Positions 1 to 64,000 of a stretch of 64,000 bases of DNA are shown here, piece after piece. The stretch lies in assembly GCA_958009085.1 (NCBI GenBank), contig OY253686.1, forward strand, positions 248,001 through 312,000, in the 5' to 3' direction. How positions within the stretch are numbered: the first letter of the stretch is position 1; each line of letters opens with the position of its first letter. Source of the DNA: Protoeuglena noctilucae. Taxonomy: Eukaryota. The notes under the pieces are model-generated. The model was not told the origin of the DNA. It made no database searches and worked only from the letters and a program-made list of their open reading frames with translations. Both the position numbers and the translations under genes were made by a program.

Positions 1-3000
1 TGCCACATCGCATCAACGCAGGCGCGCGGCGCAGCGGAGGTGCCCGAGTGTGGACAGGGACTCACCAGACCCTAGGACGCGGCGCGTTCTCGAACCGCGC
101 CACCAGACGGCTGCCGCGAAGGTGCTTCTGGGACACAGCACGCCCCGAGACCCCACCGGGCGCGAGGCCGGCCGCGGGGCGCCCGACGGCCGGCCTCGTG
201 CCTGTTGGGGTCTCCTCGCACCGGTTGGTGCGCGCGGAGTACAAGGCCCCCCATGCGCCGGAGGATGTGCATGTGAAGAAGACCTGGAAGGATTACGGCT
301 GGCGTGATCCCCACTGGGAGAAGTTTGGCGGGGCAAGCGCGTGGTCCGTGGAGACCGAGACGTTCCACACCTACAAGTGAGCTCTTTATTCGAGTGGTTG
401 CAGCGGTATATCTTGAGGTCCTGTGCTGTACTGTTGTCGAGTTGCACACAGCGCGTCCTGCGGCCGCCTTACAGGGCCCCATTGTGTGCGAGCAACCCAG
501 CGAGCGAGCACATGCAGACGGCCGTGCGTCGCACCCCCGCAGGCACCCGAGCGAGATCATCCAGCACGAGCTGATCGAGTCGCTTCTGGAAAGTACAAAG
601 GACGCGGCGAAGGACCACGCGCGCGTCCGCGAGATCCTGCACAACGCTCGGTGAACCCTGCGTGTTTCCCGCGCCCGCCGCGCCTCTGCCTCTGCCGCTC
701 CCGGCCGCTTCAACCTCTCCTGCGCTCTGTTATTCCAGGGAGCGTGCATTCCTCAAGGACTGGCAGCCCATCACGGGCGGCGGGGAGTACGTGCAGGGTC
801 TTTCTTACGAGGAGATGGCAACACTCCTCAACACCGACCCGGAGGACGAGTCGCTGATGCAGGAGATCTTCGATACCGCGTTTGCGATCAAGGAGCGCAT
901 CTACGGCAACCGCATCGTGCTCTTCGCGCCCCTGTACCTCGCCAACCACTGCATGAACGACTGCCAATACTGCGCCTTCCGCGTCAAGAACAAGGGCATC
1001 GAGCGGTGAGGCGGCGGGGCGGTAGATACGCGCAGGGGGATGCAACGCGAGTGATGGGAGGCGTGGCAGCTTCGCGGTTATGCGAGAGAGGCAGCTTTTT
1101 ACGCTCCAATGTCGCGGCCACGTTTGCGCCGCCCCACGACCACCACAGCGCCATCTTACCCACCCCACCAGCACCTCACCTTGCCCCCCGCAGTGTGTCG
1201 ATGACGCACGACGAGATCCGCCGCGAGGTCGAGGCCCTGGAGCGCATGGGTCACCGCCGCCTGCTGGTGCTGACGGGGGAGAGCCCCAAGTACACGTTCG
1301 ACACCTTCCTGGGGGCACTCAAGGTCATCAAGGTGAGAGCGGCCGTATAGCAGAAAGCATCAAGTGCCTTTCCCTCACAAGCGCCCCCACTGCCACCCGC
1401 AGTGCCACCCGCAGTGCCCCCCCCCCCCTGCCACCCCCCCTGCCACCCCCACTGTCACCCCCACCCTCCCCATACCTCCCCATTTCCCCAGGACGTGACC
1501 ACGGAGCCCTGCGGCTCCATCCGCCGCATGAACGTCGAGATCCCCGCCCTGTCCGTTTCTGACATGAAGCGCCTCAAGTCCCTCGACTGCGTGGGCACCT
1601 TCACGCTCTTCCAGGAGACTTACCACCGGCCCACCTTCGAGCAGATGCACCTCGCGGGGCCCAAGGTGAGGGGAGAATGAGGGAGGGTGTGGGGTTGTGT
1701 GGGGCTAGGCGTGGCACGCTGTGGTTGAGTGGCTGAGCAGATGAACCTGGCTGGTGCTGACCATGGACAGTGCTCTCCCTCCCTCTCTCACTTCCCATAC
1801 GCAATCTAGTCTCACAATACTCATATCTCTCTCCACCCCACCTGCAGTCCGACTACGACCACCGCGTGCTGACCATGGACCGCGCCTTCCGCGGCGGCAT
1901 CGACGACGTGGGCGTGGGGGTCCTGTTCGGACTCCACGACTACCGGTTCGAGTGCATGGCGCTGCTGATGCACGCCAACCACCTTTTGGAGGAGTACAAG
2001 GCCGGGCCCCACACCATCTCGGTGCCGCGGATGAGGCCGGCGGACGGGTCAGAGGTGTCGGGTGAGCGGGGGGGTGCGGAGAGAAGGGGAGGGGAGGGGC
2101 AATGCACCGGTGGGTAAGGGTGGGTGGGTGTATTGACGAGATAGGGATACAGTCTGTCACAGTATGGGATCCGACACGTGTTGCTCATGAGGGACGGAGA
2201 CCATAACGAGTCGCGCATCCACCGTCCCGACACCGCTGGCCTCCCCACACCCCGTCACCACCTACCCGCCCCTCGCCCCATCCCATTCTCTACCCTAACA
2301 ACAACAACACCCCCCGCACCCACCTCCAGTGGGCCCCCCTGCCCCCGTGGACGACGAGCACTTCAGGAAGATGGTGGCCATTCTGCGGGTGGCGGTCCCC
2401 TACACCGGCATGATCCTCAGCACCCGCGAGTCCCCCGACATGCGCCGCCACCTGCTGCGTGTTGGCATGAGCCAGATGTCCGCGGGGAGCCACACGGATG
2501 TCGGTTCGTATCACAGGGAGGGCGCCAACGAGCAGACCAACGCGGACCTGGGTGGCGACAAGATGAAGGGGCAGTTCACGCTCATGGACCACCGGCCGGT
2601 GAATGAGATCGTGGCGGATCTCATGCAGGAGGTGAGGGGCGGTGGGTGGTGTGTGTGGGGGTGGTGGGTGGTGCTAGCGGTGACGGTGGCACCAGCACGC
2701 CACACGTCGTCTTCCATATCGATGGACAGCCTGACCAAGGACCCAGCCCTTTCATCAAACAGCATATACATATCAGGCAATCAATCCTTCTCTACTACCC
2801 ACAAACACCCGCAGGGCTACGTCCCCTCCTGGTGCACGGCCTGCTACCGCAAGGGCCGCACGGGGGAGGATTTCATGAAGATCGCGAGGGCGGGGGAGAT
2901 CCACAACTTCTGCCACCCCAACTCGTTGCTCACGCTCCAGGAGTACCTGAAGGACTACGGGACCGAGGAGGAGAGGGAGCTGGGGCAGCAGGTAAGGGTG

Positions 3001-3315
3001 TTTGTGGGGGTGCGAGGGGGGTGAGGGACGTGCTGGGGTAGGAGGTGAGGGATGGGTGGGCTTTGGGGGCGCAGAGGGGGATGAGGAGTGTGCTGGGGTA
3101 AGGGTGACAGGGGGCAGCGTCTTGGCACGCAGCACTGTCTCTCTGACCCTTGCTTTTCCTCTGAACCATGACGCATCACCACCCACCCCCTCTCCCTCCC
3201 CTTTCCGCAGTTGATTGAGAAGGAGTCGAAGGTCAACCTGTCGGAGAAGGCCCAGAAGAAGCTCCAGGCGGGGCTGGAGCGCATCCGGAGGGGGGAGCAC
3301 GACGTCTACATGTGA
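1..3315 (+). CDS. HYDG: [FeFe]-hydrogenase H-cluster radical SAM maturase HydG (5'-partial, about 9 exons in window)
   Basis: Spliced exons give IYGNRIVLFAPLYLANHCMNDCQYC (CX3CX2C radical SAM motif), FQETYH, GVGVLFGL, PHTISVPRMRP, LRVAVPYTGMILSTRE and the C-terminal CTACYR...FCHPN (CX2CX22C). Stop TGA at 3313-3315. The frame is open from the window start. Confidence 0.96.
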
Positions 3316-4297
3316 AGGGAGTGCGACACGGGGAGCACGACGTGTACATGTGTGCCGCCCGCGTCAACACAGGGACTCCTTGTGTCGACGTGTCGAGCGC
3401 TCACGTGCTTCTGTTGTGCTATCCCCACCTGGCCTGCTCTTGCCCAGGCAGTGCCGCTCGCCCAACGGCACCCAGCACCGCACAGCGCTCCGCAGTCAGC
3501 GCCGACCGTGCTGCGACCCCGTCTGCGCCTCCCTTTTCATCCCCACCCGACCTAAGAGTTGCCGCCGTTCGCCTTTGTTCGCTTCTGTCCATCCTTGCTA
3601 TCGAGTTGTGCATGTTCCAAGGCCCCCACCCTCTCCTAGCCACCAAGCCCACCTAGCTCTGCCCATAGCCCACCCGTCCTATCTCGTTCCGCCGCCCCCA
3701 CCTAGCCGACGCGGCTGTGTCTAGCGCCCGGTTCTCGTGCTGCGGCCCGGTGAGACTCGATCCCTTTGGCGTCGCGCGGCCCCATTTCAAAGAAGAGCGC
3801 GCGACTTTGTGAGAGGTCAGCAGGGCACCGACGCAGACCACGCTACGCGCATGCCACACTATGCGCAAAACGCATCAGGTGTAGGGATCGCACAGTGGCG
3901 CCTGATGCGAAGCCACACGCCCCACGCACACGCAACCGTCGGCCGCCCAGCGCCAATAGCTGCCGCCCTGCAAGTGCTGCCTAGCCCCTGTGCTCATTCA
4001 CAGGCACGCGTGGCCCAGGGCAGCGGGCATGGTGTGAAGCTACGACCACCACAGCGGCATGCCCTACCGTGCCTGGCGTGTGCTCACACCCGCCACCCGC
4101 AACCCCTGGCCCACCCCACGCACATGCACACCCGTCCACTCCCTCACGCACTCACCCCTCCTCGCCCACGTCTGCACCACTCACAGCTCCAGCCACCGTG
4201 CGCAGAGACGGGGGGTCGCATCGCGGGAGCCCAAAGGTGGGAAAGGCCGTGCGTAGAGAACTGGCCAGTCGAGGATGTAGCAGAGCACCTGTTGTCC

Positions 4298-7017
4298 TCA
4301 GGGCTGGGGCACCTGAGGGAAAGGAGAGGGTGGCAGCGAGTGTGGCACGCAGTAATAGTGGCCGAGCAAAACTTGCGCCCCGAGCTCATGCCCCATGCCG
4401 CATCCCATCCCCAACGCGCCCCTCGCCTGCATGACTTGCGCCCTCATCCCACCACTCATCCCATTCCCAGCGCGCCCCTCACCTGCATGACTTGCACCCA
4501 CCCTCACCCCCACTGTCCTGCGCCCCTCGCCTGCATGATTTGCGCCCTGAGCTCGGGCCGTATGAGCCCCTGCCTCTCGATGTGGACGGCCACGAACTTA
4601 AGGAAGGAGACCTGCTCTGCCGAGTCGAGCATCACAAAAGTGTCGAAGAGTCGGTTGACGTTGGGGAGGAGCACAAAGGTCTTGAGGTACACGTGCACGA
4701 AGATGCCCATGATGATCTGGCAGTCCATGCGGTCTGGGGACGGGCGAGGAAGACATGGCGTCGGTAATAGGGGCAATAGGAATGGTTGGGCTGAGTGATT
4801 TGAGCTGCAGAAGCTTCTGATACATGCAGCAACTCGATCCTTTGCCTTGCTCCCACCGACTCGCATGTCGCCTCCCATTCCACCCTCACCTGTCATGCCA
4901 CCTCTTGCACACTCCAGACCATTCTTTGCTAGACGGAATCGATCAAGGCAGCAACTCAATCCTCGTCTCAACCACATCCGCATATTGAATCCCATCGCAC
5001 CCTCACCCGTCATGCCCCCGTGCCCGGGGATCGAGTCCCCGAAGTCCTTCACCCCGAACGCCCGCTTGAAACCGCTGGCGAAGAACCCACCAAAAGGGGC
5101 GATGAGGGACGCGAAGAGAGATACGGCGACGGCGTGGAGCTGGATGGGGACGATGGTGGCGCTGAGGGTAGGGGGTGAGGGCGGTGGTGGTGGAAAAGTC
5201 GTGGGCGAGCAAAATATGATATGGGTCAGGATGGCATGATGATTGGCGATCGCGCAAATTTAACAATAATAAGTAATATTTGAACCTATGATGTATATTT
5301 GTACCAATAATTATGGGTGAATATTTATTGTACATAATGTTTTTAGTAAATTTATCACTGAAAATAACGACCAACTCCTCACCTGAGCGACATGGCCCTG
5401 GCCGAGAGCCACGTGGGCATGAGCTTGCCGAAGAGGGCGGCGATGTCGCGGGTGAGTGGGATGTAGTGGACGACGTCCTTGGCCGTGACCAGGATGGGCT
5501 GGTAGATGAGGGAGCGGGTGCAGTGGAGGGGGCCGAAGACTGCGGGAGCACAGAGGGTGCGGGGGTGAGGGTGGCACACGTGGCGGTGGGGCACATGAGC
5601 CAGTGGCGCGTCATGCAAGCGCACAGTTGGTGTTATACATACCTAATCAGTTATCAAAAATGTATATATTATTTATTGATATCATCAATAATAATTGCTC
5701 CTCGTCACACCTGTGAGGTCGTCCCTGGGGCACACGAGCCAGTCGTACTGGGAGAGCCACTTGGAGAGGAACCACGACACGGCCACGGTGCTGAGGGCCC
5801 CGCCGACGAAGCCCTCCCACGTCTTGGAGGGCGACAGCTGCGGGGGTGGAAATGGAAGCGGCGATGGGTTTAAGTTACTGACCATTTACAAAATTATGAT
5901 AAGTGCTTACAAGCACCTCGGCAGCTCGGCAAGAAAACAAGATACTTGTTATTCCCTAAATAATCCGCACCAATGCTCGCCTTGATGAGGGGCGTGCGGC
6001 CCCAGAGGACCCCGAAGAAGTACGCGAAGGTGTCATTGATCATGATGAGGATGGCCGGGAGTAGGAACCAGACGATGCCGCCCTCGAAGAGCGACGAGAC
6101 GATGAGGGAGGAGGGGATAAAGGTGCACAGGAGCACCATGTGCGTCCACGCGAAGTTCATAAAGTCGCCCATCGACTGCCCGGGCTCCAGGTGGAGCACG
6201 AACGAGATGACGCCGGCGATGTAGGCCATGAAAGACCTGTCGAAGAGAGGAAAACGCATGCGATGAGGTCAGCGGAGCAGCGGGGGAGCGAGCGGGACGC
6301 GAAGAGAGCGCAGCGGTGTTCGCGACTCGCATGAGGGCGTGGTACTTGAGCGCGAGCTTGATGACGTGCGTGAGGAGCCAGTCCGAGTTAAGCACGACGA
6401 CCTCCACCATCAGGTTCCGGCGTATGTAGCGGCCGTAGAGGTAGAAAGCCGCGGTCCAAAAGAAGAGCCACTGGTGCCACCAGAAGCTGGGCTTGTAGTC
6501 CGCGGCGCTCTTCGTGCGCTGAACCTCAAAAATCTCCTGAAGAGGAGACGAGCGAAGCAGGGGAGTGCGACGCATGCGGGCGAACTGTGAAGCGCGAAGG
6601 GTCGCTAGCGCGTGCGACCCTCGCAAAGCCCCGGGAGATGCGCGCTCACCCTCGCGATGATGACTTGAAAGGCGAGGAGCATGACCCAGAGGAAGACGTG
6701 GCCGCCGTAGACGGTGAGGGCGAGTCCCACGGCCATGACGACCGACGACACCACGCGGGTGCGCATCTTGGTCAGGATCTTCTGCCATTTGCTGCCGCCG
6801 TCCGGAGCGACCCGACGGGAGTCCCTGGCGCCTGCGGGGACCGCGGCGCTGGCTCGGGGTCGACGCGCGGGACGGGCACGGCCCCGCAGGCTAACCGCTA
6901 GGGAATGCGGGCGGCCGCGGGAGCGGATCGGGCACAGGGCAGATGATTCAGCGATATCACGAGTGGTAGAGCGGCGAGCGCACCTCTGCCGGGGGACCCG
7001 TCCCTCCCCTTCGCCAT
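4298..7017 (-). CDS. CDS: Phosphatidate cytidylyltransferase (CDP-diacylglycerol synthase), eukaryotic type
   Basis: Exons give [68 protein letters not shown]. The first and last exons are approximate. Confidence 0.93.
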
Positions 7018-7489
7018 GGCCGGCCCGCACCCACTGTTGCACCAGAGAGCGTCCCTACGGCGCCTGGAGGCGTCGCGCGCCGGCCAAGCGCGCCGTAGCC
7101 GAGGTTCTGTGGAGATGCAGAAACAGCGCAACGAAGATTTCTGCCGGATGTGCGAGCGAATGGACGCAGAAGGACGCAGAGACAAAGACGCGGAGGGGCC
7201 CTCGCCTGGCGCGCCCCGTGTCCCACAACCCAGGCGATTGCGAGGGCGCGTTCTAGATGCGTGACGGGTGCGATTAAGGAGCCCTTGGAGCGTGTATCTG
7301 GGTCAGCAGACCCTGCGTTGGTAGCGCGCAGGGTGAGAAGACGGGTGTAGGGGCAGGGAAGCTTCAACGGAGTTCGCGGCGTGTCTCTTTGCGTATGTTC
7401 AACAGGTCAGACCTAGTACTTGTCGAATCGTCGCCCAATCGCTTCGGGTGTTGCCCAGCGCCAGACACAGTCGCAGCCCATGCCTGAAG

Positions 7490-7560
7490 AAGCAGCGTTG
7501 TCACTTACTACGGCATCTCAGCACGCGCCTCGCCGGGCCAGTCGAACGAACGCATAAGTC
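7490..7560 (+). repeat. Degenerate ~70-bp direct repeat, copy 1 (partner at 20828-20905)
   Basis: Shared blocks gcgttgtcactt...ctacggc.tctcagcacgcgcctcgccgg...tcgaacgaa, with a 21-nt identical core at 7516-7536 and 20861-20881. Confidence 0.85.
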
Positions 7561-7856
7561 AACAGCGGGACATCATGCACATCCCCCGCCGTGTCGCTCT
7601 GCGACGGAAACGTGCTACGATTGAGCCGTCCCTCCCACCCGCGCTCCCAGCTCCTCTCGCCAGCAGTCATCCGTCTCGTGCTCCTCCTGTTGCTCCCCCA
7701 ACCCACACTGCCTCCCAAATACGCCCACGCAACCCTGCATGCGAAGGCATCCGCGGTTTGGACCAAGGCTATGGCGTAGGGACAGTTGACTGTACCAAAA
7801 CCAATTTGAGAAGACATTCCTGGCTCACCTTGCAAGTGAGCCTCGGGGTCCAACGA

Positions 7857-10800
7857 TCACGCTCGACATCCACTCGTAGAACCCTTCCCACAGTTAGATA
7901 TGTTGCAGCCGATGTGTTGGAGACTTCCAGAGATGCACCACAGGCCGTAAAGCTTGCAGCCCTTGATCTTGACGTCCCGCACTTCAGCGTGCCCGCCCTC
8001 TTGGCAGCACACCCCACGTTTGGACTTCGCGATGCTGCCGCCCCGTACAACCGCTTTCCCCTGGCGGAGGCTTAACACACCGCTATCCTTGCATCCCGTG
8101 ATGGTCACGTTTTGCATGTCAGCGTGCCCGCCCTCTTGGCAGCACACCCCACGTTTGGACTTCGCGATGCTGCCGCCCCGCACAACCGCTTTCCCCTGGC
8201 GGAGGCTTAACACACCGCTATCCTTGCATCCCGTGATGGTCACGTTTTGCATGTCAGCGTGCCCGCCCTCTTGACAGCACACCCCATCTTCGGTCTCGGC
8301 AATGCTACCGCCCCGCACCACCACCTGGCTTCCCTGGCCGTGGCTGAACACACCGCTCTCCTTGCAGCCCGTGATCATCACGTGCCACACCTCCGCATAC
8401 CCGCCCTCTTGACAGGACACCCCGTGTTATGCGGACCCCACAATGCTGCCACCCTCAATGATGACATTGCTCCCCTGACCGTGACAAAACACCGCAGACC
8501 TAGGGGCATCGCTTACTTTCACGTTCTTCAGCAAAACCGAGCCGCCCTTCTCGCAGTGTATACCCGTCCCCACCACCGTTACCTCCACCAGTCGGATCTC
8601 CCCCCCCCCATGCTTGCAAAGCGCGTCCTTTGCCAATGTCAGGGCTCCGTACCCTTAACATCCCGTTCCGCACGGTCACCACCTTGCCCGACCCAGCCAC
8701 CACCTTCGTTCTCAGCTCCACCTCATTCCCCCCCAGATCCGCCACCTGCCCCGTGTCCACAGCTTCTAGCAACTGTTCCTCCGTCTGAACAGCCTTCACA
8801 GGTCCGCTGCTCTTATCCTTAATTGGTACTGCAGAGAGAAGACACGAGCAGTGGATAGAGTTAGAAACTCTCCCATCGCCCGATAGACGTCAGAGCGCCT
8901 GTACCCTCGAGCGAAGCACTCACTGTGAATGTTTTCGTCTGCTGCCGTCTCGAGGTCGCTCCTTGCCAGCATGTGCCCCAAACCACGCCCGTCCAGGATT
9001 GCCTGGACCTCCTTCTTCTTACCCCGCACCAGCCTCCTCAGTGCTTGGCGCCGCAGGACGCTCCCAAAATTCGTCTTCCCCGCCCATACTTGCACCGCAG
9101 CCAGCAGACCCTGGGCACGCAAATGCCCCATGGCGTTCAGCCATGCACTCCACGCTTTGCTCGCCTCGTAAGCAGGACGGGTGCCTGCAGGACGTGGCTG
9201 AAGAGCGACAGCACTCTCGGGTACGGGCAAATCTGGATCGTCCATAGCTCGTCTTAGGGTCCTGAGGTTGACCAGGAGCCTAGGTGCACCTGAGGGCTTA
9301 GGACTCCCTCCTTCCGTGCTCTGACCCGCAGCCTCCCACTGCGCCTGCAGCACGCCGTTGGCCTCCCGTTCCGACAGCAACACCACGCCATCAGAAAGCA
9401 GCAGCAGGGCGTCGGGAATTTGGAGGAACTGAATTTCCATACATATATCATGGTCATAACTCTTTTGTACGCATTGCACAAAATTTTTGGTCACGAACAC
9501 CCCCACTGGCCATGGCATAGTTCCCAGGTTCACGTCGCTCGAAGTCACCCAGCTGGCCAGTTCTGCCAAAGAAATGGTCCAGCCCACCAGTTTCTGCGAG
9601 GATAGGATGAAACACAATCTGGCCCTGCACAGTGCACTGGCGGCATGCCATGCACTGCTGCTGCCTCCTGCTTACCTCGATATCCTTCGCGGACGTCACG
9701 GAGAGCGCTATTTTGTAATCCTCCCAATCACTCTCCTCAACTGGCTCCATCCGCGGAATCTGCTCAGCACAGAACCACGCGGGAGCGGTTTAGCTGCGCA
9801 TTCTTCCAAGAGTCCCTCAACAGCTGCTGCGGCCAATCCATGAGCATGGCTACTCGAGCAATAAACTTTTGATTCTCAGTACAAGCACTCCACCTTCCAT
9901 GCCACACCTGCTCCTCTTTCTCTTTCTGCGTTTGATTCTCCGTCGCCAACTCACGCTCGTGTTGCTCATCGTGCCTTCCTGTTAAGAGCACCTTCACCCC
10001 CCTGCCCATCCCATTCCCCTTCTCCTCGATACTCGACACCACAGAGTCCCACTCCCCATAAGTAAATCCCCTCGCCTGCTTCACCCTCTCTGCCAGCGCA
10101 TCCGGCACATTCTTCTCCTCCACCGCCCTACCGTACATCTTCTCAAGCCCCACCACGTCATTAAGCAACGCCTGTTTCGGATCAGCGCGCGATCGAGCAT
10201 ATTGTATTCCCTGCTGGGCCCAGTCCAGGATTCCACGCTCCATGGACGCTGCTGTGTTGCGCACCACCCACTCCAGCACATCCTTAGAAGACACCTCCCC
10301 CGCGTCGCCATCACCAGGCTGCACCCGGCACTCGCGAACTCGCTGTTCGACCTCCGGGGTCCCCGCCAGCAACACACGCTGCCCCCGGTCCAGCTGCCGC
10401 ATGCGTCCGGCCGCCTGCACCAGCTTGTCCCGGCACATGCCTGGGCCGAGCGTCAGCAGCGCCTTAGCATCCGGCCGCAACCGCTTGTCCACGCCTCGGC
10501 ACCTCGCCTCGTCAAACACCACGAACGTGTCATGCTCTGCCACCGCGGACCACCCGACGTCATCGCACCGCCCGTCCAGCTCCAGGATGCGCCATGTGCC
10601 CCGTTTCTGATCGAAGAAGCAAACACCATCTAGGCGCTGACCCTGATCACGGTCTTGCACATTCTTCAGCTCCTCCACCAATGCCTTTGCCACTTGGAAG
10701 CTGTTCGAGCCAGCAAGGAGTGCCCCCGCGTCGATTAGGGCGTGCACCCTCCTTGACACCGCCAGAGACAGCACTTCCTCCCAGTCAGCCTTCACGGACA

Positions 10801-13800
10801 CATATTCCGCTTTGCTCAGAAGGTGCAGCATCTTGCCGTCCGTGGCAGCAGCTGCGTTATCTGCGACGGGCTTCAATGTCAGTTGAATTGGAAGCAGGCT
10901 TTTGTTGTCCATGGTACCTGCGCAGATATGAAAGGAAATAGGCAACAGTTATAGGTGTCACTGCGTCATCTGTACCCTCAGAGCTCACCCGCTGCACACC
11001 GCCCCTCACCAGAGAACCCGACGATGGTGCTCGTCCTGTTAGCATGGTTGCCCTCCCCCTGGGGCACGTGTGCTAGATCCCACCCCGTGGCCTCAATGTG
11101 CCTGGGATAGTGCTGAATTTCCCTTGAAAGCAGGCACGATTGCAGCCAGAAGCCCACGGTCCGCATGTTCCTGCCAAAGACCTTGTGCAGCGAATCCATT
11201 ATCTCCTCGTTGCTCGGGTCCAGCGATCTCACATCGTCCAGCTTGTCCCACGTAGTTTTATCCACAATGTCTTCGTCCACGACACCTTCGGCCAGTTCCA
11301 GCCACTCCTTGTACTCTGCCTCCTGCTCACTCTGCCCCTTCGACAGCAACTTTGACACTGCCTCCCTCATCTCAAACCGGGATAGCCCGTCGTTGAAGTA
11401 CGACAGGAATGTGAGGAAGATGGCCGTATCATGGTGCGCAAACTCGCTTCGGTCGCTTGGGGTGTCGCACGCCCGGAAGGGCACTGCCACCTTCGTGCGC
11501 TTTTTCTGCCCCCTTCTATCTACACCGAAGTCGACGTTGACCCGCAAGCTAAGGCAGTGGAATGCCACGCCGTGACCCAGAAGACCCCGCAGCAGCAGCA
11601 CCTGGTCCTTGGCCGTTTCATCCAGATTGAGGCCATCAAGAATCTCATCTATCCCTCTAGAAACGTTTGTCACGGCCTGAACCAGATTTTCCCTCTGAGT
11701 CACCTTGGGAGCAATCATCCGGCTCGTGTTGCGGGGTGGTTTGGAAATTAGCTTGGTCGCGACTTCCTGTGCCAGTTTGGACCGCATCCCTCTCGGGGTG
11801 CCCGTGCTCAACCGGCAGCCGCTGAATGCTCCCGGAGGCGGCGGTTGTGCGGGGTGAATCCTGACCCCATCCAGCTCCTGCGACGAAAGCTCCTTTGACA
11901 AGACCTCCAGGACGGCCAAGGGCACCGAGAAGCGAACGGACGCGCTGGGTATATCCTTGTGAGACCCCATGGCGTATACCAGCTTGAAATTGTGCCTGAG
12001 TAACTCGTCGCACTCGTCCAGGATCTCGTGGAAGGGGAAGCCTTCCAGCATCTTAAGCGACTCCACCTCACTGCCGCCACCCAACTCGCAACCGCTGCTG
12101 GCCTGTGACTCGCTGCCTGACTTACTGCCACTGCCCGTCTTGCCGCCCCCTGTCTCCAGCATTACGCGTTTAAGAAGCATCGACTGTCGCGCGTCCTGGC
12201 CCATGAGCAGGACCCCACGCTCGTCACGGCAGCGCATGAGGATCGCCTTAAGCGTACCCAGGACCCGCTCGTCCACTTTCACATCTCGGTGGAAGGGTAG
12301 CACAAACACCTTGCGCTGCAGCACCCCACCAGATATGCTGCGGCGCAGGTGATCCCGAGCCTCGTTCAGCAGCGTCGGCAGCAGCGTCACGCGCACCACG
12401 TGGTCCCGCCTATCCGCCCAGTGCAGCGCCAGCATCGGCAGGATGACCCGCGTTTTGCCCTCGCCCACGTTGAGCTGGGCCAGCGCTCCGGAGTGGTCCA
12501 TAAGGTGCTTGGCAGTACGGTATTGCACTTGCCTAATCTGTAGGCGGTTCTCTACCTCAAACACCAACCAAAGGGGGTGCTCGCATGCCGTCCATTCCCG
12601 CCGCACTGCCAGCTCCCGCGCCGCCTCCACCTCAGCATGTACGTCTCCTTTCGAGTGCGCAACTAGGGCCACCTTCACCCGGTTCAGTCGATCCTCTAGG
12701 ACACACAGCTGCGCCCACACGACCGCGCCCTCCCGCAGCGCATCAGTCGCCGTGGTCAGATATGGGTTAGTGGCACCAACCCAGGCACGGTCCGCCAGCA
12801 CCCGCAGGAGGTCAGGTGCAGCTGGGGCCGGCATCACGCCAGCAGCCACGCGCATCGTATGACCAGCCGCGCACCTGTCTTTCGGCTCGTACCTCAGCCC
12901 GTCCAACAACCACTTTTCCATCTTTTCCCTCTTATCCTTGACCTCCTTCAGCACCTCGTCCACCTTGTCGTGGGCCTCATCAGACAGCCCATCGCGCACT
13001 GCTCCGTTGGTGTATTTCTGGAAGCTTTTCTGCAGGCAATTCCTCACATCCTTTTCAACCTCTGACAAGCCCTGGGCCTTGATCGGGAGCTCCCCCGCGA
13101 TGACCTTTCTCCGTTCCGTCAGCCTTGCCAGCTCTTTCTCCTTCGCCTGCACCCAGTTCGTGATGACCGGGTACTCTTCCGTTTCCTGCACGGTCGCCGG
13201 CAAGGCCACGCCACTGTATGGCCCAGCTTGTTTCGCCAGGATGCGGAGCTCCTCAACTGACGTCAGCATCTGCCGCACGGGAAGCCGCCCCGTGCGCATC
13301 AGCTGCATGTACTGGCCCGCTGCGTTCACGTTTACCTCCGGCAAAGAGGAGGGCTCTTGCTCGGCCGTCAAGAGACCCATTTGGACGTGCATGGACTGCA
13401 GCTGGCGGGAGCTGGAGGCGAGGTCCTCAGAGAGCAGGGCGAGGGCCGGTGCACCCATGGAGTGCTTCTGCAGAGTCATCAGATGGCCAGAAGCATCTAG
13501 CGGCAGCGGCTGGATACCCCAGCTCTGCCGCAGCAGCGCAAGTGCGGCATCTGCCCCCGTCTGACCCGTGCTCTTGTCTGGCAGCCGTGTGCCTGTCGCT
13601 GCGAACAGTGCCGCTAGCTGCAGCTGCCCTGTGTCAGATGCTGCCCGAAGCCACCCAAACCGGGCATGCTCGTCAAATCGCTGCATGTGGACCCACTCGT
13701 CGCATTTCTTCGACAGCAACAGCACAGTGCTGTCTCCCCGGCCCTGTACACTGCCGCTTGGCATGAGCACGATGCGCTCCGCAGACTCCGCCGGCACGGC

Positions 13801-16800
13801 CTCAAGTACAAGGTACTGCCGGAACCCCACCAGCTGCTCTAGTTGCTGGCACGAGGCCAGGCGGTGCGCAGTGTGGCTCCGGGACTGGAGGGACCCGTCA
13901 TCGCAAAGCCAAAACTCCAGGCCGCTGCGCGGCAAATGGAAAACCACGCGCTCGTTGCCTTCCTGTGACACTATCCGCACGATCGTGTGAATGAACTGCC
14001 ACCGCTCAAGGCGCTCCAGCACCCGCAGGGCACCCAGCCCCGTGGGCACCAGCCGGTCGCAGAGGCCCGACAGCGTCCCGGCTAAGCCGAGCAGCTCGCG
14101 CCACTGCTTGCCCCGGAGGTGCTGTGGTACAGCGTAGAGGCAGCATGGTCGGGAACCGCCGCCCGCACGATTGCCGCCATTGGCCCCCTGGACGACACCC
14201 AGGAATTCCACCGACCGGTCGAAGCAGTCGACGTCCTCTCCGCACCTCCGCAACACCAGCGCGCCACCGTCCGCGCTCAGCCAGTGCGCGTGCATGCGCC
14301 GCAGTCGCTCAGGCAGCGTGGTGGTCGGGCACCACGCACACTCCTCGTCTTGCCCGGGGTCCAGCAACCGCAACACGCTGGCCCCCTTCCTCCCCAGCTC
14401 CACCTCCTCCACGTGCAGCTCCTCTCCCACCCGTCGGAATCGGTAGACCAGGCACCCCGCTATCGGCTTTACCGTCTCGAACCACCCGTCCACCCCAGCC
14501 TGCGCCACCTCAAAGTTCCTGGCTTGGAAGACCCGCTGGTAGAGCCGGTGATCACGCACCTCTGCCGGCAGCATCGACGGCGGCAAGCCGTTCCGCAGCG
14601 CCATCCCCGTCGCCAGGTTGAGCGAGTAGAGGTTGCCGTCGTGCTCCGCCTCAACGCACGTCGTGGGGTCGCTCCCAGTGTGCAGCCAACCCCATTGCAG
14701 GGCATGAGGCGCCTGCGTGAATACTGCCCGCAAGGCTGCCGTCGCCAGCTCGTCCAGGTGCCTCCCCGCCGCGCTGAGCACGTCCGCCACGCGACCCGCC
14801 ATGGCCACCAGCGCCTGGACCTCCAGGACCTCCACCTGCTCCTTAAGTTGCTTGGCCTCCGCTTGGGTCTTGGTCTTGTCGTCGGCTTGCAGGTGCACGG
14901 CCTCGAGAGACGACCGGGCCTGCCGCAGGCACGCCAGTTGCGTGATCGCGTGTTGGGCGTCTTCGAACTCCAGCGGGCCGTTCGAGTAGCAGAGGACCGC
15001 GTAGGCGTGATAAGACGCCTTCCGCGCCCGCAGAGACACGAGGACATCCTCCTGCGTCTTTTGCTCCACCTCCGCGCCCATGCACTCCGCCCACTCCCGT
15101 GCCGCCCTCGCCAGCTGGCGTGCCACTTTCACCGCCCCCTTGTTGTAGCCCGCCAGGTACGACGTGAGTTCCCCCAGTAGCGCCAGGGACGACGCTTCCG
15201 ATGGCTTCTTCGCCACCTCCTCCGCCAGGTCCTTCAGCACCTGCACCAGCGCCGCCCACGAGCTATGCTCGGGTGACCCCTCAAAGGCGTCCGTCATCCA
15301 CGATCGCCGGACACGCCCGCCCTCCACCAATAGCTCCCCCACATGGTAGAGCGCCTGCCGCAGCAGCACCCCAACCGCGGGGTGGCCAAGGGGCAGGGTG
15401 CGGTCAGCCAGGGCCGTAAGCAACTTGCGATATTGGGTAGCCGGGTACGCCCGCAGGCCGCACAGCGCCAGGAACGAGGGCTTGGACCGCAGCGCCCACA
15501 GCTGCTGAGATGCTGGGCCTTCCTCGGGGAGCTCGGTGAGCAGGTCCTGCCTTGCCAAGCCCTCGTTGCCCCGGGAGAACGGAGTATGCTCCGCGCCGCC
15601 CTGCTCCATGGCCCAGTTCAGCTGCTCGAATTCTTCAGGCAGAACCTCGGTGTTGGCACGCACAACCACGTCTCTAGGCACCCGAAAAGGATTGAAGTAC
15701 GTGCACCCCTGCCCCTCATCACTCCCGTCGCCGCTCCCTTCCCACACCATCTGAAGTTCGAACGTGTCAGGGTACCACACGCCGTCCGCCTTGCTGCGAT
15801 AGTCCTCGACCTTTTTCGGCCAAATCTTCTTCGGTTGCTTCGCATTCAGAGCCCGAAGTCGGATTCTGCTTTCGGTGCAAGCGTCCGTCGAGGTCGTATG
15901 GACCGACGTAGCCGACAGGTGCTTGGTATAGTGGTCAGCCCACATGCTGACCTTCGTGTCACCCTCCACCATGTTGAGCTTGTCTTTCAGCTTGTCACTC
16001 CACTTCACAGGAAGCAGCATTTGCTGGGCCATGACAGACAGCCTTGCCAGGCACCGAAGGGGCTCCTTCATGTGCAAAAAGAAGAGGACCTGTGGCAGGG
16101 GAGCATGTGATGGGTCACATGAGGGCCAGGAGTGCACGGATGGCAGGGACAGCAGAGAATGCAAGACAGTCACCTGGCGCATCTTGGCCTCGTCTTTCGG
16201 CAGAGGTTGCACCACCGGAGGCGGCGGCTTGTTCGCCTCGTCGAGCTCCGTTTCGATGGCAGAGACCCTGACCTCTGCGCTCTTCACCTTCTTTTTGGCC
16301 TCGTTATATAGGCTCTTCCACTCTTGATAATCGGAGGACGTGTCGACCTTTGGCTTCTTGCTGCTGACCTCCTCCAACTTCTTGCGCCTCGTCTCCAGAG
16401 TCGATTCTTCTTTCTGCAGCTTTTGCTCCAGCTCCTGCACCTCGGCCTGCTTCCTCTGGACAGCCATCCAGTGCGCATCCACCCTGGCCTGAGCGTCGGT
16501 AACCTCCATCTTCATCAGCTCGCGCATGTCCTCGTCCTGAGCCGCAAAGGCATCTGCCATTGCCATCGTCGGCGCCTGGTCGCTCAGATGGAAGAGCCGG
16601 CCACCCCGGCGTTCCGAACAGCTCTTCAGGTACTCTGCCACCTTTACCGCCGCGTCCTGTGCGGCCTTGGATCCTAGCACCATGTGGCCTACGTCTTCCC
16701 AGTTGAGCGGGACCGAGTACGACCCCACCAGTTTGTACTTCTCTTCCGCCTTGACCACGCTGTGCGTCAGGCAGAAGGCGATCCAGACCACCAGCCTGGC

Positions 16801-19800
16801 CCGCCCGCGCAGCTCCACGCCCAGCAGGGGACCCTTAGCCTTCTCCTCAACCTTCTCCTCAAGCTGCGATGCCAAGCGGCGGTACTCGTCGACCGCTTTG
16901 TCGAGGGTCGGCAGGTCGGCCAGCGTCAGTCCGTGGCTGCTGGGCTCGAAGCCCCGTGCGGCGACTGCGAAGAATGCAGCCTCCGCCTGACGCACTCGTG
17001 ATGCCTCGCCCACGTACGTCTCGTGTTCGTCAGTCCTGACGCAGGGCTGGCTAATGAATTTTGCGATGGTAGGCACCTTAGCGCCCCCAGCGAGGGCAGG
17101 TAGGAGCTCCACGTTTGAACGTGCTTTGTGCCACGCGCCGTCCATGCCCTGTCTGACCGGCGCCGCCTGCTCCGCTGGGGCGTCCAGGCAGAAGTCCTCG
17201 CAGGTAGCCACCGCCGCTGCGTTACCCTGCTTCGGCAGCATCGATTTGTCCTGGAGATCCTTGACCTTTGCCTCCCAGGCGCTGTGCAGGCTCTCGGTGA
17301 CTTTCCCCGCCAACGCAGCGAATCCCCTCATGTCCGCCCACGGCTTCTCCGCCAGGGCCGCCCCCAGCTCCACCGCCATCTCCAGTCGAACCATCGCAAG
17401 GTCGACGTCGTCGTGGTCCAGCGGCCCCAACGGACTCGAGGGCTGGGCTTGCAGCGCCGCCAGCCACAGGTGGAAGAAGGCCACGGCCGCCTCGAACGCG
17501 CAGGACTGGTCCTTATCCCCTTCTCTCAAGACAAGGAACTGCAAGCAGTGGACTGCACCCCAGTCAGCGCCCGCTGTCAATAGTAAAGCCAGTCACGCTA
17601 CGTCTGGACATTGGGTGGCCGCAGGTCGCACCTTTACCACCTCCCGTGCCACCGGCCATTCCAGGGAAGTTGCGTCCTTGCCGTGCGTAGCAAAGTCAGG
17701 AAAGCCGCCCATGTAAGAAATGACCTCATTTCCCGTTATCTTTCCCCCAGTCGTCTCGATGCGCTTCCTGGCCGCAACGATGCAGGCCTTGACAAACCCC
17801 GCTGTCTTCGAAGCACGAACGCGTGCGTCAGTCAGCAGCGCTTTGACCTTATTTTGAGCTTTAGGAAGTTCTTTTTCGAACATTTCCCACTCGTGCCCTG
17901 CGACGCTGCCGGCATACCCTGAGAAGCCCCCATCGCTCCTGGCTCCATGCCTGCGCTGCGCCCCGCTCCAGCACCTGGGTGGGCAGCGATAGTTCCGGAC
18001 TCCATGTTTGCACCAACGAACACATGAAGCGATTCTCGACTGATCAAACAGGCCTCCCAACGAGACTCACCCTTCCACGATGTGCTCCCATCGATCTGCT
18101 GCGACGACCCATATGTTCTCTGAGCCCGCCGTGTACGGGGCGGAAGTGACCACGATTGCACAGCCGTAGTCCGGAAGGAACTGCGCGTCCTTCAGCGCTT
18201 GTACAGCTCTTTTTGCCGACGCTGCGATATCACCGAAAGCCTTTGGGATGCCGGTCTGTCTCACAGCTCTGACCACCTCGCCGGGTAGGTCGCACATGTT
18301 GGTCGATTGGTCTTCAGCGAGGTATAAGAGAAGATGCGTGGAAAAAAACTTGGCCATTTTGGAATTTCCCTCGCTGCTGAACCCGAAATCTCGCTGCAGC
18401 TTGTCACCCCCTGCAAGAAATTAGTTTATTTTTTGATAGTTTATTTTTGTTTATTTTTATATTTTTTATTTTTTGTAAAATACAGAAGTGTAAAATCATG
18501 CATGCATTGATTACACAGCTGGCATCTTCTCATGGCAATATCAACATTGCATAAACTCACTCGCCAGGGGGTCCAGGCGGCTGCCTGTAATCATGATCAT
18601 GTCGCTCTGCAGCATGAGCAGCAGTTGCAGGTCGCTCCCCATGATGTCGTGCCGATCCCATCTCGGTACGCCGTCGTCTGTCCCTTGAGCGTCGGGGAAA
18701 GCGCGTTGGGAGGGATTCTGGCGCTTTCCAGCCCAACCCTCCCCACACGGGACGTCCCATAGCAACTTTTTCTCGGGATTGTTGCAAGACTGAGTGGTGA
18801 TCGTGACGGTAGCCTGAAGGGGCTGATGGTCGAAGACAGCTGCACAGTAGTCCTTGACGACCTCGACCTCGAGCATGACGTGGCTCCCGTTTGGCACACA
18901 CACGGCGCCGATGAAGTCGATGACTCCCTGGGTGCGCTTGGCGCTTGTCGTTCTGCTGCCCGGCTCGTACACGGGAATCTGAACCCTCTCCCACATCTTC
19001 ACGACCTTGGAGGGAAGCCAGAGACACGCCTCATCCAGCTTGACGTTCGCATCGCAGCCGATAAGGACGGGCAGCTGGAACGCGTCCGCCAGCAGGGAGA
19101 AGACCTCGCATGCTTTCGTCCATAACCTGCAAGCAGTAAATATATTAAGATATTACCTTCATTTATTTATTGTTATGCTGTTAATTTTATCTAAAACTGT
19201 ATAAATTATAGTTTTGTTGCAAAAAATGTTGCTACAACATTTATAATAATTGTCATTTTTTGAACGGGTGACAAACCTGCGCATGAGAGCACGGGACATT
19301 AGGTGTGCTCACCGATACTTGAGTCGGTTGTTCATCCCAGTGTGGTAGCCATGGTACGACACGGCCAAGACTGGGCCCTGATTAGTTCCGGAGTTCTCCG
19401 GATTGGCGAGAGGGGTGCACCGGACCACGAGCATTCTTTTGAAAAGGAGCTTGTACACCTCATGGTGCTCGTCCACCAGCTTATGCTTGATCCTCTTATG
19501 ACTCTCACGGACCTCCATCATCTTGCACCAATCCTTCCTTGCCATTACTGCCAGGCAATTCGTGCCCTTGTTCTTGACTTCTTCTTTCTTGTATATTGCT
19601 TGGAAATGTTCCCGAAGCTTCCTGAGCACTTCTTTCTTGTGCATCACTTTGCTCCGCACCTCTTGCAGCATAATGACGTGGGGATCGACATCATCCACAA
19701 GATCGACGGTCTTCTTGTATGAATTCGAGGTCTTCCCTGATTTCGGTCCCACATTGGCAGACAGAATTCTGAAGCGCGGGGGTTCTCGAAGGGACAGACC

Positions 19801-19830
19801 CGCCAGTCCACGGCTGACAGCCTCCTCCAT
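7857..19830 (-). CDS. Giant multidomain protein: EEP nuclease/phosphatase + DUF3638/DUF3645 helicase-like ATPase + right-handed beta-helix repeats (beta-helix tail disrupted)
   Basis: EEP motifs ILSANV, MLQEV, SYHG, IGCDAN, VIDF, FDHQP. Core motifs QLNVGEGKT, ILDECDE, AVPFRACDTPSDRSEF, GFS|GT, FDEARCRGVD, QAAGRMRQL. Tail repeats GGSI..GVCCQEGG. Phase-compatible GT-AG introns link the pieces (19127-19312, 18411-18560, 17975-18070, 17539-17631, ~10918-11009, 8829-8923, among others). The start codon is approximate. Confidence 0.75.
7984..8391 (-). repeat. 135-bp (45-aa) coding tandem repeat in the beta-helix domain
   Basis: Units begin at 7984, 8119 and 8254. The first two are nearly identical at nucleotide level and the third is diverged. 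Confidence 0.9.
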
Positions 19831-20827
19831 GATTCCACGCTCGTCCCACCCGCGACCTGCATGTGCAGGCATGTCATTAATGGGCGGTGGACATAATCGA
19901 CAAGACCGCTTGCAGGTTAGCAATCGTTTGTGCTGGGGCATCTCACACAATGGCCATGGCCGCGCCATGCAACAACCGGGGGCTTAGATTGTCAGATTAC
20001 TCTGCGAAAAGCATCCCAAAACCAGCCGCACGCCCGCGTAGCCCGAGCGAGACAGACCACGCAGCGCCATTGTGCTCCCTCACCGTGTCCACGGTGGTAC
20101 GCGCCGGGCCCCGAGGAGGCTCACCGCCGTCGCAGCTGCGGGAAGTCAACTAAAGATCGTCGCGGGACGAAGGGTTTGCGCACCCGCAGGCTCTGGAAAC
20201 CCCTGACATGTCGTGAAATGAGCGCATGCTACATGCTCGCAGCGGCGACCGAGTTGAGGTACAAAGGAACGAACAGTGCAGAAGATGCAACAAACATCAA
20301 GCAGACATGCTGCTCGCTCGCGCCGCGCGAGCGAGAGGGGCGTCGCGGCGGTCAATGCGTGCTCTCTTGCCGCCCAGTCGTCCGCCCTTATCTCACCCGC
20401 CCGACGGCCGTCGCTCCCTCTCGTGCCGCACGCACTCCAATGAGACTCGATACTTGCGCAGCGACGCCCGAACGGGCCCTAAGTCACGAGCCTCGCCCCA
20501 GAGGGATGCTCGCTTCTTTCCTGCGCACCTCGCGGCTTTGGCGCTCTCTGCGCACTCACTAGTGCATAGGAGTGACGTATGCAGCAGAAAATTGGCACAT
20601 GCGCACCCACACGCCGGCGGCTGGCGCCGGCTGGCCCTTGTGAGAAACCAGGGCATTGCAAAGGACCCCGCCTTCGCTTTGCTCGACCGCGCATGGTGCG
20701 CATCGTCGCCACCTGAATGCAGCGGCGCGCCATGATCAGGCTGTGAGCGGGGGTTGCAGCGCGGTGCCATGCGTCAAGCCGGCACCGTCACACGCGCTGC
20801 GTTGCAAGCCTGCCGCCCTCGTCTTAA

Positions 20828-20905
20828 AAGCGGCGTTGTCACTTGCTACTCGCTACGGCCTCTCAGCACGCGCCTCGCCGGCTCATTCGAACGAATACAC
20901 AGGTC
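20828..20905 (+). repeat. Degenerate ~70-bp direct repeat, copy 2
   Basis: Matches 7490-7560. It lies just past the stop codon (20925) of ankyrin gene A. Confidence 0.85.
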
Positions 20906-20924
20906 CGCACCCATGCATCGAGCG

Positions 20925-23527
20925 CTACCCGCCCCACCTCCCCCTCAGCAGGGACTGCCAGTCCGCCTGCACCTTCTTGGCCTGCTCGGCCTCCTCCAGA
21001 GCACGATACGACGCGCAGCACGCGTGACAGGGGCCGTGGAGGCACGTCGCGCCCGCTGTGTCGCTCTGTGTGCGACGTGGAGACGCTGTGAAGTGCCGCT
21101 CTCAGGCATGCAGTTGCAGTGCCGACATGACACCCGCAGAGGCCCTCACCTGGCACACCGTGGTGGGAGGGGGCCACACCCTGGGGTCCGAGGCGCACAC
21201 CCGCACCAAGTCACGCGCCGTGCGACCATTATCGTCCTCCAGCGTCGCGTCGCCGTAGCCGTCCGTGAGCAGCCACTGCAGCGCGTTGCCCGCGCTCTCG
21301 CCCCTGCGGGGAAACACAGGGGACCACAGGGGCTGGGATGCGACGTGTGAGGCGAGCAAGCGGTTACGGTCCCACGCGACCAACCATCAGCCGTGGCTGG
21401 CACGCACCCGCAGGAGTGGTTGTCGTTGACCCAGCACATGGATACAAGCATAGTGGCCGTGAAGCCCGCGAGGTTCTTGACGTTCGGGTTGCCGCCCTTC
21501 CCCACCACCGCCTTCAGCGGCTCCGGCCCACCCCACGCCACCACCGCCGCCGCCCTGCGACCAACACCAGGACATCTCCATCAAGTGTGCTGCATTGTTC
21601 TGTTCGTATGCAAACACAGATAGAAAGCCCAACTGTACTACCTATAGACACCCACACCGCCCTTTTCGCACCTGGCTGCGGGAGTCCAGCCGCCAAACCC
21701 AGCCTTGTTGACGTCAGCTCCCAGCTTCAGCAGCGCTTGGATGGTCGGCATGGCCTTCCCCGCGTCCTGCAGGGCAGGGAGAGGGAGCAGCTGTGTTCGA
21801 ATTGTCATGCTGACTAGGAGTGCAAGACACGACCCCCAGCAGCGCAACCATTGCGTCGACTCGCCTGAGGGCCTGAATGCGCCTCCAGTGCCCAGAACAG
21901 CGCCGTCTCCTGCTGCTCCGGCGCGTCCATGTCCGGCTGGTCCGGGTCTATCCCAAAGTCATCCACCAGCAGCGTGAGCATGTCCGGCCATGCCGACGCC
22001 TTGTCTGGCGGGCCGTGCTTCCACATCTCCGCCACTGCAGGATCGGAGACATATCGTAGTATATAATTGCATACAATCATGCCCTGGTGAACAGGCCTAA
22101 TGGCATGGCCACCCTCTGTCGATGCGGGCGCTCAGTCGCTCACCCAGGTGAATGGCCCCGAAGTTGCCAATCATGCACTCCCCGCACTCCAAATACTCCT
22201 TCGGCGACTCTTCCACTCGGCACCCGATGCAACTGCGGCCGCACGCGTCAGGCACAGCATGTCCGTTCAGCACGATCGAGCGCTCCCCGACTTGCGGCCC
22301 AGCCCTTGCCCACACTCGCACCTGGTGACGTCCTGCCCCAGCCCTCGCAGCGCCACGCGCAGCCTAGCGACGTCGCCTGCCAGAATGGCGTCTCGCACCG
22401 CCCGCCTCAGCTCTTGGGACGGCCCCGTGTCGCGCGTCAGAGCCGCCACGGGGATCGCGGAGCGGCCCAGCGCTTGCGTGAAGGGGTCCTCCAGCGCCGC
22501 CTGCGATTGCATGGAGATAGGCTTGTTTTCCAGGCTTAGTTACCCATGACACGCCTGCGGCAAACCCATGCCAGAGCCCCACCTACCAACAGCAGCTGCG
22601 CGCGTCAGAGAACAATGGGCTACAGCAAGTGCACCAAAACGTGCTGTGCTCGGTATGCCCCCCCCTGGGACTCGCCTCGTAGGCCGCAGCCGAGGGCTCC
22701 GGTGGCGGCCTGGCCGGCTCGACTTGGCTCTGGGCGCAGACCCGCTCGCAGCACTCCTTGCAGTTGTTGGACTGGAACCCGAAGCTCGCGCAGGCGGTCC
22801 GGGAGAGCCAGCAGAAGGAGCGGCACTGGGCTGCGACGGCCTCGGCCCGGGGCATCGCAGCGTGGAACGGCACGGTGGGGAAGGTGACGTTTGGAAAGAG
22901 GTCCGCGGTGCACTCGAGAGACCCTACGCGGTCCGGGTCCTTCGCCTCCGCCTCTCTCTCCGCCTGGGCTGCCTTCTGCTGTTGCTGGAGCAGAGGGTTG
23001 AAGCCGGATAGACCCGAGACGACGCCGTCCGCGGGACCAGCATCGCCGTCGGCCGGGGCGGGGCTGGTCGTGGGAAGTGGAGCGGCGGTGGTGGGGGTCG
23101 GGGATGCTGGGGCGGGCGTCTGGGCGGCGGGAGGTGGGGGCGCGGGCGCGGTGGCCGGTGCAGGGCCGACCGAGTTCCAGCCTTGCAGGTCGTCGTCGGC
23201 TGGCGACCCTTCCAGATTGCGGGATGGGTGCGGGGGCAGGAGAGCGTGGCTGAGGGTGGGGCGGACGGCCGCGCACTTGAGAGGGTCATGCGATGGCGAG
23301 GGCGCTCGTGAGGCCAGGCAGTGCAGGGCTGCGGGGAGGCCGGGAGGGGCTGTTCTGCTACGCGATCGGTACACTTAAAGATCAGAAACAGGTCCTCGCC
23401 AAAAGCACGGCTTGCAGACTCAGGATAGGCGCTGGGATGGGCGAGGACGGGGTGACTCTGCCGACTCGCCTGGTAGGATGCTCAGCGCCAGGAGCAGAGC
23501 AAGGGCAGCGCGAGAAGCAGAGGACAT
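20925..23527 (-). CDS. Cys-rich ankyrin-repeat protein A with putative signal peptide
   Basis: MSSASRAALALLLALSILPG; Pro/Thr-rich linker; QCRSFCW..ACAS..CKECCERVC; ankyrin-like LLKLGADVNKAGFGGWTP, GGNPNVKNLAGFTA and EDDNGRTARDL; C-terminal CLHGPCHACC. Collinear with the paralog at 28174-31291. Confidence 0.7.
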
Positions 23528-23972
23528 GACCCCGGATGCCGCGGGAAGCTCCGACGACCGATCGCGGCTGCTGAGGCGGAGAACGGGACCAGCAGCCCCA
23601 TGGACACAAGGCCCGAGGGGTCCCGATGACGCCCCAAGGATCGGGTGCGCAGCGCCACAGCCCTCTTAGCTAACAAATTAAGCGATCGGCGAGCTCGCCA
23701 CGCCCGCGATGAGACGGGCGTGGACGGCGGCCAGTCGAGAAACACTAAGCCTGGCTCTGCGCGCGAGCAGCGAAGGCCATGTGGGCTGCGCGCTTGAGAG
23801 AACCGAGTCAATTCATCGTGTGCATAGGAAGCGGCATGGCTGCGCCGCGGCAGCCAAGAGGCGAGTCAGGGCGCACTGGCGCAGATGCCCTGGGGTGTCT
23901 GAATGAAAGAGGCAGAAATAGACGACACGCTTGCGTCATAGGAACAAGGAGGTGCTTGTTAGCCGAGCAGGG

Positions 23973-26900
23973 CTAGACCAGGTTGAGCAAGGCAGTCTGT
24001 ACCCACGGCATGACGCGCCCCACGACGGCCCAGTCCTGCACGTAAGGAGACACGGCCATGACGACGGGCAGGGACGCCTGGAGGAGGGACTTGACCAGAG
24101 AGGCCTTGGTGACGCCCTTGGCCGTGGTGGAGACCTGCGGGCGGCGCCAGCCGAGCAATGCTTTACCCAGGCGCATGCCGCAGCGTGCAAGGGTGACCCT
24201 TCGTCCATCCCAGCAGCAAATCGACTCGCCTTCGCGAAGAGGCGTGTGAGTCCCGTGTTCCCGAGGCCCTCCATGAGCGTCCCGACCGAATCGGCGTTCT
24301 CGTCCGTGAACATCCGCGTGAAGGTGTCTGCCGACTCCTGCAGATGGATGACAACACAAGCACCAACACGTGTTTGCCTATGTTGACGACCCAGCAGAGC
24401 AATACTACCGAAGCCCAGCATCGACGAGTATCTATCGACAGTCAGCATTGATGGGCATCTCGCCTTGATGATGATCGCCATGACGTAGTACTGCCAGAGC
24501 TCGAGCGCCGCATTGTAGGTCGCATTCCAGTTGCCCTGCACGGCGTTGGACAGCAGGAGCAGCGCGGAGCCCATGGCGCCGAAGATGTGCGCCACCACGG
24601 CCCACTTCATCGTCTCCACCAATGAGAAGAGCGTGCCCAGCTGCAGAGAGACGGACGATGGGGGAGGCGGGTGAGTCTGTGTGCCGCAGCAAGGGGCGCC
24701 AGCGATGCTCACAGCATGAAAGTAGGCACAGGTAACTGCACGCTTGGTATAGAGAATTAGATGCCAAGCTCCTTGGTTGGTTTATGGTATATGCCAGCGC
24801 CATACATCCAAATCCCTCGGTGCACGCCACCACCCCCTCGCCTGCGCTTTGGTGAACTTAAACCCCCTGCCGGTGTCCGCCTGCCTCCTCCGCGCCTCCT
24901 CCGCCGCCTCTGACTGGGCCTGGGCCAGGCTGGAGCTCTGCGGGGTGCATGAGGGCAGGCGCGGTTGGGCAAGCGCAGGTGGCGAGGGGTTCGCGTGGGG
25001 CGGCTACAGGGCTGTCATCGCATCGCAAGAAGGCTGATAGATGTACCAAACGTGATGAACCAGCCAGTGACGTTGTTGCAGCTATCATTGACCTGCATTC
25101 AAAGCGCTTGTCGACTGCTTGCACTGGCCCCTCACCTCCATCCAGTCAAAGGCGGCCAGCAGGGGCATGAAGGCGGTGGTGAAACGCGACCGGTTCTCTG
25201 CGAGAAAGCGACAGGATGTGTGCATGAACATGGCCACACCCGGTGGGTAGACACCATAGATACCCGCCAGCAGCACCAGAGACATCACATCATGCCCGAG
25301 CCTTGCCTGGGACGTAGCGGTCGCCCATGCGCGCGGGGCGGTCGTCGTCGCCCTCCCCGTCGCCCCGTGCCCCGTTCCTGGGCCCCGACACCGCCAGGAA
25401 TCGACCCAGGGAGCTGATGGCGCAGAGGACCAGAATGACCTCGGTGATGAGGGGCCAGCGTGCGGAGGCCTGCGGGGGAGAACGACCAATGTTGTTGTGC
25501 GTAAGGGGTAGCAATAAGTCCTGAAGAGGTCATGGGGACTCGTGTTGTGAGTAAGTGGTGGTAGTGACCAGTCCTGAAGGAGCCATGAGGACTCGTAGCA
25601 CTCACGCAAGGGCCTGAGCTCACAGCTAAGCTAACTCACCGTGGAGGTGTGGATAAAGGCGACAGTCACCATGACAGCTGCGAGGTAGCGGAACAGATCT
25701 GCGGTGGAAAGAGAGAGAGTGCCGGTGTAAGCGAACACAGAGGACAAAGAGGAGGAGTCAGAGGAGCTGGGGTAACTGGACAAAGCACATCGTGAAGCCA
25801 GCAGGCCTCGTTGCTGGGGTACCCCACGTGCGCACTATGCATGGCATGGCATGCGTATCCCACACTCAGTCACCGGCCAAATCCATGACACCGTCCAGCA
25901 GGTACCGAATGTCCCCACCGCTGCCCTCGCAGATGAGGCGGAACTTGAGCGCGGAGCTCGAGATGAGGAGGGTCGACACTGCAGTGTGTGGGAAGGAAGC
26001 GTGACTGTTACCGGTGACGGTGCTCTCCCCGCAATGCACCGTGCACCCATCAAAGCCAGCCAGCCACCCACCCACCCACAGGCTGGGTCAGCGTGCCGCC
26101 AACCCAGCCCCCACTCGCCCCACGCACTCACCCAGGTGATTGAGCACCGACGTCGCCCCGTTCGTCAGACCCGTGGCGTTGAGCGACCCCAGCGCCCCCG
26201 CCACCACCAGCGCCAGCGCCGAGCTCCCCGCCGCGAAAAGGAACGACCGAGCGGCGCTGCGCATGCTCGAGGACAGGTCCCGGAACACCTCCCGCTCGTC
26301 GTCGCCAAACTCGTACGGCGCCCCCATCGCCCGACGCGCCATGGCAAGCAGGTCAAACCCACCCCCGCGCTTCTTCCCGTGCCCCCGGTCCTTCCCACTC
26401 TCGCCGTCACCCCCCTTCTCCTTCCCCTTGCTCGCGGCCGCCGGCTCAGGACTGCCCTTCTCGCCTCCCGCCCCTCGCCTCTCCTCACCCTCACCCTCCT
26501 CACCCTCCTGGCCCTCACCCTTGCCCCCGCCCTCCTCCTTCCCTCTATCCTCCTTGCCACCCCCCAGCTTGCTACCCGCCGCTTTCTTCGCGCCCTCCGC
26601 GATACCCTTGGCACCTTCCTTGACCGCCATGCCAGCCACCGCCATCCCATCCCGCATCCGACCCCCGTTCCCCTCGCCCCGGTCCTCCTCGGACCCCTCG
26701 GCGTCGCCATCCCCCTGCCGCTCTCCCTCTTTCCCATCCCCGCCGCTACGACCACCCTCCTGTGTATCGCCGCCCTCACTGCCCCCATCCTCGTCTGTGC
26801 TCTCTGCCTTGCCCCCACGCGCCGCCCGCGCTGCTGCCTGGAACGCCCCGCCCAAGCCCTTCTCGGCCGCTAACTCTAGCACGTTGTCCAACACTGCCTG

Positions 26901-27652
26901 CAGCAGCGAGTGGAATGGGATGGGGTGTTTAAGCAAATACCCACGCGCATGAGGTGCAGCAAAGCCCACAAGCATCACTGAGGCCCTCTAGTCAGGGAAT
27001 GGGCCTGCTGTGCAAGATCCCTGGCTCGATGGAGCCACCTCAGGTCTCGCAGATGCGTCAATGGGATGTGGAGCAACCCATCAGAGCCTCGTGAGCCCCC
27101 CAAGCGCCCAGACGCGAACGCCCAGGTGCGTGACACCTAGACGGTGGCCCATCACAGCCTCACCCGTCTCTCGCCCTCCTCTCCTACCTCCTCCGCTCAC
27201 CGTGCCGCCCTTCGATTCCTCGTCTAAGGCTTTCTCCACGATCGCTGCCACCTCCTCTTCGGTCATGTTCTCGCGCGCCTTCTCGTTCACGGCGGCCATC
27301 AGGCGCTCGCCGATGGAGGCCTCGCCACCACCTTTGTTCCGCGGTTCCTCTCCTTCCCTGAGCGCGAGCCGGGGGGCGCGTTGTCCCTTGCAGCACCCTC
27401 GCAGGTACTCTCCTCGCCCGCCTGCGGCATTGCGCCCCCGCACCCGCCTTCCGACTGCTTAGCCTCCTTATCAGCCTGGTCCTCTCGCTTCTGACGGCAG
27501 ACGACGCTGTGCAGACCGTCGCGCCGCCCGATCGACAGCCGCGAACGCGCCCAAATCTCGGTCGGTCGTGGGCCCGCCGGGAGCGGTCCCCTGCCTGATA
27601 CGCCAGCATGATGGCTTACGGTTGAAGAGAACGATACGGACAATGGCCGCAT
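23973..27652 (-). CDS. Hypothetical multi-pass membrane protein, possibly plastid-targeted, with a two-fold internal repeat
   Basis: Mostly phase-compatible exons. Transit-peptide-like N-terminus, Gly/Glu/Lys low-complexity region and hydrophobic segments. Two similar units: SALKFRLICEGSGGDIRYLLDG and SADTFTRMFTDENADSVGTLMEG. Confidence 0.5.
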
Positions 27653-28173
27653 CGTGCCTGGTAAGCGCCTAGGGAGCGGCAAGACTGCGGATTGATCCCA
27701 ACGGTCTTCGGACCAGCAAATCTCAGCCGCCGGAGCCCAGCGCTTGCGTCAAGATAATCATGTCTGTCCGCCAAGCACTATCGTGAATGTGGACGTGGCC
27801 TGTGCCGGGGAAAATGTCCAGTCAGACCCCGGGGTGGTTCATCTGACAGGGAACGCGAGGCCCATATGATTTGAAATAACTTCCACTCAAAAGCCGACCT
27901 TTCAGTAGTGGGCGAGGGAGCTGGCGAATCCCCATGAAAGTGCTGGAGGTCGCGATCGTGCGACTCGGAGCTCTTTGCCACTCGCTAGACCTCTCACCCC
28001 GCAATTGCTTTGACGACGACCACTGAGGGGGCCTGGCATCTGCCCGCGTCCCCCCCCCGCGCGGCGCTCACCGCGCCCAAGGACCAAGAATTGCCCAGCC
28101 TCTCCTAGCGCCGCCTCCCGTGGATCTGGAGACCCCGTGTCCGATAGCTTGATTCCACGAACACTCGGCGGTG

Positions 28174-31100
28174 ATGCTTCCGCGGCTGCTGGCCGGCGCA
28201 GCGCTCGGCGTCCTCCTCGCCGGTGAGCGGCATGCCCAGGACGCCCCCGCCGCCCCGGGCGCGCCAGCCACCGGGTCCGCGCGGTCACCAGCTCCGCGTC
28301 ATGTAACGAGCTCTTCAAACCCGTCGAGCCGCTTTGTCGCGCCTTCATGCAGATGCCGCCGTGTCGAGTTCGCTGCTGGTGCGGGAAGGGCTGCATGTGG
28401 CCCAGGAGATCCTCTCTGCCGTGGACCTGCCCCTGAGGACGCTGCTCCAGCCTCCACCGGACCAGAACTCCCAGGCGCCGCCGGACGAGGTGAGCTGCGG
28501 CTTGGCATCGGGGGGCATCACGGCACGACAGGCATCCCGCCCGAGGCACGCTCACCACTCTCCCATTCCAGGCCGCGGCTTTGCGGAATCGCGGGCAAGG
28601 TGGCTTGGACCGCATCGTCGGGCGGGATGCGCAAGTGCCCACGTGGCCGAGGCTTTACGACCTCCCCAGAGATGGGGACTTGCGGCACGCATGGAATCCC
28701 TTCCTGAGGTGAGAGACGGTGGCTATGAACGCATTCGATTCAAACACAACAGCCTGGTGTATAGTAATGTGTGTATCGGGCAACGGCGCAAGCGAATGAC
28801 CAGCTGACAATATGCCCGAGGGCCCACAGCACATCAGCAGTGATGACAAGCGTGTCAGCTTCTTCACATCGCAGCGGCCCGGCCACCGTCGCCACGGATG
28901 CGCACGAGCCGCGGATGGCGCCGGTGGCGGACATCGCGGTGCTCTACGCGGACTCAGGGATGCTGCCCCCGCGCACCTTTGGCAAGGCGAGGGGCGGCAC
29001 GCTGCATCCCTTGGTGCTGCGATTGCGGCGATCCATTGACATGGAAGTGGTTTCTGTTGCACCACTTGCTTGACAGCGAATTGGTCCATCTGCCGCTGGT
29101 CACTCTTCCCCCGCACCGCAAGCGCAGTGCGGCCCCTCGGCTTTCCCCGACCTCACGCTGCCCTCGTCGTTCATGGCGCCGACCAACAGCACAGCGAGCG
29201 GGGCTGCGAAGAAGGAGAACGCGTGTTTCACTCTCTGCTGGGAGTCCGGGGTCGCCTGCGAAGGATACTCCGTCTTCAAGCGAGTGTTGCGTCGTGTTGC
29301 ATGACTTGCGCGTCACACCTCAGCTGCGCTCTATCAAGGCTCCCTTCGGCGCCATGCCCCCGCAGTAAGGGAGCTTGCATGGAGTGCTGCGAGGACCTGT
29401 GCCGCAACGCGACGGGGCAGCCGCCGAGGAAGCCAGAGCCGCTGGCCAAGGTGGTGCCCACCACGGCACTCGACGTGCTGGCGAAAGGGGCCCAGCCCGT
29501 CGATCAGGGGCCCGGGAGCGACAGCCAGGTGAGCGTAAGCGTGGAAGCAACGAGATGCATGGCATGTTGAGCACTGGGGCCCTGCCAGTTTCCTGTCATC
29601 TCCCAGCTCTGCCGACTGCGCGCCTGTGCCTCTCGCGAGCAGAAGGCGGCGACCAAGGAGGGCAACGCAGTCCTCGTGGCGGCCATCCTCCGTGGTGACA
29701 TCGACGGCGTCAAGAGCGCAGTGTACGACGACAGCGCGGACCCCAACTCGTGCCTGGGATGCCGCGACGTGGGCGCGCCCTTGGTGACCAAGCGATGTAG
29801 TTGTAGTCGAGTTATGCAGCAATTAGCATGGGACACGAGGCACTGGGACGCGATGGGCACTGCGCACGCCATGCTGAGCAGCCCCACGCCCTGCACCACA
29901 TCAGCCCCGTGCGTTGGCAACCTGGCACGCGGTCCTGGCATGCGTGACTTGCGCCATCCGCAGGAGATCAAGCCGTGCGGGACGTGCTTCAACGGCAGCT
30001 TCGCCGCGCTGCATCTCGTCGCGGAGCAATGGAAGACCAACCCGGGTATTGATCCTGCGACCTGGCCCGCCATGATCGACGTGCTCGTCGCCGACCTGGG
30101 TGCGCAACCCAACCTGCTGGACTACCAGCCTGAGGCAAGAGAGTACGGAGAGCTGCGCCGTCTTCGCTTTGCAAACCCCGCAGGGGTCCTTGTGCATGGT
30201 AGCCCACTGTGATGCTTCAGCGAGCATGGGACCCACATGGAGAGTGCGCCACAGCGAGGCAGACAGCCACACCCCTGCCATGCACACATGGACAGCCTTT
30301 CACACCTGTGTCATATCACCTCGATGCATCGCAGGAGTCCTTGGAGCTGCGGGTGCCGGCCCTGGACTACGCTCTGGCGGCGCACGACGCCAAGTCTGAC
30401 AGGGGGAAAGCCCTACCCGTGGTGGAGGCGCTGATCCACAACGGAGCCGAGGTCAACTTCTCCCGGTGGAACGGGTGGACGCTCCTGATGCTTGCCGCCC
30501 AGAACGTTGCCCTGGGTGGCCCGGAGCTCGTGCAGGTGAGAGGCGCTGATGTGATGGAGAGTGCACGGGTGAGAGAGGTGGAGAAGACGGATGAGTGGGC
30601 ATACAATGGTAGCCAAGGGCGCGTTCTTGGGTGGCAAGGACGCAGGCTCAGCTGCTGGTGTGCTTGGTTGGCATGGGCGGCCTCGCACATCACCCCCGTC
30701 CCGGCTTCATCCCAGGTCTTGGTGCGGCAAGGAGCGGACGTGAACGCCAAGAACGTGCGTGGCTTCACCGCCCTGCACTTGGCCGCCGAGTGCTGGGCTG
30801 CGAGCAACGAGACGTGCGGTGGCGCGGGCGAGGGTGACATAGTCAAGTGGCTGGTGGAGGAAGGCGGCGCAGACCCGGACATCCAGGAGTCGGCGGGGTA
30901 CACGGCGAAGAGCATGATCCAGGAAGCATGTCTGACGCCGCTTCAAGGTGCGTGCAAGTGTCCAAGCGGGACCCTTGGACATGGATGGGGTTGTCCGGAC
31001 GCAAGGGCGTTGTGCAGATGGAACAGATGTGAATAGCGTGTTGTGCAGATGCGAGTGCGTTGTGTCAGCCTTGGATTTGGCGTTTTGGCGAGGGCGCGAG

Positions 31101-31291
31101 GGCTGGCGCGGCGATTGCTCGCAGGGCTCCACGGAGTGACCGACCTCTGTTCTGACGCCGTGCGGCACATGGAGTGCAAGTGGGGCCAGTGCGGGGCGTG
31201 CTGCGACGTGTACCAGTACCTGACGCGAGTGACGGACCCCAGCATCCACTCCTTCGACAGCCGCGTGCTCTGGGACGGCCGGCAGTTCTGA
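28174..31291 (+). CDS. Cys-rich ankyrin-repeat protein B with putative signal peptide
   Basis: MLPRLLAGAALGVLLA; ACFTLCW..ACEG..CMECCEDLC; LIHNGAEVNFSRWNGWTLLMLAA, GADVNAKNVRGFTALHLAA, GADPDIQESAGYTA; C-terminal CKWGQCGACC. Confidence 0.78.
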
Positions 31292-31786
31292 ATGTGCTGT
31301 GGCACATGGCACACACCCTGCGAAGGTGCTGGTGGGTTCCATCGCCACCTTCCCGACCCCAGCCCATCTGGCTACTTCCCACGGCTCGCCACCGCGCCAC
31401 GCAACGCATATGGGCGTGTTGAGCACCGAGCCACGCCCGCCATTCGCATGCCGTGCCCCGCATCGGGACCCCTGTTGTGCGACATGCCACGTGCGATTGG
31501 AATTCAAACTCACGTCCCGATCGCGCCTGCTTTGAACCCGCGCCACCTGCTTCCGCACGATGGTAGGGCGCGCCGCAGCGTGCTGCTTGTTGCGCAAGTT
31601 AGGTGAGGTCCGCCGTGCCGCGCGGTGGCTCCATGCACGGCAAACGGCGCGTCCTATCGAACTAGGCGCAGTTGACGCCGCTGACTGACCCATGTCACGG
31701 GCGGGTGGGAAGGTCCACGAGTTGCCACGGCCCAGCTCACAACGGATGCCCCGAGGGCCGCCCGCTCAGAAGGCCGCCGGTGCCCT

Positions 31787-32525
31787 TCAGAAGATCTTCC
31801 GCTTGCCCCCCTTGACGAGGTCCATCACGGTGTATTGGATCTCTCCCCAGCGGGAGTAGACGAAGTAGGCGACCAGCACCAGCACCATGTACCACACGCG
31901 CTGGGTTGCCGTGGCCTTGTCAAGTTTGTCCTTGGTCCACTGGACCAGCGGCAGCAACGCGCTGCTCCTCGCGCCCTCGGTCGCCCACGACGCGAAGCTG
32001 CGGGCGAGGCCGGGCGCCCAGAACTGGTGAGGCAGGTGTGGCACATGCGCTGTGCGCCAGCCTGGGCGAAGCGACGAGGCGCGCCGCGTGACCCGAGGGC
32101 TACCGAGGGACTTGCGGGACTTGCGGCACATGTTGAGTATCCAGAATGTGGTGTTCGTGCATATCCTCGCCTGACAAGGGACGTCCACCACCGGAGGGCC
32201 CAGGCGATGGGGCGCGCCAGGACCTTGTAATCCGTGAAGAGGTGGACAAGGATGGCGATCGCCAGCGCCCCGCGCAGGTAGGGGATGGCGGGCGCGACGT
32301 AGGCGCGGTACAGGCCCGACGGGGTCCGGACCTCACCCTGCACGATCGCAGAAGCAAGGGCGGTCGCGATTTGGGGTCAAACGCGTCTTTGATGCGCGGA
32401 AAGTTGACAAATGAATCAGCACCTGGGGTTTCTCGTCGCGGACGAGGTCGGGGTAGCGTGGCCGCGGCGCAATTTCCACGGCGACCGTGTCGGTCTTGGG
32501 CGGGGACCAGCAGCACGAGCACATC
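31787..32525 (-). CDS. Small hypothetical membrane protein
   Basis: MCSCC N-terminus, two hydrophobic segments and a C-terminal KRKIF (KxKxx-like). One junction is unresolved. Confidence 0.5.
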
Positions 32526-33435
32526 TCTGCGGCGACGGACGAGACCGACGGGAAGTCGTGCGAGGCAAATGCACACACTCCGCGGCCCACGCTCCGCGGC
32601 CGGGTTCGGGGTCCTTCCCTGGCTCGCAGGCAAGGGATGCGGAGGAGCCGCAGTTGAAAAGCAAGCGCGGGCGCGGTCGGCTGCATGAACTTACTTGATT
32701 CTTTGGGCTGCTATTGGCGCAACCGACGAGCGGCAGGTCTAGCGGAGGGGCCTGTGCGCGGGATCCTGCTCCGGTGCGTTGCGGGCCGGAATCAGCCACG
32801 TCCTGCGAGCGATGTGTACAGATGCTCAGTAACTCGCCGTAATGCGGGAGTGCAAATACTGTCTTCCTCGGGGCGAGCCAGCAAAGCCGCAATTGGCGCC
32901 GGTCAGAGGGCAGAACCACATGCTGAACGATCCAGCATCAAGGCATGGAACCGGAGGCCGATGGCGGGCCAAGGCGCAAGCGGGGTGTCTCAGATGCGCT
33001 AGTGTCGACATCTGCCAGCAACGACGGGCCGCATCGCTGAAGGTGGGGGGTCGACGACTCAGCGACGTAAGCTGCTGTGTTGGGCCCAATCCCATGGACG
33101 GTTCCGCGTGCAAGCACGCTGTCCATCATGCGAACAACGCCACGTCACCGCTCACCGTGGGAGTCTCCCGTTGACCGGGGGGCTGGAGTGGCTTTGATCC
33201 TGCGACCTGCAACAAACCCTTGCTGGACCAAAACACGCGGGCAGCGACGCTGGCAGGGGGATAGGGGCGAATTGGGACACCGCCGTGGCTCCCGCACCTC
33301 GCTTGAAAGGCGAGCCGCGTGCTTGCCAGACTCAGCGACATCTGGCACATCTGTGGGGGCATTAGAGCCCGTTATGCGACTCCTCGACGGCTGTTGTGAG
33401 TACTTGTGTTGGCGTTGTTGCTGTTGGGAGAAGCG

Positions 33436-34448
33436 ATGGCGACCGGGGGCCTCGCACGCCCAGCGCTTCTACAGGCGCGCCTGGGGAAGCCGCTCCGGGG
33501 AACCTATGTGCAGCGAAGATGCGTTTTGGCGGCGTCCACAGCTGCCGGAGAAGCCATCGCACGCGGCAAGGAGCGTTTCAAATCGGTAAGCGATCTACTC
33601 GCGCCTGATGACCTCGATGGTGTGTGTTCGTCGCGATCCTTTCCCCTTTCGCCCCGCGCCGTCACAACGACCCTCCCGGTCGTATCTGCGCCCCAGGGTG
33701 ACATGATGGGGGCACTGAAGGAGTGGGACGCAGGGCTCGCGCAGTCACCCGACGAGGAGCAGAGGCGGGAGCTGCACTTCTCGAGCGCCTGCGTCCACGC
33801 CGCGTTCGGCGACGTGGAGCTCGCTAAGATGTCCGTGCGTGACGCGATCAACGCGGGGCTTGTGTGGGACGAGGCGGTGCGGCGCGAGGGCTACTTGGAG
33901 CTCCAGGTTAGCACATGCAGACCTCCCTGCCCCAGCACCATCGCCTCAGTCCCAGCCGCGCAGGCTTCGAGTAGCTCTGAGCTTCGTGTTTTCCACACAG
34001 GCGTCGACTCAGGTCAAGATCCAGCTGCGCAACTTCGCGGATCAGGTGGCCCGGGGAGCGCGGCGTGCGCGGGAGGCCGAGGCTGCAGGGCCTTTGACCC
34101 CCGCGGCCACCCCTGCGCCACCGCGGCCTCGCGTGTCGGCCAGAACAAGCGTCGAGGAGCTCGTGGGTGCCAAGGTGAAAGGCAGCGGGGTGGTTGGTGG
34201 TTGGTGCGGCCGGGGATCGGGGTTAATGGCGGGGTGGCTGGGCGGGGTATCACGCACCGAGGCTTCCCCCGCGTCCCTGGCGTTGCTGCTGGCGTATCCT
34301 CGACCATTAACAATTTGCCTTCCCGCAGATGGCGGATGGCATGGATGTGAGCGTCGGGGGCGTCGTCCGCCGCGTGGCCTTCCTCCTGGCAGCCCTGATC
34401 GGTCTGGGGGTCGCCCTGTACTTCGCTGGCCTCCAGACACTCGTCTAG
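33436..34448 (+). CDS. TPR-like protein with transit-peptide-like N-terminus and C-terminal TM helix
   Basis: Four GT-AG-joined exons: GKERFKS|GDMMGALKEW...HFSSACVHAAFGDVELA (TPR-like) and VAFLLAALIGLGVALYF (TM). Confidence 0.65.
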
Positions 34449-35229
34449 TCCTGCTGATTTGTATAGACACTGCCCTAGTGTCTACTAGCATCCCATGCAG
34501 TTACGTTCATCGCATCTCGTCGCAACTCCCATGTCAGGCTTGGGCCACCTGTGCAAGCATAGCACGCGTACCCCTCTCAGCCCCGTGTCTCATGCGCAAG
34601 GCTCGTCTTTGCCCCGTTTCAACAATTTGCGGCCATGCACCTCGGCTCACGCATCACCACGCCCGCAACACGCAGCACGTAGTTCGCTCGCCCGTCCAGT
34701 GCCAATGAACCCGACCCATCCAAAACACCACGCTGGGTAACAGGCGCGCCATGCCAGACACTGTCGCTGGCAACCTAGGGCCAGCCTGCTCGCACAGCCC
34801 ACCCTCACACCCTCACAATGTATGGCTCGCAATGCTTTGCGCAAACCGCGCTGCTGAGCCCCGCCCATCCCCCGCTGCAACGCCAGCAAACAACCACCAG
34901 ACCCTCCGTGCGCTGCAAGCCCGCCCAATTCTGTAGTCCCCACATGCAACCAGCCATTCACACACACCCCAAGTCAGTCAGCGCTGCGATCGGCAACAGC
35001 TGCCTGACCCCCCACCGACCCCGACCCCGCCGTCCCGCTCAACCCCGCCACACCCGCACCCGCGGCATGCCCCTCGCGCAAGCCGACTGCCGCCAGCCGA
35101 GCCCCAGCGTGCCACCGCCCATCCGCCCCGGCCGTCGCTCCTCGCGAGCGCCGTCACCCGCGCCCAGGATTCAGCACTGGGACCGGGCGACGGGCGACGG
35201 CCGGGGCGACCCCCACCCCCCGTGCCGCC

Positions 35230-37332
35230 TCATGCCGAGGCCGCGGGCCCCGCGAAAGCGAAGAAGCGCCTCTGCAGGTTGCACCACCACGAGTCCCGGC
35301 GGTCAACAGCGTCGAACGGCACGTAGTTGCGCTCGCGGTCGAAGACGTGCAGCTCCGCGGCGATGGTGCGGAAGAGGCGCCAGTTGAACTTGGCCTCCGT
35401 CATGTACTCGCCCCTGCGGAGGTGGGAGGATGGCAACGGCAGTGACGCTGAAGTGGTGCGGGGTTACTGTCACTGCCGGGTGCTTGCTGGGAAGAGCAAC
35501 CAGCTATGAAAAGCAGCTTCAAATATCAAAAACGAGCATCGAAAAAGCCCACGGACAGTTTCACAGGCCGCCCTCTGCCTCACCAGTTCTGTCGCAGGGA
35601 CTCGTTGGCCTTGCGGAGGTTGTACCAGGGGATCTTGGTGGACACGTGGTGGGGCACGTGGACGCTGATGTCGTGGGTCAGGAACTCGACCCACCCGGGA
35701 AACTCGCAGTGCACCGTGCCTCCCAGCTGCGCCTTGGCCGCATCCCAGTCATCGTCGCGGAAAGGGATGTGGGGCGCCGTGTGGTGGATGACCGTGAAGG
35801 CCGACATCCAGAAGTGGTAGCCCAGCCAGGGCATGAGCCAGTACTTGACCCAGCCCCAGACGCCGAAGTTGGCCACGATCAGCGGGAACGCCACCGCCAT
35901 GAAGGCAAACACGGCCGCCAGCGAGACGATCACGCGGGGCTTCTGCTGCTCCGTGTAGAGGTCGAGGTTGAAGTGCCAGATGAGCTGGTGGCCCACCGAG
36001 GCCCTGCGGTGGGCGGGTAAGCTCACGGGTTGGCACTACGCATCGGCAGACGGCACGCAGTAACACATCGGCATGTCTGGAAGAGACAGGACCCTCACCA
36101 ATACTTGAGGGGCGTGCCGAGGAAGAACTTGAAGAAGGCGCCGGCAACCGGGTTCCAGTTCTTGATCTCGTCGGGCATCACGGGGTGCCACGCTGGGAGC
36201 GGAGGGGACAGGGGCACGCATGGGTGAGGCAAAGAGGGTGAGGCGAGGAGGTGGCGAGGGGTCATCGTGGATGGCACAGCCACAGCCATGCACTTGGTGA
36301 TAGAGAGCCTCCTAACCGAGAAGCAGTGCGGCAGGGCGCAATGGCGACTGACAGCCAGCGTGCGCCACGGTGTGGATTGATGGTTGAGTCGTGTGTAAGC
36401 CTCACCGGTGTCGACGACCAGCTTGTTGGTGAAGGCGTGGTGCTGGTTGTGCTTGATCCTCCAGGGCTCGAAGGGGTAGATGAGCGGGGCGAACATGAGC
36501 GTGCCCACGATGTCTTCGACCAGCTTGTTGCGGTGGAAGCTGCGGTGGCCGCAGTCGTGGCCCACCACGAAAAAGCCCGTGAAGGCGGTGCCGGCAATGA
36601 ACCAGGAGAGGGGGAGGAGGTACCAGGGAGTGACCTGCAAGGGCGATGGGTCGAGCGTGCGGGATGCATGGGGTGCAGCTGCCACCCCTGCAAACCCCGT
36701 CAGCCACCGGCGCCACTCGCGTGTCGTTCGGCATTTGCGATGTCGAGGCAATGGGAAGCGGCATCGACTGAATCTATGCCCCCCGTGGAAGCGTGCCACG
36801 ACGCACATTGCTTCATCTCATGAGGCCGGGCAGGCGCAGTTCTCACCGAAATGAGCCACAGGGAGGCGGCCATGGACACGATGGAGGTCGCCACGGCGCG
36901 CCACGCCTTGCCGTGGTCCAACTCAAAGACCTCGGCCGGCAGGGAGCGCTGCACGTCGCCGAGCGTCACGCTGTCCGGGACCGGCTTGCCGATCTTATCG
37001 TAGCCGTACTTGGCAGCGATCGCCTGGCGCTCCTCATCGGACATCAGCTGGATGCTGCGGGGTAGGAGGCGCGGGCCACAGTAGGGCACCGCTGGGCACC
37101 GCTGGGCCAGCAGCCGGAGACGGGCGGGTGCACGGCCGGATCGCGCGTCGGGTGAGGCGCTCGGGAAAGATCAGACAGCGGCTGGCACGCACGTCGGCCG
37201 GGGCAACGCGCGCGGCCGGCGCGAGGCACTCACTCGACGGGAGGCAGGGGTGCCGCCGCGGCCTGCGCGCGCACGGCGGGGGCGATGCGAGCGCGGAGGG
37301 GGAGAGCAGAGACGCGGGATGCACATGCGCCT
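35230..37332 (-). CDS. FAD6: Plastid omega-6 fatty acid desaturase (first exon/start unresolved, lies further upstream)
   Basis: His boxes HDCGH, HNQHH and [32 protein letters not shown] and KIPWYNLR are typical of FAD6/DesA. Confidence 0.93.
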
Positions 37333-38187
37333 GCGGAAAGATTGGCAGGGGCGGGTCAGGACGCCTCGCGCCGCGCGAGGAGATGCTCGAAGCCCGCGGG
37401 CAGCCCGGGGCCAGCGCGTCGCGGCGAGGGCGGGGAAACCGGGGAAGAGGGGTCGGGCGACGCGGACAGAAGGCACCGCGCCAGCGGATCGGGGAGGGGC
37501 GCCGCAGCGGGTCCCGTGCAGCTGCAGCGGGGCAACGCCAGCAGCACAAGGAGGGCAGCGACCGGTCGCCCGCAGGCGCGCGATGGCGCACGAGGGGGGC
37601 TGCCGGGGATCGCCTTCGCGAAAAACGAGTAAAGTGCGTCTAATAGCGAGGGAAAGAGCGCCTCTGGGCCTCGGGGGACGCGCCGGGGCGGGGTCCCAGG
37701 AGATGAATATCTCGGCGGGGCGAGCGACGCGCCGGGCAGGTGAGCGATTGCACCGCAGAGAAGGCAGTGCGCGACCATTGAATTCGCGTGAAGGCGACTT
37801 GGCCCGGTCCCCCGGTCCCCCCGCAGCCACGGAACCCGCCGCGCAAAGCGTGGCCCCCTGTTCGGTGCAGGGCGCCCAGCGCGCCCGAAAACGCAGGGTC
37901 GATTGCACAGCTCCGAGTCGCCAAACTGGAGCCCCCCATCCTCACCTGCCGCCCTCCCCGACGAGCCGAGGCCCATGGCCCTCGGCCCCGAGACGCTGGC
38001 ACGGCTGAGCATCCGTCCCGCTTCGCAAAAGTTGAGGTGGGGCTAACCGAATTCACAGCACGCGGGGTGGCCCCCTCCCGCTTCAGCACGGGCACGATGG
38101 CCACGACACACCTATGCTGACACCGGGCAAACGCGCAATCTATGCCTCCCGTTGCCTTCTGAGCGCGTCACTATCCCAGGCGTCCCA

Positions 38188-39655
38188 CTAACTATCCCCG
38201 CTCCCTCGCCCACGCCCCAGAGTTGGCTGGGCGCCCTCCGCTGACGCGCGCCGGACCAACCCGTTTCCAATCTCCCGCGAAGGCGTCGTCGCCTTCCCGT
38301 CCTCCAGCAGCCGCACCATCTCCCCTTCCTCCTCGTCGGAAGTCGCGGTCGCCCCCGCCTTGCCAACACCACGTGTTGGCCGCGTCTGCGCCCCCAGCTC
38401 CACCTCCGCCTCCGCGCTCGCCATCTTCGCCACGACAGCCATCCGCCGCGACAGCAGATACTGCCGGACAAGGTACGCGGAGACGGTGGCGCACACGACC
38501 GCGAGGCCCGCCACCTCCACCCACGAGGCCACACGCTCGCCCAGAAGCAAGTAGCCCCCGCCCACGGCGCTCAGCAGCCGCGTCCCCATGAAGGTCGAGC
38601 CCAGGGGCGCGCCGATGTGGCGGATGGACAGCTGCTGCATGAGGTTGGCGGCGACGTAGGACCAGAAGCTGCAGCCGACCAGAAGCGCCCAGTCGCGGGC
38701 GCTCCACGACCCCAGGCACGCCCAGCAAGCCGTGTCGCGCTCGAACGCAGCGCTGGCACACACCGCGAAGAGCATGGCTGCGATGGGACACACAAGAGGG
38801 TCATCAGCTCAGAGGCGCGTTGCTCCCTCGCAGCAGGGAGCAGACGCTGTTGCAGCACGGAGCAAAGCTCCAGCAGCGTTTGCGCACCTGAGAGGTACTG
38901 CACGTACAGCAGGTCGCGCGGGGAGAGCACTCCCTTGGTAGCCTGCACCCCGAGCATGTAACCGGCCACAGCGATGGCCGAGAAGAGCGCCACAGCCAAC
39001 CCTGCAGCGTCTCGGGCGGTGAAGGCCCGCCCATCCGCTTGGTGCAACGACCCGCCCGCCACCGTCACGACGCTGCGTGTGTGACATCGTGGGGAGGCAT
39101 CTCATCAACAGCACTAGCAGAGGCGGCATCCATTCGCTGGCTAGCCAAGAGCAGGTGTGGCGGCAGTCACCTTCCCAGCGTCATCATTGTCATCGTCGGA
39201 ACGAGCAGCTTCGGGAGGGGCTTGCCGAGGACAAACGTGTTGCCCAGGGCGATGGCGACGGGCGCCAACATATTCACGAGCTGCACCCACCGGGCGAGTG
39301 TGAGCCGGGCCGCCCAGAGAATGCTGACTTGTCGGCACAGGCCCACCGTAGCCATGATGGCCGCCGCGCGGGCCCATGGAGCCCATGGCGCGCGCGCCAA
39401 CCCTTCCTTCCCAGCCGAGCGATTACGAGAGGCGCGCAGGAGAGCATGCGCGCCTGCTCCGGCCTCATACACCACCAGCGACGTTAGTCCAATGATGTTG
39501 ATGCACACGGAGAGCATGAAAGTCGGAATCTTGTACGCAGGCACCGTCTGGATGTAGCGCGACCAGACGGCCGTCATTCCCAGGCCCAGGTGCCCGAAAA
39601 TGGCGGCCAGGCACCATAACAGGACCGTGAACCCTTTATCTGGCTCATCGGCCAT
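38188..39655 (-). CDS. Drug/metabolite transporter (EamA-like) family protein
   Basis: Many hydrophobic helices in two halves; VQLVNMLAPVAIALG and SAVGGGYLLLGE...EVAGLAVV are typical DMT ends. Confidence 0.7.
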
Positions 39656-39982
39656 CCCGCAACCCCCCAAATATCGATGGGCTACAGCCGAGCCATCCGC
39701 ACGGACTACGACCGTGCCGCAGGAAGCGCACGCGCGGGGAAGTGTCCGCCGTCACGGTCGGCCACCACAGACGCCTGTCTCTGCCGTGCCAGTTGCCTGG
39801 CACGATCGGGCATCCGACCTGCCCTGCCAGCGACACGGATGGTCGCATTGAATCGTCACAAGTTCCGCCCCTGGTCTGTCCAACTTTCAACGCCAAAGCG
39901 CTGGCACCGCACGCACAGCGAGCGTCATATCCGCTGCCCAGCTCGCGCCCGGTCGTCGCTGCAACCCTTTGAGGGCCGAGGA

Positions 39983-42370
39983 TTACGCGAACCCCTCCAC
40001 GCGCCCCGTCGTGAAGCCGGGCTTGGTGTACCAGTACGCGCCGTCGTCCGCGATACCAAAGCCCCTGCGCGGCAAATGACGGCGAGGGAGCATGACGAGC
40101 CGATCACAGGCACAACACCATGCCAGCATCCCCAGCACCGGCCACTCCGTGTCGTGTCAATGCAAGGGCCTGGGTCATGCAGGTCCCGTGTCATCGGCCC
40201 CACGTGCCCCTATGTGCCATGCCAGTCACTCACTTGGGGTCCGCGAACACGTTCTCCAGCAGCTGGCTGGACGTGGGCGCGGGGCTGCTGTCCGCGAACT
40301 CCACGCTCTCCTCCACCGCCGCCATGACCTCCTTCTCGAGGCTCGCGATCTGCAATGGAGCATAAAATGGACGGTTTCACTCAGACACACAGTGTGGAAG
40401 GGGCAACCCAACTGCACCCGTCACTACATTCACTCCTATCCCAGTCGTCACTCAGGGCACATCCTCGATAGCTCTGTCCCAACCCGCCAGCACGCCAGCA
40501 GAAAATCTGGCCTCCCCAGCTCGTGCAACACTTCCACCCCCATGCACCCCCAACCCAGAACCCACACCGCTGCCCTCACCTCCTCCTCCGTCGCCCACCC
40601 GTACTCGATCATCTGCTTGCGGAACTTGGGAATCGGGTCCCGCTCATTCCACTTGGCCTTCTCCTTGGGGTCACGGAGCTCATCGGGGTCCGCCAGGGAG
40701 TGGCCCCGGAAGCGGTACGTCTCCGCCTCAATCAGCGTGGGACCCTCGCCGCGGCGCGCGCGGGCCACAGCCTCCTGGACCGCCTTGCGGACCTGCGGAG
40801 CAGGATAGAGACAGATCGCATGTTGGTACGAGGATGGGCGAAGTGCGGGCAGCTGTCGGTGTGGCGTCTGGCGAGCGGGTGTTCATGGTTACACTACATA
40901 AACAGACGTACGGCTATGATGACTGTGGCATATCGCACCTTGAGGACGTCCATGCCGTCGACGAGCACCCCGGGCATGCCGAAGGGCGGGCCCTTCTTGT
41001 AGATGGCTGGGGACGCGTCGCCCATCGAGGGGTTGGTGGCACGCAGGTGGCTCATGCCGATGGCCCAGAGGTTGTTCTCGACAAAGAAGATGATGGGGAG
41101 CTTGTAGAGCGTGGCCATGTTGAGGCACTCGTAGAACTGGCCGATGTTGCACGTGCCGTCGCCGAAGAAGGAGATGCAGACCTGGCGGGTGCGGTGGGGC
41201 GAGACGGGTTGTGAGCGAGTCAGGGAGTCGGCGCAAGGCGATGCACTGTTCATGCAACACTAAGAGAGACGTCACGGCCCTTGAGGTCTCACCTGGTCAG
41301 CCGACTCGTCCCCCATGACGTCCCGCATGTAGCGGACCTTGAACGCGGCCCCCAGGGACACGGGGATGCCCTCCCCGATGAACGCGTAGCCGCCCAGCAC
41401 GCCGTGCTCGGCGCTGAACATGTGCATGGAGCCACCCTGCGACACAGGGGCGCGTGGGGTGGGTGCAGTGCCGCATACGCATGGGCGCATGTACCAGGAA
41501 CCAAACAACAAGGGAGTTAATAATGCCCAGGTGCGGCACTCGCGCAAGTGGAGGGCCGAGCTCGCACGACGCTGTCGACAGGGTCGCGTTTCGCAAGGCC
41601 GCAGGGCCGTCCCACCTGGCCCCGGCACACCCCCGTCTGCTTCCCGAACAGCTCGGCCATGACCGCGTTGGGCGAGCAACCCTTGGAGATCGCGTGCACG
41701 TGATCGCGGTAGGTCGAGCAGATGTAGTAGTCCTTGCGCAGCTGGCGGATGGCCCCCGTCGAGCACGCCTCCTGCCCCGAGTAGAGGTGCACGAAGCCGA
41801 ACATCTTCCCGCGGTAGTACATCTGTGCGCACATCTCCTCGAACTCACGCCCCATGTACATGTCCCTGCGGGCGCGAGGAGGGCGCGGCGAGGGTGAAAC
41901 ACCGAGCAAGCCCACGCTCCTCGTCCTTTCCGCGCCTCCCGCAGCGCAAACGTCTGCCGCGGCAGCCCCCGCGATGACACGGAACCGAAACGCACTTGTA
42001 CAGATCCTTCGCCTCCTCAGGGGTCACGTCGGCGGCCTCGGCAGGGAGGTTCTTGGCCGACTTGACGGTCGCAGCGGTGGGAGTCGACTTAGACGCCACG
42101 CGGGTCGCGACAGACGAGCGAACGCGTTTCTGCATGCGGAGGGAGCAGGAATCGTGCGGTCCGGCCGGGCGGGGCGCAGGGCGCAGCGGGGCGAAAGCGA
42201 GACAATCGGGCGTTGGGTGTCGCGCGCGCCGGTGCCCGGGCCGCAAACGCGGTACCCGAACAGGAGCATCGGAGCCGTGTCATCCGCTTGCGACCGCGCA
42301 CCTGTGTCGAACGGGGGGCGACGGCCGCGAGCCCGGTCCGTGCCACGCACGTGGGGTGCGTGGGCGCCTG
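39983..42370 (-). CDS. PDH-E1A: Pyruvate dehydrogenase E1 alpha subunit, plastid type (start unresolved)
   Basis: [41 protein letters not shown]...ENN (TPP-binding), [25 protein letters not shown]. Confidence 0.95.
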
Positions 42371-43168
42371 CGGACGCCGGGGGGGTCGGGGAGCCTCAGT
42401 CCGCCTGCAGAGTGACAATCAGCGACTGAAACGAACAGCGCCGGAGTCGCACGCGCCCAGCACGGCCCCGCGCCGAGCTAGTCGGGGATGTCGTCCGGCG
42501 CGTGCCAGCCCTGAGGCTGTGGGGTGGCTGCGGCCCCTCCCCGGCGCTCCCGTGGAGGCCATGGCATCGGGCGTGGAAACGAAGGAAACGTGCCGTGGAT
42601 TTAAGTGGATTGGCGCGCGTGGCGGGATGGAAGACAGCGGGGCCTCGGGCCAACACGCCTCGATCCTCCCGCAGAGCCATCGCGAGAGCAGGTCTAACAT
42701 CCAAGGCAACGTTTACGACGGTGCGACCCGATATTCCGCGCGCCCGACGTCCACCGGTCGCTGGGGAGCCAGCTCTCGCAAGCAGGCGGGGCGAGGGGAC
42801 AGGCCGCGAGCGGCAATCACCGCGACCGGGGCCAGCACGGAGCTTTGGAGGCCCGCCTTGATCATCGTCCGCCGGCCGTCCTCAGAGCCCGAACTGGGAC
42901 CGATGAGCGCTTCCCGCGGCGCCAGAGACCCTGCAATGCCCAAGATCGATCGAACGATCCCTTCGGCCGTGGGACTCGGGGCCCGATGTCCGCGCCTCGG
43001 CCAGAACTGCGGCCCCCGCGTAGTGTCAGAAACAGGCGCAGGATCCCCGGCAGCGCTGTGTATTGGGGGCGACGCATCGGCTCACGGCATCGAAAGTGAG
43101 CTGGAGCACGCGCGGAGAGGCTTTAACGGGTCGGGATCGGCCCGGACCCCTGGGCTTCGCTGCATTGC

Positions 43169-43368
43169 NNNNNNNNNNNNNNNNNNNNNNNNNNNNNNNN
43201 NNNNNNNNNNNNNNNNNNNNNNNNNNNNNNNNNNNNNNNNNNNNNNNNNNNNNNNNNNNNNNNNNNNNNNNNNNNNNNNNNNNNNNNNNNNNNNNNNNNN
43301 NNNNNNNNNNNNNNNNNNNNNNNNNNNNNNNNNNNNNNNNNNNNNNNNNNNNNNNNNNNNNNNNNNNN
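43169..43368. other. Assembly gap (200 N)
   Basis: Run of n characters. Confidence 1.
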
Positions 43369-44937
43369 GGACGTCCTTGAACAGGCGCGAGAGGCCTCGA
43401 AGAAGCAGAAGAACACGGCCGAGTTGATGCCGTTGGAGATGGCACGCGGGCCGATGCCTGGGGGCGCACGGGGGAGGCGGGCCGACTCTTTGCAACTTCC
43501 AAGTAACTGGCCAGTCGACCCATTCGACGCTGCCGCCGCGTACTGCACAGCAGCTGCACAGTGCTTGGAGGATCGATCCTCACCCTTCAGGAAGGCGCGG
43601 GGCCCGCCGGATGCCAGCACGTTGGCGGCGGCCTGCATCATGCCCGGCCGCTGCGAGGCGTTGACCATCATGTTGGTCTTGACCACGTCCAGCGGGGTGG
43701 TGGCCGCCGCCGCGAAGGCACCCGCCACGGCGCCCATGGCGAAGTCCTCCTGCGGCGACGCCTTCTGGCCCCGGACCTGCCGGTGCACCTGCTTCTGCAA
43801 TCGAGGGAAGCCAAGCGGGGGCTCGCACGCTGCATGACGCCCTATGCGCGCCAGCGACAACACAGCCGTTCTAACAAGGTGCGAATCAATCCCAACCAGT
43901 CCCCCCACTGCGTCATATGCAATGTCGCACTGGCCATGCCTCGCTGTCAGACACGGCCGCTGCGTGCTGTGCAACTCACCAGGCTCTCGTAGGCGGCGAA
44001 CTTGAAGGCCATGTCGGGGATGTCCTCAAGCACGGTGGGCAAGAACCCCGTGAAGAGGCCGCCCAGGCCCGCCTTGGCCACGATCGAGGAGCACGCCTGC
44101 ATGGCGTTGGGGTAGCGGCCGGCCTGGACGCTCCGGATGCACACGGCAATGGGCACCTGCGGGGCAGCAAAGTGTGCGGATGAGGTCGAGCGCGTGGCGC
44201 AGGACGCGCAGGAGAGCCCCGGACACGCGGCTGCCAGAGCCCGCCAGCGCACCTTGACGACCGATGACCCCGCGGCGGCAGCGGCGCCGGCGAAGAAGGC
44301 GACGGCGCCCGGCTGCATGGCCGGGAAGGCGTGCCCAATCGCGTTGTGCGCCGCGCCGTAGCAGGCGAAGTAGGCCCCGATGGCGACGCCCGCGCCCGAT
44401 GCGGCCCCGAGGACCCCGGAGTACAGGGAGGCCACGCCGGGGAGGGCCCGGCCCAGGGCGTCTTTCACGCCGCCCACGGCGCCCGCCGGCGGGACCAGGC
44501 GGGAGAACTTCGAGAAGCCCGAGCCCGACCCCGACTGCATGCGGACCTTGATCGTGTCGATCGGGTGGATGGTCGACTGGGACATGGCGCGCGCCAGGGC
44601 GCCCGCCAGTACGTCCGACGCGGGCTTGTGGCCGCTGCGGGGGAGCGGGGTAGGGGGTGACGTGCGGGACGTGTGGCCAGGCGGAGGCGAGGGCGGGAGC
44701 GGAGGGGCGCACAGGTGGGCTGGGCGGGGCAAGGCGCGGCGAGCTCACCTCTTGGGGGCCGGCTTGGGGGCCGGGGCCCGGCTGGGCGAGGAGTCGCGAA
44801 GTGCCACGCCGGAGATGGTGGCGAAGGCCACGGACCGAGTGCGGCCGCGCGGGCCGCTCTTGGCCGCACTGTCGGCGGACATGCCCGACGCGGCGCGCCC
44901 GGCGATCCCGCGGTGCTTGTTCTGCTTGGATATCATG
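43369..44937 (-). CDS. Mitochondrial carrier family (SLC25) protein, SAM-carrier/MFL1-like; 3' end runs into the gap
   Basis: Carrier signatures HPIDTIKVRMQ, VPIAVCIRSVQ and TPLDVVKTNMM; GLFTG..DIPDMAFKF; N-terminal extension. Confidence 0.88.
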
Positions 44938-45431
44938 GTGAGGGGCTCGAAGAAGCCTCGCTCTCGGAGATAGACGAGCGATCCGAGGGTAGGGATATGT
45001 CCTCGGCTAGGAAATCTCTCGTTGGGCTAACTGACAGGCTACGGGCAAAGAATCCGCTATTCGACTGCAAGCAAGGCTCGTGCTGCCGAGGACCGATCCT
45101 GCGGACGCGCGGAGGGGAGGGGGGACGTGGGAGGGACCGGGGCACTGGCCGGCGTCCCGTACCGCGCGGCGATCGCGCCCCCAACTCGCCTCTCGCGATG
45201 GCAGCGGCGGGAGAGCCACTGCTCAGTCGATGGCGGAGATGCCCGTGTACGGCGCAGGGATTCCGGTTAGCTCCTGCAGGCGGCACCAAACAGACGGCTC
45301 CACTCCCGAACCACAGCCCCCCCGCGCCGAGCGACGCCGCGGATGACCAACGCGCAGGAAACGCCAACCATGCGGGCGGCCCGATCGCGAGGCGGGCGGG
45401 CGGGAGCGCGGCGAGGCCCAGCGCACTCACA

Positions 45432-46210
45432 ACTTGAAAGTGGGGGAGTCGTGGCCCGCTGTGTGTGCTTGTGTCCCTCGAGGTGGTCTCCTCTAGATCT
45501 TCGCGTATCCGTTGCCACGACTTGTGCGACTCCTCGAAGTAGAGAGAAGCGAGCTCGAAGTCGACCTGGGGGATCTCAACCTGGGCGAGCTTGTAGATGG
45601 CGGACTGTAGATTCGCCTGCGGCGCACGGAAACCGCGAAAGAGTTTGAGTAGCCGGAGCGGACGAGGCGCGCGGCGCGCGGGCGGGGGCGCCGGCGCGCG
45701 GGCGGCCCGGAGCATGTCGGGGGGGCACCTGCTCGGTGGCCAGGTAGTGGAGATCCGGCCCGGCAACGGCGTACCCCGACGCGACGACCGGGGATACGAC
45801 GCAGAAGATCCAGAGGAGGACCTGCGGGGGCGCGGGGGGGCGTCGATGGCGCTCTGTGGGACCTTCCACGACGAAAATGACACCGGGGCCCGCCCCGGGC
45901 CGCTCGGGCAGAACCCGGGGCCGACGGCCGGCCCAGCCGGGTCGTGCCAGCGAAAAGGTCCGGGGGCGGGGGGAAACGGGTGCGCCCCGCGTCCCGCTGC
46001 GCCCCGCGCGATGACGGGCGCACCTCGAGGTAGCACAGCAGGGCCAGACTCCAGTACACCTTGCACGTACGCGAACGCTTCATTTTGCAATACGGATGTG
46101 TGCGTGGGCACAGGGCCCGGGGGGAATCTCAGCCGCCCGCCGCGGAAAGATGCCCGTCTGACACGGTGGGGCCGCGGGGTCCGAGGAGCGGCCGGGGGCT
46201 TCTTCGGCAT
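45432..46210 (-). CDS. Hypothetical protein (boundaries uncertain)
   Basis: Only a protein-like segment LRLLKLFRGF...EIPQVDFELASLYFEESH inside a GC-rich ORF. Confidence 0.3.
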
Positions 46211-46285
46211 CGCCGACGTCGCTCGTTTCAAAGCCTAATTACAACAGATTCCGAGGCGCCTTGAGCAGCCGCCTGGGAGGGAAAG

Positions 46286-48850
46286 TTAGTCCTCCGGGCC
46301 CGAGACGACGGCGACGCTGTTCCAGCGCGACACGGCGGTGGACTTGGAGCCCTCGTGCCCCGGGGCCTGCTTCCAGCCCACGCCCGCCTCGGACTCGGGG
46401 ATGGTCTCGGTCCGCGTGAGCCCCTCCATCTCCCCCACGATCAGCCGCTCCACGGCACCCGTGCTGGCGGCGTCTGGAGGTCGCAGGCTTGCTGCGCGCG
46501 CCGGCGGCACGCTCTGCGCGTCCCGGACGAACAGCGTGTCGAGCGCCGCAGCCGTGTGCGAGTCGCCCCGGGCCTTGGCCGCCCTCTGCTGAATCCGCGA
46601 CTCGGCGTGCGCCATCGTCGCGGGGTCCACGTGCGCGATGCGAACCATCGTGAACTGCGGGCGTCGGCGCAGCGCGATCTCGCGGGTGCAGCGCCGCGGA
46701 CATGCCACGCCCCAAGATCCCCGCCCCCCGCTGCGCGTGCGGCTGCCCCATGCCCACCTGCGGCGCCGCGAGGTCTTCGCTGTCGAACCGTGCCGCCTGC
46801 GCCCCGTGATAGTCCTCCAGGAACCGCGTGTTCTTCTTCGCCGCGTCCCCGAGCGCTGCCCCCAAGCTCTCCCCCACTCCGCCCTCCCCGCCGAGCCGGA
46901 GCCCCCCTCCGTGCGACTTGCGCCGCCGCGTGGATGTGGACGCCCCCGACCCCTCCCGCTCCAGAGCGTCGTGCATGTACGACCCCTCCTTGAGTCGCAT
47001 GTGCATGCTCTTGAGCAAGGCGTCCACTTGCTGTATGCTCCCCATACTGTCCTCCCCCGCCACCGTCGAGTCCTCCGCCGGCCTCGACCCCTGCCCCTTC
47101 CTCGCACGTGCGCTCTTGTGGCCCTTCCTCTTCGCCCTGCGAACAAGCGAGAGCCGCACACGGTGGCCATTGCAACATGCGCAGACCCCTTGAACGACGT
47201 GAACCATGGGACACCAGTGCAACTGACGCTGTCTGCAACCTCACCTCGCATCAGAAGGGGCTTCTGACCGCCTCGCGGTGTTGCCCAGGTAGCTGGAGCT
47301 GTCCTGTGTGGGTGTCCAGCGCCCCGTGCCCGAAACGGAAGGCGAGGCGAGGTCTGCCAGGGACGCCTCGGCCTCAGCTATGCTCTCGTTGGTCCCGCCG
47401 AAAAGGGAGCTCGGCGCCTCAGCTAGCTGCGGGGGCGAGCGGGTTTCAGGTGCCTTTGTTGCAGGAGAGGGGCTGCACACACAATGGCACCCTTCCCAGT
47501 GCGTCTTCGTCAGGTCGCACTGTTGACTCGACCGCATGGATCCAACATCGCTGCATCATTCCAGGATCCACGCTGCACTCACGTCTTGGGAAGAGGTCTG
47601 CTGTGGTACCGCGGCCCCGCCCTTGCGTGACGCTTTCTTGGTCTTCTTGGGCGGCCCCGCACCCGCGGGCTTGTACCCGATCTTGCGCAGTGATTCGGCC
47701 GTCGGGGGCATTCGGACTTCCGCCGCTATCCGCGCCTGCGAGGTTAAGACAGGCGGGAGAAACGGTGCCACTCGTGGGCGACGAGCGCCCTTGCATCCAC
47801 CACCCATCCTCGCTTAGAGTCACCGCAAACAGGGCTCCCGTCTCTCACAGCACGTTTCCATCCACGCGTCTCTCACCTGCACGCGGTTCATCTCCTCCAG
47901 CAGCTCCGCGACGTCTGACGTCGGGACGCCCTCGTTCCCCGCCTCGCCGCCCTCCGCCTGCGCGGCCTTGCGCGCCGCGAGCTGCTCCAGCAGGTCCACG
48001 CGCTCGGCCTCGAGCAGCGCGACCTGCCGGGAGAGCCGCGCCATGCTCTGCACGTGGCTCTGCCCCGCCAAGCGCATACGGAGCCGTGCTGCAAGGCGGC
48101 ACCACCCCAGCAGCGCGCTGCGCTCCCCTTCATCCGCCTCCGACACAGCGTCGTCCCCGGCGTACCATATCTCCTGATTGGCGCTCCGCTCGATGCCCTT
48201 CTCCACCACGTCCACCAGCCCTTGCACGCGCCGTGCCATCTCGTTGTGAGTCAGGTACAGCTGGCTCGTGATGAGCACCAGCGAGATCATGCTCTGCGTG
48301 ACACGGGAAGACGAGACCAGAACTAAGCAAGGGACTCGGGAAAGGCCCGGACCTGTCGAGGCGATGCCATGCGAGCCACAGGAAAGGACCTCAGGAGCGA
48401 AGCTGGCGTCCCGTTGCGCCTAGACGAACGCTGCTTCTGTCCACGCTCGCTCGCCTTCGGGTCTATGAGGGAGGACTGCAGCATCTCGTCCTTCCAGGCA
48501 AAGAAGCGCGTTAAGACCTCGGAGAGGGCATCCAGGGACCCCTGTGGACGGTGCGGGGAAGTCACAGTGGTCACCGAAGGCAACGAACCTGGCGAGAGAC
48601 GTTAGACACGCGCGCGAGAGTCACCTTGACCTGCCCCAATATTGCATGGTCCCCCTCGGAGAGCCCCGCGACCTGCCCGCCCATCAACTTTGCACCCCGA
48701 GCGACAACATGGACGACAGCCCAAAGAGTATACGCGCGGACGACCCCGGGTCGCGCTGCAGAGCCCACACGAGGAGTCGCGGACCTGCGCATGCAGAGCG
48801 ACGGCCAAGAGCGTCAGAGACCTCGGCCGCGAGCATGCGCGAGCTCTGGC
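46286..48850 (-). CDS. Hypothetical coiled-coil protein
   Basis: Spliceable exons, for example ...LIDPK|SMISLVL...LSRQVALLEAERVDLLEQLAA (heptads). Last exon ends VVSGPED*. The 5' end is uncertain. Confidence 0.5.
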
Positions 48851-49551
48851 AAAGGAACATGGCATGTCGTTGCATTCAGCCAAGAGCCAGGGAGCCTCGC
48901 CAGCGCTGCGAGCGTTGCGAGCAAGAAGACACCTGCGAAGTTGTCCTGGATGCCGCAAGCTCGACTGAGAGCTTCGCTGATGCACACGCAAGCTACTGGT
49001 GCCGGGTTCTTGAAGGTGTGCGCGCGCGGCGTCCATCGCGGCCACGAAAAACCACTCGCTTGCGCCAGGATGGTGCGTGCCAGCCCTCCCGCGCCGCCTA
49101 TCATCGCCGCGGTGGCGGCTACGATCTGCTTACGACACGACGCGATCGTGCCTGCGTGGAGAAGCTCCTTACAACAGCTCATCTCCCGCAGGTCTGCTCA
49201 TCTCAAGGCCTCGTGCGCTCGAGCACAGGGACGACGCGACCGATGGCCGCCTGCTCCTGCAGCGCGGGTGTCGCCATACGGAAGCAAATGGGGTGCAGGT
49301 CCGTGGCGTCTCGCTTCGCGAGCTGCCTCGGGAGGCAAGGGCCAAGGTCTGTGGTGAGTGAACGCGCGCGCTCCCCCTGAGCTGCCGTCTCAGCCACTTG
49401 ACGCCCTCCATGCCGTTCGCGGATACGCTTGCCCATCATGGCTCATACCGTAATATCGGACATGCAGCGCGGCGACACTGCGCGCCGACAAAGGGGAACG
49501 CGCGGGTGCTGGTCGCACATCCACTCGCGTGCCTCGTTTCCGCGCTCCGCA

Positions 49552-52145
49552 GGGGCGCAAACATGTCTTCCGCGAGCTCTTTAGGGCGACTTCGACTTCC
49601 GCGCCGGTCGAAGCCCCCGCTACCCCGGGATCCCAGGCGAGTTCGAGCCGCACAGGGTCTTCACGGCTCACAGTCCTGCCCGCGCGACCATTGCGGACAG
49701 CTGGCCGTCATGCGCGCGTACTTCATCAGTGTACATGCCTGCTTCGCTGTTATGATGCTCTCCAGCTGCATGCCTGTCTCAGCCTCGGCCCGGGGCTTGT
49801 CGGATTGAGACGCGTTGGGCCAGACTCTCTCGCAGATCCCGGAGTGGCGGAAGAAGACCCGAGTGGACGACATCACCGGCCATTCGGCGGATGCCAAGGC
49901 CTGGGTGGGCACGGAGGTGCACCTTAAGGGGTGGGTCCGTACGGTGCGGGACCAAAAGAACGTCGCCTTTGTGAACCTCAACGACGGTTCGAACATCGCA
50001 GGCGTACAGGCGAGGGCTTTCATGGATTGTAGATCGTGACATTAAGCAGACGTTTCGGGTCACCAGTGCCTTGCATAGGGTCGTGCCGTTGGGCTGTCCT
50101 CGCATTCCGGGGTGGTGTCATGGCCAGCCCTTGCCATACATGTGAACAGCGCCACGCGTGTGCACGTGGCTCGCGCAGGTGGTTGTGGGAGACGACACGG
50201 AGGGCCGTGAGCTGCTGGCATCGGGGAAGCTGACGCTGGGGGCCGCGTTGGGCGTCGAGGGCGTGGTGGCAGAGTCGCAGGGCGGCAAGCAGGCCATCGA
50301 GATCAAGGCATCCGTCATTCGCTTGGTGAGGGCCTTGTCGATGGCGCGACAGTGACGGCACCTGCTTTGTCGCTGTACCTGGGCACCTGCTTTGTCGCTG
50401 TACCTGGCCAGCCACTGCATCGTCGTGAGGTACATGTGCCCCCACCTCTTGCTGCGCAGATCGGGGAGTGCCCGTCGGAGACGTATCCGCTGCAGAAGAA
50501 GAAGACCTCCCTCGACTTCCTCCGCACCGTGGGCCACCTCCGCGCGCGCACCAACACCCTCGCAGCCGTGCAGCGGGTGCGCTCCACCCTGGCCTTCGCC
50601 ACGCACGAGTTCTTCCAGCAGAACGGATTCAAGTACCTCAACACGCCCATCCTGGTGCGCAGCGGACGGCTGAGCATGACGCAGGGGCCTGCGCCGGCCA
50701 GATGCCCGACCACTGGCTTGGACACTGCGTGCTCCCCACCGTGTTTACAACCCTGGCGCCCTCCGCCCGCCGCCGCAGTCCACGTCCGATTGCGAGGGCG
50801 CCGGGGAGATGTTCCAAGTCACGACGCTCATTTCCAAATACGAGGAAGCGATGCGCACGCCCGCGCCGACGGCAGAGGAGCTGGCGGAGCTGCAGGGGGC
50901 GGCGGCGGCGGCGAGCGAGCGCGTGCGCGAGGCCAAGGAGGCCGGGGACCGCGGCCGCGTGGACGCCGAGGTGGCGGCGCTGGTGGCGGCGAAGGAGCGG
51001 CTGGCGGCGGCGCAGGGCCGGGCGGCCATGCCGCGGTCGCTGCCGACCCGCGAGGGCGGTGGCGTGGACTACTCCTCGGACTTCTTCGGCGAGCGCGCGT
51101 ACCTGACCGTGTCCGGACAGCTCCAGGGCGAGATCTACGCGTGCGCGATGGGCGACGTGTACACGTTCGGCCCCACGTTCCGTGCTGAGAACTCCAACAC
51201 CTCGCGGCACCTGGCGGAGTTTTGGATGGTGGAGCCCGAGATGGCGTTCGCGGACCTGCGGGACGACATGGCTTGTGCCGAGGCGTACCTGCGCCACTGC
51301 CTGCGCGCGGCGGTCGAGCGGTGCCCGGAGGACCTCAAGTTCTTCGACAGCTTCTACCAGAAGGGCCTCATGGACAGCCTGGCGCAGGTGAGAGGGTGGA
51401 AGGATGGTAATTGCACGTGTTTGAGAGCGAGGGGAACCTGGTGGGACATCGGGACATGCGTTGGCGAGGTGCGCAGGAGGGACGACAGGGGTGACGCAGT
51501 ACGATGCGATGCTCGCATGGGGGTACTCTAAGGGGTCCATAATGTGTTCCCAGACGTCCTCTTGGTGTTAGCCTGGTCGACTGCAGCTTCTGCGCCAAGC
51601 TGTGTATCAAAAGCCTCACCTCGCATCACACTCGCCCTGGGCTGCAGATGGCGGAGCGTCGTTTCTGCACCATCTCGTACACGGACGCCGTGGCGGAGCT
51701 CAAGCGCGCCAAGCGGACGTTCGAGTACCCCGTGGAGTGGGGCCGGGACCTGCAGAGCGAGCACGAGCGCTACTTGACCGAGGTGGTCTTTAACCGCGTG
51801 CCTGTGATCGTGACCGACTACCCCAAGGACGTCAAGGCCTTCTACATGCGCCTGAACGACGACGGCAAGACGGTGGCGGCCATGGACATGCTCGTGCCGG
51901 GCGTGGGGGAGCTCGTGGGCGGCTCGCAACGGGAGGAGCGACTGGATGTGCTGGAGAGGCGCATGGCCGAGGTTGGGCTCGATCCCGCGCCCTACTGGTG
52001 GTACCTGGATTTGAGGAAGTACGGCTCGGTCCCGCATGCCGGGTTTGGTCTCGGGTTTGAGCGGCTGGTCCAGTACGTGACGGGGATGGAGAACATCCGC
52101 GACGTCATCCCCTTTCCGCGGTACCCGGGGAGCGCAACCTTCTGA
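49552..52145 (+). CDS. asnS: Asparaginyl-tRNA synthetase with a helical (WHEP-like) insertion (start unresolved)
   Basis: [89 protein letters not shown]. Confidence 0.97.
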
Positions 52146-52387
52146 ATTCGAAGCACGCGGCTGTTGCGTTGCCTGGCTAGCAGTGCACACGCTCTGGTTG
52201 AAGGATAGGGTTAGGGCAGGCTTGGGATGCAGCGACGTTACGAGTTCAACTCAGAGTGTCGGTGCGAATGCTGTCTTGGAGTGACAATTACGTGCACTTG
52301 TCTGTGTCTGCGTACCCGGATCTGGCTTTGGGTGCGCAGGGTACGTCACTCTGCACACACCCGCTCGTGCATGCACAGATGGGCCGC

Positions 52388-53527
52388 CTAGTGCGAGGTG
52401 GCCGTGGCAGCCACAGGGGGTTCTGCGTCGTGGATCGGGCTGAAGCCGGAGGGGTACGAGACAGGGCGGTACCCCTCGTAAGGGTGCTCGGGGTCCAGGT
52501 TCTCGACCACGTCCTTCGGACCCCACGGCTTGGGCAGGTCCTTGAGCCTGGGAATCTCGCCCTTCATGCGGGCCTCCTTGACCTGGAGAGGCGAGGAACA
52601 TGAGTTACGTTACTGTCACAGACAGAAAGTGGCAGGGCAAGATGGGGGAACGGAGATGACAGCGTGCGCCCGGCAGCTATGAGAACCCAGTCGACTCAGT
52701 CACAACACCCACGTCAGCTCAGTCAGTCCACCCAGTCAATGGCTTAGAACATGACTAAACACCATCAATTTCGACGTCAACGCACCTTCTTGTCGGGGTT
52801 CTTGCCCTCAACCTCGGCTGCCACACGGTACGCGGCCTCCCCGGGCGCGGGGGGCGTGCGGGGCAGGAAGCGCACCGAGAGGCCCCAGTGAGGGAAGCGC
52901 TGCAGCCACCCGATGACCGAGTACTGGGCCAGGCGCACCTGCGGGCTCCATAGCACACGTGGTTACTGAGGTTACTGAGAGATGAGGCGCAGTTCGTGGC
53001 ATGGCAGTGGGGTAGCGTTGTGGTACAACCGCCCTCGCCTTCGTCTCGTCAACGCTTGCGTCCCCCTCGTATTGCCGGCCCATCTTGCGGTTGTTGGGGC
53101 CGAAGGACTGCGCGCGACGGATGGAGCGGTAGCGTCAAGCTTCCGTGTCGAGAACCAGTCCTCATCGCTCGCCCCTCGCGCCCCACCATCGCACCAGCCA
53201 CAGCATCTCTGGCTTGAGGAGGCCGCCAGCTGCGTCGCAGATCTTCTGCTTCACGTCGTGGATGCTGTCGAAGCCGTCCTTGCGCAGCTGGATGGTCACG
53301 GAACCATTCGAGCACCTGAGGCGGCGGGAGGGATGTCGGATGCATACCAGGTGGTCCTTCGCATTGTCATTGTTCTGCGCACCACGCAGTGCGTCGCTTT
53401 GAACCGTAGAGCGCACGAAAGGCGCGGGGGCGTGCAGGGCAGGGTCTCGCGGCTCCCCGCACCTGCCGTCGATGAAGTCGCCGTGGACGATAGCCACGGC
53501 GACGGAGATGCAGTCAGAGTTCACCAT
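52388..53527 (-). CDS. Hypothetical protein, possibly with a ubiquitin-like N-terminal region
   Basis: Exons VTIQLRKDGFDSIHDVKQKICD, RLAQYSVIGWLQRFPHWGLSVRFLP and VKEARMKGEIP with plausible splice sites. Confidence 0.5.
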
Positions 53528-54052
53528 TGTGGGCGCGCTACTCCCCGTAAGGGTCGCGCGGGCGCACGCGGAGGAAGGGAACCTTTCGTCTTCCGGGGCA
53601 CGGCACGAGCAATTTAACCGTCCAACTGCCACGGAGCTTGGCCAGATACAGATGTGCTGTGTAATTAGAGACAACGGAGCGTGCAATAGATGCGACCGCG
53701 CCCGGGTCGAGTTCCGACGCCAGACAATGCAGGTCCATCTGGTTTCACCGAGTCCGTGACACCAACGCCCGCTCCGATTGCAACGCATGTGCTCTTGCAT
53801 GGTCAGCTTGCCGCTGTGGCTTGTCCTGGGGTTACGGAGGTCGAAGTTTCGAAATCTCAAATCTCACCGGCAGCAGTTGAGCACCCTGTGTGCCCGAGCT
53901 TGCGTGCTCCCCGCCGTCCTGTCGCCATCTCTGCCCTGCAAACATTCAACTCGCTCATTCCTACCCACCATGCTCGTCGACGACCGCCTTCCCGCCATGG
54001 GTGAGGCATGCATTTGAATGCATGGAGCTCATCGAAGGCTTCCCGTGGATGA

Positions 54053-56237
54053 ATGGCCCATAACGATGCATGCTGTCCTTTCATGTCGCTGTCTGGGTGG
54101 GCGAGCCGAGCGAGCGGGTCATGCGCTGTTCCCACGCCCCCCGTGGCTGCAGGAAGGCGCCGCCCTGTCCCATCAGAGACCTCGACGCGGGAGGCGTCGC
54201 CGGTTAACAGCAGCAATCCGTCGGGCCAACTGTTGTATGCGAAGTTGTCCCCGACGGCGCGGCGGGTGAGGCAGCGTGCCTGGGGCTACCCCACCCTGCC
54301 GGCGCGACTGCCTTTCCAATTGCTCACAAGACGACTCAGTGCATTTTCCAGCGCCACCATGTACCCTGACGCACGCAGAGGCATTCTGGAGTTGGAAAGG
54401 ACGAAGGAGGGGTACAAAGCGAGGTGTTGGGAACGGTGCGGCAAGCGCAGGATGTTGTCAAGGAGCCGCGGAGGGCGAGGCCAGCCGTTGCACCCACACC
54501 GTCATGGACATCCTGGTACGAGCAGGCCTGGAACTTCTTTTCAGGAGAGGCAGAGGTGGGGGCGCCGGGCGATGTAGCAGGTCGCGGTCCAGTGTGGCAC
54601 ACCGCTGCAGCCGGTGGCGTTTGGTGCATCCCTCCAGCCGCATCCTTCACTCAGACGGCGACGGATGTGGAGGACGCGAGTGAGGGGGACGCGGGGGGAC
54701 TGGCCACCGCTGTAAGCACAGTGCTGGACCAGGCAGAGTCGGCGTTGCTGCAGAGCGTCGGGGGCATCCTCGGCACCTTCATTGTGAGTGCCCAGTGACG
54801 CGCACGCGCAGACCAATTGCGCTACTCCCGCACGTGGCCATGTGTCTGACATGATGTGTGGGTCATACGTGCATTACCGAGGGACTTAGAGCGTCCGTTT
54901 GGCCTTATTGAGACGTGAATTAGCCGCGTAGATATGTCTTGCGGTGCCCTCGCGGTTACTCGCGCGCACCAGCACCGAGATGGACCTGCATCCTTGGGGC
55001 CTGGCGGGGGGCCGCGACCCCCTGTACCGCGCCTTAGCGTGGCTTAGCTGCGTCTTTTCCGTCGGTTTTGTCAGCACGTGGTTGGCGCATTGGTTTCTGC
55101 GGACCCTGCTTGGGTCTCTCACCGCGCAGGTCAGCGTTGATGGGATGTTGTGCAAGGACGCCGCGGCCGCCCTTGACCCGGCATGTGACCTCGTACTCCT
55201 TGCTCGTATCTGCATACAGGAGGTGCGCCCGTCTTCTAAGGCGCTGCGGGCTGCCCTGGAATCCCGGGCCGTGCCATGTGGGGCGACCGTGGACAAGCTT
55301 GGCGATGACTCCGACGATGCCGCCTGCACGTCAAGTGGCAGGCACACCGATTTCTCCGGGTCCATGGGCCGTGTGGACGACGGGGGCGAGGATGACGACG
55401 CGACATGGACCCACGACGGCGACAGCAGGGCAGCAGGTGACCGTGCTCGCGAGCTTGTTGCAGGAGACGGCGTGGCTGCAGCTCGCAAGCTTGACGCCGA
55501 GGTTGCTATCCGTGGCCATCCTCGCAGCGTTTTCTGCAGGCGCGCGTGTTGCGCCAATGACGCCGTCCCCATCGGCCGCCAGCCAGGGGCGCAGTGACCC
55601 ATCGCCCGCGGCCTCACCTGCGCGTGTCGCCTCGCCGAGCAGCCTCGCGGATGCGTGCTCCCCGGGGACGCTCGCCCTGAAGCGGTTAATCGCACAAAGG
55701 GACGCGGAGATCGCCCAGCTGCGGCAGGAGCTGGAGCGCGGTGTGGCGGCAGAGAGCGATCGAGGTGACGGCGCGGACGCGGGTAGTGCGATGGAAGGTG
55801 CCAGTGGGATCGCTCACAGGCGCCACGGTCCATGTTAGAACCAGGGTGGTTTGCCCTTCTGTGTTCTGTATGAGACGGGAGCGTAACTGTGAAAACCTAA
55901 ACCTGCCGGGTGCGATGCAGAACGGGAGGACGTGGCGGAGGCGCAGCGGTCGACGGACATGATGGTATCTCAAGTGGAGAGCTTGCTGGCACGGCAGGAG
56001 GAGATGCGGCGTGAGATTTCAACGCTGCGCCGGGAGAACGACGGGCTGCAGCAGCTCCTATTCCATGCGCTTGCGGCGGTGGAGCGAATGCAGGCGGGGT
56101 CTGTGCCGGCGGGGGACGATGGGAGGGGCGCGGAGAGTGCGAGTGGGGCGCTGCTGGCGGCAGCAGACCGGCTCTCACAGCACGGCGCGAGGCCCCTGGA
56201 AGGCGGGGCGTTGCCGGTGGGCGTAGCAAGCGAGTGA
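54053..56237 (+). CDS. Hypothetical protein with a TM segment and C-terminal coiled coil
   Basis: ALAWLSCVFSVGFVSTWLAHWFL (TM); QVESLLARQEEMRREISTLRRENDGLQQ (heptads); splice sites present. Confidence 0.45.
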
Positions 56238-56334
56238 GCCGAGGCGAGCAGCGGATGCCACAAGCGCGCGCCATTTGAATGAATCAGTGCTTGGGCGACA
56301 CACGCGACGCTTGGCGACACTTGGGAGGAAGCCC

Positions 56335-56802
56335 TCAGCGCCGTTGCTGGCCCTCCATCATCATCTGTTGCAGCATGGCCTGCGAGGGTAGCTAAGAGCC
56401 GCGATTTCGTGTCCCACCAAGGCGATGCAAGCGGCGGAAGCTGCGTTGCCCGGCGAGCCCCACCTGCATCTCAAAGTACTTCGACACGCAGCGGTCCAGG
56501 CACGCGTTCTCTCCGACAGACAGATCCGACTCGGCATATTTTGCCGCCACGCACTTCTGATGGCAGATTGACGTGAGCCTGGGGAGTGACGGAGGCGGCT
56601 GCTGAGACGTAGCCTCCCAAACGAGTCTCCCATCTGGTTGCTGCGCATGCGCCAAGCAGGTAGACGAAGAGCTATCTATACGCAAGTCTTCAGGCTCGCG
56701 AGGCGCGCGAGGCGCCCACCCGTGGATCATCTTGAGCTGGGACTCCATGTTGAGCCGGGCCAGCATCCGAGCGGCATCACGCTCGGCATCCTTCTGAGCC
56801 AT
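56335..56802 (-). CDS. TIM10: Mitochondrial small Tim chaperone Tim10
   Basis: Twin CX3C motif CHQKC...[19 protein letters not shown]; three exons. Confidence 0.9.
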
Positions 56803-57104
56803 GGCGGCTCTCCCTCCGCAAGTCTGAGCCTGTTAGCCCAGCCGCACCCTGCCTCGAGCCTGCCTTCTTCTGCGCCGCGCACGAACTCTGCGAGCTGTGT
56901 AGTGCGCTACTGAGAGTGCCAGATGACGCGAGGATGTCGTCAGATGTCGAAGCGAGCGGGGACTGTCGGCGACGGTGGCCCTGCTAGGCGGACGTGCTTG
57001 GCCCTGGGTCCGGTTCTCGCGTCAGATCGCTGGGGCCTGACCAGGGACGGCTGATGCGCCCGATCGGCGAGGTGGGAGCGTCGCAGTTCTTGCCCCTGAT
57101 CGCG

Positions 57105-59012
57105 ATGTCGCTGAGGGTTCTTGCGACGCTCCTTTTGGGAGTCGCCTTCCTCCTCGGAGGGGGTGAGTGTGCGGCTCTGTTGGACTGTTCCCAGCACCTG
57201 GCGAATGAGTAGTTGCTCCTCGTTCCGACTGGCCCTGGCAGGCGGCAAGGGACCGCGCCCAGGGGCGGGGCCCGCCCGCTTTGGTCGGGGCGCCTCGGCC
57301 GTCATCGGATCTCCCGCGCCGTTGCTTCCATTCGATCTTTGTATCGAATGAAATGCGTAGCTCCGAGGGCGTCGCCCGATGGGGCGGGACGCGCGCCGGG
57401 GGCCGTGGTTTCACAACTGAACTTGTTGGGACCGCCGTTCGCGGGCCCCGCCGGCGTTCTCCGCGCGCGTTCGCGCTGCTGAAGTCTCTTGGTCCTAAGA
57501 TCGATCGTTGCACCTCCTCAGCGGCCTCCCGGGCACCACGCGGGCCTGTGCGGGCCGCGTGGCATGCCGGGGGCTCGCAGGGCCGCGCGATCCTGGCCAT
57601 CCGCCCACCGCTCTCGCACCGACGCGTTCTTCATGCCATCTCCTCGCTCCTCCGCCGCAGCGCTCGCCGAGATTTCCCGGGGATCCCGGCCCTCGCCCCT
57701 CCCAGGCGTGTCGCTCACGCGGCTCGACAAGGGCCCCAAAATCCTGGGCCAGAACAACACCTTCAAGACCCTTCTGACGGCGAGTTTACTTGCTGCGTTG
57801 CCCGCCTTCCCTACTCGCCCAGCACACCCCACCATGCCCAGGTCATGCCCCCTACACCCCTGCACCCCCATCACGCCTGCCACACCGCATGCACCGCGTG
57901 CACATGCAGAATGAGACGGAGCACACCCTCCGCCTGAAGCTCTACCAGGGCTTCGTCCTCTACTTCGTCGACGCGAGCAACAGGGGCGTGGAGACGAAGG
58001 AGATCCGCCTCGAGGCCATCGAGACCACGCGAGAGGGTGAGGGGGGGTGGATGGTTGATGGAATGGGTCCTGGGGTTAGGGTGGGATTGCGAGAGGGTGA
58101 GGGGTGGTATATGAGATGATCAATGGGACCAGATGGGTAATTGGACAGGGTAAAGTGGGAAGAGGGGGGTGCGGAACACGATGAGGAAAGCAAGGGCAGG
58201 CACTAGCTGAGGGTAACCCGCATCCGTCCACCCACGCAAGCCACCCCGCCCCGCCCTCCCCGCCCCCCCAGTCGCCCCCGGCGGTTCCTTTGAGTTCGAC
58301 TACCAGGCGCGCCTGCCGCGGGGCGCCGTGCTGCCCGGCGGCAACTACCGCTTCGAGATCTCAGTCATCTTCCACGGACCCGAGCGCGAGGAGGGCGGCA
58401 GCGACGAGTACAGCGCCTCGTGGAGGGACGCGACGCTGGAGCTGAAGGAGCGCCACTCGCTGCTCGACCTGGAGATGATCGGGGTGCTGGGCATGACGGT
58501 CGTGGCGGGCGGCATCGTGGCGTACGTCACGGCGCAGGTGGGGAGGGACATAGGAAGGTGGGGGGGGGGGGGGGGGTTCGATGTAGCTGAGGGGGGATGC
58601 TGGGGTATCGATGCGATCCACCTTGGCTTGTATTGCAGGGTTAGGTGCCTCAGGCATGTACCAGGCGTGACGCCACACTGACCCCGCACTTGACCCAGTT
58701 CCTTTGGCTCTCTCCTTGCCCCTCCCGCACACCCCTGCACTCCCTTCGCTCCCTCTGCACCCCCTACCGCAGACCATGCCGGCCTCCCGCGTGGGCGTCC
58801 TGGTCAACGGCCTGATCGACTCGATCGGCAAGCCCCGCAAGTCGGCCCCCAAGCCCCGCGCCCCCCCCGCGGAGGGCGAGGTGGACGAGTGGCTCCAGGG
58901 TACGGCGGCCGACACGCGCGCCAAGAGCGCGCCTCGGTCCAAGTCCCAGGGCAAGGGCCGGGGGGAGGAGGGGGAGGGGAGCAAGAGCAAGAAGGACGAG
59001 GTGAGAGATTGA
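57105..59012 (+). CDS. Translocon-associated protein alpha (TRAP-alpha/SSR1)-like type I membrane protein
   Basis: Signal peptide, beta-rich lumenal domain (VAPGGSFEFDY), one TM helix and a basic tail with DEWLQGT. Confidence 0.6.
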
Positions 59013-59579
59013 GGGGGATGAGAGGGGAGATGATAGAGTTCGTGGCAGTGGACAATTAATGGTATTGATTGTTTGGTACTAGGTGTTATGGCAAGGGTTG
59101 ATACACGACCATTCAATGTTCTTGCCCCCCGCAGTGAGTCGGGAGGGATGGGGCGCTCTCTTATGACAGAAATAAAAGAGGCGTCCCAGGGATTCGATCT
59201 GCGGACTCGCCCCTCGACCTGGTGGGCCAGGGGTGGAGGGGAGTTGCGGGACGGGGAGCGGTCGTGGCGATAGGCGGCTGGCGATGTGCTGCCAGCACAG
59301 CCCAGAGTACGATGCTAGTTGCGATGCCCGGGTTCAAGTGGGAAACGTTGATTTCGAAAGGGTGGCGATGCGCTGCGACCATGGTGCGTTGAAGCGCATA
59401 CAAAGCGACACACGAGATGGGGTGTGGGATTTGGAAGTGACGGGCCTGCATTACAACGCTTCAAGCGAGCTCAGAAGTCCATGACATCGCAATCCACTAT
59501 CCTAGGGCCTGACCGTCTCTGACGCTTCATGCGAGCAATGTGTCCCAATCCATGCTTTTGCAACACCCCCTGCATCCCT

Positions 59580-62500
59580 TCATGCCAGCTGCGTCGTCCA
59601 GTCGTACGGAGCCCACATCCGCTTGAACTCGGCCACCAGTTTCTCCTGCAACGCGCGGCCCTCCTCGCGGCGACCCATCGCGTCCCCTGGGTCGGTGCCG
59701 AGCATGGACGCCACTGCAAGGGGCGACGAGTGAATCATTGTTGCCAAGGATATGTGTCACTGCGACGGGCAACAAGTGGTTCATTGGCAAACTTGGACGT
59801 CAATGCGACAGGCAACAAGGCGCAGCCAACATCCACTCTTACACGCAAAGCCCACCCAACCTATGGCACCTGCGTCAACCCTCACAAGGAAGGCCCACCC
59901 AACATGGCCCAGCCACCGCCGCACCTGTGTTGCGCCCCACGTCGAAGTCGAAGCTCTCCTCGTCGTCCACCACGTGCAGGAACCCCTTGTCGACAGCAAA
60001 GTCAGCGTAGAAGTAGGGGAAGTTGGACGGCAACGCGTTGCGCAGGCCGCCCTTGGCACCTGTGTCAATGACGCTCTTGGCGGCGTGCTGGGACCACTCA
60101 CTCTCCGCCTCGTTCTGTGTAGTAGAGATGGGATGATAGGGAGTGACGCGGTGAATGCAGGGATACGGTGCCTGGACCCGCAGGGTCAGTGTCAGATACA
60201 CGGTGTGCGGCGTCACACAGTGGTGCGTTGGTTTTACCCACCCCAGTTACACAGCAAGCCATGAGCGATTGCCATCACACTATCAGCACCTCACCAGTGC
60301 CTTTTTGAACCACGCAGGCGCCTCCGCCATGACGTCCTCTGGAACGGGCACACAGTCGATGAACGCGTGCAGCCGGAATCCCCCCACATCTCGCGCAGAT
60401 TCCAAAAACAGGACGCCCTTGCCTCGATCGGAGAACATGCGCACGAGGCACTTCTATGGGGAAAGGGGGAGGGATGGGGAGGGAGGATGGGTCAGCAGTG
60501 GATGGGTCCGTGTTGCATGGGTCAGGCAAGATTGGTTTGCAGTAGATGGGTCAGTGTTAGACGGATGGGTCAGCAGTGTATCAAGCACTGGCGCCCTGCT
60601 GCAGCGTGCTGTCACGCAACGTGCTGTCCATGCAGCGTGCTGTCACGCAACGTGCCATGCCGCACCTTAAAGTTGCGTATCTCCTGCGCAACGTGCCATG
60701 CCGCACCTTAAAGTTGCGTATCTCCTGCAGCACCGCGTCGTCGTCCATGGCCAGCCGCGTGCTGGGTACGTGGTCGCTCAGCACGATCTGGCTGCGGCAC
60801 GGAGGAGGGGAGGCTTCGCTGTGACATCCTGGCATGCGATGTGTTGGATGTTATAGAAGCGCATGCGCATGCGTCGTAACCCCCTCCATTCACCAGTGCC
60901 CCTCGGCCATGCAACAGAAACCACCCACATCAACCCCACCCCACTCACCAGTGCCCCTCTGCCATGCGCTTGGCCGCGGGCAGCTGCAGGAAGCACCGGG
61001 TGGCCACCGCCACGGTCAGGTGCTTCGGGCGCAGGGGCGAGTCCGGGCACAGCGCGCACCGCTGCTGCATGAGGCCCATCTTGTGCGTCTGGGCCACCTG
61101 CCAGTCCTTGTCCCGGCGCTCCGCCTCTTCCTGAAAAGCAACAACCACATCAGGAGAAGCTGGACAACACAATCGTGTTGTTGACTAAAGACTCATATTA
61201 TCAACTCATCGTTGCAGAGCAGCCCGCAGCCCATCCTCGCGCCCACCACCCACGCCACCCCTACGCCCCCCATGCCACCCCCCCACCATCCTCGCCTCGG
61301 TCAGCCTCCCCCGCCGCTTGTCGTACATATCGATCCCCTCGTCCCAGTCCGCCACGTCCTCCTCCGTCGCCACCTTGTACTTCTTGTTCCGAAGCACGTT
61401 ATCCGCAAAGTCCCGGTCCATGTCACGTCCTCCGAACCGCTCGGCCCGAACCAAGTCGTCGAGATTCGCAGCGTCATCGTCTTTGAACCACCGCGCGCGG
61501 GACCCGTCCTCGCCGAACCGGTCCACCCGCCCGCGCTTCATCACCCCACGCTCGCCCTGCCGCTCGTGACCCGTGCCCGCGCCCGCCCTTCCAAACGCCC
61601 CCGGCACAGGCACACCCCGTGCGTCCACCATGGGCAGCGCCTCCACGACCCGCTCTCTCGGCGCCCCTCGCTCGTCCACGCTCCCACCACCTCCCGATGA
61701 GTCCTCGCGACCACGCCCCCCGCCGCCGCCCCTCGGCTCGCCCCTCCCCGCCGCCACGCCTCCCCCGCCGCTCGCGCCCGCTCCCCGGCCCATCAGCCGC
61801 GCACGCAGCGCGTCGGCGGCGGACATGTTGGACCCTGGCGCCCTCTCCCTGGCCTCTCTCTCCAAACGCTCCCGCTCCCTCGCCTCCTCCAGAAATGGGT
61901 TCTGAATAGATGAAGGGATATATAGATATTACATTTTGGTACAACTAGGTCTCTGTGGATCATGGTCGGTGTCAATCGACAACATCACATGGAGGCCAGG
62001 GCATGCACGCGATACTGCACAAAGCACCGGAGTTAACAAGCAGTCCCAACGGCTGCAGCCGCTCACCTCCCGCGCCCTCCGCCCCGCGCCGCTTGCATCG
62101 TCCCGGCTGTCCTCGTCCCTCTCCGCACCCCGCCCTTCCCTCCCATCCAACCTCCGTCCCTCGTCCCCACCCCCCGCGCCACCCCCACCCTCGCCCCGCT
62201 CCAGGTACTGCTCCGCAAACGTCCCGTCGTTCCGGAAAGCATTCATGTCTTTCGCCACCTCCAAGGCTTCCCGCGGCGCCACGCTGCCCCTCCCGCGGCC
62301 CTCTCTGCGCCACTCTCCGCCCCTCTCACGCCTCTCCTCCCGCCTCTCTCCCCTCCCCTCTCCCCGTTCGTCCCCACCCCTCTCACGCCTCTCTTCCCGC
62401 CCCTCCTTGTGCCCCTCCCCACCCCTCTCATCTCCCCTCCCACCATCCCCACCCCTGGCCCCGCCCTCCCGCTCCCCCCGCCTCTCCCTCCACCCCCCAT

Positions 62501-63355
62501 ATCCAGTGCGTAACGCCGCCCCCTCCGGTCTCCGCATCTTCCCCGATCCCACCCCAGTCTTCTCCTCTGGCGCCTTTCCCTCGCGCCGCTCTCCCGCCGC
62601 CCTTTTGTGCGCCATCGTCGGTGCTGCCCGCCCCTCGCCCTCCGTGATCCCCGCCATGAGCTCCTTCAGCGACCCGTACCGCTCCGCGACCACCTCCTCC
62701 AGCGGCCGGCCCTCCGCAGCCGCCCGCTCCCGCGCCCGCTGCAGCGCCTTGATGCGCCAGGACCGTCCCCCGTCCCCGACCGGCGGCGCCGCAGCTGCCA
62801 CCCCGTCCGGACCTCCCTGGCTGACATCCCGCTCCCGCAGACGCTGCTGTCGCGCCCGCTCCTCTTCCGCTCGGCGCCGCGCCGCGTCGATGCGCGCGTC
62901 GTCGCGAGGCTGGCCCCCAAAGACCCGGTCCATCGCACCCTCGAGCAGCCAGTGCTCCTCGGAGCGACCGCCACCCGGGCCGGGCCTGTTGCCGTCATCG
63001 TTGGTACTCACAGGCGCGTCTCGAGCTTCCGGACTGGAAGGCGGGCTCGCGGGAGGCCGGCCATTGCTGCCCGAGTCTGCGAGCGGGGCGATGGGACGCT
63101 GAGGCATGTGGACAGCAGGTGAGAAACGCTTCAATCGATGGAAAGATAGCATAAGTTTCGTGCAAGCCAATCGGGCACGCATGTGGGGCAGCATCGGGAG
63201 CACACACCGTCTGCGCTCGACGAGCTGCCCTCTCCGGCAGCCTCGGCCTCGCGAGCGTGCCTCCGCTCCTTCCTCTCTTTCTTTGACTTTTTCTCTTTGC
63301 GTTCCTTCTTCTCCTTCTTGGAACGCTTCTCCTTCTTGGCCTTGTGGCTCCCCAT
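59580..63355 (-). CDS. CWF19L2: CWF19-like protein 2 (CwfJ C-terminal domains), splicing-associated
   Basis: Lys-rich N-terminus, VGDGGRSWRIKALQRARE, CALC...GH, EIRNFK|KCL, HAFIDCVP, EWSQH, FPYFY and PYDWT. Confidence 0.88.
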
Positions 63356-64000
63356 GGTGCCACGCCTCACGATTTCCCCTAATCGCCGCTGGCAATGTGG
63401 GCAATTTCCGGCACAGCCTTGAGCAGGCGCGATGTCTGCGTAGTTGAGGCGGTGCGGGACGAGAGTGTTGTCAATGACAGCGCCGGGCGTGTCAGTTCAG
63501 CTGTGGCGTCGCGGCGAGGGCGCCAACTTGCTCGCCGACAGGCCCGCATGAAAGAACCCCATACGAACCTCACAAATTGTCTGCTTCAGGGCGTTGATTC
63601 CACGACCAACACGCGCGGCACGCCTTGACCTGTGCAGCTCGCCTGGTTTGCCGGGGAGCGGCCTTTTGCAAGCGACCTTTCCAGGTCGCCAGGTCGTATT
63701 GTTCACAGGATAACGAACGACCGCCCTAACGGGCGTTGCGAGGAGTCCGTGACCAGCGGGGGGGGCGAGACATCCGCGTCCCCCTTGACGGGCGGCAGAG
63801 CCCCGCGGGGGGACCGTGACCGGAGCGCGGCGATGATGTTAAACACGGAGGTGACAAAGCGTAGCCAGCGTGTTGCATTTCTCGCACCCCGCCCTCTGCT
63901 AGCGGCGGGAGTTGACACTGTGAGGGCAGGACTTGCAGACCGCCACCGCGCGCCTACGGTTCACGGAGCGCGTGTGAGTCGACCGAAACCAATGTTTGTA

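Follow-up and report, generated by a model that had tools for sequence, protein, structure and literature searches.

The minus strand of the window, the stretch of 64,000 nucleotides of Protoeuglena noctilucae DNA analysed in this work, hosts a gene of the DUF3638/DUF3645 family, plausibly enlarged at both ends. We assign a probability of about 0.55 to the notion that the locus is a single minus-strand transcription unit, made of a canonical DUF3638/DUF3645 giant protein and two lineage-specific additions. ORF pieces can be joined through GT-AG introns into one open frame, and the model built from the coordinates has 9 exons and encodes 3,462 aa; the earlier note, which had proposed a spliced protein of roughly 3,600 aa, is in this respect supported.

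A full-length giant ATPase of the DUF3638/DUF3645 family is encoded by the core gene, which lies on the minus strand at 8924-18410 and comprises exons 3-8 (model aa 380-3353). DUF3638 (PF12340; 2.7e-48, 164.7 bits versus a cutoff of 31) and DUF3645 (PF12359; 1.7e-13, 50.1 bits versus a cutoff of 25) were both identified by Pfam in the 2,204-aa ORF 10978-17592, and 103 homologs of nearly the same length were found, chiefly in green algae, oomycetes and fungi. Membership in the family and the structure of exons 3-8 are plain from the alignments: these exons are collinear with the homologs through every junction, and HSPs extend from model aa ~393-460 to 3352. Family homology starts in exon 3 (18071-18410). 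Intron 3 (17975-18070; 96 nt, GTGAGT...CCCAG), with homolog alignment over the retained segment, leads to exon 4 (17632-17974), a piece of the family N-terminal domain which is covered by homolog alignment as well, and the junction at intron 4 (17539-17631; 93 nt, GTGCGA...TTGCAG) is crossed by it. Exon 5 (11010-17538; 2,176 aa), backed by Pfam, homologs, folds and Foldseek, is 29-37% identical to homologs across ~90% of the exon. Its product begins with a helical N-terminal region; then come a beta-rich central domain and a bundle of helices, followed by RecA-like domain 1 (DUF3638) and DUF3645. Intron 5 (10918-11009; 92 nt) falls inside the conserved GFSG/T.DN motif, and exon 6 (9908-10917) carries the second RecA-like region with motif VI. 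Intron 6 (9760-9907; 148 nt, GTGTGG...GAGCAG), exon 7 (9676-9759; 28 aa) and intron 7 (9594-9675; 82 nt, GTAAGC...TCGCAG) precede exon 8 (8924-9593), a conserved C-terminal region whose end is the canonical C-terminus of the family. Proteins of ~3,000 aa with the same invariant Walker A, Walker B, GFSGT.D and QAAGRMR are found in Edaphochlamys, Gonium, Tetrabaena, Mesostigma and Phytophthora, and fungal forms carry an additional N-terminal DUF6606.

The motifs described earlier are in place, with Walker A (GEGKT, 12451-12465) and Walker B (ILDECDE, 12004-12024) in exon 5, and motif VI (QAAGRMR, 10397-10417) in exon 6, and their columns are invariant or nearly so in the family. In alignments of 34 and 30 sequences motifs I, II, III and VI are conserved, the G,G,K and D,E,D residues being invariant, and GFSGT.D and QAAGRMR at least 90% conserved. 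The notion that the ATPase is helicase-like rather than of the STAND type is corroborated by these motifs, by weak DEAD matches in fungal homologs, and by the match of the family profile to MDA5 helicase domain 1 (E=0.0036); NACHT, NB-ARC and AP-ATPase all gave no Pfam match at E<=0.01. Structural comparisons lead in the same direction. The AlphaFold model of lobe 1 with its insert (pLDDT 83.8) retrieved MDA5, CSB, SecA and ALC1 by Foldseek with probability 0.99-1.00 and a best E of 8.5e-4, at a TM of only about 0.2. The core ATPase is two-lobed and of the SF2 helicase/SecA-like kind. MDA5, the CSB/ALC1 remodellers and SecA have the RecA-like fold and motifs I, II, III and VI in common with the core, but identity is only 10-14%, and the core differs by large family insertions (DUF3645) and by the unrelated domains of its N-terminal side, about 1,600 aa in all.

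The UniRef name of DUF3638/DUF3645 homologs is 'ubiquitinyl hydrolase 1'. No Cys is invariant among 34 sequences, the best being present in 28 of them, and the only invariant His is His1085 in exon 5; the Cys of the N-terminal 'YGCA' string occurs in 7 of 16 homologs. The model of exon-5 aa 900-1665 (pLDDT 83.1) gave no papain-like match in Foldseek, and was matched only by beta-propeller or solenoid scaffolds at a TM of about 0.1. A link to VTD deubiquitinases was dropped, the passages of PMC9741609 consulted for it dealing instead with Helitron proteins. NCBIfam gave no relevant match, and in the literature we found no functional study of DUF3638/DUF3645, only passing mentions, in 6 papers for DUF3638 and in 2 for DUF3645.

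The borders of the family fall inside the model. Residue 1 of 22 homologs projects to model aa 281-453, with a median of about 350, near Met380 (ATG 18357-18355, context caaaATGgc), which is likely the ancestral start codon, and which retains a strong start context. At the opposite side, 34 homologs reach model aa 3340-3352, 30 of them stopping within 12 residues of their own C-terminus, and this border coincides with the exon 8 donor (8924). The EEP-like and beta-helix exons, just beyond the borders, are aligned by none of 102 homologs, and neither PF03372 nor PF13229 was detected in 104 homologs (the 103 of near length and one longer), which confirms that the architecture is unusual. The single longer homolog, of 3,948 aa, carries PF06101. 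Both additions sit exactly outside the canonical family borders, and neighbouring but separate genes would give the same picture.

The same borders, the start context of Met380 and the absence of either added part from all 102 homologs are what one would expect if three neighbouring units occupied the locus, namely a small orphan gene of EEP-like type, made of exons 1-2 and encoding 367 aa up to a stop at 18541, an ordinary DUF3638/DUF3645 gene running, unspliced at its end, from ATG 18357 to the stop at 8796-8798, and a dead beta-helix fragment. According to this view, which is possible and which we hold in second place, the consensus sites 18560/18411 and 8923/8829 would occur by chance, or be rarely used. 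Unspliced, exon 2 is indeed closed by a frame stop at 18541-18543, and exon 8 by the stop at 8796-8798 after 43 extra codons. TGTAA and TATA-like strings, presumably algal signals, lie within 18411-18540, inside proposed intron 2, and also fit separate genes. Yet the stop of the EEP ORF and ATG 18357 are only 183 nt apart, a space that would have to accommodate a promoter together with the 3' UTR of one gene and the 5' UTR of the next, whereas coding regions elsewhere in the window are separated by about 1.1-1.3 kb.

Splice signals argue for the single unit. The EEP module is tied to the core by proposed intron 2 alone (18411-18560; 150 nt, GC 0.26, GTGAGT...TTGCAG, in phase). Among the splice sites of the gene, its donor and acceptor have the strongest consensus forms, which speaks against separate units. 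The earlier note had joined the fragments through phase-matched GT-AG introns. The consensus sites and matching phase of introns 18411-18560 and 8829-8923 were found as described; bare GT-AG pairs, by contrast, are poor evidence, since 20 in-phase pairs could join exon 2 to exon 3, of which one has consensus sites. Per nt of the window, GT[AG]AG occurs with a frequency of 0.0016 and TTGCAG with one of 0.00035; by our own arithmetic from these values, the chance of finding both intron 2 sites in phase is roughly 0.003. Intron 2 resembles in its AT-richness intron 1 (19127-19312; 186 nt, GC 0.31, GTGAGC...TTGCAG), which interrupts the EEP-like domain; even if the locus were split into three units, an intron of the same style would be required within that domain. 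No repeat element common to the AT-rich introns was found. Codon GC3 is 0.66 in exon 1 and 0.78 in exon 2, similar to the remaining gene (0.64-0.85).

We tentatively recognise upstream of the core an EEP-like N-terminal module, which is probably spliced to it. Exon 1 (19313-19830) is an open frame encoding the first half of the domain from ATG 19830-19828, further in-frame ATGs being present upstream within ORF 19309-19983; exon 2 (18561-19126) encodes the second half and a linker of ~70 aa. By eye, candidate motifs N, QE, H, G.D.N, D and DH follow each other in exons 1-2, in the order of the EEP consensus. The putative catalytic residues are Asn26 (19753-19755) and Glu57 (19660-19662) in exon 1, and Asp25/Asn27 (19045-19053), Asp70 (18916-18918) and Asp99-His100 (18826-18831) in exon 2. 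The EEP superfamily includes exonuclease III/APE1, DNase I, the L1 endonuclease, CCR4-type deadenylases and inositol 5-phosphatases, and a module of this type might act on DNA, RNA, lipid or inositol phosphate. The candidate module differs from the superfamily in the Lys/Glu-rich insert of its first half, and in the lack of a significant profile or structure match.

Motif order, language-model neighbours and co-folding speak for the EEP assignment made in the earlier note; profile and sequence searches with the exon halves do not. Among the language-model neighbours in the Atlas, 10 clusters with PF03372 (best score 0.91) were retrieved by exon 1, and clusters with PF03372 (24% of members, 0.92) and PF14529 (56%, 0.91) by exon 2, to be taken as leads only. 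When folded together, the two halves reached an ipSAE of 0.73, against 0.00 for the best control, a mark attained by 51 of 78 solved complexes and by 2 of 108 mismatched pairs, and one that halves of one domain tend to pass. The predicted interface has 167-176 contacts, with contact agreement of at least 89% over three runs and a partner pLDDT of at least 56, and involves residues 24-30 and 54-57 of chain 1, and 23-28, 70-72 and 97-100 of chain 2, thus including the putative catalytic residues. Intron 1 would be needed for the halves to form one domain. On the opposite side, Pfam searches with each half separately gave no relevant family at E<=10, and phmmer searches of the PDB no relevant match. 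With exon 1, phmmer against 1.84 billion representatives found 4 matches, the window's own ORF and three spurious bacterial repeat proteins. When exon 2 was compared with longer proteins, 0 of 619 candidates scored, and global alignment to a single E. coli exonuclease III sequence gave z=1.76, which has no significance. The clusters to which the ORFs of the window belong contain unspliced ORF calls only. Among viral contigs, neither of the two exons nor the beta-helix found a match. The lone weak metagenome-contig match met in the EEP hunt (L001) was discarded as an unrelated fungal-like locus adjoining a tRNA synthetase gene.

The second addition lies past the C-terminal border. Proposed intron 8 (8829-8923; 95 nt, GTGAGT...CTCTGCAG, in phase) would connect the core to a beta-helix exon. 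The ORF 7857-8426 matches Beta_helix (PF13229; 8.3e-14, 51.9 bits versus a cutoff of 25.9) and NosD (1.2e-08, 35.1 bits versus a cutoff of 23.6) in Pfam, Tandem Repeats Finder detects at 7984-8423 a tandem array of 3.2 copies of 135 nt, and the repeats match a phage tail-fibre beta-helix at E=1.8e-4. Within its ORF the beta-helix cap is preceded by no ATG, and the lack of its own start codon is at odds with an independent unit. The beta-helix recognised previously is supported by Pfam, but its frame is broken as assembled by two lesions that the earlier note had missed. A 1-nt (+1) frameshift somewhere within 8628-8654 separates the frame of the cap (ORF 8500-8889) from that of the repeats (ORF 8427-8654), and a TAA occurs in frame at 8427-8429 within the repeats, at a position where sister repeats have E or K. 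As a consequence the assembled frame ends at 8500. Exon 9 as assembled (8500-8828) encodes the N-terminal cap, the first coil and then out-of-frame residues up to the stop at 8500-8502, and the repeats past the TAA (7857-8426) are closed by the stop at 7857-7859. The breaks could be bridged by 118 and 276 bare GT-AG combinations, none of which has consensus splice sites of the type used by the gene. Introns of 55 nt or 270 nt were considered as a rescue and rejected, as they would delete or skip the clearly coding cap. With the supposed sensor broken, the effector/ATPase/sensor protein suggested in the earlier note is not encoded intact in the assembly. A pseudogene-like tail, with frameshift and stop, is also what the hypothesis of three neighbouring units predicts.

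Alternatively, frameshift and TAA could be errors or strain-specific lesions, and the normal allele would encode a protein of ~3,670 aa with a full beta-helix. The frameshift falls at short homopolymer runs; past the TAA, 189 codons are still open and follow the pattern of the repeats, with two 45-aa units among them identical; and a contig from an RNA library covers 8177-8332. Long open frames are, however, frequent by chance in DNA of 64% GC, and a contig of a DNA run, assembled independently, is identical over 8244-20400 (0 differences), both lesions included, though it perhaps comes from the same sample. An intact allele seems to us unlikely.

Transcripts were sought in 4 of 11 sequencing runs, including two marine metatranscriptomes and one DNA run; run X8 gave no matching contig. 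The two metatranscriptomes yielded 10 pieces, 9 short identical contigs and one chimeric record made of two 18-nt pieces. Contigs from the RNA libraries fall within 8177-8332, 12296-12556, 13526-13797, 14354-15670, 18127-18284 and 20304-20400, so that the gene is covered in portions of exon 3, exon 5 and the tail alone, and they may reflect DNA carry-over; the missing coverage of exons 1-2 is uninformative. None of the RNA-library contigs of the two metatranscriptomes bridges an intron, which counts in favour of three separate units.

In the model proposed for the single transcription unit, the upstream exon pair, gained in the lineage, would encode an EEP-type phosphodiesterase, divergent and Mg-dependent. 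These exons would have been joined through an AT-rich intron to the former 5' end of the gene, with retention of the old start as Met380, and, downstream, a PbH1/CASH-type beta-helix exon would have been attached by an intron whose position is precisely that of the former C-terminus. The ATP-driven SF2 motor may engage a polymer, a nucleic acid as first guess, or a polypeptide, as for SecA, as second, and may bring the EEP hydrolase of the N-terminus to this polymer, or license it, so that the polymer is cut or dephosphorylated. EEP identity and activity, the two fusion splices and the substrate are the steps that we infer. The beta-helix would be a former ligand-binding appendage, inactivated in the strain by the 1-nt frameshift and the nonsense codon; as a result, the present-day protein would consist of the EEP module, the core and a 109-aa stub.

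The earlier note had suggested that the gene could be a candidate immune-type system. On such a reading, of an immune-type or conflict system, the EEP nuclease would be the effector, the SF2 ATPase the switch and the beta-helix the sensor, and the gene would be one instance of a family with end domains swapped among paralogs. NLR/STAND receptors have on paper the same three-part layout of enzyme, NTPase and repeat solenoid; in the present gene the NTPase is SF2-like, not NACHT or NB-ARC, and the solenoid is broken. Paralogs have expanded in some algae (6 proteins were named in Edaphochlamys, 4 in Pleodorina and 4 in Mesostigma, some with adjacent locus tags), and N-terminal additions occasionally occur in homologs, an Asp protease domain in two from Mycena, and a weak ubiquitin-like match, below threshold, in another (P0018, E=0.019). 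Both observations are compatible with an immune role, and nothing more. Two reports, which would fit as well, mention a large DUF3638 gene family in microsporidia (PMC5423893) and, in Plasmodiophora, a DUF3638 gene with high polymorphism (bioRxiv 10.64898/2026.10.14.759018). Against it, the supposed sensor is broken at the locus, the neighbouring genes are housekeeping genes, and only 3 of 104 homologs carry a Pfam domain beyond those of the family, so that swapping of end domains is either rare or invisible to Pfam. We consider an immune function improbable.

Passages of PMC9741609 describe Helentron proteins in which Rep, helicase and AP-type endonuclease are parts of one polypeptide. As portrayed there, these proteins combine in one chain a helicase-type motor and an EEP-type endonuclease, as in the present model, but the endonuclease is C-terminal and accompanied by a Rep domain, whereas the EEP-like module is N-terminal, and Rep is missing, in the gene described here. 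The present locus further differs from Helentrons in lacking transposon features, in having housekeeping neighbours, and in containing spliceosomal introns. The Helentron helicase is of the SF1 Pif1-like type.

The DUF3638/DUF3645 family is very large, and spans green algae, oomycetes, fungi and other protists. Should the single-unit reading hold, the recruitment of a recognisable hydrolase head would be the first concrete hint of the target of the motor, and the locus would exemplify how a gene may grow by taking in neighbouring exons precisely where it formerly started and stopped, with one of these acquisitions already on the way to being lost. If the parts are separate genes, an ordinary family member lies beside an orphan gene. 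A far broader scenario, to which we give very little credit, is that DUF3638/DUF3645 giants are a eukaryote-wide, helicase-based platform with exchangeable enzyme heads and binding tails, and that this gene is a young, still evolving effector-motor-sensor fusion of conflict or immune type which has just lost its sensor in the strain. The heads cited for such a platform are the EEP nuclease here, the Asp protease of Mycena and, in one alga, a ubiquitin-like domain.

The DUF3638/DUF3645 gene lies in eukaryotic nuclear DNA (GC about 64%, exons short) among ordinary nuclear housekeeping genes, encoding biotin synthase (BATS, 575-3021), CDP-diglyceride synthase (CTP_transf_1, 5000-7054), a fatty-acid desaturase (FA_desaturase, 35583-36817), pyruvate dehydrogenase E1 (E1_dh, 40451-42023), a mitochondrial carrier (Mito_carr, 43950-44744) and a class II tRNA synthetase (tRNA-synt_2, 50680-52142). 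A 200-N assembly gap occupies 43169-43368. All coding pieces of the gene and of its additions are on the minus strand and, joined by their coordinates, form nine exons separated by eight GT-AG introns, with a single open frame of 3,462 codons and a stop at 8500-8502.

The core, encoded by exons 3-8 (8924-18410), is an intact and real member of a known but unstudied family of giant SF2-like ATPases. The ORF at 10978-17592 (2,204 aa) matches DUF3638 (2.7e-48) and DUF3645 (1.7e-13) in Pfam, and a search with exon 5 (11010-17538) at a threshold of E<=1e-3 retrieved 103 proteins, with lengths of 1,196-3,808 aa; identity across about 90% of the exon is 29-37% for the best of them. The set spans Chlamydomonadales, Parachlorella, Mesostigma, oomycetes, Chromera and fungi. 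Family alignments reveal invariant or near-invariant columns at Walker A (GEGKT), Walker B (DECDE), GFSG|T.DN, a motif interrupted by intron 5, and QAAGRMR. The ATPase had been described in the earlier note as helicase-like rather than STAND, and this description holds because of these motifs, of weak DEAD-box matches within the DUF3638 region of fungal homologs, of the match of the family profile to MDA5 helicase domain 1 (E=0.0036), and of the structural neighbours of the AlphaFold model of exon-5 residues 1600-2176 (pLDDT 83.8). These are MDA5, CSB, SecA and ALC1, found with probabilities of 0.99-1.00, a best E of 8.5e-4 and a TM of only about 0.2. In the model of residues 900-1665 (pLDDT 83.1), helical bundles come after a beta-rich domain; it returned no informative structural neighbour. 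Many homologs are labelled 'ubiquitinyl hydrolase 1' in UniRef. Cysteine conservation does not appear to support a deubiquitinase label, as no Cys is invariant among 34 family sequences, and the Cys of the N-terminal 'YGCA' motif is found in 7 of 16 homologs. A supposed link of this family to VTD deubiquitinases proved wrong, judging from passages of PMC9741609.

The borders of the family were mapped by comparing the spliced model with 102 homologs by blastp. No HSP from any of them falls in residues 1-361 (exons 1-2) or from residue 3360 onwards (exon 9). Residues 3340-3352 are reached by 34 homologs, and for 30 of these the C-terminus is then no more than 12 residues away; the family end point coincides with the donor of intron 8 (residue 3353). 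At the other side, residue 1 of the 22 homologs with an N-terminal HSP projects to model residues 281-453 (median about 350), next to the exon 2/3 junction (361/362) and to an internal methionine, Met380 (ATG at 18357-18355), which has a strong start context. In our reading of an ambiguous alignment, the motif directly following Met380 aligns with the N-terminal motif of the homologs. Since collinear homology supports every junction of exons 3-8, and given the homolog borders, these exons constitute the canonical gene; the EEP and beta-helix parts are located exactly outside of it.

The EEP module is split by intron 1 (19127-19312) into exon 1 (19313-19830) and exon 2 (18561-19126). The domain calls of the earlier note fared unequally in Pfam: DUF3638, DUF3645 and Beta_helix were matched, but nothing relevant was obtained with either EEP half, even at E<=10. 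Its EEP motifs do occur in the listed order in the translation, and fit what we take to be the consensus, but escape Pfam, phmmer searches of PDB with the halves, which gave no match, and a phmmer search with exon 1 of 1.84 billion representatives, which returned only the ORF of the window itself and three plainly spurious bacterial repeat proteins. A longer relative of exon 2 was not found, and global alignment of the EEP part to E. coli exonuclease III gave z=1.76. In separate ESM Atlas searches the neighbours of each half carried PF03372 or PF14529 (0.91-0.92); family-bearing matches of both halves all belong to one clan, and are leads only. The products of the two exons co-fold with an ipSAE of 0.73, the best of three controls scoring 0.00, and form 167-176 contacts with at least 89% agreement among three runs and a partner pLDDT of at least 56. 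Among solved complexes 51 of 78 come up to this mark, and among mismatched pairs 2 of 108; passing is expected for halves of one domain, and does not name the fold. The predicted interface coincides with the stretches that hold the putative catalytic residues, N26 and E57 in the first half and D25/N27, D70 and D99-H100 in the second. The co-folding result shows exons 1 and 2 as one globular domain, on which ground intron 1 is considered real. Codon GC3 is host-like in both exons, which probably encode an EEP-like hydrolase domain.

Whether this module is joined to the core hinges on intron 2 (18411-18560). Bare phase-matched GT-AG pairs are cheap evidence, since 20 combinations could connect exons 2 and 3. 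Only one carries the consensus of the gene, GTGAGT with TTGCAG; from the window frequencies of GT[AG]AG (0.0016 per nt) and TTGCAG (0.00035 per nt), we estimate the chance that the two would occur in phase inside the permitted intervals to be of the order of 0.003. Intron 2 is moreover AT-rich (GC 0.26), resembling intron 1 (0.31). Alternatively, module and core may be separate genes, as would fit the retention of the old start codon Met380, the lack of the EEP head in all homologs, the presence of TGTAA and TATA-like strings, presumably significant as signals, inside 18411-18540, and the failure of any RNA-library contig to bridge the intron. Yet two genes would have to share just 183 nt from the stop of the EEP ORF (18541) to the ATG at 18357, where flanking genes are about 1.1-1.3 kb off, and the sole consensus site pair would be a chance occurrence or seldom used. 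We favor fusion of the EEP module to the core, with a probability of roughly 60-70%. Very AT-rich segments (GC 0.26-0.35) in this 64% GC genome include, besides the two introns, 5201-5400 and 5640-5720 within the neighbouring cytidylyltransferase gene, another point in favor of the join; at least the first of these (5201-5385) has a minus-strand donor of the GTGAG type at its start, and no repeat element common to the four was found. Upstream of the EEP start codon, at a distance of about 1.3 kb, there is probably a neighbour gene, represented by coding-like minus-strand ORFs at 21105-21386, with an ankyrin-repeat-like stretch noticed by eye, and 22270-22539. The interval 20304-20400 is also covered by an RNA-library contig.

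The EEP-like head is probably a lineage-specific addition to a known family. DUF3638 is mentioned in PMC5423893 and bioRxiv 10.64898/2026.10.14.759018; all published mentions located, of DUF3638 in 6 papers and of DUF3645 in 2, are in passing, and the literature search did not find the EEP-DUF3638/DUF3645-beta-helix architecture in print. The immune-receptor reading of the fused protein put forward earlier is possible but of low probability. Among homologs, two Mycena proteins have an extra N-terminal aspartyl protease domain, full in P0095 (9.9e-68) and partial in P0087; P0018 may have an N-terminal ubiquitin-like domain, with a sub-threshold match to Dsc3_N (E=0.019), and P0108 (3,948 aa) contains PF06101.

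The beta-helix tail is decayed in this assembly. The proposed intron 8 (8829-8923, GTGAGT...CTCTGCAG) is in phase, and leads into a typical beta-helix N-terminal cap devoid of its own ATG. The repeats, among them a tandem array with 3.2 copies of a 135-nt unit, match Beta_helix (8.3e-14) and NosD (1.2e-08) in Pfam and, weakly, a phage tail-fibre beta-helix. Cap and repeats differ by a +1 frame shift somewhere in 8628-8654, and a TAA (8427-8429) stands at the position where sister repeats encode E or K. Consensus sites are absent from all 118 and 276 bare GT-AG bridges over these breaks. A contig from a DNA run, possibly of the same source sample, has zero differences over 8244-20400. In the assembly the protein stops at 8500 after a 109-aa stub, and the roughly 3,600 aa initially proposed would require read-through of both the frameshift and the TAA. 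At the tandem repeat in 7984-8148 the depth of DNA-run contigs is about twice that of the flanks (146.6 and 85 vs about 70), and the assembly contigs break, which is what two identical 135-nt units should cause.
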